IMG/VR virus record: IMGVR_UViG_3300047564_005880
Location: 1 to 55,783 of that record
Strand: one strand, 5' to 3'
Source of the DNA: a virus
Lineage: Duplodnaviria > Caudoviricetes
Length of the DNA stretch: 55,783 nucleotides
The position numbers were made by a program, and so were the translations under genes. This document shows, piece after piece, positions 1 through 55,783 of this stretch (position 1 is the first letter of the stretch; every line of letters begins with the position of its first letter). The notes under the pieces are model-generated. The model ran no database searches, was not told the origin of the DNA, and worked only from the letters and a program-made list of their open reading frames with translations.

Positions 1-3000
1 TTATTAGAAGACCAGATTTGATACCAGTTTGAATATGTTGTGGAGGTTCCACCGCTATCACCACGAATCCAAAGATTATTATTATCGGTAAATCCAAGTT
101 GAGTTACTGCTCTTGTGCTTGAAGCGGATTTTCTTCTGTATGTGAGAACACCAGCCTGAGTTCCACCATCGTTAAGTGAAACTGCGCTGTTGTTTCTCAG
201 GTGAAGTTCAATACCTAACTGAGCTCCACTAGGAGCTGGGTTTGATGTTACTGGAACTTCATCATGTAGTAATCTGTTTGATGTAGCAGCAGTTCCGTTA
301 ATCGAGATGTTGTAGGTTCCCTGAGCAATACGAGCAGGATCAAGAGTCCCCTGAGTAAACAGAGATGCATCGATAAGATCAGCTTGACTCAGAGTTCCAA
401 AAGCACCCTGAATAAATTCAGCAATAAGACCAGATCCAGTTCCCTGATCGAGGCTAACTTCACCGCTATTTGTTACAATAAATCCAGCTTCAGTTTGGTT
501 TGCAAGAGCTTGATCACTCTTTCTCTTACGTAACTTAATAAGACCATAGTTTCCATAAACAGTAGTATTAGTCGTATTAGCGTTTGCTTTTCTAACGTCA
601 ATACTAATATTTCCATATCCACGGTTGACCGTACCCTTAACTGCCGTTAAGTTTGCTGCTGAAGAAGGTGAACCTAATTCTGATGGGACGGTAACAGTAA
701 AGTTTCCAGTATATCCAGTTCCAGGATCAGTTACTTGTACAGCAGTGATGACACCATTAGTAACTGTAAAGCTTGCTCTTGCTACATCATCAGAACTTAC
801 TGAAACATTACCACCTGCAAGAGGAAGATTCTGATAGATCTGAGTTCCACTTTGAGGAGTATATCCAGTACCACCACTTGTGATAGTAATACTGTCAATA
901 TATGTACTATCAGTAATTGATGCACTGATTACGATAGCATCAGCAGTTTCTGGTTTGATCGATTGTAATGCATACTCGTAAGAAGAGTCCCCACGAAGGA
1001 ATGTGAATGCATTAGCAACACCTCTAGATGCAAGACGTTGTGGATCAATAGTTCCAGAAACGATGTTTGATGCATCGATGTTTGTAGAAGTGAGCTGAGT
1101 CCAGTTAGCAGCATCTGAAGCAGAAGTGTTAACTGCTCTCAGAATATCTACAATTCTTTCTCTCTCTACATTACCACTAGTTGTGGAAGATGCATTTGTA
1201 GTTACCGTGTACTCATTTGCATTATTGACAGAAACTACATAGAATCCATCTGGAGCAGTACCAGAAGTAAAGTTCAAATATACTAGGTTGCCATTTGATA
1301 ATCCATGCCCAGTCTCGGTAACAACAATAGTTGTGCTTGCTGTTTGAGAGTATGTGCCAGTTCCAACGTTAGAACCAGATAAGTCGCGGATAAAGTCTCC
1401 AGTGTCAAATTTGATATTGTTTGCAATATCAAGATAAACTCTACCCTCAACTGCAGCAGAGATGCTAGCGTTGTACTGAGAACCTCCAGGTGAGGTTGGA
1501 ACTGTAACTGTTGGATTGTTATAATAACCTTTACCAATATTTGTGATGGTTACAGATACAACACTTCCATTTACAACATTAGCAGTTGCAGCAGCTTGAA
1601 TTCCGTTTACAGTGTCATTTGGTGCGCTAATCGTCAGAGCAAAATTATTTGCATAGAATGCTCCAGCAACATCAATATCGTAGTTGTAAACTGCACCATC
1701 GTTGTAATCAGTAATCACACCAGTTGCTCCAGTTGAGCTGCCATTAACGATTGATGAATTGGGGAATGAGTATGTATTGTTTGGAGTAAATGTAATATAC
1801 TGTGAGTCTAAGTCATTTTCAAGAATATATGAAACTGCGATACCCTGAGTAGTAAATACCTGAGTTCCAGTTCCTTGAGAAGTGAGATCAATTGCAGTTC
1901 CATTAGCAGCATCTGTTGCATTCGCTGCAAGCTTAATTGTATTTGCATTAACTACAATCGCATAGTAAGTGGAACCATTTGTGATTCCGCCAATTGCAGC
2001 AGTTCCTTGACTGTAAATTAAACCGTCTTCGGTTGCCAAACCATGGGCAGTGATAGTAATTTCTTCTGTGCTAGTATTGACATCTGCTGGAGCAACGTTG
2101 AATACTTGTGTAGTTGTCTCGATTGCAATATCACCAGCAACAACGTCTTCAAGTTCAAGACGCTCTTGCGTTGAGTTGACAGATGTGATATTAAATGGAC
2201 GCAGAGCTGGAATCTGGTCGATGTTAATCTTACCAGTTGCAGTCAACTGAACCAGAGCAGAAGGAACAGCGTTGGTTGAATATGGTTGGTTCAGATATGG
2301 ACCAAGGTTGTTGGAGATGTAGTCTCTAACAGATGCTTGAGTTGGGAGCAGAGAATCTGACGCAAATGCTCCACCGAGATTATCGTCTGCAGAGAATCCA
2401 GTAACTGTAATATCTCCACCAGTAATCTTAATCGAAGTCAGTTCGGAAATTGCAACTGTACCAACAAAGCTAATGGCACCAGTTCTGTTGAAGATGGTAA
2501 CAAAGTTACCTACTTTAAAGTCACCAAATTCGTTAGTGCCAGAGGTATAAACCTGACCATACTCTTCTTCTCTTGCCTCAAAAGCAGATCCTCTACCAAA
2601 TCCACCGTTTTGTGGAAGAGCAGCATAGCTGTTTCCAGATCCAGAAAATTCCCAAGTGTGAGATGAAGAGTTGACAACAGATGGTCTATGAAGTCTGACT
2701 GTTTCGCCTACAAGTGGAGTGCTTGTTCCACCAGCAATATTTCCAAGAGAATATGCATAACGAGTAGAAGTTGCAGTCTCAGTAACATCAAGAGATTGGT
2801 TAGTTACAATAGTTGCAGTGATCTGAGATCCAGGAGAACCAGATACATTCTTAGTTTGAAGAATAATAAACTCAAGAGATGGGTTTGTATTCTCATAACC
2901 ATCGATCTTGATAAGATAATCTTCTACTGGAATATTAGTTAGTGCTGGACCAGTAATGACAATTTCTTGTCTTCCTGTTTCTGCTCCATTACCATCAACT

Positions 3001-6000
3001 TGGTTTGTAATAGAAACAACTTGACCGATATCGAATGAATATGCTTCAGCACGATAACCAGTAGCACGCAGAGCGTAAGTGCCAAAGTTAGATGCAGAGT
3101 TGGTTACCGATGCATAACCACCAGACTGACAGACAATACCATCTTGACAGAAGATAGCAAACACAGAAACTAACTGTGTGTAACCATCGTTCAGAATGTT
3201 GTATGCAGTACCACCAAACGAGATGATAGTGAATGCCGATGCAACCATCGACTTACCCTGTGGATCATATAAAGCAATTGTATTACCAAGGCTATCAAGT
3301 TTGAGACCTGGGCGAGGTACGTTTGGAGTTGCAACCTTAGCACCGTCAATCTCACATCCAGAACCACCTTCAAAGGAAATCAGAGAAGAGTTTTGAATGT
3401 ATGGAGATGCCTCGATGATTGGAAGATCGAGGAAAGTATTGATAAGTGCGAAGCTATAATTGTTAGCTCCAAGCTCACTGACAATTGGATCTGGATATGT
3501 AATACTAGTGATAGCAGTATTATTCAAGATAGCATTATCGAGAGCAGTCCAGAGAGTTGTAAGTGCAGAAGTAACGTTTGCACACTCTGGAGCAGATGGA
3601 TCTACAGTTACTGAGCTATTTGAAACTGGTACGATCTGAGAGAATCTTCCATCATCAAGATGTGAGTTGATTGATTTCTTAGAAAGTAATTTTGCGTATG
3701 CATAAACCTGTCTGGAGAATGCAACTTCATTTGCAATAAAGTTCTGTACGCCAGCACCAACATACTTATTAGCTGCTTCTGCAGTTGCAGAGTTGCCAGT
3801 ATAACGAAGATCATACTGCCATGCTCTCAGTACCTTGAGAATGTCATCGATGCACTGCTGATCGCCAGCAGCATAAGTTCTTGCAATTCCAGTAAGATTT
3901 CCTGGATTTCCCGTACTACCAATTGCTTGAGTGACAATAGCAGTCAGAGTTGTAATGGATGCAGCTACATCTTGGCAAGATGGATTTTGAATATCTTGCG
4001 TTACTGTAGTATCTTTGACCTGAGTGTATGCACCAAGATTATATGTAGTAAATGCAGATGAGAATGTCTGATTACGCATCGCTGAAATAGCGAGATCTCT
4101 AGCGTAATTGAAGACGATTACTGATTGATTCTCCTCACCTAAAACGTGAGCACCATCAATATAGTATTTTGCTGCATCATATACCTGATCGTTACCACCA
4201 AATGTTAGGTTATATGAGAGTGCTTTCAGGAAATCAACTGTATCATCCTTACATGATTGCTTTCCAGTTGGAATAGTAAATGACTGCTCAGCAACCATTC
4301 TTTCAACTGCCATTTCAGCAATCATGACAGCGTTAGCCAGAATCAGAGATGATGCATCAGCATAGCGATCTGACTGGGGTTGACTTCCAGGAGTTACATG
4401 TGGAAGAGGAGTAGTAAATGTAACAGTACCAGTCTCTCCATTATTCGCAGGGCTTGCAAGAGAAATTGTGAGAGTTCTGTAATCTGGAGTGTCTGCTACA
4501 GCATAGTTACCATCAGTGAGAGATCCACTAAACGTGAAGTTATAAGTCTGAAGAGCATATCCAGCATGTCCTAGAGGAACGGTTACCGTCAGGGTCTGCC
4601 CACTGATGCTGTAGGATCCAGATCTTGCATTTGCAGTGATGCTTGAATATGTTGTGCCATCGATGGGGATGGTTGTTCCTCTTGTACTTGAAGAGGTATG
4701 ATGTGATTTAATATATCCGTATGCTTCTTCGGCAATAAAGTCTTGGTTTACTCTGATTGCTTCAGCACCATCTCTGTAACGATCAGTTTGAGATACTGAT
4801 GTAAATCCATATGGAGAGTTCCTGAGAGATGCAAGAACATAGTTATTTGCCGCAACTACACTTTGATCACCAGCAATATCAAGAGCACTTCCAAATCTTG
4901 AATATGATCCTCTTACTGCGAATGCAATTGCGAATCCATCAGCTCTTTCAATTCTATGAGTTACATACTTTCTACCGTTAAGATCTTCGATGTTATCTGC
5001 AACAGAGAAAGTACCAGTTCTTGTTGCACTATCTGGAGCATTAAGAGTAAATCTAACAGTTTGAGTTCCAGAGCTATATCTACCTCTGGCAAGACCCAAT
5101 ACTGTTCCAGATGGAAGGGTTGGGAAAGTAGTTCCAGTTGTAAACGTATCACAGTGATAAACCTTAGATGGAGCTCCACCTGTAGTAAATGTAAACTTAA
5201 GACCAGCTTCACCAAGAGTTGTAAGATTGCCCCAGAATGAATTTACAAGACTAGTATCAACTCCAGTGATTGTACACTGAATTGTTGTGCCACTTTGAGT
5301 ATATGAGTATGCTGCACTGGCACCAAAGTTGATTGTGGAACTTTGGAATCCATAGAGGTTTACTTCTTGACCAACTTCGTAGTCATGATATGTTGTTGAT
5401 CCAAGAGAAATAACAACACCCTCATAGTTTTGTTGGGTTGTAAGTGAAGTATCAATTGTTGAAACTGAAAGTACTCTTTCGTTGAGATCAAATCTCTGAA
5501 ATCCCTTACCTGCTGAAGTTATATCAACAGTAATAGGATCGTCTTGTCCAGATGGGTTCTTTCTAGTAGCGTTTGCTTGGCTAGTTGCAATTCTAACCCA
5601 ATTTTCATTTTCTACATATACTGCATATGAAGATCCATCGGTAAGACCACCAATTGCACCCATCTTGCTGGCACGATAGATGATTTGATCACCAGTAACA
5701 AATTGATGACCTCTAATGTAGATATTATTAGACTCTGGCATCACTTTGCCAAATGTCAAATAATGGATGGTATTTGCACCAACAGCAGTAATATCTACAA
5801 GACCTTGCTTAGTCGTTGAGGATGCATCAAAGTTTGCATTTGTAAAATTATCATAGAGTTCAAATGTATTTGCTGTTAATACACGAACGTAGTATACAGA
5901 ATTATTGATTAATCCAGGAACACTAGTATTACCATCATTATTATAATGGACGGCAGCTCCAGTGAACAATCCGTGACTGTTAATCGTCAGGACATCAGTT

Positions 6001-7550
6001 GTATCATTAACACTAGTTGCATTTAGGAGAAGAGTTTCTCTCTCGGAATCAAACGTGTGTTGATAGATCTGGTTTGAGATTGTTTCCAGTTCTGGTCTAA
6101 GAGACTCTACATCAATCAGAGCAGCGTTGGGAGACGTTGGTGGGTTGTTTGGATCGTTTGCAACTTGTCCCAAAGTTGGAGCATAGTAAATCGTATCAAC
6201 GCTGGAGAAAAAGTCGTTAACTCCAGATGTAACGAGAACAGTTACGCTACCAGTGGAATAAGGAGATGCTACTGGTCCAGTAAATGTTACTGACTGGACA
6301 ATTGCAGTAAGTGATCCACCTTCATTTGTAAGTGCATATCCAGGAAGAAGGTTAGTATTATTTCCAGTATTATCTCTAAATGTAAGAAGTTGTACGTTCT
6401 CACCTTGGAACTTCTCACCAGGAACAGCTGGGATTTGCTTTACATCTGGTTCATAGTACAGTCTTTGCTTATCGTCAAATACGAATGCATACTTCCAAGT
6501 ATAGAGAGTTGCACTGTTTGGATCATTTGGATTTTGAAGTGCATCTCTGAAAGTTACGCCGTTAATATAAGTTTCGTTAGAAGCCTTGACCATGTGGCGG
6601 TCACGGTTTGCTGGTCTAACAACGACACGACGAAGGTTATCACCAATCAGAGAACAGTTTCTTGGGAGAGAGATTGGGTTGTCTTCTAAGTACTCACCAC
6701 CAGATACGATAATCGATACATATTCATCGTCTGCAGATGGAGTTGCTGACTGTAAACTATAAGCAATTTGAGCTGCTTTTTTAATTGTTCTTAATGGTCT
6801 TGCTGCCGAACGACCATCGTTGTCGTCATCCCCAATAGTGGCAGAAACATAGACACGACCACCAGTGTCGTTGGTAGCAACTCTATAGACGAAATCAGTT
6901 GTTGCAATACGACGAGACTGATCATCTAATGGTGGGGTATCTGCTGTTGGGAAGAATGTTTGTTGATATGTTGGACTTGTAACGTCCGTGTCCTGGTAGT
7001 TGAGGAGGTTAGGAGCACGGAGATTTAATGCTGGGTTAACAATCGTCCCGATATCCAGGTTGATGATCGTTGCAGTATCTGAAATGATCGAACGAGTGGT
7101 TCTGATCTGACCCTCAACATCAAGTTCATACTGAGGATTTGTGTTATTGATACCTACACGAACGTCACCAAGTTGATCCTTAGTTACAATTAAAGCTGAA
7201 GATTCTGCAGTTCCAGTTCCAACTGTAATACCTAATTTCTCCTCAGCATTAAGAACTAATGAGCGTCTGATTCTATATGAAAGTGTATTTCCAGCTGTAA
7301 TCGTACCACTTGCAGAGTCTGGGAATGTGAAACTATCTGCATTTACTACGGTGATAGTGTAATTTCCACTGGTAGCTCCACCAGAAGTTATATCAATCTC
7401 AAGTTCTTCAGTATCAATAAATCCGTGCCCAACTGAGGTGACCGTTACGGTAGTACCTACTCTAAAGTAAGTTGCATTTATCCAACTACCAGTGGCAACC
7501 TTACCTGAACCTTCAATTCTCTGCTGTTCAGAATTAATTCTCAGACTCAT
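1..7550 (-). CDS. Giant virion/tail fibre protein, partial (>2,500 aa, runs off left edge; absent from ORF track)
   Basis: ATG at 7550 (MSLRINSEQQRIEGSG...); frame open at every point checked down to position 3. Beta-helix cap (VYVSATIGDDDNDG..PLRTIKKA..GEYLEDNPISLP..LIGDNLRRV), HGL-type beta repeats, two Cys-containing helical repeats and a fibre-type QLGFTDNNNLWIRG..WYQIW motif at the edge. Confidence 0.85.
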   Translation of the reverse strand, partial: MSLRINSEQQRIEGSGKVATGSWINATYFRVGTTVTVTSVGHGFIDTEELEIDITSGGATSGNYTITVVNADSFTFPDSASGTITAGNTLSYRIRRSLVLNAEEKLGITVGTGTAESSALIVTKDQLGDVRVGINNTNPQYELDVEGQIRTTRSIISDTATIINLDIGTIVNPALNLRAPNLLNYQDTDVTSPTYQQTFFPTADTPPLDDQSRRIATTDFVYRVATNDTGGRVYVSATIGDDDNDGRSAARPLRTIKKAAQIAYSLQSATPSADDEYVSIIVSGGEYLEDNPISLPRNCSLIGDNLRRVVVRPANRDRHMVKASNETYINGVTFRDALQNPNDPNSATLYTWKYAFVFDDKQRLYYEPDVKQIPAVPGEKFQGENVQLLTFRDNTGNNTNLLPGYALTNEGGSLTAIVQSVTFTGPVASPYSTGSVTVLVTSGVNDFFSSVDTIYYAPTLGQVANDPNNPPTSPNAALIDVESLRPELETISNQIYQHTFDSERETLLLNATSVNDTTDVLTINSHGLFTGAAVHYNNDGNTSVPGLINNSVYYVRVLTANTFELYDNFTNANFDASSTTKQGLVDITAVGANTIHYLTFGKVMPESNNIYIRGHQFVTGDQIIYRASKMGAIGGLTDGSSYAVYVENENWVRIATSQANATRKNPSGQDDPITVDITSAGKGFQRFDLNERVLSVSTIDTSLTTQQNYEGVVISLGSTTYHDYEVGQEVNLYGFQSSTINFGASAAYSYTQSGTTIQCTITGVDTSLVNSFWGNLTTLGEAGLKFTFTTGGAPSKVYHCDTFTTGTTFPTLPSGTVLGLARGRYSSGTQTVRFTLNAPDSATRTGTFSVADNIEDLNGRKYVTHRIERADGFAIAFAVRGSYSRFGSALDIAGDQSVVAANNYVLASLRNSPYGFTSVSQTDRYRDGAEAIRVNQDFIAEEAYGYIKSHHTSSSTRGTTIPIDGTTYSSITANARSGSYSISGQTLTVTVPLGHAGYALQTYNFTFSGSLTDGNYAVADTPDYRTLTISLASPANNGETGTVTFTTPLPHVTPGSQPQSDRYADASSLILANAVMIAEMAVERMVAEQSFTIPTGKQSCKDDTVDFLKALSYNLTFGGNDQVYDAAKYYIDGAHVLGEENQSVIVFNYARDLAISAMRNQTFSSAFTTYNLGAYTQVKDTTVTQDIQNPSCQDVAASITTLTAIVTQAIGSTGNPGNLTGIARTYAAGDQQCIDDILKVLRAWQYDLRYTGNSATAEAANKYVGAGVQNFIANEVAFSRQVYAYAKLLSKKSINSHLDDGRFSQIVPVSNSSVTVDPSAPECANVTSALTTLWTALDNAILNNTAITSITYPDPIVSELGANNYSFALINTFLDLPIIEASPYIQNSSLISFEGGSGCEIDGAKVATPNVPRPGLKLDSLGNTIALYDPQGKSMVASAFTIISFGGTAYNILNDGYTQLVSVFAIFCQDGIVCQSGGYASVTNSASNFGTYALRATGYRAEAYSFDIGQVVSITNQVDGNGAETGRQEIVITGPALTNIPVEDYLIKIDGYENTNPSLEFIILQTKNVSGSPGSQITATIVTNQSLDVTETATSTRYAYSLGNIAGGTSTPLVGETVRLHRPSVVNSSSHTWEFSGSGNSYAALPQNGGFGRGSAFEAREEEYGQVYTSGTNEFGDFKVGNFVTIFNRTGAISFVGTVAISELTSIKITGGDITVTGFSADDNLGGAFASDSLLPTQASVRDYISNNLGPYLNQPYSTNAVPSALVQLTATGKINIDQIPALRPFNITSVNSTQERLELEDVVAGDIAIETTTQVFNVAPADVNTSTEEITITAHGLATEDGLIYSQGTAAIGGITNGSTYYAIVVNANTIKLAANATDAANGTAIDLTSQGTGTQVFTTQGIAVSYILENDLDSQYITFTPNNTYSFPNSSIVNGSSTGATGVITDYNDGAVYNYDIDVAGAFYANNFALTISAPNDTVNGIQAAATANVVNGSVVSVTITNIGKGYYNNPTVTVPTSPGGSQYNASISAAVEGRVYLDIANNIKFDTGDFIRDLSGSNVGTGTYSQTASTTIVVTETGHGLSNGNLVYLNFTSGTAPDGFYVVSVNNANEYTVTTNASSTTSGNVERERIVDILRAVNTSASDAANWTQLTSTNIDASNIVSGTIDPQRLASRGVANAFTFLRGDSSYEYALQSIKPETADAIVISASITDSTYIDSITITSGGTGYTPQSGTQIYQNLPLAGGNVSVSSDDVARASFTVTNGVITAVQVTDPGTGYTGNFTVTVPSELGSPSSAANLTAVKGTVNRGYGNISIDVRKANANTTNTTVYGNYGLIKLRKRKSDQALANQTEAGFIVTNSGEVSLDQGTGSGLIAEFIQGAFGTLSQADLIDASLFTQGTLDPARIAQGTYNISINGTAATSNRLLHDEVPVTSNPAPSGAQLGIELHLRNNSAVSLNDGGTQAGVLTYRRKSASSTRAVTQLGFTDNNNLWIRGDSGGTSTTYSNWYQIWSSN

Positions 7551-7567
7551 TTATGTGCTCCGAATCC

Positions 7568-8101
7568 TTAAGATACGACTGTGATTTCTAATATTCCAAT
7601 CCACTTAACAGTGGACGATGATGTAACAGATGCAACTTCAAAAGTGAAAAATGGATTTGCTCCAATCTTGAATGGATCTGGAGATACTGACCATTCTTCT
7701 TGACCAGGTAAATTTTCACGAATTACATTCTCATAAGTTGAGGCAACTGTTGAATTGCCAGATGAGTCTGTGGTAATAATAACTTCAAACTGACTCGCAT
7801 ATACATATGTATTTGTTGTTGTTTCTTGTCCAAATATTCTCGCCGTTACAAAAGAAACAGTGTCATTTGCAAGAGCTGCACTATTTGTAGCAATTGCTTG
7901 TGAACCATCTAAAGACAATTGATTGGTATTTAATGCGGCATTAGTGGTTGCTTTCATGATGTAAGTATCTTTGTTTGCATCAGCAAACTGATCACTAGTC
8001 ATATGCATCGCAGAGATGTTCTTCAGAGCGTAATCTGTATCGAGTACCTCTGTAGAACCTACTGCAAAGCCACCAATTGACGAAAAATTCTTAATTGCCA
8101 T
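7568..8101 (-). CDS. Small virion structural/fibre-associated protein (177 aa)
   Basis: S/T-rich beta protein between two fibre genes, preceded by a perfect late promoter. Confidence 0.65.
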   Translation of the reverse strand: MAIKNFSSIGGFAVGSTEVLDTDYALKNISAMHMTSDQFADANKDTYIMKATTNAALNTNQLSLDGSQAIATNSAALANDTVSFVTARIFGQETTTNTYVYASQFEVIITTDSSGNSTVASTYENVIRENLPGQEEWSVSPDPFKIGANPFFTFEVASVTSSSTVKWIGILEITVVS

Positions 8102-8121
8102 GACTTTAGATTACCTTAGGT

Positions 8122-8129
8122 TATTTATA
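8122..8129 (-). promoter_or_regulatory. T4-type late promoter TATAAATA
   Basis: Exact TATAAATA on minus strand, 20 nt upstream of ATG 8101. Confidence 0.8.
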
Positions 8130-11100
8130 CCTTGACCTTCGTGGTTGTGTATCTACCAGTGAAGGAACTTGATGAAGTAGCTGCACTTGACTTGTTGAGG
8201 GAAATGTTAACATTATTACCCACAACAGTTACGGTTGCATCTACAAGGTCGTTGTTTGAGGTTACTGAGTTTGTTACGGTAGCGTATGCTGTTGTACCTG
8301 CTGTGGCACAAACTGTAGTTACCTCAAGCATGTGAACCTTACCATCATTACTTTCGATAGTAACCAAAGTCTTAGCACCCTTAAATGTAGTTTTATTAAA
8401 CTGAACAATAGTCGAGTTTGATGCAAAGGAAGAAAGTTGTCCACCCTCTACTCTACAATCATTTAACTCCATGAATGTTGCAGTGCTATTAAATACTGTC
8501 AGATAAGACTCTGTGCCAGAGTTCCAACCACGATTGATCTTCCAAGCTGCTTCTGCGCCATTTGCGTCAAGAGTCAGGAATGGTTTATTATCGAGTTGAG
8601 TTACGTAATCTTGTTGAAGAATGTCGAGGCGAGCAAACGCTGCACTTGTATTTGCAATAGTTGAAACTGGGAAAGTAACATTATTTGCTGGTGTTGTTCC
8701 ACCGAGAAGATTGCCTGCAATAGTTACTATTTCTCCAACCTCATAGTCTGATCCAGAAGCAACAAGAGTCACACTCTGTACTGATCCAGCACCATCAATA
8801 ACAACTGTAAATGTAGCTCCACTGCCTTCAAACTGAGATGTTGAAGCAACTGCTGTAAATGTTTGAGATGCTGTATAAACTCCAACCCCAGAAGTTACAG
8901 TTCCGATAGTTGCAATCTCACCGAGAACTGGAACGGACTTGAATCTTAACCCACCAGTAACTTCTACATCTTTTTGAGATCTAACGCGAAGAACTGAAGA
9001 TCCAAGTGTCTGTACATCTAATGGATTTGATCCAAATGTCACTCCATTAAGAGTTAATGTTCCATAAGTATCAAAAGTCTTAGCTGTATACAGTTTAAAT
9101 TTGTTTTGAACAATATCCAGACTGTTTATACCCTGGTTATAGAAGAAGAAGGTATCTTCATTACTACCAGGAGAAAGTTCTGTAAGGATGTAAGTATCTT
9201 GGTTTACGTCACGAACACCACCAAGAGAAACGAAATCGCTACCGTTATATCCTTCGAACTGCTGTTGTTCCGAGTTGAATCTGATGCCACCAACCTGACG
9301 ATCTCCTGAAGGTGGTCTCTGGTTTGTTGTGCCAGTTGGAACAACAAACATCGCGGTAGATTCTACCTTAACATTCTTACCATTTTGGGGTTTAATAACG
9401 ATACCAGCACCTTCAATATCAGTGACGGTAATAGTCTTACCAGTTCCAGCTCCGATTGTTGCTGGATTAAGAGTGATTGTATCCCCTTCAGCATATCCAG
9501 CACCACCAGCATTAACTGCAACTGCGGTAATATTTCCCCCAGTAACTATGACGTTAAATGTAGCTCCAGATCCACTGCCGCTTGTTGTTGAAGTTACTGC
9601 GACATAAGTGCCATCGGTAAATCCAGTACCAGTTCCAGTGGCGGACACTGTGATAATTTGACCGAATGAAGTAGTTGCGATGAGTCCATTATTTGAGATG
9701 ATATTATCATCAATTCTAAGATTAGAGTTTATATCTAATCTACCTTTAATTGTTGTATTTCCACTTTCAGTGTCTACTCTGAAAGTTTCTGTGGAACCAT
9801 CAGTGATTGAGAAATCTTTATTTGTTCCACCAGTAAGAACTAAATTGCCTTCTCCCTTTGGAATAAAAGTAATGTCAACATCTAAGTCAGATCCAATTGC
9901 CTCAATAGAAGCATCATTATTAATTCTAAGTCCTGTTTCTGGAGCACCGATATCAACAGATTCTCCAATAGAATTTACAAAGAAGAATGGAGTCGTTGCA
10001 CCAAATGCACTATCGACTTTGATATTATTAGTAGTCTGAATATCAGAAGTACTAATTTTTACCCTTGCTGTTCCTCCAGCAGTAATTCCAAGAACATCGG
10101 CAGCATCTCTGTAGAGACCTGTAGATGTTGAGTTAGTAAATTGTAGAGATGGAGCTGCAGCAGAACCATTCTGCAATTCGATATCTGCAGATTTTAATGT
10201 GGTTGTTCCATTTGCAGTTAAATTGAGAATACTAGCTGAACTTCCAACCTGAAGAGTTGATGTAAGGATTCCTCCAAGTACGTTAATATCATCAGATGAT
10301 ACACTATGTAAAGTTAATGAAGTTCCTGTTGTGCCAATTTCACCGCTTCCATCTTCATTAAGATACCAATTATTTGAAACAATACTACCATCATAATTAA
10401 TTTCTATTGGAGTGTCATCGATGGTTGTATCTACACTTAATGAAAATGGAGTTCCCGAAGTTTGAGGTGCATTTGTAAATTTTAATGTTTCTCCAGATGT
10501 AAATCCATATCCAGGAGAAGTAATGCTTACGGAATCAACAAATCCTACTTTTGATAATGTGTAAGAAAATCCACCACCAACTCCTTCACCGTCAAAATTT
10601 GGATCTACTGATAAAATATCAGAAATTAAATATGGTCCCCCAGTTGGGGATATATTGGTAACGGAAGAAATGCTGGTAGAATATGAATTAATTGTATATT
10701 GGAATGAAGATCCAGATCCAGCAGAAGTATTACTTGGGATTCCAAAAGTATCTGATACTTTATATCCAGTTCCCTGATTTGCAAATGAAACAGAAGAAAT
10801 TGTGCCGTTTTGTGCAACTATTAAGGATAATGATGCTCCACTACCATATACTCCTGGAGATCCAGATCCATCAGTTACATTAATGTAATTGCCCATGGTT
10901 CCACCATGGGTAATGCACTGATATTTAACTGTTGCTGAAGAAGGTACAGCTGTGTTGGTAAATACAGCGACTACTTCTGCGTTTGTAGTTCCAGGAGCTC
11001 CATTTTCAGACCAAACGACTTGTCCAGATCCATATCCAGAAATTTCTAATGGGTGACCAACATTAGACGGATCACTCATGTTAAAAACATAAGTGTTATA

Positions 11101-14100
11101 GCTAGACAGAGTTATGTTCGGAGTCTCTTGACCATTAATTGAATAAACATTAACAGAATCGGAATATGTAAAAATTGTAGCGGTTACTGATCCACTAGTT
11201 ATCGTTTCCCCAGAAGTAAATGGTCCGTTTGTAATTGAGCTAAATCTAATTACTGTATCTCCACTTGCGTTAGTTCCTACATAAGTAGCTACTCCACTTG
11301 CACCGCTAGTTTGTCCAGTTATAGTATTACCAGCAGAAAAACTACCACCAGATAAGTTAGTATATACAATTTGCTTTCTATTTACAGTTGTTACTGTATA
11401 AATTGTTGTTGGAGTATTTCTTATAGTTACATTTGGATGTGATCCTGGAGTATATCCAGATCCAGAATTTGATATGATTCCACCAATTCCAGGTACTGTT
11501 ATTGTAGCTGTGGCATTAGAAGTTGGACTTCCTCCTAAAAGAGGAACATTATTATAGATACCTGGTTTATATCCACTGCCAGAATTAGATATAGTTCCTT
11601 CAAATGGTAGGATTGTGACACTTAATTGTGCTCCAGAACCAGATCCTCCAACAACAGTTAATGTGGGAGCCGAAGTATATAACACTCCAGGATCAATAAT
11701 TGTAACATTATCAATTTCTCCAGATTTTTTATCAAAAGAGCAAGAGAATTGAGCTGGAGAATTTGGATTTCCTCCAGAAACTAAAATAGATGGAGTGAAT
11801 GAATATCCTTCTCCAGGATTGTTAATCGTTACTGAGCCAACTTCGTATCCAATCGTTGATGATGCAGAACCTCCTACTCCATCACCAGTAATACTTATGG
11901 ATGGAGCTGAAGTGTATCCTGATCCTGGATCACTTATAAGAATAGAGTCAATTTTTCTGCCTATTAGTACAGTTAATGATACCCCATTTCCAGAGGGGTC
12001 ATTAATAGTAGCGCCTGCAGTGACCGAATATTTTACCCCAGGATTGGTAATAGTAACGCCTGTAATTGTTCCTCCTGATTGTTGAACAGTTCCAGTTGCT
12101 GCAGTTCCTCTGAGGCTATGACTTTCCGATTGAGAAGCGGTGGTCAAAGGAATTGCTGTTCCTCCCTGAGATGCTGCAAGTTGTAAAGTAGTAGAAGTTG
12201 CATTTATTACATAATATGTTGCACCATCAGTTAGTCCAATATTTTGTGTTCCTCCACCGTTTGAATAAACGACAGTATCATCATTTTCAAAAACCACTCC
12301 ATTTTGATAGCTGATAGTATCATTTGCTGTGGATACATTAGATGCGGCATTAAAAGATTGTAATGGCGGATTATCAAATACTATTGTTGGAGAAACATAG
12401 TTAGATCCACCAACAGATATAGATACAGATTTTACAGACCCATATCCCTTTAAGGAAGCTGTAAAAGCTGCTGGTGCTGTAGGAGATCCACTAGTAGTGG
12501 AGACTACTGGAATCGTAGTATATCCAGATCCAGGATTTGTTAAAGTTACAGTTTTTACTCCTCCCGTGGATTCTAGGTTTGCAGTTAAAGTACAAACAAC
12601 CGTTGGATCACTTACTGCCGAGAGGGCATATGTATTCGCTACATATGAACTTCCTTCTTGATCTATATTTACTGAATCAACGCCAACTGCAAATACAGAT
12701 ATGTTTTTATTTGTATAGAGACCATAGCTTGACCAACCAGCTTGCTCCTTAGTAGAAATATTAAAAGATCCGCTTCCAGAATTATTGGAATCTATGCCAA
12801 CCTTTTTATCGTTTCTGAGATAAATTTCTTCTGGTGCAATAATTTCGGCATTAAGAATAATGTCTTCATCAGAGGATGGATCGAGAATTATATTGCCAGA
12901 AGTTGAACTTAAAGTATTCCCAGAAAGTCTAAGATTGCCAGTTTCGATGTAAGCTGGATAGAGATTCGTTGTTCCAGTTCCATCAGAGAGAGTAATGCTT
13001 GCTGCACTCTGGGCATTTTGAGTTGTCGCAGAGAAAGTAACGTTTCCAAGCTCTTGGTCAACAACAAACAGATCGCCAACTCTAAAGTTTCCAGATTGAT
13101 CTTGGGAGGTGTAATATACTCTACCACCATTCAGTTCGGTGATTTCATTTGCTTGAATAGTATTTGCAGCATTATTTGTAATGTCTGCACCAGTTCCAAT
13201 ATATTCGAAGTTTGCTGCAGTGAGGCGAAGGACAACACCAAGACCATCAGCAACTACAGCTTTAGTTCCATAGACAGCAGCGCATCCGATAGAACGCAGT
13301 TCTGCACCAAAGTCTGTATAGTCAACAAGGTTAATTGTTGTAGCAGAATCTCCACCACTGGAGCGAATATCCTTAGTTGATCCAGAAGAATCTAAAATTG
13401 TAGTAGATGCATTAGCACCATCCAAGTGAAGAAGAAGAACTGTGTAGATATCTTCAGCAAATGCTGCAGCAGGCGCAGTAAAGTTGGAAGTATATCTAGC
13501 AATACCTTTTGAAATTCTTACTTCATCGATATAACCATCAAACTCATAGTTTGCATTTCTAATGCTACCAATTTGTAACTGCTTTGTGCTTCCATAATCA
13601 TTAGTGTCAGTATATGTTGATCCTTCCTGAACACCATTTACAAACAACTTAGTTTGGTCGCCAATTCTAGAAACAGCGATGTGATACCAAGTATCTACGG
13701 ATAAAGTATTTCCACCAGTAATTCTTGCAGTAGCACCTACCTGATATACGAGTCTTCCAGACGCATTCAGATACAGGAGAGGAGCGACCTCCGACCCAGC
13801 AGCAGCTCTAAAATCGAAAATACCAAGATTATCATTTACTACATCAAATCTAGCAAAACATTCAATCGTAAAATCACCTAAACCAAATCCAAAATTAACA
13901 TTAGTTGGATAAGAAATATAGTCTCCAGTTCCATCTAATAATAAGGATGCAGTACCGAACTTAAATTGTGCAGTTGAAAGTTTTGCGTCACCTGTTGTAA
14001 CTGCGGTCTTTGCAGTACTAGCAGTTGATGAGAACTCTCCATTACCCTTACCATCAAGGTAGAGATAGGTTCCATCATTCTCATCGATGAGACCATAAGC

Positions 14101-15288
14101 TAGAACTTCTTTATATTGAACGTTGCCAGAAGTTGTAGCAGATGCTGCAGCAGTCAGTACAAAAGTATTAGTTGCAGCACTTGAAACTGTGAGGAATCCA
14201 TCTACTGCAGTTCCAGAAGTGAAATCTGCGTAAACATGGTCACCGTTTGAAAGACCATGTGCATTACTCGTAACAGTAATGGTTGTCCCTGACTGTGTAT
14301 ATGAACCAGTTACGAAATTATTACTGAGCTCGTAAATAGTTTCTCCAGCACTAAACGTACCAGAAACCCCACCAATCTTTAAGCGAGTTCTACCATTTCC
14401 AGCAACACCTGTTGCACCAGCGGCACCTTTAATTGCCTCCGAAGCAAAATAGAAGAAACTATTTAAGAGTTCTACTCGAATACCGTTGGTCATATAAAGA
14501 CCAATCTGGTTTGGAGTGAAGAACGTACATTCGTTGAATAATACTGCTGCCTCATAAGAAGAAGCAGAAGATATAGATCCGTCGAGCTTTGCACCTCTAC
14601 CTGCATCTCCTTGTGCAAATCCATACGGATCGCTTAGAGAAGTTACACTGCCCCTATTGAGGACAGTAACTCTTTCTACATATGAACTACGAGTGGCATT
14701 CCAATTGGATGCACAGACAATTGCATATCCTCTATCTAATCCAGCATTATAGAGAATACCACCAATTGTCAAATCGGAAACATGAGTATCTCCGTTTAAT
14801 ACGAAACCATTTTGGGTATTAGTTGCTGGAGAGGGTTGAATCAGAACCGATCTAATACCAGCACCCCTAACAGTTACTCCATCTGGAATAGTCAGGGGGA
14901 AAGTTTCCGTATATGTTCCAGGTGAAATATAAATTATATCTCCAGATGTTGCCGTACTGAGAGCTTTAGCAACAGTTAAAAATGGAGTATCTTGATGCTT
15001 ACCATTTACCCCACCACTAGCTAAAGTGGTAGAATCTGAACCTGTTTTAGCAACATAATAAGTTTGTCCAGGACCATTTGTAATATCGGTCGCAAGCATA
15101 GCAGTTGTAACCTCACCCGTGTTGGGTTTTTGGTTAGCAACTTCTACAATATTACTTCCATTTCTAACGTAGATCTTACGATCAGCAATATTAACGGCTA
15201 CTTCTCCATCAAGAAGATTAGAAGTCGTCGGTACTACTGTCGCCGTCGTCGATCTTTTGAGTTTGATTCTCGTAGGTTCCGCTGCCAT
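8125..15288 (-). CDS. Large tail fibre/virion protein (2387 aa) with Mtd-N-like start, beta-helix, LamG/ConA-like domain, GSGY beta repeats and a cupredoxin-like insert
   Basis: IKLKRS..DGEVAVNIADRKIY N-terminus; PFLTVAKA..PGTYTE beta-helix cap; DFTIECF..WYHIAVSR..GYIDEVRISKGIARY LamG; many GSGYTSAP repeats. Confidence 0.85.
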   Translation of the reverse strand: MAAEPTRIKLKRSTTATVVPTTSNLLDGEVAVNIADRKIYVRNGSNIVEVANQKPNTGEVTTAMLATDITNGPGQTYYVAKTGSDSTTLASGGVNGKHQDTPFLTVAKALSTATSGDIIYISPGTYTETFPLTIPDGVTVRGAGIRSVLIQPSPATNTQNGFVLNGDTHVSDLTIGGILYNAGLDRGYAIVCASNWNATRSSYVERVTVLNRGSVTSLSDPYGFAQGDAGRGAKLDGSISSASSYEAAVLFNECTFFTPNQIGLYMTNGIRVELLNSFFYFASEAIKGAAGATGVAGNGRTRLKIGGVSGTFSAGETIYELSNNFVTGSYTQSGTTITVTSNAHGLSNGDHVYADFTSGTAVDGFLTVSSAATNTFVLTAAASATTSGNVQYKEVLAYGLIDENDGTYLYLDGKGNGEFSSTASTAKTAVTTGDAKLSTAQFKFGTASLLLDGTGDYISYPTNVNFGFGLGDFTIECFARFDVVNDNLGIFDFRAAAGSEVAPLLYLNASGRLVYQVGATARITGGNTLSVDTWYHIAVSRIGDQTKLFVNGVQEGSTYTDTNDYGSTKQLQIGSIRNANYEFDGYIDEVRISKGIARYTSNFTAPAAAFAEDIYTVLLLHLDGANASTTILDSSGSTKDIRSSGGDSATTINLVDYTDFGAELRSIGCAAVYGTKAVVADGLGVVLRLTAANFEYIGTGADITNNAANTIQANEITELNGGRVYYTSQDQSGNFRVGDLFVVDQELGNVTFSATTQNAQSAASITLSDGTGTTNLYPAYIETGNLRLSGNTLSSTSGNIILDPSSDEDIILNAEIIAPEEIYLRNDKKVGIDSNNSGSGSFNISTKEQAGWSSYGLYTNKNISVFAVGVDSVNIDQEGSSYVANTYALSAVSDPTVVCTLTANLESTGGVKTVTLTNPGSGYTTIPVVSTTSGSPTAPAAFTASLKGYGSVKSVSISVGGSNYVSPTIVFDNPPLQSFNAASNVSTANDTISYQNGVVFENDDTVVYSNGGGTQNIGLTDGATYYVINATSTTLQLAASQGGTAIPLTTASQSESHSLRGTAATGTVQQSGGTITGVTITNPGVKYSVTAGATINDPSGNGVSLTVLIGRKIDSILISDPGSGYTSAPSISITGDGVGGSASSTIGYEVGSVTINNPGEGYSFTPSILVSGGNPNSPAQFSCSFDKKSGEIDNVTIIDPGVLYTSAPTLTVVGGSGSGAQLSVTILPFEGTISNSGSGYKPGIYNNVPLLGGSPTSNATATITVPGIGGIISNSGSGYTPGSHPNVTIRNTPTTIYTVTTVNRKQIVYTNLSGGSFSAGNTITGQTSGASGVATYVGTNASGDTVIRFSSITNGPFTSGETITSGSVTATIFTYSDSVNVYSINGQETPNITLSSYNTYVFNMSDPSNVGHPLEISGYGSGQVVWSENGAPGTTNAEVVAVFTNTAVPSSATVKYQCITHGGTMGNYINVTDGSGSPGVYGSGASLSLIVAQNGTISSVSFANQGTGYKVSDTFGIPSNTSAGSGSSFQYTINSYSTSISSVTNISPTGGPYLISDILSVDPNFDGEGVGGGFSYTLSKVGFVDSVSITSPGYGFTSGETLKFTNAPQTSGTPFSLSVDTTIDDTPIEINYDGSIVSNNWYLNEDGSGEIGTTGTSLTLHSVSSDDINVLGGILTSTLQVGSSASILNLTANGTTTLKSADIELQNGSAAAPSLQFTNSTSTGLYRDAADVLGITAGGTARVKISTSDIQTTNNIKVDSAFGATTPFFFVNSIGESVDIGAPETGLRINNDASIEAIGSDLDVDITFIPKGEGNLVLTGGTNKDFSITDGSTETFRVDTESGNTTIKGRLDINSNLRIDDNIISNNGLIATTSFGQIITVSATGTGTGFTDGTYVAVTSTTSGSGSGATFNVIVTGGNITAVAVNAGGAGYAEGDTITLNPATIGAGTGKTITVTDIEGAGIVIKPQNGKNVKVESTAMFVVPTGTTNQRPPSGDRQVGGIRFNSEQQQFEGYNGSDFVSLGGVRDVNQDTYILTELSPGSNEDTFFFYNQGINSLDIVQNKFKLYTAKTFDTYGTLTLNGVTFGSNPLDVQTLGSSVLRVRSQKDVEVTGGLRFKSVPVLGEIATIGTVTSGVGVYTASQTFTAVASTSQFEGSGATFTVVIDGAGSVQSVTLVASGSDYEVGEIVTIAGNLLGGTTPANNVTFPVSTIANTSAAFARLDILQQDYVTQLDNKPFLTLDANGAEAAWKINRGWNSGTESYLTVFNSTATFMELNDCRVEGGQLSSFASNSTIVQFNKTTFKGAKTLVTIESNDGKVHMLEVTTVCATAGTTAYATVTNSVTSNNDLVDATVTVVGNNVNISLNKSSAATSSSSFTGRYTTTKVKV

Positions 15289-15433
15289 TTATAGCATTCT
15301 CAGTAGATTGTTGTTCTTTGATACTATTTAACTGACTTTGCAAATCGGAAATTTGCGCTTCCAGCATTACATTTGTCAGTGTCAAGTCAGAAATTTTTCT
15401 TTGTAATGTTGCAATAACAATTTGTACGTTCAT
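15218..15433 (-). CDS. Small coiled-coil protein (71 aa), possible fibre assembly factor
   Basis: Heptad pattern (LQRKISDL..LEAQISDLQSQL); overlaps start of 2387-aa gene. Confidence 0.6.
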   Translation of the reverse strand: MNVQIVIATLQRKISDLTLTNVMLEAQISDLQSQLNSIKEQQSTENAINGSGTYENQTQKIDDGDSSTDDF

Positions 15434-15443
15434 GGGTTTAATT

Positions 15444-17117
15444 TCAGAATGTTCCGCCGTCGATAGTTGAAGTCCAAACAGGAACTCCAGATGAAGTGAC
15501 AGTGAGGATTTGATATGAAGTTGTTACATCATTACCAGATCCAGGACTTGCCATATTTGCTGCAGCAGTTACAAGCAAACCATTTGCACTGTTTCCATAG
15601 ATAATACCATTTGTTGTAAAGGTGCTTTGACCAGTTCCACCATACTGAACCTGAAGATCATTATCAAGTTCGAGGTCACCAAGTACAACAGTACCACGAC
15701 TTCCAACTACGCCAAATACACCGTTTGTATCACTTGCATCTTCGATGAAAGTCCAAGCTCCAAGACCATCGGCGCCTCCAGTACGATCATAACCAAAGAA
15801 ACCAAACTTGGATGCAGATCCAGTGTAATAGTGAACCTTTACACCACGATCAAGAGCATCGTTTGCTTCTCTGGTTACTGTAATGCTATCACCAGAATCA
15901 ATATCTGCAGTGATTGCAAGATCAAGAGTTAATGTCTTTGTACCAGCATTAACATTAGTGATGTTTGTGCCAGCAGCGATACCAGTTCCAGAAACTACAT
16001 CTCCAGCTGCAAGACCATCAACTTTGTCTACAACTAAAGTTGTTGCTCCAGATGTAGCATTTGCAGATACTGTAAGGACAGTAGTTGGATCAGCAAGTTC
16101 GATGGTTGGATCGTTAACTGACATATTTGCCGAGTTAACAGTAGTGGTTGTTCCATCAATTTGCAGATCACCCTTGATGATAACAAGACCAGCAGCGTCT
16201 CCACCAGCAGGGAATGGGTCAATAATCAGTTCTGTCCCAGAAGTTGTGGAAAGAACATTACCATCCATTCTCAGTTGGTCAATATTAAACTGACCTGTCT
16301 GATTGATAGTTGCATTAAGAGTCTGAGTACCATTAAAGGTAACTGGACCGTTAAAAGTTGTAGTTGAATCTACTGTTAAGGTATCTCCAGCAGAATCACC
16401 AATTTCAGCATTACCTTCTACAAGTAAAGTTCCAAAAGAACCTTGACCAGCAACGCCAATACCACCAGAAACTACGAAAGCACCACTTGTTGAGTTGGTT
16501 GATGCAGTCGTATCTGCAAGCTTAACAGCAACACCACTATCAAATTCCCAATCAGCACCATCGATTCTTACTTTATCGAGGGTTGTTTCGTCATAACGAA
16601 TACCACCATCTTTGTTGCTACCGAAGTAGATACGCATATCATCAGCGATACGCAGGTTGGGGGTTCCTGTTACTCGCTTGATATCGAGAGTACCGTCTGC
16701 ATCGGTATAAACAAATTCTACATCTCCAGATGTACCAAACTCAAGTTCTTGACCATCTTCGATGACAAGTTTACCAGTTCCGTTGGCACGAAGGACAAGA
16801 TCTGCATCTGTGGTTCCAGTGGTGATGACATTTGCATCAAGAACAATATCATCAACTTTCCACTGATCGATCTTTGAGTTGCTATCTACAATAGCAACTG
16901 AACTAGCAGTAAGGACACCGTGGACATGATCAAGCATGTCGGTGAAGTATCTACCACCTACTACCTGGGCAGCACCGTTATTGTCACCAATAAACAGACG
17001 GTCTCCTTGGTTTGCCTGACTACCAGTACCGCTTTGTGTTACTGCAAGTTCACCGTATAAAATAGTTCCTGGAGCTGTCGTCCCAGTACTTCTTTTAATA
17101 AGGATGGATGACGCCAT
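15444..17117 (-). CDS. Tail fibre protein (557 aa)
   Basis: ILIKRSTG..GELAV N-terminus, STTSG/GDLQIDGTTTTVNS fibre repeats, C-terminal IDGGTF. Confidence 0.8.
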   Translation of the reverse strand: MASSILIKRSTGTTAPGTILYGELAVTQSGTGSQANQGDRLFIGDNNGAAQVVGGRYFTDMLDHVHGVLTASSVAIVDSNSKIDQWKVDDIVLDANVITTGTTDADLVLRANGTGKLVIEDGQELEFGTSGDVEFVYTDADGTLDIKRVTGTPNLRIADDMRIYFGSNKDGGIRYDETTLDKVRIDGADWEFDSGVAVKLADTTASTNSTSGAFVVSGGIGVAGQGSFGTLLVEGNAEIGDSAGDTLTVDSTTTFNGPVTFNGTQTLNATINQTGQFNIDQLRMDGNVLSTTSGTELIIDPFPAGGDAAGLVIIKGDLQIDGTTTTVNSANMSVNDPTIELADPTTVLTVSANATSGATTLVVDKVDGLAAGDVVSGTGIAAGTNITNVNAGTKTLTLDLAITADIDSGDSITVTREANDALDRGVKVHYYTGSASKFGFFGYDRTGGADGLGAWTFIEDASDTNGVFGVVGSRGTVVLGDLELDNDLQVQYGGTGQSTFTTNGIIYGNSANGLLVTAAANMASPGSGNDVTTSYQILTVTSSGVPVWTSTIDGGTF

Positions 17118-17338
17118 CAGAAGCTACCCCCGTTGATAGTGATGTGATTTAAAACGTTTGTTGCAACAAATTTGCTGTTTGCTTGATCATATACAAGAAC
17201 CGCTCCCTCATTCAATCCACCTTGAGAAGTATCTGTGAGGTCAACGTCAGATAATCCACCTACGCTTCCACCTCCGCCGCCAGCAGCAACTCTAGTAACT
17301 CTTGGGACCGATTGATCACCAAATCTAAGTCTTGCCAT
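17117..17338 (-). CDS. Small fibre adaptor-like protein (73 aa)
   Basis: LSDVD..GAVLVYD..KF motif and C-terminal INGGSF; coupled to neighbours by 1-nt overlaps. Confidence 0.65.
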   Translation of the reverse strand: MARLRFGDQSVPRVTRVAAGGGGGSVGGLSDVDLTDTSQGGLNEGAVLVYDQANSKFVATNVLNHITINGGSF

Positions 17339-17676
17339 TAGAGTGTTACTCCTTCTAGAACGCTTACCGTGCCTTCCAGGACTCTAGTTTTTTGACCAGT
17401 GATGGAAGTAATTACAACATCATAAACATATCTACCTGGCTTCATAGCGGTAGTAGTTGCGTGTCCAAGAGAAAGTTGGATTTGACCAGCAGTTGTTGGA
17501 TTTAAAATCTGAACACTAACAGTAGTTGAAGTACTGCTTGTATAATTTTTCTTGATTTTGCACGCAGCAGTATAACCAGTCAGGTCAAAAAATGTACCAT
17601 TATCATTTTCGATTGTAAAATCGGTAATGAAGTCGGCACCTTGATAGATCAAAAGATTGGATACTGCAGAAGCCAT
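17338..17676 (-). CDS. Virion structural protein, BppU-N-like Ig fold (112 aa)
   Basis: IYQGADF..FDLTGY..GRYVYDV..RVLEG pattern typical of this myophage family. Confidence 0.7.
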   Translation of the reverse strand: MASAVSNLLIYQGADFITDFTIENDNGTFFDLTGYTAACKIKKNYTSSTSTTVSVQILNPTTAGQIQLSLGHATTTAMKPGRYVYDVVITSITGQKTRVLEGTVSVLEGVTL

Positions 17677-17697
17677 TCTCTAAAGAATTCCTTATAG

Positions 17698-17719
17698 TAT
17701 TTAGCTCAATCCTATTTAT
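17698..17719 (-). promoter_or_regulatory. Late promoter candidates (CTAAATA 17698-17704; ATAAATA 17713-17719)
   Basis: TAAATA cores upstream of ATG 17676. Confidence 0.55.
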
Positions 17720-17939
17720 GGAGTTCCGAGACGATCATTTTCATCATCTCTTTTAACTCTGCAATATCTTCTTTGAGGGAATTTATTTCCTCATCTTTTT
17801 TCTTATTTGCTTCTCTCGCTCGGATATAAGCATCATATCCACTATTATCCGTGTTCAAGATAGCATTAGAATCAGGATCCCTGCCGAAGTTTGCATGTCC
17901 TTCTACAGGGATCAAATCAATTATTTTATCGTCCATCAC
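17712..17939 (-). CDS. Conserved cyanomyophage small protein following VrlC-like gene (75 aa)
   Basis: PVEGH..RDPDSNAILN plus C-terminal coiled coil. Confidence 0.7.
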   Translation of the reverse strand: MMDDKIIDLIPVEGHANFGRDPDSNAILNTDNSGYDAYIRAREANKKKDEEINSLKEDIAELKEMMKMIVSELHK

Positions 17940-20900
17940 GCCAGGGCAATTATTCTCAGATCTTTTACTCTAGGTATATATGGTTGATAGTAACCAGTGA
18001 GTGAAATCTTAATCTGGAATGCATCGAAGCTGCTTACGTCTTCTAATGTATATTCGAAGTCGGTAAAGATGTCTGGATTGTTCTGAGGAATCATCAATCC
18101 GCTATCTGGTCTACCGTCTCCATTAAAGAACTCGAAATCGAGATCATCGAGGTTGCCACCGTAACCAACTGGAACCAACTTGTACATCACCACTACATTA
18201 GAAGGAGTGAAAGTATTTGCTGCGAGCATGACTCTTAGACCAGTTGAGCTCTTAGCAAGTCTTGCAATTCTAGTAATGTAGTTTGCTACACACTCTCCAC
18301 CAATTTGCTTAGATGGAGTTGCATTATTAATAACGTTTGCTGTGGTGATTATCGAGCACTTCTCAAGGTCAATTACTGGAGACAGGTTATCTACCTCAGT
18401 ATTCATGTCAATTTCCATAGTAAATGACTTCTGACTGTTCATGTTATTGATTTCATTAATCTCAGAAGCAATAATCTTGGTTCCAAGGAAATAGTTAATT
18501 TCTCCAAGAGTTACATCCGCATAGGTAGTATCCTTAACAAAAGATACTTCTGCTGAAGAACCAGATGGGAAAGGTCCAGAAGAAGTTCCACTTGTACCAA
18601 GAACTCTCGTAACAATAGAAGTTTGTGGTTGAACTTGTGATTGAATTTGAGGAGTGAGAACATCCCATGGAATGTTTTGGGATACTCTGATGTTTGGTCC
18701 ACCAGAACTAATTGTCTTGCCAGCGGTTTTACCACTGATCTTTAACTTGTAGGAATGTGGACTATTTGCAGTCAACAAACCACCTGTTGCTGGACTATGG
18801 ACAGTGTTGATGAGTGTCAGTGGGATACCTGCCAAGTTGTAGCACTGAACAACTGCATCATTCGAGTGAGCTAATCCGATAGATGAACCAGATCCACCAG
18901 TTGCACTCCAGTTTCTTCCAGTTACGGTTCCGACTGAGTGACCAACGATGTTAACAACATTACCAGCGATTGATTCGTATGCAACAATTTCATCACCACT
19001 ACCATCTTCAGCAGTACCAAGAATTCTCAAGAATCCAGGGTTTGCAGAACTGACTGCAGATCCACCAATAGTAGTATGCAAATCAGCTGCATTATCAACT
19101 GTAAGTTGAGATGCGGTTGTTCCAAATCCACCAGCCATATTGATCTGTGTATCTGCAACTTCAGAAATTACTCCGCTAACCGAAACATAGTTGAGGTTCG
19201 ATTGCATACCATGGTTCGAATGGAATACTCTGATCTCATCACTACCAGAAGTCAAGCTAAAGGTATTTGGAAGTAGTCTCAGGAATCCACCATTTGACTC
19301 ACCAAGTTGAGCGTTGTTTAGGACCAGTCTTGATGGGGATGCAGTATCTGGTAAAGTAAACTGTGCTCTATAAATCTTGAACATCAGATCCTGATATTGA
19401 TCAGGAGTCCAAGTAGATGCGTTTTGTGACTTGAACAGAACACCGATGTATGGTTGCTCAGAGATCTTTTCTCCAGCATGTGCAGCATCAATTGCATCCT
19501 GACCAAGAACAGAGATGAATACCTTATATTGGTTAGAGTCCGATGTCAGGACCAAGGCATGTTCAGATCTGTATGGAATATAAACTGGGGATTCAAATAC
19601 AAAGGTTGTTGGAGTTGCAGCATCATCTGAAGTAAATACTTCGTTTGGTTGCTTTACCACCTTCGAGAAAGGAAGAATGATCTGGGTTGGTGTACCATTT
19701 ACAACAGTTCTGATATCCAGAGATACTGGAATTTCAGAATCCTTTGTGAAGAAGAAGATATCAACCTTGGAAAGGAATACTCCTCCTTCAAGACCAGCAG
19801 TATCGACAAGGAATGTTTGTGCCAGAGGGTCAATATATCTGGTGCTAGTGCTTGTACTTACGAGAGTTCTTTCTTCTCTAAGATCTTCTGAAGTTACCTG
19901 TGCATTTCTAACAGAAATAATGGTTTCTTGCTGAGTCTGCAAAAGACCAGATGATACAAATTCAGCTTCAGCAGATGAATCTGATACGCCTTGTACACGA
20001 GTATCATCCGACTGGTCTGAGAGTCTAAACAATCTTGTACCAGTCTTAAATTTCAAATTACCGTCAATATTAGGATCATCTAAGAAGAATGCTCCTCTCA
20101 AGTTACCAGATCCATCAGAAATGAGCGATTTGTCTGATACTTTTGCGATTGCTCCAGAAGTTTCACCGATTAAGTAATCGTTCAGTTTTGGAGAACCAAA
20201 AAACGCACCCTTTGCTTGATCTGAAAGTGCCTTTGTATCAATATTAATGAAATTCAAGTTAGAGTTGTAGTCACTGATTGAGGAAATACTATTTCCATCT
20301 AAAGGATTGATATTATATCCTTCATTTGGACTTACCGCTCTAGCCTTAAATCTTGGTTGACCATTAGCATCATTTACATAAACAGTTTCGCCAATCTGGA
20401 AAGGAATACTGTTTGTCTTAGAGTCAACTCCTGGATCTTTGATCAGTCCGATGATTTTTGGAGTTACGTTTGCAGTTGGAAGAGCAATACCATCGAAGAA
20501 AGCATAGAACTTGGTTCTTGGCTTTACTTTCTTGACAGTAAACTCAATATTTCTAGAGCGCATATAATTGATGTGCTCAACAGAAACAATTCTGCTTCCA
20601 AGAGATTGCTCCTCAACAATAGGAAGAACTCTATAGCGAATACCAGTTCTAGCTTGCTTTGTTGTTGTAGTAGTTGTCGTGGTTTCCCTAATTCTGCTAC
20701 TCTTCTTACCCGTGCTTTCTCTAGCTTGAGAAACACTTACGGATGTTCCAGTCCAAGTTGTTTGCCAAGCATTCCAGTGAATTGGTGAAAATCCATTCTG
20801 GTCTGCATTATATTCACGGACTGTTGTAAGGAAGTTTCCTTCTACTGTTGGTCCCTTAAGTGGTGAAAGTGTCTTTGTATCTACCCAGTTATCCGACTCT

Positions 20901-23900
20901 GGATATAACTTGAGATCTCCAACGTAAGTGAAGACGTTAAATGGGTTTACGTTCTCTACTGCAGATGCATAAGACTGCTCAATAAGTAAACTATCAGTAA
21001 ATGGCAGAGTTACAATATCACCAGAAATTTTTACATTTTGTGAATCTGTTCCATATACTAATGGAACTTGAGTTGTATAGTGTCCAGGTCTCAGTTCACC
21101 AGATTCAAAGTCCATGGAGACTCTATAATCTGGATGTAGAGTGTCACTGGTCGAAAGGCTTGCAAAGTTATCAACAATAAATCCATTCTTGAATCTATCT
21201 AATCCAGTAGTATCACGGATTGTCATAGTTGCAGTTTCGGACTCAAGTAAAGAAAGTTGAGTATAATACTCTAAGTTCTTAATTCTTTCATCTAAAACTT
21301 GGATATCTCTAAACGTATATCTTCTAAAGTTTGTCTCTCTAATGCTTACATCTTCTTCAACATCAAAAACATATGGACCATATGTAATTGTTGCCAGAAG
21401 CATAGCATCTTCAATATCTTCTGGTTGTACAGGTCTATCCGATGGAGCACCTTTTACAATTTGAATCGCATTATCTTTATTGAGGAATACTTTATCAATT
21501 CTCCCCAGATAATATTCATAACTTAAAATAGTAGAATCACTTTGACCAGGAAGACCAACTAAATTTCCAGTAAAAGCTCTATTTGCAAAGTCAAATTTTC
21601 CACCAGAAGTCAGAGTATATGGAGATAATCTAGAACCAGAACCACTGAGGTTTGATGGTACAATTGGTCTAAAGTCAAGACAGTTCCTAAGTTGAAGATC
21701 TCCATAAGAAGGAATTTCTTTGTATTCTGATCCTGGATATGAATCAACACTATAGAATCCAGTTCCACTAGTCGTTAAGAATCTATCAAAGATTACAAAT
21801 ACTCTATGAGTTGGAGCTGTATAACCAGGTTTCCTTACTAATCTAGAATAATCATAGAACTGATCTCTCTGACCATTATCTAATGTATAGTTATCAGTAA
21901 TGTTCTTAGATCCATTAATGATACTTCCAGTGACAATCTTTAATGTTGCAGTTGGACCAGAAATATTTTCTCCATCAGTAAACTTATCATCATTTACTGG
22001 AATGAAGTAGACATAATTACTATCTGTGGTGATAACCCTTGCTCTTGACCCTGAGATATCTCCAGTGATAATATCGTCTACTTGTAAAGTTCCAACAAAA
22101 TTAGTATACTGGAATCTTGGCAGAACTGGATCTTGAGCATCAAGAGATTCGTAAATTGCTTTAATTTTAAAGACATCGGCACAACCAAGAGAAATGATAT
22201 CATCTTCTACTCTTGATCCATAACCAGTTAACAACTGAGTCAATCCATTAATTGCAGATCCTCTTGTATCGTCAAGCTTGAGAATTTTCATTCTCTCAGT
22301 GGTCTTAACTTTTGCTGATCTGTTGCTTTGGAAAACAGTAGCAACTACAGATACAGAAGTTACTGCATTATCAAGACCACTAATAGTTACAGAGGACTGA
22401 CTACCAGTTGCACTTACTGTAAATGTTGGCGATCCACCAAATGTAATGATTGTTCCAGTTGGCATCGTTCCACCACCTGCGTCAACGACAACCATAAAGT
22501 CATCGGCATCTGATGCATCTCTAAATGTTAATCCAGTACCAGCAGTGATACTGAATGAACCGCTAGATACTGAGATTCCAGAATAACTCTGTCTGAAAAA
22601 TCCAGATGGGGCAATAGTGTTATTTTTGTTTGTATTCTTTACTGCTTGCTGACCAAGACTTGTTATTAAAGAACGTCTATTAGATTCTTTAATTTCTGGT
22701 CTAGTTCTTATAATGGCGCTAGTAATTGCACCATTAGCAAGAGTGGTAGATCCCAAACGAGAAATAGTAAAACTATAATTATTAGTAATAGCTGTAACAC
22801 GAGCTTTGTGGCTGGCATTATTATTGGAGAATTCAATAACATCATTAATTCTAAGTTGCGACACATAGTTGGAAAGAGTGGCAGTGACAGTTGCCGTTGC
22901 TCCAGAAACACCAGAAAGGATAGGACCAGAACCAGGAAGTGATACCTGTTGATCCAATACTAAGTTTGCAGTAAATCCACCACTATATACAGACTTAACA
23001 TCACTAAAGTTATAGGTATATACATCAGAAGTTGTTGCAAAAGTGCTTCCATTCTTCTGTAAAACTTCTCCAGCAATAAATGTACCAGTTACATCATAGA
23101 GATAACCAGTAGTTGTAGATCCAGCTTGAACAAATCCTTTTGCACCAGAAGATGCGCCAACGAGGAGATCACCAGCAGTCCAAGTAACGCTATTTGTAGT
23201 TACTTTTGTGAAGATTGTTGTATCTGCAACGTTTATGCGATATCTTGTAGTAGTTGTATCACGATCCCCATCCTCATATGAGAATCCATAAACTCTAGAG
23301 TATCCAATCAGAGTTCCACTTGCAGATCCATTAGTAGAAATAACTTGATCTCTTAATTCTATAGTTGAATACAAAGATGGTGCTTTGTATGCGGTATCAA
23401 CGTAGATATAATTTCCAAATGCAGGAGTAACGGCTACATTATCCTGACCAACAAAAGTTCTTGGTTTCTCGACATCTTTGTATGTTGTTGATTGTCTTTC
23501 TGTTCTGAATCCAGAAATGTATGCAATACCAGAAGACAACTGGATTGCCATCTTATCTTCGGATGGAGTATTTCCATCTTGAGTTACTGAGTCTTCAGCG
23601 AACACACCATTATTAAAACCATCATCAAGATTTTCTCTTACATCTACAGAAAACTTCTTGACGTAGTAATCACCAGATTCTTCTTTAGTTCTATTAGCTA
23701 AAACCTCATTAATAAATCCAAGATCGCTTCTTACAACTTTCTTCTCGATCTTACCTACATCTGTTCTGAGAAGTTCAATAAAGTCAGCAGAGTTTGGATC
23801 CGTTAATTGCTTTTTAACCAGGGTCAGATTGATTTTAAATCTATCTGCGCCTGGAGCTGAGAAGTTTGTGCTACCAATAGCATTATCATAAAGAGTCTCA

Positions 23901-24592
23901 TCTTCATCTGCTGTGATGAGTCTTTCTTCTACTTTGAGACCAACTTTGTATGATGGAGTTACACCATACTGATCGAGAATAATTGTTTGATCTAAAACGG
24001 GTACAAAATAACCACGAACAAAATATACACCCTTACCAATATTTGCAGTAGATCCAACTGAACTTGAATTTGAGTTCAGAAGTTGAGCAATTGGAGTTCC
24101 TGCAGAGATAGTAGTTGACTGATATGTAATGTCTTCTTCACAAGTAAGAATCTCTCCGTTTGAGAAGTTTGTAGTTACATTATCGTCTGCCTTTTGAAGA
24201 TATGTGACATAGAAAGAGATATTACCTCTTTCTGAAGTAGCTGCAGAGATAGAAAACGCAACTCTTGCTCTTACTCCAGATGTAGATCCCTTAAGAACCT
24301 TACCATCTAAACTTTCTCTATAAAGTTCTACGTCCAGATTCAAATAAGTATTCTGAATCAGAATGACAGGAAGTTCAGTATTAAGAGTGATTCCTCCTGG
24401 AATCACCATAGAACCATCCTTATAAACACCTTGACCAAACGAATCGATCTGATTCTGCAAGATACTTTGCAGAGTCGTCAATTCTCTAGCTTGAACAGGA
24501 TATCCTGGTTTAAAGAGAACTTTTAGAAACCCCTTATCTGAATCAAAGTCATCAAAATAAGGGGCGATGTTCAGGTTAGTGTTCTGTGCCAT
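17936..24592 (-). CDS. VrlC/DUF4815-like large virion structural protein (2218 aa)
   Basis: Hallmark N-terminus NLNIAPYFDDF..LFKPGYPVQARELTTLQSILQNQI; APGADRFKI, DRFKNGFIVDNF, DPLAQTF, LFKSQNASTW motifs. Confidence 0.88.
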   Translation of the reverse strand: MAQNTNLNIAPYFDDFDSDKGFLKVLFKPGYPVQARELTTLQSILQNQIDSFGQGVYKDGSMVIPGGITLNTELPVILIQNTYLNLDVELYRESLDGKVLKGSTSGVRARVAFSISAATSERGNISFYVTYLQKADDNVTTNFSNGEILTCEEDITYQSTTISAGTPIAQLLNSNSSSVGSTANIGKGVYFVRGYFVPVLDQTIILDQYGVTPSYKVGLKVEERLITADEDETLYDNAIGSTNFSAPGADRFKINLTLVKKQLTDPNSADFIELLRTDVGKIEKKVVRSDLGFINEVLANRTKEESGDYYVKKFSVDVRENLDDGFNNGVFAEDSVTQDGNTPSEDKMAIQLSSGIAYISGFRTERQSTTYKDVEKPRTFVGQDNVAVTPAFGNYIYVDTAYKAPSLYSTIELRDQVISTNGSASGTLIGYSRVYGFSYEDGDRDTTTTRYRINVADTTIFTKVTTNSVTWTAGDLLVGASSGAKGFVQAGSTTTGYLYDVTGTFIAGEVLQKNGSTFATTSDVYTYNFSDVKSVYSGGFTANLVLDQQVSLPGSGPILSGVSGATATVTATLSNYVSQLRINDVIEFSNNNASHKARVTAITNNYSFTISRLGSTTLANGAITSAIIRTRPEIKESNRRSLITSLGQQAVKNTNKNNTIAPSGFFRQSYSGISVSSGSFSITAGTGLTFRDASDADDFMVVVDAGGGTMPTGTIITFGGSPTFTVSATGSQSSVTISGLDNAVTSVSVVATVFQSNRSAKVKTTERMKILKLDDTRGSAINGLTQLLTGYGSRVEDDIISLGCADVFKIKAIYESLDAQDPVLPRFQYTNFVGTLQVDDIITGDISGSRARVITTDSNYVYFIPVNDDKFTDGENISGPTATLKIVTGSIINGSKNITDNYTLDNGQRDQFYDYSRLVRKPGYTAPTHRVFVIFDRFLTTSGTGFYSVDSYPGSEYKEIPSYGDLQLRNCLDFRPIVPSNLSGSGSRLSPYTLTSGGKFDFANRAFTGNLVGLPGQSDSTILSYEYYLGRIDKVFLNKDNAIQIVKGAPSDRPVQPEDIEDAMLLATITYGPYVFDVEEDVSIRETNFRRYTFRDIQVLDERIKNLEYYTQLSLLESETATMTIRDTTGLDRFKNGFIVDNFASLSTSDTLHPDYRVSMDFESGELRPGHYTTQVPLVYGTDSQNVKISGDIVTLPFTDSLLIEQSYASAVENVNPFNVFTYVGDLKLYPESDNWVDTKTLSPLKGPTVEGNFLTTVREYNADQNGFSPIHWNAWQTTWTGTSVSVSQARESTGKKSSRIRETTTTTTTTKQARTGIRYRVLPIVEEQSLGSRIVSVEHINYMRSRNIEFTVKKVKPRTKFYAFFDGIALPTANVTPKIIGLIKDPGVDSKTNSIPFQIGETVYVNDANGQPRFKARAVSPNEGYNINPLDGNSISSISDYNSNLNFINIDTKALSDQAKGAFFGSPKLNDYLIGETSGAIAKVSDKSLISDGSGNLRGAFFLDDPNIDGNLKFKTGTRLFRLSDQSDDTRVQGVSDSSAEAEFVSSGLLQTQQETIISVRNAQVTSEDLREERTLVSTSTSTRYIDPLAQTFLVDTAGLEGGVFLSKVDIFFFTKDSEIPVSLDIRTVVNGTPTQIILPFSKVVKQPNEVFTSDDAATPTTFVFESPVYIPYRSEHALVLTSDSNQYKVFISVLGQDAIDAAHAGEKISEQPYIGVLFKSQNASTWTPDQYQDLMFKIYRAQFTLPDTASPSRLVLNNAQLGESNGGFLRLLPNTFSLTSGSDEIRVFHSNHGMQSNLNYVSVSGVISEVADTQINMAGGFGTTASQLTVDNAADLHTTIGGSAVSSANPGFLRILGTAEDGSGDEIVAYESIAGNVVNIVGHSVGTVTGRNWSATGGSGSSIGLAHSNDAVVQCYNLAGIPLTLINTVHSPATGGLLTANSPHSYKLKISGKTAGKTISSGGPNIRVSQNIPWDVLTPQIQSQVQPQTSIVTRVLGTSGTSSGPFPSGSSAEVSFVKDTTYADVTLGEINYFLGTKIIASEINEINNMNSQKSFTMEIDMNTEVDNLSPVIDLEKCSIITTANVINNATPSKQIGGECVANYITRIARLAKSSTGLRVMLAANTFTPSNVVVMYKLVPVGYGGNLDDLDFEFFNGDGRPDSGLMIPQNNPDIFTDFEYTLEDVSSFDAFQIKISLTGYYQPYIPRVKDLRIIALA

Positions 24593-26107
24593 TTAGAATT
24601 CTATTACTACTTTGATCTCTTCGTTTTGGTCTGCCGATCTGCTAATCGGACTCCTATTATCTATGTAGAGCATTTCTCCAGAGTTGATTTGGATCTCTTG
24701 GTTAGCGTATCCGCTAACAAAAGAAAGACCTAACTCATAAACAGAAACACCAATTGTAATTTGAGATACTGGAATTGAAGCTGTTCCAAATGTAGTATCT
24801 GGAGTTGCTGTAATTGAATTTATCGAAGATGTAATCTCACTAGATCCAGAGAACTGCACGATGTTTCCGTTGGTTACACCATCCACCGAATCCTGAACAT
24901 ATTTTAAAACCTTTGTTGTTGAATCATAAGAAACAACAAGACCTTGAGCACCAGTATTTGCTTGAGTGATAATTTCCCCTGGAGTGAAGTTTCCACTGGG
25001 AGTTCCAGTTCCAGACTGAGGAAACTTGATTGCTCTAACAGCAGATCTTGTGTTCTGACCTGAAATAGAAGTGGTATTATAGTCAAATGGGTTTAAAACC
25101 AGACCAATTCTTCTATAAGTCAAATCGTTAGGAAAATCAACGAATGCATTTGTTGTTTCCAGTTTTGTCGAAAACATCAATCTGTATGCTCCAAGTTCTC
25201 TTGCAGCATCATAACCATGCCCGCCGTTTGGTGGAATAACAACGTCCAAACTTGCGTTAGCCCCACTACCGATATTTGGAATCAATCCAACATTAATGGT
25301 TCCAAATGTATATCCACTACCTGCTGTGGTAATAATTACAGATGTGATGGAACCAGAAACAACCGTCACTGTACAGAGAGCTTGTGTTCCACCATTAATT
25401 TCCCAATCACCACGAACAGGAACATTAGTATAAGTGCCATTATTATATCCAGTACCTGCATTATCAACTACGATAGTATCAATAGCTCCAGAGTTTGCAG
25501 CAGACTGGACGAGAGAGTTATCAATAACAGGGATGAACTCTGATGTGACAAACTTAAGGATATTGTCAGCATCAATAGTATACATGTATTTCCATCTATA
25601 GGAATATACTCCAGGACTATCACCAGTTTCAATAACTGTGGTTGAAGTACCAGTTGGTTCTACTAATGAGGGACGACCTCTTGGGAACTCTGGTGACTGA
25701 CCATTATAAAGACACTTGTATACATTATATTCACCATTCATTACATAGTAGTTTGAATCATACAGTCTTGATGATCCATTAGATGTAGTTTTCGAAGGCG
25801 AATAGTCTGGCTTATACATCGAATATACTTTACCAGTTCCACCAGTAGTGTTTGCTGGATCAATCCAGTCAACTCTTGGGATAACTAAAGATGTATCTGA
25901 GATATCAATTCTTTTGAAAGCTACAGAATCTCTATAAGAACTTCTGTGATATGCAAAGCTATCAACGGGTTCGTTGGTTGGTGGAGTATCTGGAGATCCC
26001 CACTCCTTTGCACGTCCGATGAACATATACACTCTATTTGCAGTAAGCAGAGTGTTTCTGAAACTTTCGGCAGCGTATATTCTAAACTTGTCAGTGACTA
26101 ATGCCAT
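24593..26107 (-). CDS. gp8: Baseplate wedge subunit gp8
   Basis: YVMNGEYNVYKCLYN..YRWKYMYTI and SGEMLYIDNRSPISRSADQNEEIKVVIEF; position downstream of gp7. Confidence 0.88.
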   Translation of the reverse strand: MALVTDKFRIYAAESFRNTLLTANRVYMFIGRAKEWGSPDTPPTNEPVDSFAYHRSSYRDSVAFKRIDISDTSLVIPRVDWIDPANTTGGTGKVYSMYKPDYSPSKTTSNGSSRLYDSNYYVMNGEYNVYKCLYNGQSPEFPRGRPSLVEPTGTSTTVIETGDSPGVYSYRWKYMYTIDADNILKFVTSEFIPVIDNSLVQSAANSGAIDTIVVDNAGTGYNNGTYTNVPVRGDWEINGGTQALCTVTVVSGSITSVIITTAGSGYTFGTINVGLIPNIGSGANASLDVVIPPNGGHGYDAARELGAYRLMFSTKLETTNAFVDFPNDLTYRRIGLVLNPFDYNTTSISGQNTRSAVRAIKFPQSGTGTPSGNFTPGEIITQANTGAQGLVVSYDSTTKVLKYVQDSVDGVTNGNIVQFSGSSEITSSINSITATPDTTFGTASIPVSQITIGVSVYELGLSFVSGYANQEIQINSGEMLYIDNRSPISRSADQNEEIKVVIEF

Positions 26108-26127
26108 GCCAATTGAGCTTTTTTACT

Positions 26128-26135
26128 TATTTATA
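26128..26135 (-). promoter_or_regulatory. T4-type late promoter TATAAATA
   Basis: Exact match overlapping gp7 stop, 20 nt upstream of gp8 ATG. Confidence 0.8.
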
Positions 26136-29100
26136 AAGATCTAAGACGAATCTCTGGAAGAATCGATATACTTCCACTGGTTGTTCTAGCAAATGGATAT
26201 TCAACTGTGAATTGAGTCGTGGAGGTGACATTCACTTTGTAACTACCATCAAATCCAGTGCCAGATGTGTGCTTCAGATAAACGGACATTCCCGTTGTAT
26301 AATTATGTGCTCCAGAAGTATTCACGGTGCATAAAGTACCAGAAGACGTGTATGATCCAGTGACAACGTTGATATCATATCCAACTCCAAAAGAAGGACC
26401 AGTTCCAAAATTACCTCTACCATTAGTTGCAACAGTGAAGGTATTTGTATTCACATCTCTCGATCCATATAAGATTCTTTCAACTCTCCAACGTCCGCCA
26501 CTGTAAACTGGAATCAAAATTTCCCCCTCATCTGGGAATCCGATTTGTTGAGTGAGGTCCCAATACACATTTTGTGCATTTATCGTAACGGATGTTGATG
26601 TAATAGAGTTGGTTAGATATGTTACTGCTAATGCATTTGAGTTGGAAATAATTCTATTTCTCTGTGATCTTTCGATGGAAACAGGATGGGTTGGAACTAT
26701 TTTAGGAATAGAAGTATATCCATTTCCAGGATTAAGATTAATGATACCAGTTACTTCACCAGTTCCAGGATCAATTGTAGTTTGTGCAAATGCACCCTCT
26801 CCACCACCACCAGTAAATACAAGGATTGGTGGATTTTCATAATTCAAACCAGGATTTACGATAGTTACAGCAGCAACTCTTCCACCAAGAACAACTGCTG
26901 TAAATTCTGCTGGAGTTGGTCTCAAACCGACATATTCATAAGTATCAATTGTTGTAGAGCTACTGATAGATGCAAGGATTCTTTCATCTGCTTCGCTAGA
27001 AACCTTAACGATATCACCAGGATCAATAGAGTTGAATGTGTCTTCTCTTAAGATGTCATCATTAGAACCAAGGAATACATACAAGACACAGTTTGATCCT
27101 GCTCTTGGTGCTTCATCAAACTCCAGTAAAGAACCCCTTAGAGTATAAGAAACTCCTGGTTCTTGATAAATTCCATTAACGAAAATAAGCAGGTTTCCAG
27201 CAGCATCAATTGATGGATCATCAGATTCAATAGAAAATGGAGCTCCACTTTGCTTGAGAATATAAGTTTTTCTGCTATTATCAAAGAATGGTGAGATGTC
27301 ATCTAAAAGATTCAATTTGCCGAAATAGAAGCAGTAGAAGTCCATGTTTCCAAGAGGAGCTTCATTAAACGTGATCGTACTTCCAGTATAAGTATAAGAT
27401 TCTTCCGTACCTTTAACTTGTAAAGTGCTATTCAGGAACAGCAAGAAGTTATCACTTGCAGGTAAAGCATAATTAGATCCGCCAACCTGAGATGTAAACG
27501 TAGTGTTAACTCCATCAAAGGTGACATCTTCAACTTCAACTTGGAACTCAAGAGTTGGAGATCCAGCTAAAGTTGCACTAACAATATCGTTGTTAGTATA
27601 ACCACTGCCTCCATCTACGATACTGATGGAAACAACTTTACCACCAACGACCGCAATATTAGCTGTTGCCCCAGTTCCATTACCTCTCTTATTGACTAAT
27701 GGTTCTGAAGTATATACGCCATTAGTATAACCTGCTCCAGCAATCAATCCATTAGTTGTATTGAATGATTGAATTGCATCCCCAAATGTATCCAGTTCAA
27801 ATACATTACTATAACTCTTTCTATCAAAGTAAACTGCCAAAACCTCAGAATTTTCTAATGGCGATTCTGCAAATTCCAATATATCATTTGAAACTGTGAA
27901 TCCTTTTGGATTCTGAATAATGCCGTTAATCGAAACAATCAATTGACTCTTTTGTGCAGTCTTTGCAATAACAGTAGATATGTCTATGGAGTCTTTTCTT
28001 AATTTAAATTTGTTGTTGATGCCATCTACAGACAGAATGATTTGGTGAGCTGGTCCACTTCCAACCGAAGTGATATCAAGAACATTTCCAGATGGAGCAT
28101 CGAGTAGTCTGATAGTATCTGCATCCACAACATCGACATAGTATGCAGTATTTGAAACTAATCCCTGAATTGGGTCTCCAGTTCTAACGTTTGGATAGAA
28201 TCCAACATCAATATCTGGAATGGTTCCAGGATTATCAATACCTTCTGTTAGAATCTGAGATAATGTTGTAAGTGCAGATACAACGTTTGCACACCCACCA
28301 GAATCATATGTGATAGAAAGATCTACAAAAGGTCTTCTTGTTGTATATGTTCCAGTGAAAGGAAGATTATTGTTGACTGCTAGTATTGCAAGATCTCTTG
28401 CTTTATTGTATGCCGCGATGGTTTCTAATTCTTCACCACCAATATGTAAGATATTATTTACTGGAACTGTTCTAGTGATACCAGTAAGATTTCCAGGGTT
28501 TCCATTTGTTCCAATAGCTTGGATTAGAATTCCAAACAAAGTGGTCATAGAAGATACGACATTTTGGCAAGAATTCACATATCCACCACCACCAGTTCTT
28601 GTGGCATGTGCCATGCTGTCCGTAGAAACTGCCGTAGTTACGATAGAGAACAGCGTTGCAATAGTCGATTTAATAGCAGCACATCCACCCTGATCTACAG
28701 TAATCGTATAATCATAAGTTTGGGTTAATCCATGAGAACCTTGAACACTGATTGATTCATTATTAATTACATTTTGGCAGAGATCTCTTGCAATTTGCAT
28801 AATTGCAATAGTTTCCGTTTCTTCACCATTAATGTGAGAAGTGCCAACATAGTATGCTGCAGCATCATAAGTATGGTCATTTCCACCATATCCAACGTTC
28901 TTAGATACTGCATTAATTACATCAATAACGTCATCGATGCAATTTTGATTTCCAGTTGGAATTACAAAAGATGGATTTGCGATCAGATAACGTTGAACTG
29001 CTTCATTAGCAACAAAAACTTTATTTGCCTGTAGTAAATCATATGCATCACCATTTCGATCGGCAACAAATCCTATCGGATCCGTTGAAATACTATTGTC

Positions 29101-32100
29101 AAATACTTGAACCTCAGATGTATAAGAAGTAATTATTGGATAATTTTGAATTACATCCTCGCAGAGTTCTAATGCAATCTCAAATACTTTCACCGAAGCA
29201 TCTTCTTCTCCTTGAACATGTGATCCAGTTACATAGAGATTTGCTGCATCATAAACTTCGCTATTACCACCATATGCGAGGTTGTAGCTCATAGATTCGA
29301 TAAAATCTACAACATCATCAATACAGTTCTGATTGCCACCAGGAACGCCAGGGAAACCCGCTGGAACGCCCACCACGGGGTCTACGAGCATCCTTCCGAC
29401 TGCTTCCTCAGCAATAAGAGTTTTATTAGATCTCAACAGATTTCTAGCATCGCCATATCTATCAGCAACTAAGACTGTCTGACCAATATACGAGTTTACT
29501 GCTTTTACGGTAAATGCATTACCACCATATCTCAAATCATTTGCCCAAGCTGCAATAACAAGTCTAGTATCTCTTGCACAGATTGAAGGATCATAATCTG
29601 GTTTGGATCCATCAGTTAAAGCTGGGAATGTTGCTTCGATATGACCGATAGTCTCCTCTACAATATAATCAATATTTGCTACAATTAAATCTCTAGCATC
29701 TTGGAATCTATCTCCACCAGCATTATAAATTACTCTTTGATCTTGAACAAGACCATGATTTGTCAGAGTTATTTCATCAGTTGCTGGATTCACTGCGGAT
29801 GAAGAACTTCCATCAAAAGGAATAGCTCTATAGTTAATAGTATCAATCTTATGGACGATATTCGTGAGAATTTTTTGTACGTCTAACAGCTGGCGTCCAA
29901 ACATCAAGACTTCGGTTGGAACCGTTGCAGTATAGTCTGCTTTACCTAAAGCAAAATTGTCAATTCTTGAAAGTTTTGCAACGTTATTTGCTGTTGGTTT
30001 TGGAGTGAAATAAGTTGTACCATTAAATGTTCTTAATGTTGCTGGGGGAACTCCAGGTAACCACCAGTTATACAAATCATTAGTTACAAAGTCTCTATAT
30101 GGAGTTGGTTTAAAATCTTTGAATGTTGCAGTAGATACAATTTGAGATCCAAATACTTTGAATCCAGCTGGGTGTGCTGCAAATTTAATTGGATTCTTCC
30201 ACTCCTTGATATTGATAGGAGATGCGATTTCGTATGAGAATTCTTGGAATCTATTGCTATCATATAATCTTTGCTCGTTAAGATCCAAGAATCCAGTTGT
30301 TCTTTCCCACCTATTTCCAGAAATGCTGATAGGAGAAACTTCAAATACTGCGTCTGCTCTATCGAAAGCATGGATCTGACCAAATGCTGCAGACTCTGCA
30401 CCAAAAACAGGTTCACCAATTCTGAATTCGCCCTCAACAATTTCTACACTAACAACTCTTCCTTTTGGATCCCATTCTTTAATGAATCCATAGGCGGTAT
30501 ATGAAGCTGTAGATGCACCTTGGTAAATTCTTTCCCCAACTGAGAATTCACCTGGTTTCATATATGCAACAATTCTTGCGCCAAGATCAGTTGTATCCAG
30601 AACAAATGCAGATACTCCATTATTACCAATAGTAGGAGCAGATGTAAAGACAATATACGTTCCAGCATTTGCGTTAGCTAGACTGGTTGCTAATCTAATT
30701 TGGTTATTTGCCAATCCATTAGCAATAGTATCTTCAATAGCATAATAGATTACGTTTGGTAGTAATGGTTGTGGAAGTTTTCCTGAAATTTCACGTAATG
30801 AAACTTTTGTACCTGTTGGAATTTTTGCATCATACGCAAAGTTTAAAGTACTGTTGGATCTCAGTGCTACAAATGCATGGCTTACCTGAGCTTTTACTGT
30901 TGGAGCGGACAGGAATCCTTTACCTGGATTTACTACTTGTACTTCTTGAATAACTTCATTCTGAATGATAGGATTGAGTGAAAACGCAGAACCACTTCCA
31001 CCTTCTAGCAAAATAGTTGGTTTTGCAACAAAAGAAAACCCACCATCAATAACATCAAGATAATCAATAACCTGAGTTCTGATCAACTGAAGGTTATATG
31101 TAGTATTCAACTCTGGCTTTAGAGTTCTATCATGACTATAGTTAAAGGTAATGTTGTCTCCACCAATCTTTACAATTTGACCAAGATCGGAAGACTTAAG
31201 AAGTAGAGAAACACCTGTTCCCTTCGTTTGTACGATGTTAATTACAGGAGGGCTTTGGAATTGCTCACCGCCATCTTCAATAACAATATTAGTTACACCT
31301 TGATTGACAATTTGTGCATTAAGAATTGCGTTGATGCCGTTTCCACCACTAACTAAAACATCAGGTGATGAAAGGTATCCAGAACCACCGTTAGTAACAG
31401 TTACCGAATCAATACTTGCATTAATAAGAACGCTTGTTTGAGCTGGATTGCTAAATGAGAGTTCAGTTACAGTTACTGTAAAATCATCGGTGACATCTAC
31501 ACCACCAGTTATTTGTGCTCCAGAGATTGTTATTACATCTCCGAGAGCATATGGATATCCAGAAGTATCTGGAACGACTGAAATTACATCTTTAGTTACA
31601 GCATCAATTGTAACCGTAAATGTTGCTCCAGTTCCTCCAGTTGGAGCTACGCTCTTTTGAACGACTCCCGTATAGGTTCCCGCAGTAAAGTTTGCGCTAG
31701 TATTCTGAGATGTTATTGAAACCTCAGTGACACCACCATAGTAAGGATCATCAAGAATTACCTGTGGTGGTACTCTGTAATTTGAACCTGGATTATTTAC
31801 AGCAACACTTTCCAAAGATCCAGCATTAGGTCCAGTTGCAGGAATAATTGCAGCAACTTGTGCTTGAGTTCCAGAAAGACCTACAATTGATGCCTGAGAG
31901 TCTGCAGAGTAAACTTTATTCCTTTGAACGTTCACTGTGCTGAACATGATATATCCTTTATTTGCAGCTCCTGAAGTAGTATTTCTCAGTGGTTGTACTC
32001 TCAGTATGGAAGTACTTGGATTCCAAGAAATTACTTTACCCCTTGCAGTTTGAGTACCAACGATAGTTTGGGAAACTATGATTTCATCAGTAACAAACGA

Positions 32101-35100
32101 TCCTAAAACTGAGTCTAAAGTAAGATCTACAAAATCTGGCATAGTCATGACTGCAGTTGGAAGAGATGCAGCATTATAACCAGATCCTTTATTTGTAACT
32201 CCAACTGTAAGAATTGGTCCAGCAATAGTTGCAACAGCAGTAGCACCAGCACCAGATCTAAATGTATCTTTGAGTGCTGGAATTGAAGAATAATTGCGCC
32301 CAGGGTCTCCAATTGTTATGGCACCAACTCCACCTTTAGGATAAATCGAGTTTGTGATATATGAAACATCATTAGCTAAATTGTATGATGTTTCTGGCTC
32401 CAATCCAAGTTCATATACAATCGTGGTATCAGTAACCTCTGTTACAGTATTTGTTCCTACGATTGGATCATTTATTAGATTGAAGTATAAACCAGTAGTC
32501 AATCCATTAATATCAAAATAATAGAATGTGCTTGGAAGATCAAGGATTCTAATAGTTATTGACTGCTGCTCTCCAGTAATTTGATCATTTTCAACAGCAA
32601 AAATATTCTTATAGGTAAAGACCTCTGTATTATCTGGATCCAAACTGAAAGTAAGTCTCCTTCCAGAGTGGGAGGAATCGGAAACATCAAACTTATATCT
32701 GTGACCATCAATAAATTGAAGTTTTGGTTCTCTTACATAGACCTCTGCAGTTGTCACAATAGCTGCAGTAGGATTTGCAAAATTTCTCTTACACACAAAC
32801 CTTCTGTTTGTATCAATTCTAACCACGCTGTAAGTAGAATTATCATATGCAGATGGATTGATTCCAGAGATATTGACTATATCTCCAACTCTTAATTGAT
32901 GTGCTTTGTTAGATCTAAAGACGACTTCCTTTTGTACTTCAGTTAATGTGATTGAGAATCCAGATCCAGGTGAAGGTGTTAAATTATATCCTAAGTTGAG
33001 GTTAGAAGCAGAAATTGTGTCTCCAACTTCATAACCATATCCACTATTTGTAATTGTAACTGAGGTTACTGCTCCACCACTGACAACTATAGTTGCCCTT
33101 GCATTTACTCCATTACCGCTAGTTGTTAATGGAACATTAGTATAAGTTCCATTAAGATAATTAGATCCTCCCGTTATAGATGACCATCCACCTTGATATA
33201 GATTGCCATCCGTTCTTACTCTTACATATTCCCACTCAACTCCACCAACACCATCAATAACTGTTCCACTTGTATGCGTTGGGGAAGTTGCACCAGATGT
33301 TCCATTATTCTTAGCTTTGTACACATAAACATCATTATAAACAAGATCATTAACTTGATAGCTCACTCCAGTTTGCCACACTTTCATGAGTTTGGCACTT
33401 TGCAGATCGAAATAGTTAAAGTGGTATTTGTTACCAATAATCTTTACTCCGATCTCTCTTTCATATAAGTTATCATCAACTGATACGTTTACCAAATCTC
33501 CAATTTTGACATAGTGATTTTCTGTGGTAGTTAAGGTGACAACAGAAACATCGTCATCATCGGCAGCAAAGGAGGCTGTAGATACTGGTACTCCTTCAAC
33601 GGAAGATATTACTGCGCTTAATCCAGATCCACCAGTATTTTCTTCATCAAAGATCAGTCTATCGTTTACTTTATATCCAGATCCACCACCTTCAAGGAGA
33701 TACTGATCTATACCAGATGAAGAATATTTGTTTGTGGACGCAACATACAGAGAATCTGCTTGACTTCCCTTAATTGATGGATAATAATCAAAATAACCAA
33801 TACCGTCTTCTGCTAATTCTAAGAAATCGCCAGTTTCAGTTGTAATAATGGTTGTAGTATCCTCTAAAGCCAAATAGAATTCTATTCTATCGATAAGTTG
33901 CTTTCTCTTAACGATGAGATTATCAACTGCCAAATATGGAGCTTTATATCTTATTGCATCTTCGGTAAATCCTCGCTGCAAACCATTACCGTTCCAGTTT
34001 ATTTCATTTGCCTGCGAGTAAAAGTTTGGACCGATGAAGTATGGGAATTTTGGATTACCAGTTACACCATCGATGGTGCAGAAATATGCATATACACCAT
34101 TTGGATATTCTGGTGTTACGCAATATCTACCGTTATATTCATCAAGATCTCCAAGACCCTCAACATACTCATAATCTTCGATGAAGGTTCCTAATGGATC
34201 TGTAAGACCATCAACTAGAGAAGTTCTTGTGGATTTAATTCTATAGCTGGTGGTTAATTGCTTATACTCATTAAATGGAGATTTATTCTCTTTGTCTTTG
34301 TAACCATATGGACCGTAGATTGGGTTTCCATCATAAGCCCATCCAAGAATAGGAGAATGCTTAGTCGGAGTCAATTCTACAAGTGATGAATTGATGTTGT
34401 CTTCAAGTAAAAATCTCAGTCTTTTTGGACTGAACATATACCCATATTCTCCACCATAGATCAGATAGTTTGCTCCTTGGAAAGAAGCACCATTAGAAGA
34501 ATCAAACGTAACTCTTGGTATAAATGTGTTTGCAGATACTCCAAGTTCATTTGCATTAGCTGCTTCATTATAAGTTAATTCTGTAAGTTTGGTTTGGAAT
34601 TGAGCGCCAACACCAGGATATACAATAAAGATTTCTGTTTTACCTGGAGTATAACCAATACCTTTATTAGTTACAACAATATCTGTAACAATATTTCTAG
34701 TGAGATCTACATTAGCAAAAGCAGTTGCACCAACGCCATCACCAACGATAACTACATCTGGTGGTCCAAAGTACCTTTCTCCGCCAAATGTAACGATGAT
34801 ACTTTCAATTCTACCATTAAGGATTGATGGGTACGCTACAGCTCCACTACCAGAAACGAGGTTTACCTGAGGTTCATATGAATAATTCGTTCCAGGGCTT
34901 GTGATGTGAACTTCTTTGATTGATCCTCTAACAACAGCAAGACCAGTAGCTCCAGAACCACCGCCACCAGTGATTGAAATTGTTGGAACACTAGTATATC
35001 CAGAACCAGCAGAGGTTATGGTGATATTAGTTACAACACCATTTGTAATCTGCGCTGCAGCGGAAGCGGCATTTGTAGGAGATGCTCCACCACCAATAAT

Positions 35101-37380
35101 TGCAACAATAGGTTCTGAAGTATATCCACTTCCTCCATTTGTTACGTTAATTTCGATAACTCTACCGTCTACTTCAACAGCTCCAGTTGCAGAGGAACCT
35201 TCATACTCCCATCTAATATTTCCATGTACCTGTACACCACTGGTATGAGTTGGAAAAGTGGTAAATGCAGATTGACCAGATTCAAGAGCAACGTATCTAT
35301 TACCATTATATTTTACTCTTGTTCCAATAGCATAGTTTGTATCTAACTGATAATCTGGTTCAAATTCTACAATTGGTGGGTTTGTAATATCGTAGCCATC
35401 GCCACCATTAATTTTTTCAATACCAATCAATCCACCATACTTTTTGCTGGCATTTCCCTTATAAGAGAAAAATGGTACACCGTTTACACCAATACCAATT
35501 TGCCCAACAGGTGTTGGTTGCTTGGTGCTTTTTGTGATTGGTTGTAAAGGAATTCTCTTTAAATATCTTTGGTTTCCTGGGAGAATATCATTTGCACCAA
35601 AAGGACCAATCTTATGAGATGGTATTCCAGTACAAGCTACGATTGCATTATCTGTTGATCTATAGGTATTCTGGATATCTGCAGTAAAATCTTCAATTTC
35701 ATTTCTAATGCTACCAAAATCACTCGTTCCATATGAAAATTCTCTAAGAGCAATAAACTCTTTAGTTGGAGTTGATATTGGAGTCGCTGGAATAAGAATA
35801 TTAAATGTATTTGCAGATCCAACACCAACTACACTATAAGTTGCATTATAAATGTCTTCATCTGCATTTACAATAGTAACTTTGTCATCACGATTTAAAT
35901 CATGATCTTCAACCGTGGTTACAGTGGCAATAACACTCCCATTCGCATTTGGAGATCCAAGAACTATAGAAGTGCCTCTAAATGCTCTTCTTACGTTGTA
36001 GATGAAAGATTTCCAGATAGAATCAATACTATCAAAACCAGGACTGGTTGGAGTTGTAATCTTACTATTTGGCAGATAGTATTTACCAGGAGTGTTCAGT
36101 TTAATTCCTCTAGTTCCACCAAACATTTTGATGGTGATTTTTGAACCATCTAAATTGGAATATCCAAATACTTCGAATGCAGCGATAACTTCATGACCAG
36201 CTACGTGTTCTGCTGGACTTGTATTATCTCTTGCTCTTGTACATCCAATAAATTGGTTTACAGTTTTTTCTGCGTATGAGATGATTTCATCTTCAATACG
36301 AACTTTTCCATTTTGCTCTGGCCAACCGATTGTGGAATCTACGGTAATTACAGTATCGGTCAGAACGTCTCCACCAAGATCATCAGCCAAGATGGTCTTA
36401 TAAGGAGTTACAAAGGTTCCAGCAGAATTATTTGTGTCTACGTCAATTTCATAGATTACACCTTCTTCAGTGTAAATTTCTACAACACTCTTTACATAAA
36501 TTCTAGCAAATTTTACATTTTCGTCAGTTGGATCTTCCTGTTGATATAAAACTTGTCCAACAAGCTCCATGGGATTACCTTCGAGCTTTCTAGCTCTGAT
36601 AACTTCCCTAGAAACATAATATGCATCGGATGGTTTGAATATTCTATCTCGTGGATAATTGATTGACGACTCTACGCCGAATATCGTTCTTAAAATAAAT
36701 TGGAAGGATCTGCTTGTGCCCTTAGATGCATAGAAGTCCTTAATTCTCTTAATAACGACATTTTCCTCAACACCAGAGTTAAAATCTTTTGGGAATGTCG
36801 CGAGATATTGCTCTTTAAATTTTGAGAGGATGAATAATGGGAAAAGGTTATTTAAATTAATGACTTTAGCACCAGTAGCATGACTCGCTGCTTCTGTATA
36901 CTCAAAATTTAGTTCAGCAGCACTACCAATTGATGTTAATCCAGAAAATCCTCTAGCGCAGTTCTGGAATAAAGTGACTCCCTTACCATTATAGTAAATA
37001 ATTTCATCATCAATTAAAAGTAATCCCTCATTAGGAAAATCTCTAGTTCTCTGGACATCAATAGTTGTTGAAGTTTCACTTAAAGCAGAAATGAGAACGG
37101 TTTCCTGAACAAGGTTTGAATACTTGTCAATATTGTAGTAATCATCCCAGTTTTGAATGACATCAACTGGATTTCCCTTTAATTCTTGAGATTTGTAATA
37201 TGCCCTTACAAAGTCAATAAAAGTCTGATAGTCTTCTCTAACAAACGAAGGAAACTGCGAGAAAACTCTATCTGATATCTGAGACTTTGATTCTGGACTA
37301 ACTTCCGATGGAACTGGAGGTACAGTTACAGGAGTGGTTGGAGTAGTCCACTGACCAACTTTCCAGGAGGATGTAGGCAT
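26131..37380 (-). CDS. gp7: Baseplate wedge initiator gp7-like giant protein (3749 aa) with many inserted domains
   Basis: QFPSFVREDY..FYASKGTSRS N-terminus, DSNRFQEFSYEI..AHPAGFKVFG core, position between gp6 and gp8. Inserts: YHYH-like, CBM-like, GSGY repeats and three Cys-helical repeats. Confidence 0.82.
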   Translation of the reverse strand: MPTSSWKVGQWTTPTTPVTVPPVPSEVSPESKSQISDRVFSQFPSFVREDYQTFIDFVRAYYKSQELKGNPVDVIQNWDDYYNIDKYSNLVQETVLISALSETSTTIDVQRTRDFPNEGLLLIDDEIIYYNGKGVTLFQNCARGFSGLTSIGSAAELNFEYTEAASHATGAKVINLNNLFPLFILSKFKEQYLATFPKDFNSGVEENVVIKRIKDFYASKGTSRSFQFILRTIFGVESSINYPRDRIFKPSDAYYVSREVIRARKLEGNPMELVGQVLYQQEDPTDENVKFARIYVKSVVEIYTEEGVIYEIDVDTNNSAGTFVTPYKTILADDLGGDVLTDTVITVDSTIGWPEQNGKVRIEDEIISYAEKTVNQFIGCTRARDNTSPAEHVAGHEVIAAFEVFGYSNLDGSKITIKMFGGTRGIKLNTPGKYYLPNSKITTPTSPGFDSIDSIWKSFIYNVRRAFRGTSIVLGSPNANGSVIATVTTVEDHDLNRDDKVTIVNADEDIYNATYSVVGVGSANTFNILIPATPISTPTKEFIALREFSYGTSDFGSIRNEIEDFTADIQNTYRSTDNAIVACTGIPSHKIGPFGANDILPGNQRYLKRIPLQPITKSTKQPTPVGQIGIGVNGVPFFSYKGNASKKYGGLIGIEKINGGDGYDITNPPIVEFEPDYQLDTNYAIGTRVKYNGNRYVALESGQSAFTTFPTHTSGVQVHGNIRWEYEGSSATGAVEVDGRVIEINVTNGGSGYTSEPIVAIIGGGASPTNAASAAAQITNGVVTNITITSAGSGYTSVPTISITGGGGSGATGLAVVRGSIKEVHITSPGTNYSYEPQVNLVSGSGAVAYPSILNGRIESIIVTFGGERYFGPPDVVIVGDGVGATAFANVDLTRNIVTDIVVTNKGIGYTPGKTEIFIVYPGVGAQFQTKLTELTYNEAANANELGVSANTFIPRVTFDSSNGASFQGANYLIYGGEYGYMFSPKRLRFLLEDNINSSLVELTPTKHSPILGWAYDGNPIYGPYGYKDKENKSPFNEYKQLTTSYRIKSTRTSLVDGLTDPLGTFIEDYEYVEGLGDLDEYNGRYCVTPEYPNGVYAYFCTIDGVTGNPKFPYFIGPNFYSQANEINWNGNGLQRGFTEDAIRYKAPYLAVDNLIVKRKQLIDRIEFYLALEDTTTIITTETGDFLELAEDGIGYFDYYPSIKGSQADSLYVASTNKYSSSGIDQYLLEGGGSGYKVNDRLIFDEENTGGSGLSAVISSVEGVPVSTASFAADDDDVSVVTLTTTENHYVKIGDLVNVSVDDNLYEREIGVKIIGNKYHFNYFDLQSAKLMKVWQTGVSYQVNDLVYNDVYVYKAKNNGTSGATSPTHTSGTVIDGVGGVEWEYVRVRTDGNLYQGGWSSITGGSNYLNGTYTNVPLTTSGNGVNARATIVVSGGAVTSVTITNSGYGYEVGDTISASNLNLGYNLTPSPGSGFSITLTEVQKEVVFRSNKAHQLRVGDIVNISGINPSAYDNSTYSVVRIDTNRRFVCKRNFANPTAAIVTTAEVYVREPKLQFIDGHRYKFDVSDSSHSGRRLTFSLDPDNTEVFTYKNIFAVENDQITGEQQSITIRILDLPSTFYYFDINGLTTGLYFNLINDPIVGTNTVTEVTDTTIVYELGLEPETSYNLANDVSYITNSIYPKGGVGAITIGDPGRNYSSIPALKDTFRSGAGATAVATIAGPILTVGVTNKGSGYNAASLPTAVMTMPDFVDLTLDSVLGSFVTDEIIVSQTIVGTQTARGKVISWNPSTSILRVQPLRNTTSGAANKGYIMFSTVNVQRNKVYSADSQASIVGLSGTQAQVAAIIPATGPNAGSLESVAVNNPGSNYRVPPQVILDDPYYGGVTEVSITSQNTSANFTAGTYTGVVQKSVAPTGGTGATFTVTIDAVTKDVISVVPDTSGYPYALGDVITISGAQITGGVDVTDDFTVTVTELSFSNPAQTSVLINASIDSVTVTNGGSGYLSSPDVLVSGGNGINAILNAQIVNQGVTNIVIEDGGEQFQSPPVINIVQTKGTGVSLLLKSSDLGQIVKIGGDNITFNYSHDRTLKPELNTTYNLQLIRTQVIDYLDVIDGGFSFVAKPTILLEGGSGSAFSLNPIIQNEVIQEVQVVNPGKGFLSAPTVKAQVSHAFVALRSNSTLNFAYDAKIPTGTKVSLREISGKLPQPLLPNVIYYAIEDTIANGLANNQIRLATSLANANAGTYIVFTSAPTIGNNGVSAFVLDTTDLGARIVAYMKPGEFSVGERIYQGASTASYTAYGFIKEWDPKGRVVSVEIVEGEFRIGEPVFGAESAAFGQIHAFDRADAVFEVSPISISGNRWERTTGFLDLNEQRLYDSNRFQEFSYEIASPINIKEWKNPIKFAAHPAGFKVFGSQIVSTATFKDFKPTPYRDFVTNDLYNWWLPGVPPATLRTFNGTTYFTPKPTANNVAKLSRIDNFALGKADYTATVPTEVLMFGRQLLDVQKILTNIVHKIDTINYRAIPFDGSSSSAVNPATDEITLTNHGLVQDQRVIYNAGGDRFQDARDLIVANIDYIVEETIGHIEATFPALTDGSKPDYDPSICARDTRLVIAAWANDLRYGGNAFTVKAVNSYIGQTVLVADRYGDARNLLRSNKTLIAEEAVGRMLVDPVVGVPAGFPGVPGGNQNCIDDVVDFIESMSYNLAYGGNSEVYDAANLYVTGSHVQGEEDASVKVFEIALELCEDVIQNYPIITSYTSEVQVFDNSISTDPIGFVADRNGDAYDLLQANKVFVANEAVQRYLIANPSFVIPTGNQNCIDDVIDVINAVSKNVGYGGNDHTYDAAAYYVGTSHINGEETETIAIMQIARDLCQNVINNESISVQGSHGLTQTYDYTITVDQGGCAAIKSTIATLFSIVTTAVSTDSMAHATRTGGGGYVNSCQNVVSSMTTLFGILIQAIGTNGNPGNLTGITRTVPVNNILHIGGEELETIAAYNKARDLAILAVNNNLPFTGTYTTRRPFVDLSITYDSGGCANVVSALTTLSQILTEGIDNPGTIPDIDVGFYPNVRTGDPIQGLVSNTAYYVDVVDADTIRLLDAPSGNVLDITSVGSGPAHQIILSVDGINNKFKLRKDSIDISTVIAKTAQKSQLIVSINGIIQNPKGFTVSNDILEFAESPLENSEVLAVYFDRKSYSNVFELDTFGDAIQSFNTTNGLIAGAGYTNGVYTSEPLVNKRGNGTGATANIAVVGGKVVSISIVDGGSGYTNNDIVSATLAGSPTLEFQVEVEDVTFDGVNTTFTSQVGGSNYALPASDNFLLFLNSTLQVKGTEESYTYTGSTITFNEAPLGNMDFYCFYFGKLNLLDDISPFFDNSRKTYILKQSGAPFSIESDDPSIDAAGNLLIFVNGIYQEPGVSYTLRGSLLEFDEAPRAGSNCVLYVFLGSNDDILREDTFNSIDPGDIVKVSSEADERILASISSSTTIDTYEYVGLRPTPAEFTAVVLGGRVAAVTIVNPGLNYENPPILVFTGGGGEGAFAQTTIDPGTGEVTGIINLNPGNGYTSIPKIVPTHPVSIERSQRNRIISNSNALAVTYLTNSITSTSVTINAQNVYWDLTQQIGFPDEGEILIPVYSGGRWRVERILYGSRDVNTNTFTVATNGRGNFGTGPSFGVGYDINVVTGSYTSSGTLCTVNTSGAHNYTTGMSVYLKHTSGTGFDGSYKVNVTSTTQFTVEYPFARTTSGSISILPEIRLRSL

Positions 37381-37388
37381 AGTTGATT

Positions 37389-39239
37389 TTAGTTATAGCT
37401 AGATTCTGGGATGACACCAGTTCCAGAAACGTTGGAACCGCTAGTAATTACGTCTTCGACAATATTAATTACTGTATTATCTATACCTATTGTCAGATAG
37501 GTTTCTCTAAGAGCAACCAGATCATTTGATCTTGGAACCGCAGAAAGGCGAATCTCATTCTGGGCAAAAGGAGTACCAGAGATGATCAAATCATTAATAA
37601 CTATTTCTCCCAAATCATAATCAACAGATCCCCAAAGACCGTCAATATATTGTCTTTCTCCAGTATCTTTGATATAGAACAGACGGAGTTGACCTTCACC
37701 ATCATCATCGAGATAGTAAGTATTTTGAGTATCACCAGCAAGATTAAATCCAGTGCTGCTTACTGATGCAACGTCAGTAGAAGGAAGGATTCTATTTCCG
37801 TAACAAATCTTGTAGTTTACTCTTGCATTCAGTTGAATTGGAGCATTTTTTCTCATTACCACTCTGGTAATGTTTGAAGTAAACGAAGGTTCTGCATCAT
37901 CGATCAATTTCTGCAGTTTCGAATACTTGAACTTGCCACCAAACTTATTAAACTCAGATCCAGCATTTAAAGCTGCCAGAGTTGCATAAACAATCGTTTT
38001 TAAATCTGCTTGATCCCTACGAGTTCTGTTTGGATCAAAATAAACAAAGGTTACGAGATCAATATAGAGAACAGATGGGTCGATAATTTTTGGTTCAACC
38101 GCAGCTACAGAATAATCTCTGAGTTTTTTGAGAATATTGTTTTTTTCTGATAAAGACAGTTTATCGGCATTTTTTGGTTTGATTGCCAAGAAAACTTTAC
38201 CGTATTCTGGGGGATCTGCCTCTTCGCCACCGTAGGCAGCGATAGATTGGATATTTGGGTAGATCTGTGGGAGAAGAACTTCGTAATCTCTCGTTGAAAC
38301 AGCTCTTCCAAAAGAAGAATAGAATTTGGGAGCAGAAAACTTAATAGATTCTGTTGTTTCTTGGAAAGCACCGCCATCTGGAGGTGTAATCAAGTTAACT
38401 GAAATTCCAGTAGTTATACTATTGTTATTATTGTCTCTGATTGTTCCAATAAAGTCAAAGTTAGTCAGACCGTTTGATCCAGGTCCAGAACTAGTCGTGT
38501 AAGTGACATCAACAACGTCTCCATCAACTAACGCCTTACCCAGAACATCATCACCAAAAGTAATCTCTGGTCTTCCGTACTCAGACTCCTCTAAAAAGAA
38601 GACTTTTGATGATCCGTTGATTTTTGTGATGTCAGTTGCTAAAAGATATGCCTCAGTTGTCGTTCCACTAGTAACTTCTACCTTCAAACTAGTGGTATCG
38701 ATGTTTTGGTTGGTTAAAATGAATCTTTGTCTTTGAGTTTCGTCTCTAACAAAACTGTCTACTAAAAATACACCTTCGTAAAGGGGCAAATTAGTAAAAG
38801 TAGCAATTCCAGACAGACTATCTACTGATGCACTCTGATCTGCAATTGTGGAGAAGACATAGTTATCATTATCTGCTCCAATAAAGTTTAAAACAAGTCC
38901 TCTGGACAGAGTAACTGTTTTTGGATAAGGAAATGCGGTTGCAACTGTAATGGTCGTTGGCACAATCGCAGATCTAGCACTCTTAGGAGTGTATCCGATC
39001 ATTCTAGCTAGTTTTACGACATTCTCTCTGAGAACAGCTGTTTCCAGAAAGTTCTCATTTACAATAAGGTTTGCATTAACTGCAGAATAGTAAGTATTGT
39101 AAGCAAGAATGTCAAGAAGTACGGTCAGCGAAGATCCTTCAAAGTCATAATCAGAAAACTGATCTTGAGCTTTGAGATAATCCTTAATTTGTGCCTTAAT
39201 CTCGTTAAATTCTAACGAGGTGACCTGATTGAACGCCAT
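37389..39239 (-). CDS. gp6: Baseplate wedge subunit gp6
   Basis: LEFNEIK..DYDFEGSSL..LDILAYNTYY..LARMIGYTP; RAVSTRDY; GGEEADPPEYGKVF. Confidence 0.93.
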   Translation of the reverse strand: MAFNQVTSLEFNEIKAQIKDYLKAQDQFSDYDFEGSSLTVLLDILAYNTYYSAVNANLIVNENFLETAVLRENVVKLARMIGYTPKSARSAIVPTTITVATAFPYPKTVTLSRGLVLNFIGADNDNYVFSTIADQSASVDSLSGIATFTNLPLYEGVFLVDSFVRDETQRQRFILTNQNIDTTSLKVEVTSGTTTEAYLLATDITKINGSSKVFFLEESEYGRPEITFGDDVLGKALVDGDVVDVTYTTSSGPGSNGLTNFDFIGTIRDNNNNSITTGISVNLITPPDGGAFQETTESIKFSAPKFYSSFGRAVSTRDYEVLLPQIYPNIQSIAAYGGEEADPPEYGKVFLAIKPKNADKLSLSEKNNILKKLRDYSVAAVEPKIIDPSVLYIDLVTFVYFDPNRTRRDQADLKTIVYATLAALNAGSEFNKFGGKFKYSKLQKLIDDAEPSFTSNITRVVMRKNAPIQLNARVNYKICYGNRILPSTDVASVSSTGFNLAGDTQNTYYLDDDGEGQLRLFYIKDTGERQYIDGLWGSVDYDLGEIVINDLIISGTPFAQNEIRLSAVPRSNDLVALRETYLTIGIDNTVINIVEDVITSGSNVSGTGVIPESSYN

Positions 39240-39628
39240 TATGGTTTAAATACTAAATCTATGCTTTCTATGGTGACAGGCGTACCAAGAATTAGGTACG
39301 AAATCGAAACTTGCAGGTCATTTATTGACTCATCGAATTTAGTAAAGACATCATAACAAGCAACTCTTGGTTCATAAGTGTTGATTGTCTTCTTAATTTG
39401 ATCTGAAATCTCACTCGACAAACCTTCAGTGTAGTTTTCGAAAAGATACTTAATGACGTTTCCACCAAACTGAGGATAAAATGGCTTCTCAAAAAAATTG
39501 TACCTAACGATGTTTTTTACAGACTCTTTAATCGCTTTCTCATTCTTAAGAGTCAGAACATCATTAGTTACTGGATTTTTCTCAAAGGTAAGGCTAAAGT
39601 CCCTAAAGGACTTTGAGATAATAGCCAT
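39239..39628 (-). CDS. gp25: Baseplate wedge subunit gp25
   Basis: NPVTND..NEKAIKESVKNIV..EKPFYPQFGG..LFE..YEPRV. Confidence 0.92.
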   Translation of the reverse strand: MAIISKSFRDFSLTFEKNPVTNDVLTLKNEKAIKESVKNIVRYNFFEKPFYPQFGGNVIKYLFENYTEGLSSEISDQIKKTINTYEPRVACYDVFTKFDESINDLQVSISYLILGTPVTIESIDLVFKP

Positions 39629-39650
39629 TTTGTAAAATTCGACCTTGAGT

Positions 39651-39658
39651 TATTTATC
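39651..39658 (-). promoter_or_regulatory. Late promoter (GATAAATA)
   Basis: ATAAATA core 22 nt upstream of gp25 ATG. Confidence 0.7.
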
Positions 39659-39671
39659 AGGGTTTCGTAAA

Positions 39672-39863
39672 CTATTCGTGCCAACGCTCAACAAAGTCGT
39701 CAAACCCTCCCTTTCCGCCGCATGGACGAGAGTAACGATCTTCTGGTGGCTGATATTTTGATTTTCTTGCCATTTTTAAGTATTTTTCACTAGCTGGAGA
39801 CGTAATCAGTGTCATTCCTGACTCAACAAACTCATTTCCTTGGTCTACAGGTGAAATTGCCAT
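39672..39863 (-). CDS. Hypothetical protein (63 aa)
   Basis: GGAGG SD 7 nt before ATG; fills the gap upstream of gp25. Confidence 0.7.
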   Translation of the reverse strand: MAISPVDQGNEFVESGMTLITSPASEKYLKMARKSKYQPPEDRYSRPCGGKGGFDDFVERWHE

Positions 39864-39904
39864 AAAAAATCCTCCGAAAAAGTCTTCGAGAACTTTTTCG
39901 GAGG
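39864..39904 (-). terminator. 13-bp stem hairpin with U-run that also sequesters the SD of 39672-39863
   Basis: CCTCCGAAAAAGT (39871-39883) pairs with ACTTTTTCGGAGG (39892-39904); followed on minus strand by ATTTTTT then ATG. Confidence 0.6.
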
Positions 39905-39923
39905 TTGCTATCTCCAGAATTAT

Positions 39924-40070
39924 TTAGTTTCCTTGTCCACGATAACGCTTTTTACGTCCATTTCGCGATGTTGCAGCCAAATTAGTGTTCTTAGAACGCC
40001 CTTGACTGGTGCATTTGGGCTTTCCAGGTACATAATTCGTCTTCATCAGACCGCCTTTTGCTTTTGCCAT
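39924..40070 (-). CDS. Small very basic protein (48 aa) ending KKRYRGQGN
   Basis: Hand translation MAKAKGGLMKTNYVPGKPKCTSQGRSKNTNLAATSRNGRKKRYRGQGN; YRGQG-ending small proteins are common in T4-like cyanophages. Confidence 0.75.
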   Translation of the reverse strand: MAKAKGGLMKTNYVPGKPKCTSQGRSKNTNLAATSRNGRKKRYRGQGN

Positions 40071-40125
40071 AGAAAATCAGTGACTTACATTCAAAATTTT
40101 ACGATTTTTTGGCGATTTTGTCAAG

Positions 40126-40443
40126 TCAACCGCCGATGTAGACCTTTTTTGCTCCTTCTGGGAGTCCATGATTACCAACAGCATCGCCATCAGCTACATC
40201 AGAACCCAATTTTCCGCATTTTTTGCCATTTACGAACACGGTATCCGACCCAGAAACGATTTTTCGGTCATTTCCAGAGTGAGTTGTGCTATCACAAGAG
40301 TGAGAAGCGTACTGATCATCAAGTCTACCGATCCCTTTACCGCCTGCAAAGACATTATTAGATGCCTGAACGAGCTGTGTGGGTGGAAAACAACCATGTC
40401 CAGTGCTGTAAGCGTCTTTTACTGCTGGTGTAGTCGCTGTCAT
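40126..40443 (-). CDS. gp5.4: PAAR-type spike tip protein (gp5.4-like)
   Basis: GHGCFPP..NVFAGG..GRLDD..SHSC..H..GSDTVFVNGK..GSDV; His/Cys metal ligands. Confidence 0.85.
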   Translation of the reverse strand: MTATTPAVKDAYSTGHGCFPPTQLVQASNNVFAGGKGIGRLDDQYASHSCDSTTHSGNDRKIVSGSDTVFVNGKKCGKLGSDVADGDAVGNHGLPEGAKKVYIGG

Positions 40444-40445
40444 TC

Positions 40446-41099
40446 TTAGTACCTACTCTTGTTGGCAATAATATCCTTCATCTTATCTCTTCCGAGATCC
40501 CAATTATTTAATATATTATGAGTTACAGGAAACACATAGGTCAAAGGAACACCTGCACAGAGCGTAACGACTGTATAAGTGTACGTTACAGTTCTAGATG
40601 CACGGAAGTCTGGTTTATATCGGATCAACGTATCGACAGGATTCGGAATGTCGTCTTCGTATTGACCACCTGTAGTATAGGCATCTGGTCCTACATTATC
40701 TTTATTGACAGTGTAGATCAAACCAGCTGGATCCTGCATAGAACTCTCTAGTTCTAGAATCGGAGTATGATAACTCTTTCCAGTCGTGTCATCACGGTAC
40801 TCCCATTCTCGTTCATCAAAATAAGTCTCGTTGAACGTACCATTAATTGAGATCGTATAGCTCGAAGATGGAGTAGCAGTAGGTATATACGTCAAATTAC
40901 CCAGAGGAAGACCAGGATCGAGTCCAGGCAGGATTCCAGTGGGTATAACGGGGTCTATGGCAGTCATGGTGACACTCTGTAAGACTTCCAGTGGTCCTGC
41001 AGGAGGTGGGCACTGTACCGTCATGATGACTGTAATCGTATCACTAAAAGGTACACCTATCGTAGCAGGATTAAAAGAGTTCTTGCTAAGTATTGCCAT
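40446..41099 (-). CDS. Hypothetical virion-associated protein upstream of PAAR (possibly T4 gp5.1-like)
   Basis: Beta-rich, C-terminal NNWD..KMK helix; position next to PAAR gene. The 5.1 similarity is a tentative inference. Confidence 0.55.
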   Translation of the reverse strand: MAILSKNSFNPATIGVPFSDTITVIMTVQCPPPAGPLEVLQSVTMTAIDPVIPTGILPGLDPGLPLGNLTYIPTATPSSSYTISINGTFNETYFDEREWEYRDDTTGKSYHTPILELESSMQDPAGLIYTVNKDNVGPDAYTTGGQYEDDIPNPVDTLIRYKPDFRASRTVTYTYTVVTLCAGVPLTYVFPVTHNILNNWDLGRDKMKDIIANKSRY

Positions 41100-41103
41100 A
41101 TCT

Positions 41104-41328
41104 CTAAGAGCTACGCGCCGAACGGGGTTTACGCGGTTTTTTAACCTCTAACGTATTTAACCGTTCGTCGTGGTCACAGACAATATCTACCAGTCTTTCA
41201 TATTCCTCTGAGCCAGGGCGGCGCATCATCAACTTTGAGTCGTTCACACGCTGCTCCAAGGCATCCAGCCGCGCCCAGAGAACTTTAATCAACTCACTGT
41301 CTTCCACTGACCAATCGCTCCTTTCCAA
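41104..41328 (-). CDS. Hypothetical coiled-coil protein (74 aa)
   Basis: Tiles with neighbours; helical, basic tail. Confidence 0.6.
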   Translation of the reverse strand: MERSDWSVEDSELIKVLWARLDALEQRVNDSKLMMRRPGSEEYERLVDIVCDHDERLNTLEVKKPRKPRSARSS

Positions 41329-41506
41329 TATAATTCTCAGACAAATCGTAATGCATGACCCAATTTTCGGTAACGATGTAATAACCTGTCAGATTTTTCC
41401 CATCGTCTGTCCAACCATAGCTAATCACTCTCTCATTAATTTCTTCATGATCTAGAAGCAGATTCGTGTGAAGGTAGTGATTGTAGCGTTGGTGAAGATT
41501 GATCAT
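41294..41506 (-). CDS. Hypothetical protein (70 aa; start at ATG 41506)
   Basis: ATG overlaps stop of PPTase gene (ATGA coupling). Confidence 0.6.
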   Translation of the reverse strand: MINLHQRYNHYLHTNLLLDHEEINERVISYGWTDDGKNLTGYYIVTENWVMHYDLSENYIGKERLVSGRQ

Positions 41507-41970
41507 ACTGCAACTGCCCCCTTGATGTCTGGTGGAAGATCTTCTAGTGTAATTATAGTTCCCTCTGGACATTTTGCAAGATTCGTTGCAATCGTTAACT
41601 TATCACGTTTCACAGCTGCTTCCTTGCTGGTCCAGATTTCATAAAATTTTTCTCTGTCAGAGGTGATCTCTGAGGGATGAAAAAATCTTCGCGAAATTTG
41701 CTCAAAGGGGCGCTTTCGCATATACTCTATATCTATGCCAATTGGCATGGCAGCTACCGCGATGGCAACATAATTGCGGGTGTCGGACTTACTCCAATAC
41801 ACACTGGCAGGTTCTTTGCAGGACAGGCGACCTTCTAGGAAGTCAGCTATGCAAGCTCGGATAATCTTGGAGTGGGCGATTTGGGGTTCCTCAAAAAGGT
41901 ATACGAGAAAATTTTGCCCCAAAAAAATTTCTGAGATAGGGATCCTAAGTTTTTCGATGAATGATGTCAT
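41503..41970 (-). CDS. 4'-phosphopantetheinyl transferase, Sfp/HetI-type (short)
   Basis: PIGIDIE, RRFFHPSE and FYEIWTSKEAAVK match the PPTase GxDxE and WxxKEAxxK motifs. Confidence 0.85.
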   Translation of the reverse strand: MTSFIEKLRIPISEIFLGQNFLVYLFEEPQIAHSKIIRACIADFLEGRLSCKEPASVYWSKSDTRNYVAIAVAAMPIGIDIEYMRKRPFEQISRRFFHPSEITSDREKFYEIWTSKEAAVKRDKLTIATNLAKCPEGTIITLEDLPPDIKGAVAV

Positions 41971-42077
41971 GATTAGTTCGGTCGCGAATGCAAGACTTTA
42001 TAGATTAGCTCTTTGGGTCCCATATAACATGGGCTAGGGGGGCGACCCGCCACGGGGGCGGGCACTGTCCCTGAGGG

Positions 42078-42266
42078 TCACTCGAAGGTGGGGAGGGCGG
42101 CGATCGCTTCATCGTGGTAGCGGTCAGCGTAGCATCCTGCCCACCACCAACCCTCAGCAGGGCGGATCTGACCAGCGTAGACTGTCTGGGGTGAGGTTTC
42201 GGTCTTGCGAGCGACCCACATGGTCTCGCGGGTTTCGAGGTCGCTGCACTGAGAGTAGATTGCCAT
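42078..42266 (-). CDS. Hypothetical early protein (62 aa; start ATG 42266)
   Basis: Directly downstream of a sigma70 promoter. Confidence 0.6.
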   Translation of the reverse strand: MAIYSQCSDLETRETMWVARKTETSPQTVYAGQIRPAEGWWWAGCYADRYHDEAIAALPTFE

Positions 42267-42288
42267 CGGTGGGGTGTGAACTGAGAGA

Positions 42289-42317
42289 ATTGTAGAGCAT
42301 CTAGGGGCAGGCGTCAA
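42289..42317 (-). promoter_or_regulatory. Sigma70-type promoter TTGACG-N17-TACAAT
   Basis: -35 at 42312-42317, -10 at 42289-42294, spacer 17 nt. Confidence 0.75.
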
Positions 42318-42535
42318 CCCCTCGCTGCTGCCTCCATGCGTTCGTAGAATGCCAGGAACTTACGGGTCACCGTGGGGGAGAGGTCACGCGATCCGCTGCG
42401 ACCATGGATAGGGAGGGGGAAGGTCTCGCCCATGCTAGGATGGGAAATCTTGGCGTGACCGCTGCGACCGTCTCGGATGCTGCCGCCGATCTTGGTGACC
42501 ATGCTGCGAGCGGTGGTGATCTTGAGGGTCTTCAT
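42314..42535 (-). CDS. hicA: HicA-like (dsRBD-fold) RNase toxin homologue, no adjacent HicB
   Basis: RDGRSGHAKISHP..FPLPIHG..DLSP matches HicA GSH..HP..vP.H..DL pattern; 73 aa, basic. Confidence 0.65.
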   Translation of the reverse strand: MKTLKITTARSMVTKIGGSIRDGRSGHAKISHPSMGETFPLPIHGRSGSRDLSPTVTRKFLAFYERMEAAARG

Positions 42536-42615
42536 CAGTAGGAGGGGTGAATGATGGTGAAGATGACAACCTTGCGATTGAAGGGGCGCAGGGCGCGGTT
42601 GAGAAGGCGAAGCAT
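42535..42615 (-). CDS. Small basic peptide (26 aa)
   Basis: MLRLLNRALRPFNRKVVIFTIIHPSY; TGATG-coupled to hicA-like gene. Confidence 0.45.
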   Translation of the reverse strand: MLRLLNRALRPFNRKVVIFTIIHPSY

Positions 42616-42617
42616 GA

Positions 42618-42761
42618 TCAGGGGGCGATGTGAGCAGGGGAACCGCAGGAGCGATAGAAGTCTACCATGCGCTCCGCTTCCTCTAGGGTCTTGAAGAACT
42701 GGGAGCGCCATTCGCAGGCGTTGTATGGGGTCTGATAACGGACTTCGTAGCGGGTGAGCAT
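42618..42761 (-). CDS. Hypothetical early protein (47 aa)
   Basis: MLTRYEVRYQTPYNACEWRSQFFKTLEEAERMVDFYRSCGSPAHIAP; own promoter. Confidence 0.7.
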   Translation of the reverse strand: MLTRYEVRYQTPYNACEWRSQFFKTLEEAERMVDFYRSCGSPAHIAP

Positions 42762-42782
42762 CGGTCGTTTGCTGATGTGGTT

Positions 42783-42841
42783 AGTCTAGAGCTAGGGGCG
42801 ATCAGTCGCGGTCGCTGATGTGCCAGGTCCCCCACTGTCCC
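42783..42841 (-). promoter_or_regulatory. Early promoter with 7-8-7 inverted-repeat element (copy 1)
   Basis: -10 TAGACT 42783-88; plus-strand GTGCCAG-gtccccca-CTGTCCC 42820-41; gap 31 nt. Confidence 0.7.
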
Positions 42842-42978
42842 TCGGGTGCCTGATAGGTGCCAGCGGCGACGGCATCGCGGATCGCTTGGCGCTGTGCCTC
42901 CTCACGGGCGAGGCGCTCGGTGTACTCTGCCATCACCATGGCGATCAGTTCGTCGTGAGTCATCTTGGTTTTGTTCAT
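42802..42978 (-). CDS. Hypothetical early protein (58 aa, or 53 aa from ATG 42963) ending GQWGTWHISDRD
   Basis: Hand translation; 3' end overlaps element copy 1. Confidence 0.7.
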   Translation of the reverse strand: MNKTKMTHDELIAMVMAEYTERLAREEAQRQAIRDAVAAGTYQAPEGQWGTWHISDRD

Positions 42979-42984
42979 GCTGTT

Positions 42985-43043
42985 AGTCTACAGGGTCAGG
43001 GGGCAGGATCGGGGGGCAGAGTGGACAGTGCCTCAACTGTCAC
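42985..43043 (-). promoter_or_regulatory. Early promoter element copy 2
   Basis: -10 TAGACT 42985-90; TGGACAG-tgcctcaa-CTGTCAC 43022-43; gap 31. Confidence 0.75.
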
Positions 43044-43201
43044 AGGATCTGGAGGTCGTCCAGGATCTTGCCATCCTTACGGATCTCAGCATAGGTGAAC
43101 TCATCAGCGAGCACGTAGAGCAGGCGCTGTGCCTCAGCCCAGGTATCAACCGAGATCGATTCGTAGGGGGCAGAGGGAACGTAGACTGAGAAGCGGGACA
43201 T
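43040..43201 (-). CDS. Hypothetical early protein (53 aa; start ATG 43201)
   Basis: Downstream of promoter copy 3; TGA stop lies inside element copy 2. Confidence 0.65.
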   Translation of the reverse strand: MSRFSVYVPSAPYESISVDTWAEAQRLLYVLADEFTYAEIRKDGKILDDLQIL

Positions 43202-43225
43202 GGGTTGGTTCGTTTCGATGCCCTT

Positions 43226-43282
43226 AGTATAGAGCATCAGGGGGGCAGCGGTAGGGTCGGTGGACAGTAGCTAGGGTGTCAC
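43226..43282 (-). promoter_or_regulatory. Early promoter element copy 3
   Basis: -10 TATACT 43226-31; TGGACAG-tagctagg-GTGTCAC 43261-82; gap 29. Confidence 0.75.
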
Positions 43283-43286
43283 ACGG

Positions 43287-43481
43287 TCAGTTGGCGAACC
43301 ATGCCTCGTGGGCAAGATCGGATGCCAACTCCTCTAGGTTGTCTTCGGTCAGGCGGGAACCGTAGAACTCCAGGATCTCAGGGTCCAGGCGGTCCAGGTC
43401 GCATCCGTAGAGGTCCACTGCCTGACGCTCTGCTAGGACCAGCAGATCATCGTAGAGGGAGAGCAGGCGGTCTTCGGTCAT
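43287..43481 (-). CDS. Acidic hypothetical early protein (64 aa)
   Basis: 17 D/E vs 4 R; own promoter. Confidence 0.7.
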   Translation of the reverse strand: MTEDRLLSLYDDLLVLAERQAVDLYGCDLDRLDPEILEFYGSRLTEDNLEELASDLAHEAWFAN

Positions 43482-43505
43482 GAGTCGTTTCGTTTCGATG
43501 CCCTT

Positions 43506-43563
43506 AGTATAGAGGGTCAGGGGGTCAGTGGCGAGCGATCTGTGCCACCTTGTCTGCTGTCAC
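43506..43563 (-). promoter_or_regulatory. Early promoter element copy 4
   Basis: -10 TATACT 43506-11; GTGCCAC-cttgtctg-CTGTCAC 43542-63; gap 30. Confidence 0.75.
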
Positions 43564-43662
43564 ACGGTCAAGGGTCTGGGCGAGGGTCAGGACCGATCCT
43601 AGAGTTTGTGAGAACATCAGGAGCAATCCTGCCACCAGAGCTAAGCGAATCGTATTTGCCAT
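43525..43662 (-). CDS. Small membrane/secreted peptide (45 aa)
   Basis: MANTIRLALVAGLLLMFSQTLGSVLTLAQTLDRVTADKVAQIARH; hydrophobic N-terminus. Confidence 0.55.
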   Translation of the reverse strand: MANTIRLALVAGLLLMFSQTLGSVLTLAQTLDRVTADKVAQIARH

Positions 43663-43667
43663 TTGTA

Positions 43668-43985
43668 TCAGTTAAGACGCATCCCAGAGAAGAAAGGAAT
43701 TGCACCGCCAGAGGGTACACTAACGTACCAATTCCAGTCCTTCTGAAATACACGCTCACCAGGGATTCCATGCTCGGAGAGAATAGCATTCAGGCGAGAC
43801 TTGGTGGTAGCAGACTGATGCCCACCATCGAACAATTCAATCCAGGTCTCACCAATTCGGGCGATCAGATTGCCGAACAGGTAGACATCGGAAACATGCG
43901 AACATGCGACGACTTCGGTATTGTCACGCTTGAAATCTTTGCCAGCAGTGATAGCGGCATTCATCAGACGCTCAATCTTACGCAT
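43668..43985 (-). CDS. Conserved phage hypothetical protein (105 aa)
   Basis: MRKIE..YLFGNLIARIG..DGGHQSATTKSRLNAIL, a motif seen in many phage hypotheticals. Confidence 0.8.
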   Translation of the reverse strand: MRKIERLMNAAITAGKDFKRDNTEVVACSHVSDVYLFGNLIARIGETWIELFDGGHQSATTKSRLNAILSEHGIPGERVFQKDWNWYVSVPSGGAIPFFSGMRLN

Positions 43986-44020
43986 GGGGGGAAAGTGAAG
44001 TGGTTTGGTGAACTGAAAGA

Positions 44021-44078
44021 ATTATAGGATGCCCAGGGCGTTCAGCAACCAGGCGTAGACCAGATTAGGAAGTGTCAC
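44021..44078 (-). promoter_or_regulatory. Early promoter element copy 5
   Basis: -10 TATAAT 44021-26; AGACCAG-attaggaa-GTGTCAC 44057-78; gap 30. Confidence 0.7.
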
Positions 44079-44245
44079 AGTCCGTTCAGCATGTCGTGGA
44101 TTGCCTCCTGATACTCCTCCCAGGTGGAGAAGCGATCCTGCAGGTGAGCAGGCACGACCCTAGGGGCAGGGGTCATGGATTGGCGGATCTCCCGCTCGGT
44201 GTACCCCTTCTGGCAGAGGTGGGCGATGTAAGGGTTGTTTGTCAT
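44075..44245 (-). CDS. Hypothetical early protein (56 aa), probably leaderless
   Basis: MTNNPYIAHLCQKGYTEREIRQ..EEYQEAIHDMLNGL; 6 nt between -10 box and ATG; stop inside element copy 5. Confidence 0.7.
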   Translation of the reverse strand: MTNNPYIAHLCQKGYTEREIRQSMTPAPRVVPAHLQDRFSTWEEYQEAIHDMLNGL

Positions 44246-44251
44246 GCAGAC

Positions 44252-44310
44252 ATTATAGGCACGGGTCGCGACCGATCGGGGAGATCGGTGGACAGTGCCT
44301 CAACTGTCCT
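44252..44310 (-). promoter_or_regulatory. Early promoter element copy 6
   Basis: -10 TATAAT 44252-57; TGGACAG-tgcctcaa-CTGTCCT 44289-310; gap 31; 21 bp identical to copy 2. Confidence 0.75.
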
Positions 44311-44419
44311 AGCTCTGACCCTCCAAACCTGCTCCGATCGCGAGCAATACCAGGTAGGAGATCCTAGCACATTTGTACCATCGGGTCTTGGTGTAGGCGG
44401 GGACCTTGCGACGTGCCAT
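44309..44419 (-). CDS. Small basic/hydrophobic peptide (36 aa)
   Basis: MARRKVPAYTKTRWYKCARISYLVLLAIGAGLEGQS; extended -10 TGGTAGACT at 44441-49. Confidence 0.4.
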   Translation of the reverse strand: MARRKVPAYTKTRWYKCARISYLVLLAIGAGLEGQS

Positions 44420-44493
44420 AGAGTCAGACGATGGGGGAACAGTCTACCACAGGTTCGTGGTGATACAGAGCGAAGCGGCCGCCCTGAGCTATA

Positions 44494-44706
44494 CTAACTC
44501 AGCAGGTCTTCGATGAACTCCTCACCATACGATTCCAGGATCTCAGTCTCTAACTCCTCTGGGGTGTAACTGTTAAGATTCTCCACCAGAGTATCAAACA
44601 CAAACTGCTCCATGGTTTTCATGTCCATACCGTCCATGATTTGCTCAGCATAACGCTCAACAATTGTGCTGAACTCATCTGTCCAAACTTTAGCGTTGTT
44701 ACCCAT
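44494..44706 (-). CDS. Highly acidic protein (70 aa), DNA-mimic candidate
   Basis: 18 D/E vs 3 K/R; helical. Confidence 0.7.
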   Translation of the reverse strand: MGNNAKVWTDEFSTIVERYAEQIMDGMDMKTMEQFVFDTLVENLNSYTPEELETEILESYGEEFIEDLLS

Positions 44707-44748
44707 GATTGAATGATTAAGTGTAAAGAATTGAGGGAAAGGTTGCCC

Positions 44749-45063
44749 TTAGGCGAAGACAACCTCTGCAACTTGCGACGTGGTGAGCATAACGCACTCC
44801 TGACGGAATTGGCGCTTCCACTCATCACCAACTGCTCGCAGATTGTCGAGCATAGCTACAGCGCCGAGCGAACGCTCATCAACAGTCACGCTGATGATCT
44901 TAGTCTGCTCAATCTCACCTTTCCAGATACCGATGCCATCGGTGATAGTGCAGCAGGGCATCAGAACGCACACGGTATCTTTAAGGAAAGATTGCCACAT
45001 TTGCTCGGTCACAGTACCAGCGTCGGGGATGTTGCGACCGAGGGAGAGAGTGTGGGTTTGCAC
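44749..45063 (-). CDS. DUF3574/phage SAM-lyase-like protein (104 aa; start GTG 45063)
   Basis: GRNIP..WQSFL..TITDGIGIWKGEIEQTKII..WKRQFRQECV pattern. Confidence 0.65.
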   Translation of the reverse strand: MQTHTLSLGRNIPDAGTVTEQMWQSFLKDTVCVLMPCCTITDGIGIWKGEIEQTKIISVTVDERSLGAVAMLDNLRAVGDEWKRQFRQECVMLTTSQVAEVVFA

Positions 45064-45085
45064 TTGGTTTGTTTGAACTGAAGGT

Positions 45086-45144
45086 AGTATGGAGCAGATT
45101 GGGGGGGATTGCAAGTGGGTCTGTGCCACTTCCCGAACTGTCAC
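45086..45144 (-). promoter_or_regulatory. Early promoter element copy 7 (also TTGCAA-N17-CATACT)
   Basis: GTGCCAC-ttcccgaa-CTGTCAC 45123-44; gap 31. Confidence 0.75.
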
Positions 45145-45341
45145 ACCGACTGATCGATCAGCGCCTGTGCTGTGATATTACAATTAACCTCAGCGAATGC
45201 ATCGCGAACTTTCTCCTGTACCATATCAAATACGCTCTCATTCATCCACTCTGGGCACTCATCATGGAATTGCACAAGTATATTCAACACCTCCAATTCT
45301 TCGGCGTTGAATGCTTCGAGCAGGGCGAATCGGTTAAACAT
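45141..45341 (-). CDS. Acidic hypothetical protein (66 aa; start ATG 45341)
   Basis: Stop inside element copy 7; downstream of copy 8. Confidence 0.6.
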   Translation of the reverse strand: MFNRFALLEAFNAEELEVLNILVQFHDECPEWMNESVFDMVQEKVRDAFAEVNCNITAQALIDQSV

Positions 45342-45362
45342 TTGAATTTCGTGTATGTGTAT

Positions 45363-45420
45363 ACAATACATGATCACGAGCACAAAACAACCCCCACTGT
45401 GACACTTCGCAAACTGGCAC
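45363..45420 (-). promoter_or_regulatory. Early promoter element copy 8 (possibly bidirectional)
   Basis: -10 TATTGT 45363-68; GTGACAC-ttcgcaaa-CTGGCAC 45399-420; gap 30. Confidence 0.65.
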
Positions 45421-45494
45421 AGGAGGGGTTGCTGATATCGGTTCTGTGATATAGGGTGATGAGCAGTTAAGAATTCGAGCGGCAGTTAGCTATA

Positions 45495-45695
45495 CTAACT
45501 CACGCCGACTTCGTAACACAAACCCTCCAGAACATAGTACTGAGAGAGTAACTCTAACTCAGGGCATGAGTTAATTAGATCGGTGTCTAGAAGATACTGC
45601 ACCAGATCTACACTCTCCTCAGCATCTAGACCAACATCGCTATACTTTTCGTATAGCACTTGGTACTTATCGAAGGTTGTTAGATCAGTCTTCAT
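45495..45695 (-). CDS. Acidic hypothetical protein (66 aa)
   Basis: Start ATG 45695 overlapping upstream ORF end. Confidence 0.6.
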   Translation of the reverse strand: MKTDLTTFDKYQVLYEKYSDVGLDAEESVDLVQYLLDTDLINSCPELELLSQYYVLEGLCYEVGVS

Positions 45696-45867
45696 AAGTA
45701 TACTCATCCTCATCGAAGTCTAGATCTACTGCCTTGATCCTCTTAGAGTTACTTACCTTGTCTAAGTAACCACTCTGAGCTAGATCAAGATAATTAGCAT
45801 ATTCTTTCTTTTTCTGAGAAAAGGAAGAGTTTCTACCCTTTCCACGATAATTCCAGGTTTTTGCCAT
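45685..45867 (-). CDS. Hypothetical protein (60 aa), basic N-terminus and acidic tail
   Basis: MAKTWNYRGKGR..DLDFDEDEYTYED. Confidence 0.6.
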   Translation of the reverse strand: MAKTWNYRGKGRNSSFSQKKKEYANYLDLAQSGYLDKVSNSKRIKAVDLDFDEDEYTYED

Positions 45868-45901
45868 TTTTGTTACTTTTTACCGTTTTTGATAGTTTTT
45901 G

Positions 45902-46162
45902 TTAGTTTACAGTTTTTTGCAGCAAATCTCCATTTTTCAGAGATTCATTATAGAATTTCCCGAGAGAGAAACTTTCAGGATTCTTCTGCAATTCTTCCAG
46001 CTTTGAAACTAACTTAGAACTTGCAGGCTTCCAAGTAAACTCGTAAGTCTTGTCATTACCTACAAATTGTACGGTAACGTTGGAACCTTGCACGGTTACG
46101 TAGTCGATGGCAGAGCTGACCCCAGTGAAGTCAAACTCGAAGGTTTTAGCAGTTCTGGGCAT
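45902..46162 (-). CDS. KTSC-domain-like protein (86 aa)
   Basis: SSAI..V.VQF..TYEF..SLGKFYN pattern of KTSC domains; GGAGA SD. Confidence 0.6.
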   Translation of the reverse strand: MPRTAKTFEFDFTGVSSAIDYVTVQGSNVTVQFVGNDKTYEFTWKPASSKLVSKLEELQKNPESFSLGKFYNESLKNGDLLQKTVN

Positions 46163-46186
46163 TTGTCTCCAGATGTGTACGAAGTA

Positions 46187-46245
46187 ATTATAAGGGCAGG
46201 ACTCGGAGAAACTGGGCGACCCTGTGACAGTTCAGAAAGTGTCAC
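46187..46245 (-). promoter_or_regulatory. Early promoter element copy 9 (most symmetric copy)
   Basis: -10 TATAAT 46187-92; ctGTGACAG-ttcagaaa-GTGTCACag 46222-47; gap 31. Confidence 0.8.
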
Positions 46246-46376
46246 AGTACTGCTTGACTTTTGAGTGACTGCGGGCTTAGATAACAAAGCACTCGGACGA
46301 TCTCACAGTCTTCCGTGAGAACCTAGACAATCCAGCCATCAAGCTCACGCAAACACATTTTTTAACACGTTTTTTA

Positions 46377-46435
46377 ATTCTCAATAAAATTACCTTATTG
46401 AGAATCAATAAGAGGTATTATTGAGACTCAATAAG
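46377..46435. repeat. AT-rich alternating TCAATAA / TTATTGAG iteron-like repeats
   Basis: TCAATAA at 46381, 46405, 46428; TTATTGAG at 46395, 46418; in the longest intergenic gap of the accessory region. Confidence 0.75.
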
Positions 46436-46440
46436 CGCAT

Positions 46441-47037
46441 TTAATGAGAAACCCTCCGCCAATAGTCCAGAATGAGACTAATTCTCTCCGCGTTTCCATG
46501 ATTTAAGACTCTATGCATACTACCTGAAGTAAAACACAAGAGCTTACCCTCTGTTTGTACTCTAGACTCGTCTTTGAGTTCTAGTACACTATCACTACTG
46601 ACTATTGGTAACTGTACTCTTAGATTGATTACATTTGGTCCTGGTTCTGGATCATAATGCCATCCTAGAGATGCAGTTGGATACAGTACAGTAAAACCAC
46701 TATATGTCATGGCATCTATCTCTCTGAGTATTCTACATGTCTTAGGCATGTGAATAGCATTAGGGTTATAGATGTCACCTTGAAAGTATAGTGGTGCTAG
46801 ACCCCATTTCGTTCTAGCTGATACTGGTGGTGCAGTGAAGTAGGACATGTGATTGATTTCATATCCTTGCCCTTCATTAGAGATCGTCTGTGCTTGATAG
46901 GATGTAAAATCACGAAACTCGATCTTGTGTTGTACTGTATCCCATTCTCTTCGAATTACAGGATACAGTTCTTCTAACACATGTAGTTTAGGATGTACGT
47001 CTTCAGGTCGTAAGAAGGTGCTTTGAGGTTGTACCAT
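46441..47037 (-). CDS. Aspartyl/asparaginyl beta-hydroxylase family 2OG-Fe(II) oxygenase
   Basis: WHYD (HxD), LRVQLPI, EGKLLCF..MHRVLN..ERISLILD; start uncertain (47037 or upstream). Confidence 0.8.
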   Translation of the reverse strand: MVQPQSTFLRPEDVHPKLHVLEELYPVIRREWDTVQHKIEFRDFTSYQAQTISNEGQGYEINHMSYFTAPPVSARTKWGLAPLYFQGDIYNPNAIHMPKTCRILREIDAMTYSGFTVLYPTASLGWHYDPEPGPNVINLRVQLPIVSSDSVLELKDESRVQTEGKLLCFTSGSMHRVLNHGNAERISLILDYWRRVSH

Positions 47038-47197
47038 ATTGAGAATAGAGCTTGGCATCGTTGATTGCTTGCTGGTCATTATTGAATGGACCATAGGACA
47101 GATCTTCAACACCATCGTATGACCAATAGATACCCTTCCTCTTCTTGAACACGTTAATCGTCAGTTCTTGATCTAGGGCGGTGATGATAGTTTTCAT
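47003..47197 (-). CDS. Hypothetical protein (64 aa)
   Basis: YGPF...AINDA motif common in phage small proteins. Confidence 0.6.
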   Translation of the reverse strand: MKTIITALDQELTINVFKKRKGIYWSYDGVEDLSYGPFNNDQQAINDAKLYSQYGTTSKHLLTT

Positions 47198-47215
47198 GAG
47201 AATACAGGGTGAAGT

Positions 47216-47446
47216 TCAGTGTGAATAACTTTTGAGTCGTGCTGGCGGATTTGTTCCTCGTAATGGGATGCATCTTCCAGTGAATAGAAGATCAACTTCT
47301 GAGTAGTGATCTTTGAATGCTTCTTCTTCCTCTGCAAGATAACAGCATACTTCATAATAGATGTCGTAACATGGATAAGGATAACTACTTGTCCAGCTCG
47401 TGTATTGTGGACCAGTTTTCACGATAGACGATGGGTAACGCACCAT
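47216..47446 (-). CDS. Hypothetical protein
   Basis: Fills gap; start uncertain. Confidence 0.4.
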   Translation of the reverse strand: MVRYPSSIVKTGPQYTSWTSSYPYPCYDIYYEVCCYLAEEEEAFKDHYSEVDLLFTGRCIPLRGTNPPARLKSYSH

Positions 47447-47588
47447 TAAAAAGACGAAGAACGATGTACTTGGAACAAATGAAATTAACAGTACAAGTGT
47501 ACCCTTTCCATTCTACGATCTGGTCTTCATGAAATAGACTCAGATTTTTGTCGATTGTATTCGATTGAGAGCTGTCGCTGATACTCAT
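47385..47588 (-). CDS. Hypothetical protein (SH3-like beta pattern)
   Basis: VEWKGYTCTVNFICSKYI; start uncertain. Confidence 0.5.
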   Translation of the reverse strand: MSISDSSQSNTIDKNLSLFHEDQIVEWKGYTCTVNFICSKYIVLRLFNGALPIVYRENWSTIHELDK

Positions 47589-47718
47589 AGAAGATCGGAT
47601 AAGCAGAACGCTTGACATAATCACTATAACCCAATTTGTCAGCGTTGTCAATTACATTTGTGATTGACTTGATTTGTGCTTCTAACAATCGGATGTTGTA
47701 TTCAGGTGCCAAAGCCAT
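47527..47718 (-). CDS. Hypothetical protein (63 aa)
   Basis: Helical ORF tiling with neighbours. Confidence 0.55.
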   Translation of the reverse strand: MALAPEYNIRLLEAQIKSITNVIDNADKLGYSDYVKRSAYPIFYEYQRQLSIEYNRQKSESIS

Positions 47719-47902
47719 TTGCTTTTCGCCTCCAGGTACGCTCATCTCGTAATGCACGAAGAGTACGCTTCAGATAGTGCAATTCATCACTGTCATACAG
47801 ATGCTCTAATTTGAGTGCTGCTTTGACACCTTTGATGTTCTTGTTCAGAGCACCTTCGGTCATGTAATTGATTGTTTCTTGTGAATAGTCAGGGAGCTTC
47901 AT
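47702..47902 (-). CDS. Hypothetical protein (66 aa)
   Basis: HLYDSDELHYLKR..GFG pattern typical of cyanophage small proteins. Confidence 0.65.
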   Translation of the reverse strand: MKLPDYSQETINYMTEGALNKNIKGVKAALKLEHLYDSDELHYLKRTLRALRDERTWRRKANGFGT

Positions 47903-48039
47903 TTGTTTACTCGATCGTTAACAGAAAAGTTGAAAAAGCGGCGGAAAGCAGTAATAACAATAACGCCTGCCGAAACAACACCAACAAAGCCAAGGAAGGT
48001 GGTAACATCGCCAGAGAATGTGTAGGTGTCAGGATTCAT
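47899..48039 (-). CDS. Single-TM peptide (46 aa)
   Basis: MNPDTYTFSGDVTTFLGFVGVVSAGVIVITAFRRFFNF..; ATGA coupling at both ends. Confidence 0.65.
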   Translation of the reverse strand: MNPDTYTFSGDVTTFLGFVGVVSAGVIVITAFRRFFNFSVNDRVNK

Positions 48040-48341
48040 GAGATGACTCGATAACAGACAGTAGCATTACCCTTACGGGTGGATTGAATGTGAGCAAATG
48101 CAGCATAGCTCAGATCTAGATCAGCATGTGAATACGGACCACGATCATTCACTCGTACAATTACTTGCTTTCCGTTGTCTTGATTGGTGACACGGATCTT
48201 ACTACCAAGTGGTAGATGTGGGTGAGCAGCAGTCCAACGATAAGCATCGAACCTTTCACCCGATGCAGTTAGATTACCATGGAATCCGTCACCTACACCA
48301 TAGTAAGTAGCGATTCCACACATAAGAGCAGCAACAATCAT
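48036..48341 (-). CDS. rlpA: RlpA-family (DPBB) lytic transglycosylase
   Basis: GIATYYG..HGNLTASGERFD..TAAH..LPLGS..VRVNDRGPY..DLSYAAF. Confidence 0.9.
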   Translation of the reverse strand: MIVAALMCGIATYYGVGDGFHGNLTASGERFDAYRWTAAHPHLPLGSKIRVTNQDNGKQVIVRVNDRGPYSHADLDLSYAAFAHIQSTRKGNATVCYRVIS

Positions 48342-48472
48342 TTACGGTTCTTGCGATAACGATAAGAGGCAGAAGGATCAGGGTCATAGAGACCACCACC
48401 TTCACGATCTTCAAGATAGAAGAGAATGGCAAAGGTGAGAAGAATCACACCGCCAACAATCAAAACAGTCAT
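48338..48472 (-). CDS. Single-TM peptide (44 aa)
   Basis: MTVLIVGGVILLTFAILFYLEDR..; ATGA-coupled to rlpA. Confidence 0.6.
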   Translation of the reverse strand: MTVLIVGGVILLTFAILFYLEDREGGGLYDPDPSASYRYRKNRK

Positions 48473-48473
48473 G

Positions 48474-48638
48474 TCAAGCACCAATAACAGAAACTTCGAT
48501 CTCTTTGATGTTCAGACCACACAACTGATTGTACACTCGCTTGTTGATCACATCGCAAGCATTCTTGAGCTTGGAACGCTCATACCAGATGGTGCAGAGA
48601 CCATCGAACGTGGTGACCTTGATGCGAATGTCCTTCAT
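48474..48638 (-). CDS. Hypothetical protein (54 aa)
   Basis: MKDIRIKVTTFDGLCTIWYERSK..; own promoter. Confidence 0.7.
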   Translation of the reverse strand: MKDIRIKVTTFDGLCTIWYERSKLKNACDVINKRVYNQLCGLNIKEIEVSVIGA

Positions 48639-48659
48639 GGGTTGTGTGCTGATGAAGTA

Positions 48660-48717
48660 AGTATAGGGCAGCTGGAGGGGATCCTAGGATCCCCTGTGCC
48701 AGTTTCTAGACTGCCAG
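48660..48717 (-). promoter_or_regulatory. Early promoter element copy 10 with internal 20-bp palindrome
   Basis: -10 TATACT 48660-65; AGGGGATCCTAGGATCCCCT 48676-95; GTGCCAG-tttctaga-CTGCCAG 48696-717; gap 30. Confidence 0.75.
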
Positions 48718-49104
48718 CGCACCGCTGGGAATCTCTTGTGCTTCAAGGTACGATTCGTGCCACTCACAGGTATCATAGCACAACCAACCTTCCTCTTGAG
48801 TATAAACGTATGCAAACTCTTCAGCATCTTGAGTCAGATACTCGTGCAGGTTGGCATTCAGACGAGGAGGGCAATTTTCGCCACGAGCAGAATAGTATTC
48901 AGGATGATACTCATTTTCACAGTCATCCTTAGTCCAGCAGGTGCTCATGTCACCACCATCAATCAGCTCAGCAACTGCCTCACGATCGTTGTAATGAGTG
49001 GTCAGAATGCGACCCAGCCACTCAGGATAACCATCCCAGTGGTGATAAGCAGAGAGAATCGAACCGTCTTTGAGCTCGATGCCGATGCGGGAGCGGGTTG
49101 CCAT
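48706..49104 (-). CDS. Conserved phage protein of the MATRSRI..YxHWDGYP family
   Basis: Characteristic MATRSRIG..YHHWDGYPEWLG..EEFAYVY. Confidence 0.8.
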   Translation of the reverse strand: MATRSRIGIELKDGSILSAYHHWDGYPEWLGRILTTHYNDREAVAELIDGGDMSTCWTKDDCENEYHPEYYSARGENCPPRLNANLHEYLTQDAEEFAYVYTQEEGWLCYDTCEWHESYLEAQEIPSGALAV

Positions 49105-49128
49105 GGGGTGTCTGTCGATTACCTAGTA

Positions 49129-49186
49129 ATCATACACGAAGGGGGTGGTTTCGACCACCCCCCTGTGCCACCTGTCGAACTGTCCA
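49129..49186 (-). promoter_or_regulatory. Early promoter element copy 11 with internal GC hairpin
   Basis: -10 TATGAT 49129-34; GGGGGTGGT-ttcg-ACCACCCCC 49141-62; GTGCCAC-ctgtcgaa-CTGTCCA 49165-86; gap 30. Confidence 0.75.
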
Positions 49187-49192
49187 GTAAAA

Positions 49193-49420
49193 TCACTCTC
49201 GACCGAAGAAACTGCCAAACCTACCAGAGTCCCCTGGCTTGCGGTTCTCCAATTTGTCAAGAATAGCATCAGTGCTCTGCAGTGATTCAATACGATGAAT
49301 CAAATCTGCAATCACACTACACACCATGGGGCGTTCTTGTCGTGCAGCATAAGCTAATGCATTACGCAACGATGCTTCTGCTTCCTTCAAACTTGTTTCG
49401 ACTGATTCAGACAGTGCCAT
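49193..49420 (-). CDS. Conserved cyanophage hypothetical protein
   Basis: MALSESVETSLKEAEASLRNALAYAARQERP. Confidence 0.75.
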   Translation of the reverse strand: MALSESVETSLKEAEASLRNALAYAARQERPMVCSVIADLIHRIESLQSTDAILDKLENRKPGDSGRFGSFFGRE

Positions 49421-49748
49421 CTTCATTCTCCATCTTAATTAGACCATACTGTTCCAGAACATCAGCAACAGCATTCTTGATGGTGTCACGGGTGACGAAC
49501 GAATCTCGCTCATCTTTATATTCTGGATATTTCTTTTCGAAGTAATTGGTGGTGGTGTAGATTGCTTCATCAGTAATATGACGAAGCGTTCCTAGCCAGT
49601 GTTCACCGAGAGCGGTGTATTTTACACCAGGCAACAGTTCTTCCTTCACACGATCGAGAAAGAACTTGTATGTCACCAAGATATCATCAAATTTGTCGAT
49701 GTATTCTTGTTCGTGACCTGGGTTGTTAAAATTAGGTACGTCAGACAT
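49407..49748 (-). CDS. Hypothetical protein (113 aa)
   Basis: Tiles with neighbours. Confidence 0.65.
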   Translation of the reverse strand: MSDVPNFNNPGHEQEYIDKFDDILVTYKFFLDRVKEELLPGVKYTALGEHWLGTLRHITDEAIYTTTNYFEKKYPEYKDERDSFVTRDTIKNAVADVLEQYGLIKMENEDGTV

Positions 49749-49998
49749 TAATTTGCATCGCAGAGTAAGGTGTGGTGTCGTTCACGTCCACAACGTTTCC
49801 GACTGATTTGGAATTGATGGGGGCGTGGTATTGCTTGGTCTTGGTATTGTAGAATCCCCAGATAGAGCGAACCGCACCGCCGCTATTGTAACTAAACCAA
49901 CGATGATTACGAATCCAGATTGCAATAACATTACGCTGAAAGGGTGTAGCTTCATAGGTGTAACCTTCTGGTGGCTGATGTGGATACTGGAATTCCAT
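49741..49998 (-). CDS. Conserved cyanophage hypothetical protein
   Basis: PHQPPEGYTY..IWGFYNTK..APINS..TTPYSAM. Confidence 0.75.
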   Translation of the reverse strand: MEFQYPHQPPEGYTYEATPFQRNVIAIWIRNHRWFSYNSGGAVRSIWGFYNTKTKQYHAPINSKSVGNVVDVNDTTPYSAMQINV

Positions 49999-49999
49999 G

Positions 50000-50497
50000 T
50001 TAGGAAACAATAGGATCAATTTCGTTAAGATGCTCCTCTACCCAACCATGCTCAGCAATCAGTGCTCTCTTGATGCGATCAATACGATCGTGCAATTCTT
50101 GCACTTTGGATTCGAGACTCTCAACTTTCTTGATTGTAGCATAATGCTCCACCCATGTCGAGTCAAAGTTACGCTCCTGCTCTACAGCTTCCTTGATCTT
50201 AACAGTAAGATCCTCTGCCAGAGTCAGATCATACTCATCTGCAACCTTACGCATGTCCTCTTCACGATTGTATTCGTTGAAGGCAGTGTTACATGCACCT
50301 TTCATGATACCGATCTCATTATGACCGATAGCACGGAGGAAATTAGAGAAGAATTTGAATGCTTGACAAGTATTCAGATCCTCTGCAGGAATCTCCATCG
50401 TGATATGCTCTTCAGGGAGCATATCATCATCACCATAGGATCCTGTGTAGGTCCATTTGCTGTCGAATTGTACTTTGATCTTAGCTTCGTAAGTCAT
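50000..50497 (-). CDS. Hypothetical protein (165 aa), C-terminal coiled coil
   Basis: ORF track; tiles. Confidence 0.7.
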   Translation of the reverse strand: MTYEAKIKVQFDSKWTYTGSYGDDDMLPEEHITMEIPAEDLNTCQAFKFFSNFLRAIGHNEIGIMKGACNTAFNEYNREEDMRKVADEYDLTLAEDLTVKIKEAVEQERNFDSTWVEHYATIKKVESLESKVQELHDRIDRIKRALIAEHGWVEEHLNEIDPIVS

Positions 50498-50676
50498 TCT
50501 ACTTTACAATCAGGGTGCCAATCATTACCGAGATGCTCACAGTATTGCTGCAAGCGTGTCTTACCGTAGTAAGCATCAAACATTTTGTTATCACGCTGGA
50601 TCAACCATGCATTATAACCGAAGAAGGCAGCAAATGCAAGAACACCAGCAAGAATGTAGCGGGGAGGGATGTTCAT
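50494..50676 (-). CDS. Single-TM protein (60 aa)
   Basis: YILAGVLAFAAFFGYNAWLIQRD..HPDC. Confidence 0.7.
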   Translation of the reverse strand: MNIPPRYILAGVLAFAAFFGYNAWLIQRDNKMFDAYYGKTRLQQYCEHLGNDWHPDCKVE

Positions 50677-50678
50677 GA

Positions 50679-50843
50679 TCAGGAAGCTTGAAGAATAGCG
50701 CGACGTGCCTCATATGCTTGGAACTGAGTAGCAAACTCAGCGATCTTCTGATAAGGATCACGACGATAGAGTGCCCAGCGGGTCGTGCCGATAACAGCAC
50801 GGATCACGAAGGGATTGTCGATGCCGAGGGGGTAGGGCGTCAT
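50679..50843 (-). CDS. Hypothetical protein (54 aa)
   Basis: MTPYPLGIDNPFVIRAVIGTTRWALY..; own promoter. Confidence 0.65.
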   Translation of the reverse strand: MTPYPLGIDNPFVIRAVIGTTRWALYRRDPYQKIAEFATQFQAYEARRAILQAS

Positions 50844-50865
50844 GGGGTGAATCGCTTATGTACTA

Positions 50866-50922
50866 ATTATAGTGGCAATTTGCCCTTGGACTTGCCTCGT
50901 GTACCACTTTTCAACCTGGCAC
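50866..50922 (-). promoter_or_regulatory. Early promoter element copy 12 (inside upstream ORF)
   Basis: -10 TATAAT 50866-71; GTACCAC-ttttcaac-CTGGCAC 50901-22; gap 29. Confidence 0.7.
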
Positions 50923-51151
50923 AGTGCTGCTTGACAACCTTCATCGCAGCTGCGAGGGTCCGCTTCTCCTCAAATTGCTTCCCATCATGCAGGATGATCC
51001 AGCATTTCGGTTTCTCATACGGAAATGGAAAGATTGCCCAGGTCCCATCACCAATAATGACGGGTTGGGCAAGAACTTTATCCTCAATTAGGGTCGGATT
51101 GCTGCTGTGCATTATATTTTTCCCAGGGATGTACGTACTGTTTCTTTGCAT
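50867..51151 (-). CDS. Hypothetical protein (94 aa)
   Basis: WAIFPF..WIILHDGKQ; start uncertain. Confidence 0.6.
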   Translation of the reverse strand: MQRNSTYIPGKNIMHSSNPTLIEDKVLAQPVIIGDGTWAIFPFPYEKPKCWIILHDGKQFEEKRTLAAAMKVVKQHCARLKSGTRGKSKGKLPL

Positions 51152-51329
51152 GAATTGTAATTGTGGGGTCGGAGCCCCAGTCGTTCATTCGCCTGATCCC
51201 ACCAAATGAAATCTCCAAGTCTGATGAGTCCCACTTTAATTCTTTTACAAATGGGGCGAGGATGGTTATGTGTAGATTACCACCCTCATCATAGCTGTAC
51301 TCGAAGTAGCGTTGGATGTCTGGATTCAT
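51084..51329 (-). CDS. Hypothetical protein, possible AbrB/MazE-like swapped hairpin
   Basis: DEGGNLHITILAPFVKELKWDSSDLEI resembles the AbrB-type ITIP..l.eLGW..GD.l pattern. Confidence 0.45.
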   Translation of the reverse strand: MNPDIQRYFEYSYDEGGNLHITILAPFVKELKWDSSDLEISFGGIRRMNDWGSDPTITIHAKKQYVHPWEKYNAQQQSDPN

Positions 51330-52576
51330 ACAGTAGCAATAGCGGGAATACCCTTAACAAAGATGCAGTCTACCACATCTTGCAGGCGCTTAGCAATACC
51401 TTTGCCGTGATTGGAGTAGATGGGCACGGTCACAAATCCAGTGCGCTTGCGATACAGACCGAAAGAACCTGCAGGAATCTTACCAGCAGCGATGTCAGCA
51501 GCATCATCGGGATCCATACGAATGACGCGACCGATCGTCTGTGCCATCTCAACAATAGGGAGCTGGCGAAGAAGAATGCAGTGAGTCAGACCAGGGACGT
51601 TGATACCTTCAGACAGGATGCTGTAGTGGAACATGATGAATTTGCGGTTAGGATCCTTACCCCAGGCAGTCAGCGTGTCGAAGAACACCTCGCGAGAAAC
51701 TTTGGTCTTGTTGATGTAAGCACCATGCTTGGCAGTGATGTGCATCACATCGTAACCACGCTCGTGGAACTGGGCGATCACGTTGGTGCTGCTGAGCATC
51801 CGCCACAGCACACGGGTGTTAGGCGCTGCCACAAGCACCTTAGAGGCGCTCTCAGGGTCCAGATCGTCGATGATGTTCAGCAGGGTGTCACGGTCGTTCT
51901 CAGCGGCAAAGAGACCCTTCTGGCGCTCCAGATCGATCGTATGGGTGAGCACAGTGGGGGACACGATGCTACCGTTGGCGATCAACTCAGGAGCAGGGAC
52001 GCTCTCAAGCACAGGACCGAACACCAGGCGGTTGTTCATGCCGCGACCCAGGGGGTTGACAGAGTGCTTAGGAGTAGCAGTGAAATAGTAATAGTTCTTG
52101 GCGTTGCAGTTAGCTACCTCTTCGAAGAAGTGACGGCGAGTAGCATTATGTGCCTCGTCGAAGTATGCAACGTCGATATGAATACCTGCCTCGTTGATAC
52201 GACGCAGAGAATTGTAGGTGGTGAAGATGAGCTGATGCTTCTCTGCTGCTTTACACAGAACAGAGTGAGTTTGGATCTCAGCAATCTTGGTGCTGCTGAA
52301 GTGATGAGTCTCACCACTGTGAACGTGCATCACCTCAGCATCAGAAATGTGCTCAAGAAATTCCTCGGACAGCTGATTAGCCAGGAGGATGCGTGGAGCA
52401 ATAACAACAATAGTTTGAGGGGAAGTAGACTCTTGAAGACGACGAACAGCATCAAGAATCATAACGAGAGTCTTACCACCGCCAGTAGGTATAACAACTT
52501 GACCGAATGCTGCTTTGATCAGTGCATCGATGGCACGGCGCTGGTGAGAGCGGAGAGTCAGGGGCACAGGGGGCAT
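51326..52576 (-). CDS. SF2 (DEAH, ResIII-like) helicase
   Basis: PTGGGKT, FDEAH, TATP, LSEGINVP, QTIGRVIR motifs. Confidence 0.9.
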   Translation of the reverse strand: MPPVPLTLRSHQRRAIDALIKAAFGQVVIPTGGGKTLVMILDAVRRLQESTSPQTIVVIAPRILLANQLSEEFLEHISDAEVMHVHSGETHHFSSTKIAEIQTHSVLCKAAEKHQLIFTTYNSLRRINEAGIHIDVAYFDEAHNATRRHFFEEVANCNAKNYYYFTATPKHSVNPLGRGMNNRLVFGPVLESVPAPELIANGSIVSPTVLTHTIDLERQKGLFAAENDRDTLLNIIDDLDPESASKVLVAAPNTRVLWRMLSSTNVIAQFHERGYDVMHITAKHGAYINKTKVSREVFFDTLTAWGKDPNRKFIMFHYSILSEGINVPGLTHCILLRQLPIVEMAQTIGRVIRMDPDDAADIAAGKIPAGSFGLYRKRTGFVTVPIYSNHGKGIAKRLQDVVDCIFVKGIPAIATV

Positions 52577-52590
52577 CGCGTATGAAATAT

Positions 52591-52648
52591 AATATAAAGC
52601 AAAAAGCGCCCCCGCAGGGGCGCACTGTGACAGTTGTAAAACTGGATC
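52591..52648 (-). promoter_or_regulatory. Early promoter element copy 13
   Basis: -10 TATATT 52591-96; GTGACAG-ttgtaaaa-CTGGATC 52627-48; gap 30. Confidence 0.65.
52601..52623 (-). terminator. Rho-independent terminator inside promoter spacer
   Basis: GCGCCCC-tgcg-GGGGCGC-TTTTT on minus strand. Confidence 0.8.
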
Positions 52649-53615
52649 AGACGGTGATCAGACCGTCGTTGTCCTCCACGTCAAGAATCTGGGGAACAAA
52701 TCCTTCCAGAGGGAACAACTTGAAGTTGCTATCTTGGAAGCGAGCTTGATATGCTTTTTCAAAGCACTCGTTATAGTAATTGACGCGCTCAATACAGGCA
52801 AGACGAGCTTCAGGTGCATCTTCAGCAGTAGTGTTCTGCAGGAATGCAACTACCCTAGTGTCTTTGCCAGCGTAGAAAGATTCCAACGCTTCGATAACAG
52901 CACGACGGAAGTAAGTGCTGTTGCCGCTAGCATTCAGAGCAACAACATTCGCGCCTTTGGGAAGAACTTTCTTCGCGTAGTTCTTCGCCTTGTTTGCGTC
53001 AAAGGACTCCATGGATGCAGCAGCGACAGCGTTGCTGATCACAGACTCGCAGAGGTTAGTTACCTGCTGCTGAGTGAAGGAGTGGGGGATCTGGTTCACC
53101 CAACGGATGCAATCTTCATAGGCAGGGATCTCTGCGTGACGCGCAATCCAAGAGGCAAGACGCTTCTTGAAGTCGTCAATAGAAGCTCCTTTGCTAGGAG
53201 GATGATCGTTAGCACCAAGACCGACCTCGTTGATAACATCATCAGCAGTGAATCCGTCTTTCACTTCAACAACGTTGAAGATCCAGCGAGAATACTGCAA
53301 CTCAGTCAGAGCTTGGAAGCGAGTGAAACCATCCAGCAACTTACCGTTATCAAAGATATACGGAGGCTGGGCGTCGATGAGCACACCTTTCACAGAAATG
53401 CTGCTCTTGAGGGAGTTCTTGTTGTTCTGGTCAGTACCAACAGAGCGCACAACGTTACGCTCATGACCATCATCGTCAGTCGTGATGATGGAATTCAAAT
53501 CGCGAACTTCGCGACGAACAACACGGTAAGATACACCTTCAGTGAGAGGAAGATTCTCAAACCATTCAACTTTGGGAGCAACAGAAGGGGTGCTCAGCTT
53601 GATGTAGTTGGACAT
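52647..53615 (-). CDS. ParB/Srx-like N-terminal domain protein (about 322 aa)
   Basis: LKSSISVKG..QPPYI..LLDGFTRFQAL resembles the ParB-N DGxxR motif. Confidence 0.55.
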   Translation of the reverse strand: MSNYIKLSTPSVAPKVEWFENLPLTEGVSYRVVRREVRDLNSIITTDDDGHERNVVRSVGTDQNNKNSLKSSISVKGVLIDAQPPYIFDNGKLLDGFTRFQALTELQYSRWIFNVVEVKDGFTADDVINEVGLGANDHPPSKGASIDDFKKRLASWIARHAEIPAYEDCIRWVNQIPHSFTQQQVTNLCESVISNAVAAASMESFDANKAKNYAKKVLPKGANVVALNASGNSTYFRRAVIEALESFYAGKDTRVVAFLQNTTAEDAPEARLACIERVNYYNECFEKAYQARFQDSNFKLFPLEGFVPQILDVEDNDGLITV

Positions 53616-53680
53616 AATTAATAATTGCAAAGGGTACAATTTAGATCAGCACTAGCAGTGCGCTTGACTGATCTGGGTTA

Positions 53681-53709
53681 AGTATAGCAGCTTTGGGTGG
53701 GGATGCCAA
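53681..53709 (-). promoter_or_regulatory. Sigma70-type promoter TTGGCA-N17-TATACT with extended -10 (TGn)
   Basis: -35 53704-09, extended -10 53681-89. Confidence 0.75.
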
Positions 53710-53726
53710 GCCCCTGAAACATTTTG

Positions 53727-54233
53727 TCAGGATCTCTGGATGTTTCCCGAGATGATCACACGGTCATGGTCGCAGGTGTGTGGGGGCACATAATGCAGGT
53801 CCGTGGAATTGAAGAATACCAATTTGCCGATGGTGGGCACGACTACGTTAGCAGGTGGCATCCAAGGGCGATGGGGTTCTGGAAAGATCAGTGGAGCACA
53901 CTGATCGCAGCAATCAAGATAGTAACAGAAGGACTGTACATAGTTTGGATCTGGATGCTGGTGGATTACAGCATAATCGCCTTTGCGGTACACTGCTCCC
54001 CACATTTCACAAACCTCAACACATCCATGGCGATCCATTAGCAACTGATTAGCAAGAACGTTGATGTGCTCAGTTAGATCCCATAGAGGTTCAAGTGTGT
54101 GAATTGTCCATCCAGTTACGTCACACTTGAGGCTAGACTGCCTGTCATTCTCATCACCTAACCCGTACACAATCGATTTGAAAACGGGTTCGGGTTCGTA
54201 ATAGTATTCTGCGATATTAACCCTGTGTGGCAT
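53727..54233 (-). CDS. 2OG-Fe(II) oxygenase (TIGR02466-like)
   Basis: WGAVYRKGDYAVIHQHP..FCYYL..GKLVFFNS..HYVP..RVIISGNI. Confidence 0.85.
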   Translation of the reverse strand: MPHRVNIAEYYYEPEPVFKSIVYGLGDENDRQSSLKCDVTGWTIHTLEPLWDLTEHINVLANQLLMDRHGCVEVCEMWGAVYRKGDYAVIHQHPDPNYVQSFCYYLDCCDQCAPLIFPEPHRPWMPPANVVVPTIGKLVFFNSTDLHYVPPHTCDHDRVIISGNIQRS

Positions 54234-54649
54234 TTACAAAACTCCTCGTAGATCAATCTCTCTGTACCATGCGCTTCAACTTCCCAGGGCTCATCTTCAT
54301 AAGGTGTGTCCTCAGAAACTTTGCGAGAGTACCAATAGTTCTTGTTGTATCTAGTTACATGCTCACGCAGGATGCGCTGCTTGACATGAATCAACTCATG
54401 GAATAATACAGTGAGATAGTCTTCGATGTCAAGACGATTGTGGATCTCAACAACAAACTCGCGAGGACGAGAGCAAGAGTCAACAATACTGCAGCACCCA
54501 TACATGCCTTCGCGAGCTAATCCACGCGCTATGAAATCGACAGCGAACTTGTAGCGATCCCCAATATATTTGGAAATGTACCACTGAGCAGCGAGGGATG
54601 TGATTCGCTTGCGGCAATTAGATCCAGTAAACGAGAAGGAAACAGACAT
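54158..54649 (-). CDS. Zincin-like metallopeptidase
   Basis: HELIHVKQ and YEDEPWEVEA motifs; start ATG 54649 likely. Confidence 0.8.
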   Translation of the reverse strand: MSVSFSFTGSNCRKRITSLAAQWYISKYIGDRYKFAVDFIARGLAREGMYGCCSIVDSCSRPREFVVEIHNRLDIEDYLTVLFHELIHVKQRILREHVTRYNKNYWYSRKVSEDTPYEDEPWEVEAHGTERLIYEEFCKCHTGLISQNTITNPNPFSNRLCTG

Positions 54650-54696
54650 AACCAGTGCAGAAACCAAACTCCAGAAATAACAAAGAGAACTTTCAT
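54529..54696 (-). CDS. Possible overlapping hydrophobic ORF (55 aa)
   Basis: MKVLFVISGVWFLHWLC..; TGATG-coupled to upstream ORF but overlaps peptidase 5' end. Confidence 0.35.
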   Translation of the reverse strand: MKVLFVISGVWFLHWLCLFPSRLLDLIAASESHPSLLSGTFPNILGIATSSLSIS

Positions 54697-54818
54697 CACA
54701 TCTCCCAATACTCAAGGTACTCTTCCTCAGACATAGCAAATACTTTTGCCATTTCCTCGCGGTCTTCGTCAGAAATGTCGAAGATCTCACCAGGCATGTC
54801 TTGGATCTCGTCCCACAT
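54696..54818 (-). CDS. Very acidic small protein (40 aa)
   Basis: MWDEIQDMPGEIFDISDEDREEMAKVFAMSEEEYLEYWEM; 15 D/E vs 2 K/R; first gene after promoter copy 14. Confidence 0.7.
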   Translation of the reverse strand: MWDEIQDMPGEIFDISDEDREEMAKVFAMSEEEYLEYWEM

Positions 54819-54845
54819 GGGTGGTGCTCCGTTGATTACCTTGTA

Positions 54846-54903
54846 ATTATAGGGTCAAAGGAGCTCCGCCAGGGCGTCTCGTAGACAGTTCTGCAAGTGT
54901 CCC
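54846..54903 (-). promoter_or_regulatory. Early promoter element copy 14 (inside upstream ORF)
   Basis: -10 TATAAT 54846-51; TAGACAG-ttctgcaa-GTGTCCC 54882-903; gap 30. Confidence 0.7.
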
Positions 54904-55040
54904 TCCAGGACCACCTCGTCGATTCCGTGGTGTAGGGCTGCCTGTTTGACGATTCCTAGCGGTGATCCCCACATGATGTCAATAATAAACTTAATTTGTT
55001 GCGTGTTAAGTTCAACGTGCGTAGTTACAGATCGTTCCAT
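54855..55040 (-). CDS. Hypothetical protein (61 aa)
   Basis: ORF track; tiles. Confidence 0.6.
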   Translation of the reverse strand: MERSVTTHVELNTQQIKFIIDIMWGSPLGIVKQAALHHGIDEVVLEGHLQNCLRDALAELL

Positions 55041-55046
55041 AGTTTT

Positions 55047-55084
55047 AAAAAGGAAAAAGGCGCACTCACGAACTGCGAGTGCGC
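55047..55084 (-). terminator. Rho-independent terminator
   Basis: GCGCACTC-N9-GAGTGCGC followed by CTTTTTCCTTTTT on minus strand. Confidence 0.7.
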
Positions 55085-55443
55085 TTCAGGTATTCTAATG
55101 CTTGCTCAAGACCAGCGATTGTGTCCCCGAGCATACCGATACTGCGGTTACAGTTGTCACACAACCAACCACGATGGTGGAATGTGTAGTGGTCATGATC
55201 GAAAACGAGCTTACGATCGCATCGACCACAGTTATCACATGGCGTACCTAGCGGAGGACGCTTAGGCTTACCAGACAATTTGTATGCCTTGCTCTTACCT
55301 TGTGACTCTTTCTTTGTGCAGTCTTTGCACTCAGGACGGAAGTATTTGTCACCACCAGTATTGGTGGATTGATTGCGGGCAAAGAACTCCTCACTGAGGG
55401 GGAATGTCTTACCACACTTGGAACAGGTACGAGATTCAGACAT
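55066..55443 (-). CDS. Endonuclease VII-family (His-Me finger) nuclease with N-terminal Zn finger
   Basis: CSKC..CKDC plus CDNC..VFDHDH..RGWLCDNCNRSIGMLGD..ALEYL. Confidence 0.88.
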   Translation of the reverse strand: MSESRTCSKCGKTFPLSEEFFARNQSTNTGGDKYFRPECKDCTKKESQGKSKAYKLSGKPKRPPLGTPCDNCGRCDRKLVFDHDHYTFHHRGWLCDNCNRSIGMLGDTIAGLEQALEYLKRTRSS

Positions 55444-55479
55444 GATCAGAGAGGCGTCTAGGAGGGTCTGTGAGAGGTC

Positions 55480-55783
55480 TCAACGAGCATACAGGTATCC
55501 ACCTGCCCAGTCTGCATTTTCCAGCAGATATTCACGATCCTTAATCAAACGAAGATCGTAACGAACACCCTTGGCAGGTGCTTTCCAGGATGCGGATTTG
55601 TACACTTCACCAGTCTTCTTGTCAACAAATGCGTGAACAGAGCGGGAAGAACCACCGTCAATCATGACGATCTTGTGGTATTTCTTACCAGACTCGATCA
55701 CATAATTGATGGGAGAAGTGCCTGCTTTGAGCTTCTCGATGCAGGAGAGATGATAATCAACGTTTTCGCCGCGATCAACATAC
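55480..55783 (-). CDS. Conserved phage hypothetical protein, partial (starts beyond right edge)
   Basis: GKKYHKI..SVHAFVDKKTGEVYKSASWKAPAKGVRY..ADWAGGYLY; frame open to window end. Confidence 0.8.
   Translation of the reverse strand, partial: YVDRGENVDYHLSCIEKLKAGTSPINYVIESGKKYHKIVMIDGGSSRSVHAFVDKKTGEVYKSASWKAPAKGVRYDLRLIKDREYLLENADWAGGYLYAR

Follow-up and report, generated by a model that had tools for sequence, protein, structure and literature searches.

Why do the giant virion proteins of a cyanophage carry repeated domains that resemble phycobiliproteins, and may these domains still bear pigment? In this study, we addressed the question in a 55,783-nucleotide stretch of viral DNA (the window). 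The role of cyanophage phycobilin lyase and bilin-synthesis genes has been called a mystery or unresolved (PMC3037559, in excerpt) and described as unclear (PMC2984593), and such genes also occur in phages of Prochlorococcus, hosts without phycobilisomes. A preliminary description of the window had reported copies of the repeat in an unannotated reading frame and read them as a mobile module under selection. The overall observation was confirmed by the ORF, HMM, Cys and linker data; of the interpretation, the phycobiliprotein-like character, the selection on the site and the sharing between genes stood, and recent exchange did not.

Nested module copies in two virion genes

The reading frame at 3..7550 on the minus strand starts with ATG, and its listing and translation contained zero internal stops over 2516 residues, in agreement with the ORF of more than 2,500 residues described earlier. 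The closest homologue of its product measures 3179 aa and shares 98% identity across the queried region; therefore about 660 C-terminal residues fall beyond the window, where the 3' end lies open. The protein matched phrog_5342 (tail fiber) in PHROGs at E 0, and its counterpart in P-HM1 is PHM1_097, annotated as 'YapH protein' or tail fibre protein; an upstream neighbour of 177 aa is common to both. When all six frames of the window were searched with a family HMM, matches were confined to two ORFs, though this HMM was derived from the module family itself and its E-values are therefore not independent evidence. In ORF 3..7550 it identified two copies of a helical module of ~150 aa, one intact and one split, the latter being interrupted downstream of its first two helices by a beta-rich insert and, after it, the intact copy. 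The features are as follows:

3..7550, minus strand: gene for a giant fibre-like virion protein, of which the window covers 2516 aa; 3' end beyond the window
4674..4787, minus strand: outer (split) copy, N-terminal part, residues 922-959 (TDRYRD...), first two helices; HMM 2-39, iE 7.8e-7
4380..4673, minus strand: beta-rich insert in the outer copy, residues about 960-1057; predicted strands, low model confidence
3915..4373, minus strand: inner intact phycobiliprotein-fold module, residues 1060-1212; HMM 2-155, iE 1.1e-55
3876..3911, minus strand: linker GNPGNLTGIART, joining the end of the inner copy to the resumed outer copy; includes the 14-mer at 3889-3902
3528..3881, minus strand: outer copy, C-terminal part, residues 1224-1341; HMM 33-153, iE 2.5e-32

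Both copies claimed for this ORF are thus real, and the supposed second one (TDRYRD...CIDD...PECANV) is a single copy in two pieces around the first. The inner copy (residues 1060-1212) also matched phrog_4527, with a whole-protein E of 1.6e-35, independently of the family HMM, and the beta-rich insert is conserved among orthologues. The inner copy has its first Cys at residue 1100 in CKDD, Asp at 1103 and its second Cys at 1192; the outer copy has its first Cys at 1233 in CIDD and its second at 1323. The corresponding codons lie at 4251-4253, 3975-3977, 3852-3854 and 3582-3584, exactly where the four Cys had been placed. An AlphaFold model of the 431-aa nested region with an 8-sequence alignment was unusable (pLDDT 39.5, pTM 0.25), so the evidence for nesting comes only from the HMM coordinates together with the secondary structure. 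In a G+C-rich stretch, neither Rfam nor tRNA scans gave a match.

The second gene is a gp7-like baseplate wedge gene, whose features are:

26131..37380, minus strand: gp7-like baseplate wedge gene, 3749 aa; phrog_2885 (baseplate wedge subunit), after gp25 and gp6
28234..29712, minus strand: three nested copies in five pieces (family HMM)
29476-29712, minus strand: copy A, N-terminal part (family HMM)
29077-29466, minus strand: copy B, N-terminal part (family HMM)
28624-29064, minus strand: copy C, intact (family HMM)
28510-28578, minus strand: copy B, last helix (family HMM)
28468-28503, minus strand: linker (linker match)
28234-28452, minus strand: copy A, C-terminal part (family HMM)

Pfam annotation of the minus strand gave the gene order GPW_gp25, Gp6-like, Phage-Gp8 and DUF4815, and the T4-like cyanomyovirus block, gp25, gp6, gp7-like and gp8 followed by giant structural genes, was found in the window. 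P-HM1 has the same three-gene order of annotated gp7, 177-aa protein and YapH. Both products are poor in Cys, as had been stated, with 10 in the 2516 aa of the fibre-like protein (four of them module sites) and 17 in the 3749 aa of the gp7-like protein (eight within the 493-aa module span). The linker GNPGNLTGI(A/T)RT was found in both genes, and the 14 identical nucleotides reported there were recovered: the 14-mer CCAGTAAGATTTCC occurs exactly twice in the window, at 3889-3902 and 28481-28494, and none of 100 shuffles contained any match.

The module is shared between structural genes, as the preliminary description had held, since it is present in two genes of the window and matches PHROGs 5342, 4527, 18802 and 701. 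Recent transfer between these genes was not supported. The intact copies of ORF 3..7550 and gp7 share 41% protein identity, whereas orthologous copies in other phages share 79-93%; the 14 identical bases encode the conserved peptide GNLTG, and the 81 nt around them are identical at 55 positions. Among representative homologues, the module was matched in up to 34 stretches within a single protein.

Homology and fold of the module

The module copies of the window itself gave zero matches to the Pfam phycobiliprotein family PF00502 at E<=10, and a six-frame PF00502 search of the record gave none either. The same search of five related records found matches in all five, above the cut-off in two. 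PF00502 scored above its curated cut-off (22.2 bits) in all 11 rescanned homologues, at 36.7-55.6 bits, and the best stretch lay inside or overlapped a module copy every time. A phmmer search of PDB sequences with the 423-aa module region returned chance matches only; with the single homologue P0013, the sole match was phycoerythrin alpha, and its Cys alignment agreed with that of the profile described next. A profile built from 28 copies matched 127 PDB sequences at E<=10, and all 60 listed were phycobiliproteins, the best being 6jpr_B at E 1.2e-6. In this alignment the module's 'kCidD', with first Cys and Asp, is paired with 'ACIRD' of the C-I-R-D motif of 6jpr_B. The second Cys immediately precedes the last helix, a position like that of beta-153/155, where the alignment is non-significant alone (score -0.7).

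A template-free AlphaFold model of the window's intact copy (pLDDT 85.7, pTM 0.86) has six helices, with the first Cys in mid-helix and a long loop (model residues 102-135) preceding the second. All matches listed by Foldseek for this model were phycobiliprotein chains or phycobilisome entries, eight of them at E<=1e-3. VIA-align superposed model residues 1-154 on residues 30-184 of 5aqd_M, a phycoerythrin beta chain, with Z 16.6 and rmsd 2.2 Å over 145/156 residues; the scores of allophycocyanin and ApcE were near 14, and those of generic globins did not exceed about 11. The term phycobiliprotein-like, used in the preliminary description, is therefore supported by PF00502 in homologues, by the profile and by the fold match, with the window's own copies below Pfam detection. 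These analyses demonstrated homology and a common fold, and the predicted structure retains the globin-like helical core of phycobiliproteins.

The N-terminal X-Y helix pair, which forms the phycobiliprotein alpha-beta monomer, is absent. Alignment to the phycobiliprotein chain begins only at residue 30 (model) or 35 (profile), and every copy is preceded by a different domain or by a further copy. Judged from the model, the missing helices argue against a canonical (alpha-beta)3 ring or rod assembly. When free-standing proteins of module size were sought by a word-indexed search, three fragments and zero true phycobiliproteins were found, and the best 150 of 1387 representative matches were giant proteins throughout. 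No published description of a phycobiliprotein-like virion domain was found in our literature search.

Attachment residues, the CpeT lyase and light

All five copies of the window keep both Cys and the Asp of C-x-x-D, as the preliminary description had claimed and the translations bear out. Their first-Cys motifs are CKDD, CIDD, CARD, CIDD and CIDD, so the middle position of the C-x-R-D motif is Arg in one and Asp in four. Conservation in homologues, which had been proposed as a test, held in a census of 120 homologues, a set retrieved with the window's own region and thus biased towards close kin: among covered copies the first Cys was present in 484/484, the Asp in 483/483 and the second Cys in 330/395, and the middle position was Arg in 206 and Asp in 261 of the 484 copies. 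Ala, Ser or Val at the first Cys was never seen in the 484. Both Cys were present in 229 of the 291 copies covering both positions; the first occurred without the second in 62 unique copies, and the reverse in none. Covariation of Asp8 with the second Cys (99/7/7/52, p 2.5e-27) came largely from one divergent subfamily of 5 proteins. These results demonstrated strict Cys/Asp retention in this lineage.

A panel of 14 isolates qualified the claim that the module is under selection, which stands for the site residues of the census: here the first Cys was lost in 10 of 41 site-covering copies. All three copies in each of P-SSM3 and P-SSM4 lack the first and also the second Cys, yet both phages encode CpeT; therefore the domain can function after losing the site, and in these two phages CpeT has been retained with no Cys left as its target. 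The motifs at lost sites were QLAR, VQNN, DELD, RQAN and LKDD, with KKTD and RKTD retaining Thr-Asp. Replacement was mostly of the whole motif, a sequence pattern such as would be left after the loss of a functional site.

Module searches matched 302 and 376 phage records, whose names were all cyanophage or marine-virus; within the phage collection the module was found only in cyanophages. Co-occurrence with the lyase gene was scored in 27 cyanomyovirus isolate genomes, the IMG/VR sample based on gp6 consisting of 4-91 kb fragments and being unfit. The module was accompanied by CpeT in 20 genomes and stood alone in 2; CpeT was never found without it (0 genomes), and 5 genomes had neither (one-sided Fisher p = 21/80730 = 2.6e-4, with no correction for relatedness). 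Control genes were common in the five module-less phages (CP12 in 4, plastocyanin in 4, PTOX in 3), and bilin reductase genes occurred in 2 of these 5 (P-SSM2 and S-SSM7) vs 11 of the 22 module-bearing phages. According to excerpts of the respective papers, beta Cys-153 is the site served by T-type lyases (PMC10452541), and the lyases of cluster A/B cyanomyoviruses are all T-type (PMC10665884). The expectation that the second Cys would be missing wherever a phage has the module but no CpeT failed: S-ShM2, which has no CpeT, keeps both Cys in its three intact copies and also in the C-terminal portion of one that is split, and P-SSM7 is mixed.

As reported in an excerpt of PMC6628666, P-HM1 and P-HM2 show no adsorption in the dark, and S-PM2 adsorbs in a light-dependent manner independent of host photosynthesis. 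We counted 6, 6 and 12 module matches in P-HM1, P-HM2 and S-PM2, and 0 in both P-SSM2 and P-SSP7, two phages that adsorb in the dark, an agreement that covers five phages only and tracks relatedness. The P-SSM2 match of homologue P0119 lies outside the module, and a local HMM search there found nothing at E<=1.

Interpretation and comparison with known systems

The reading that we prefer, with a probability of roughly one half, is that a domain derived from a beta-type phycobiliprotein has been built into the gp7-like baseplate protein and the YapH-like fibre of a T4-like cyanomyovirus, and that it would be loaded with bilin. The repeat probably descends from a phycobiliprotein of the beta type in the cyanobacterial host and would have entered these peripheral virion proteins with its globin-like core retained and the N-terminal helix pair for alpha-beta pairing missing. 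Copies would multiply by the insertion of one domain into the loop of another, and therefore the chain would exit via the N-terminal parts and return via the C-terminal parts. Bilin may be attached to the domains within the infected cell, the first Cys being used like position 84 and the second, before the last helix, like beta-Cys153/155, the T-type lyase site, with the phage's own CpeT-like lyase as the likely helper. The pigment might either stabilise the domain or render the fibre light-responsive. The virus particle itself may bear pigment, because the pigment-attachment residues are still present. Against this reading count the first Cys lost from part of the isolate panel, the CpeT kept in P-SSM3 and P-SSM4, the intact Cys of CpeT-less S-ShM2, the failure of the window's copies to reach PF00502, their Asp in place of Arg, and the bilin reductase genes, which occur in two module-less phages and in only 11 of 22 module-bearing ones.

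A pigment-free spacer is a serious, if somewhat less probable, alternative, in which the fold was captured once from the host as a compact helical block and Cys and Asp were kept for packing or folding. It fits the 10 isolate-panel copies without Cys, the domains retained in P-SSM3 and P-SSM4, the replacement of the C-x-R-D Arg by Asp in the window's copies and the resemblance of up to 34 stretches per protein to repeat scaffolds, and our literature search found no report of coloured cyanomyovirus particles. On the other side, the invariance of Cys and Asp in the census despite identities down to 25% is tighter than packing predicts, zero substitutions by Ala, Ser or Val were seen there, lost sites were mostly replaced as a whole motif, as when a functional site goes, and the 20/2/0/5 co-occurrence with CpeT is left unexplained. 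That the two Cys instead form a disulfide or metal site stabilising an extracellular protein, with the likeness to the two bilin sites of beta subunits a positional coincidence, we consider improbable. Virions reside in oxidising sea water, and both Cys occur in each of the five copies of the window and in 229/291 copies of the census; however, 62 copies have the first Cys alone and none the second alone, the first aligns in mid-helix with C-I-R-D and the second lies beyond a long loop before the last helix, and the invariant Asp is unaccounted for. The two corresponding bilin sites are, moreover, widely separated in phycobiliproteins.

Convergence or chance, by which an unrelated helical bundle merely resembles phycobiliproteins, is the least credible alternative and very improbable. 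It could appeal to the failure of the window's own copies to match Pfam at E<=10, to middling Z scores, which are common for helical models, and to a look-up in the language-model ESM Atlas, which gave nothing but unrelated ANF_receptor clusters, none reaching 0.9, and was taken as chance. Against it, three independent lines concur, namely Pfam in homologues, the profile against PDB and the fold search, and phycoerythrin beta ranks at Z 16.6 against about 14 for allophycocyanin and ApcE and about 11 or below for globins.

Within the preferred reading of a phycobiliprotein-derived, possibly bilin-loaded domain, a further step is that bilin-bearing virion domains, loaded with help of the phage CpeT, act as the light sensor of adsorption in P-HM1, P-HM2 and S-PM2; we regard this as speculative and rather unlikely. 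If it were true, it would explain the lyase and bilin genes retained by phages of phycobilisome-less Prochlorococcus. Located in the outermost proteins of the virion, with its attachment site intact and its distribution tied to the lyase gene, the module is a candidate answer to two questions, the purpose of the phage lyase and bilin genes and the cause of light-dependent adsorption. Even without pigment, a photosynthetic antenna protein would have been captured as a virion building block, and a Russian-doll multiplication of domains is demonstrated, a single protein containing as many as 34 matched stretches.

Among known systems, the phycobiliprotein beta subunits (phycoerythrin and phycocyanin; PF00502) have the same globin-like core and are collinear with the module profile, which pairs its Cys and Asp with those of C-x-R-D. 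They differ in possessing the X-Y helix pair, in carrying Arg in C-x-R-D where the window copies mostly have Asp, and in being free chains of 160-185 aa, whereas the viral module sits in virion proteins of 2500-7900 aa and is nested through domain insertion. The bilin-binding domain of ApcE is likewise a phycobiliprotein fold fused into a large multidomain protein, and it matched our model (4xxi_A, Z 14.0; chains in 9wg7, 7sc7 and 7eyd, Z 12.4-12.6). The ApcE domain is interrupted by a loop inserted between early helices, as is the outer copy here. ApcE belongs to the cellular antenna and has a single such domain, whereas in the virus whole domains are inserted repeatedly into a virion protein. 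Photocobilins and globin-coupled sensors share the same broad fold and are ligand-dependent sensors (8j2y_B, Z 11.5; 4uiq_A, Z 11.1). These bilin- or heme-binding globins are a weaker structural match than phycobiliproteins, have no sequence match and are cytoplasmic signalling proteins. As sensors with this fold they are a precedent for the light-sensing reading of the module.

Phycobiliprotein homology and fold of the module

The helical module of about 150 aa in ORF 3..7550 (minus strand, 2516 aa), a giant fibre-like virion gene, is homologous to phycobiliproteins and shares their fold, and this assignment is secure. In direct scanning and in a six-frame search of the record, the copies in the window itself had no Pfam match. 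With residues 1056-1345 of this ORF as query, 118 giant proteins were recovered, 39 of which carried a precomputed match to PF00502 (Phycobilisome protein). Eleven of these 39 carriers were rescanned; all exceeded the curated cut-off (36.7-55.6 bits vs 22.2), and in all 11 the best PF00502 stretch lay inside or overlapped an HMM-defined module copy. Furthermore, a profile (A2) of 28 intact copies from the window and IMG/VR loci, with mutual identity below 60%, gave 127 distinct matches among PDB sequences at E<=10 (best E 1.2e-6). The 60 matches listed were all phycobiliproteins, mostly beta chains, and 'ACIRD' of phycocyanin beta aligned under 'kCidD' of the module.

Template-free AlphaFold modelling of the window's intact copy reached a pLDDT of 85.7 and a pTM of 0.86, and the Foldseek matches listed for this model were all phycobiliprotein chains or phycobilisome entries. 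A Foldseek-independent aligner ranked phycoerythrin beta best (Z 16.6, rmsd 2.2 Å, 145 residues), with model positions 1-154 on chain positions 30-184. The profile, the model and the structural alignments together indicate that the module is the globin-like core of a phycobiliprotein, with the N-terminal helix pair missing.

Module copies, their nesting and their genome setting

A family HMM, obtained by iterated search seeded with residues 1058-1213 over a set of 121 proteins, confined the module to two ORFs in a six-frame scan of the window: ORF 3..7550 and the gp7-like gene (26131..37380, minus strand, 3749 aa). For the former, a check for stop codons had been asked for; its frame stays open across 2516 codons and continues beyond the edge of the window. 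The preliminary description had placed two more copies in this ORF; both are real, but one is split around the other, intact copy, as defined by the family HMM:

nt 3915-4373, minus strand: intact module copy of ORF 3..7550 (residues 1060-1212)
nt 4674-4787, minus strand: split copy of ORF 3..7550, two-helix N-part
nt 3528-3881, minus strand: split copy of ORF 3..7550, C-part

The two parts are separated by a beta-rich stretch followed by the intact copy and then the linker GNPGNLTGIART. The gp7-like gene holds five HMM pieces that make up three copies, nested likewise, and HMM coordinates revealed such nesting across the whole family; in the homologous protein P0013, for instance, five N-parts (HMM about 2-130) precede a single intact copy, and five last helices (HMM about 125-154) follow it. 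The insertion point varies by copy: in ORF 3..7550 it follows the second helix, and in the gp7-like protein insertions follow positions near 78 and near 130. The three-dimensional arrangement of nested copies can only be inferred, because the whole-region prediction (pLDDT 39.5) is unusable.

All ten Cys named in the preliminary description were found at their codons, and outside the modules both proteins are Cys-poor, as it had said: ORF 3..7550 has 10 Cys in 2516 aa, four being module sites, and the gp7-like protein 17 in 3749 aa, eight of them within the module span. It had further proposed a mobile module exchanged between structural genes. Sharing holds, since the module is common to several structural protein families (four PHROGs) and the same linker occurs in both genes, a pattern consistent with nested blocks having been duplicated and shuffled over long periods. 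Recent exchange between the two genes is not indicated by these comparisons, because their intact copies share 41% identity with each other, against the 79-93% seen when orthologous copies from other phages are compared, and because the shared 14-mer, which is real and occurs nowhere but in the two linkers, sits on conserved codons (the surrounding 81 nt are identical at 55/81).

According to IMG/VR, the record is linear, has 55,783 bases and is about 31% complete. Among isolates, Prochlorococcus phages P-HM1 and P-HM2 come closest; their counterpart of ORF 3..7550 bears the annotation 'YapH protein' or tail fibre protein. The minus-strand T4-like baseplate block comprises gp25, gp6, the 3749-aa gp7-like protein and gp8, followed by a 2218-aa DUF4815 protein, a 2387-aa Laminin_G_3 protein, a 177-aa protein that is the upstream neighbour in P-HM1/P-HM2 as well, and then ORF 3..7550. 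In P-HM1, the name gp7 has been given to the positional counterpart of the 2387-aa protein, upstream of the gene for the 177-aa protein; in the preliminary description it means the 3749-aa protein after gp6. The family HMM found no module copy in the 2387-aa protein. The gp7-like protein further has a YHYH domain at residues 948-1104 (E 2.2e-29); its match to CBM_5_12 is weak. At 42-44 kb the G+C content rises to 0.576 vs about 0.38-0.41 in the structural block. Window 42000-46000 contains short ORFs only, without Pfam matches, and parts of it resemble hypothetical genes of Synechococcus phages (67-77% DNA identity); tRNA and Rfam scans found no tRNA or Rfam family there. Other neighbours are:

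8125-15288, minus strand: Laminin_G_3 protein, 2387 aa, domain at residues 452-594
41503-41970, minus strand: 4'-phosphopantetheinyl transferase (ACPS) domain ORF, 155 aa, E 4.4e-9, adjoining the baseplate block
46441-47115, minus strand: Asp/Asn beta-hydroxylase family ORF, E 7.5e-19
53727-54233, minus strand: 2OG-Fe(II) oxygenase ORF, E 1e-7

The last two belong to protein-modifying enzyme families, and giant virion protein genes lie nearby.

The attachment site, the CpeT lyase and putative pigment binding

We conducted a census of 692 HMM matches in 120 module-bearing proteins of the 121, a sample biased to close kin of the query. The first Cys, which aligns to that of C-x-R-D, was kept in 484/484 covered copies and the Asp in 483/483, in line with the conservation proposed earlier; between Cys-x and Asp, 261 copies had Asp and 206 had Arg. 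The second Cys, just before the last helix, was present in 330/395. Among unique copies covering both positions, 205 had both Cys and 62 the first only. A disulfide between the two Cys would leave these 62 copies, and the invariant Asp, without explanation. The attachment residues are under strict constraint in the window's lineage. The first-helix Asp of the module aligned with a beta-chain Asp in the A2 comparison with PDB, the partner of the beta-155 bilin. This Asp and the second Cys covaried (both 99, Asp only 7, second Cys only 7, neither 52; p 2.5e-27), which may reflect one event, because 54/59 copies lacking the second Cys belong to five proteins, all of one divergent subfamily. A divergent subfamily (P0112, P0115, P0117, P0119, P0121, P0123, P0125) has C-x-R-D, no second Cys and no first-helix Asp. 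Its arrays are long and mostly tandem, and up to 34 stretches matched in one 5984-aa protein.

Among 14 isolate phages taken as a separate panel, C-x-x-D was kept in 31/41 site-covering copies, Asp only in 5/41 and neither in 5/41. At lost sites the whole motif was mostly replaced, and no Cys-to-Ala or Cys-to-Ser change was seen in this panel. P-SSM4 (L197) and P-SSM3 (L205) had no copy with Cys at either site; all three copies in each lack both Cys, the Asp is mostly gone, and the replacements are QLAR, K/RKTD and VQNN/VVRN. Because such Cys-less lineages retain the domain, its basal role is structural.

CpeT, a T-type lyase, was scored together with the module in 27 cyanomyovirus isolates (PF06206 and A2 profile, respectively, each at E<=0.001). 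Seventeen came from the comparative set of 2010 plus S-PM2, S-RSM4 and Syn9, and the other 10 were picked while module status was still unknown. Both occurred in 20/27, the module without CpeT in two (S-ShM2, P-SSM7), CpeT without the module in 0/27, and neither in five (P-SSM2, S-SM2, S-SSM7, S-CRM01, S-TIM5), a one-sided exact probability of 21/80730 = 2.6e-4 with relatedness ignored. Judged by taxonomy, the five phages without the module represent four named genera and one Kyanoviridae member without genus. Three other genes of host origin, used as controls, show no such pattern: CP12 was found in 4/5 module-less phages, plastocyanin in 4/5 and PTOX in 3/5. Bilin reductases do not track the module either (2/5 module-less, 11/22 module-bearing phages). 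CpeT-like ORFs come in two sizes among phage records (W01, W05, W19 vs W02, W08, W16): those of S-PM2, S-RSM4 and Syn1 have 183-189 aa (Pfam E 1e-35 to 1e-43), and most others, P-HM1/2 included, are short and divergent, mostly 134-165 aa with two weak Pfam pieces.

The lyase association supports putative pigment loading. In cyanomyoviruses, the lyases that fall in clusters A and B are described as T-type without exception (PMC10665884), and the Cys-153 position of beta subunits is described as the site served by T-type lyases (PMC10452541). The link is not obligatory, because P-SSM3 and P-SSM4 encode CpeT, and a bilin reductase, despite their Cys-less copies, and S-ShM2 has the Cys and no CpeT. 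The simplest account is that the module putatively still binds a bilin in the window's lineage, and pigment binding is, in our estimate, about as likely as not. No published account of such domains in virion proteins was found in the passages retrieved from full-text literature on cyanophage phycobiliprotein-like domains.

Distribution, light-dependent adsorption and known systems

The module region matched 302 of 50,697 phage records and the divergent homologue P0119 matched 376; all were named Synechococcus, Prochlorococcus, Cyanophage, marine-virus or uncultured. An exhaustive profile search (E<=0.001) returned 1387 representative proteins, and the best 150 ranged from 730 to 7903 aa, with as many as 34 stretches matched in a single protein.

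According to one study, P-HM1 and P-HM2 fail to adsorb without light, S-PM2 adsorbs light-dependently without requiring host photosynthesis, and adsorption of P-SSM2 and P-SSP7 takes place in darkness too; as candidate light-sensitive parts its authors named receptors of the host or tail fibres of the phage (PMC6628666). In our comparison, P-HM1, P-HM2 and S-PM2 had 6, 6 and 12 module matches, and P-SSM2 and P-SSP7 had none. This match is a lead and not a test, because it covers only five phages and follows relatedness. A role of the module in light-gated adsorption is rather unlikely.

Among known systems, allophycocyanin and the bilin domain of ApcE aligned with the module model at Z about 14, below phycoerythrin beta, and photocobilins and globin sensors at Z about 11.
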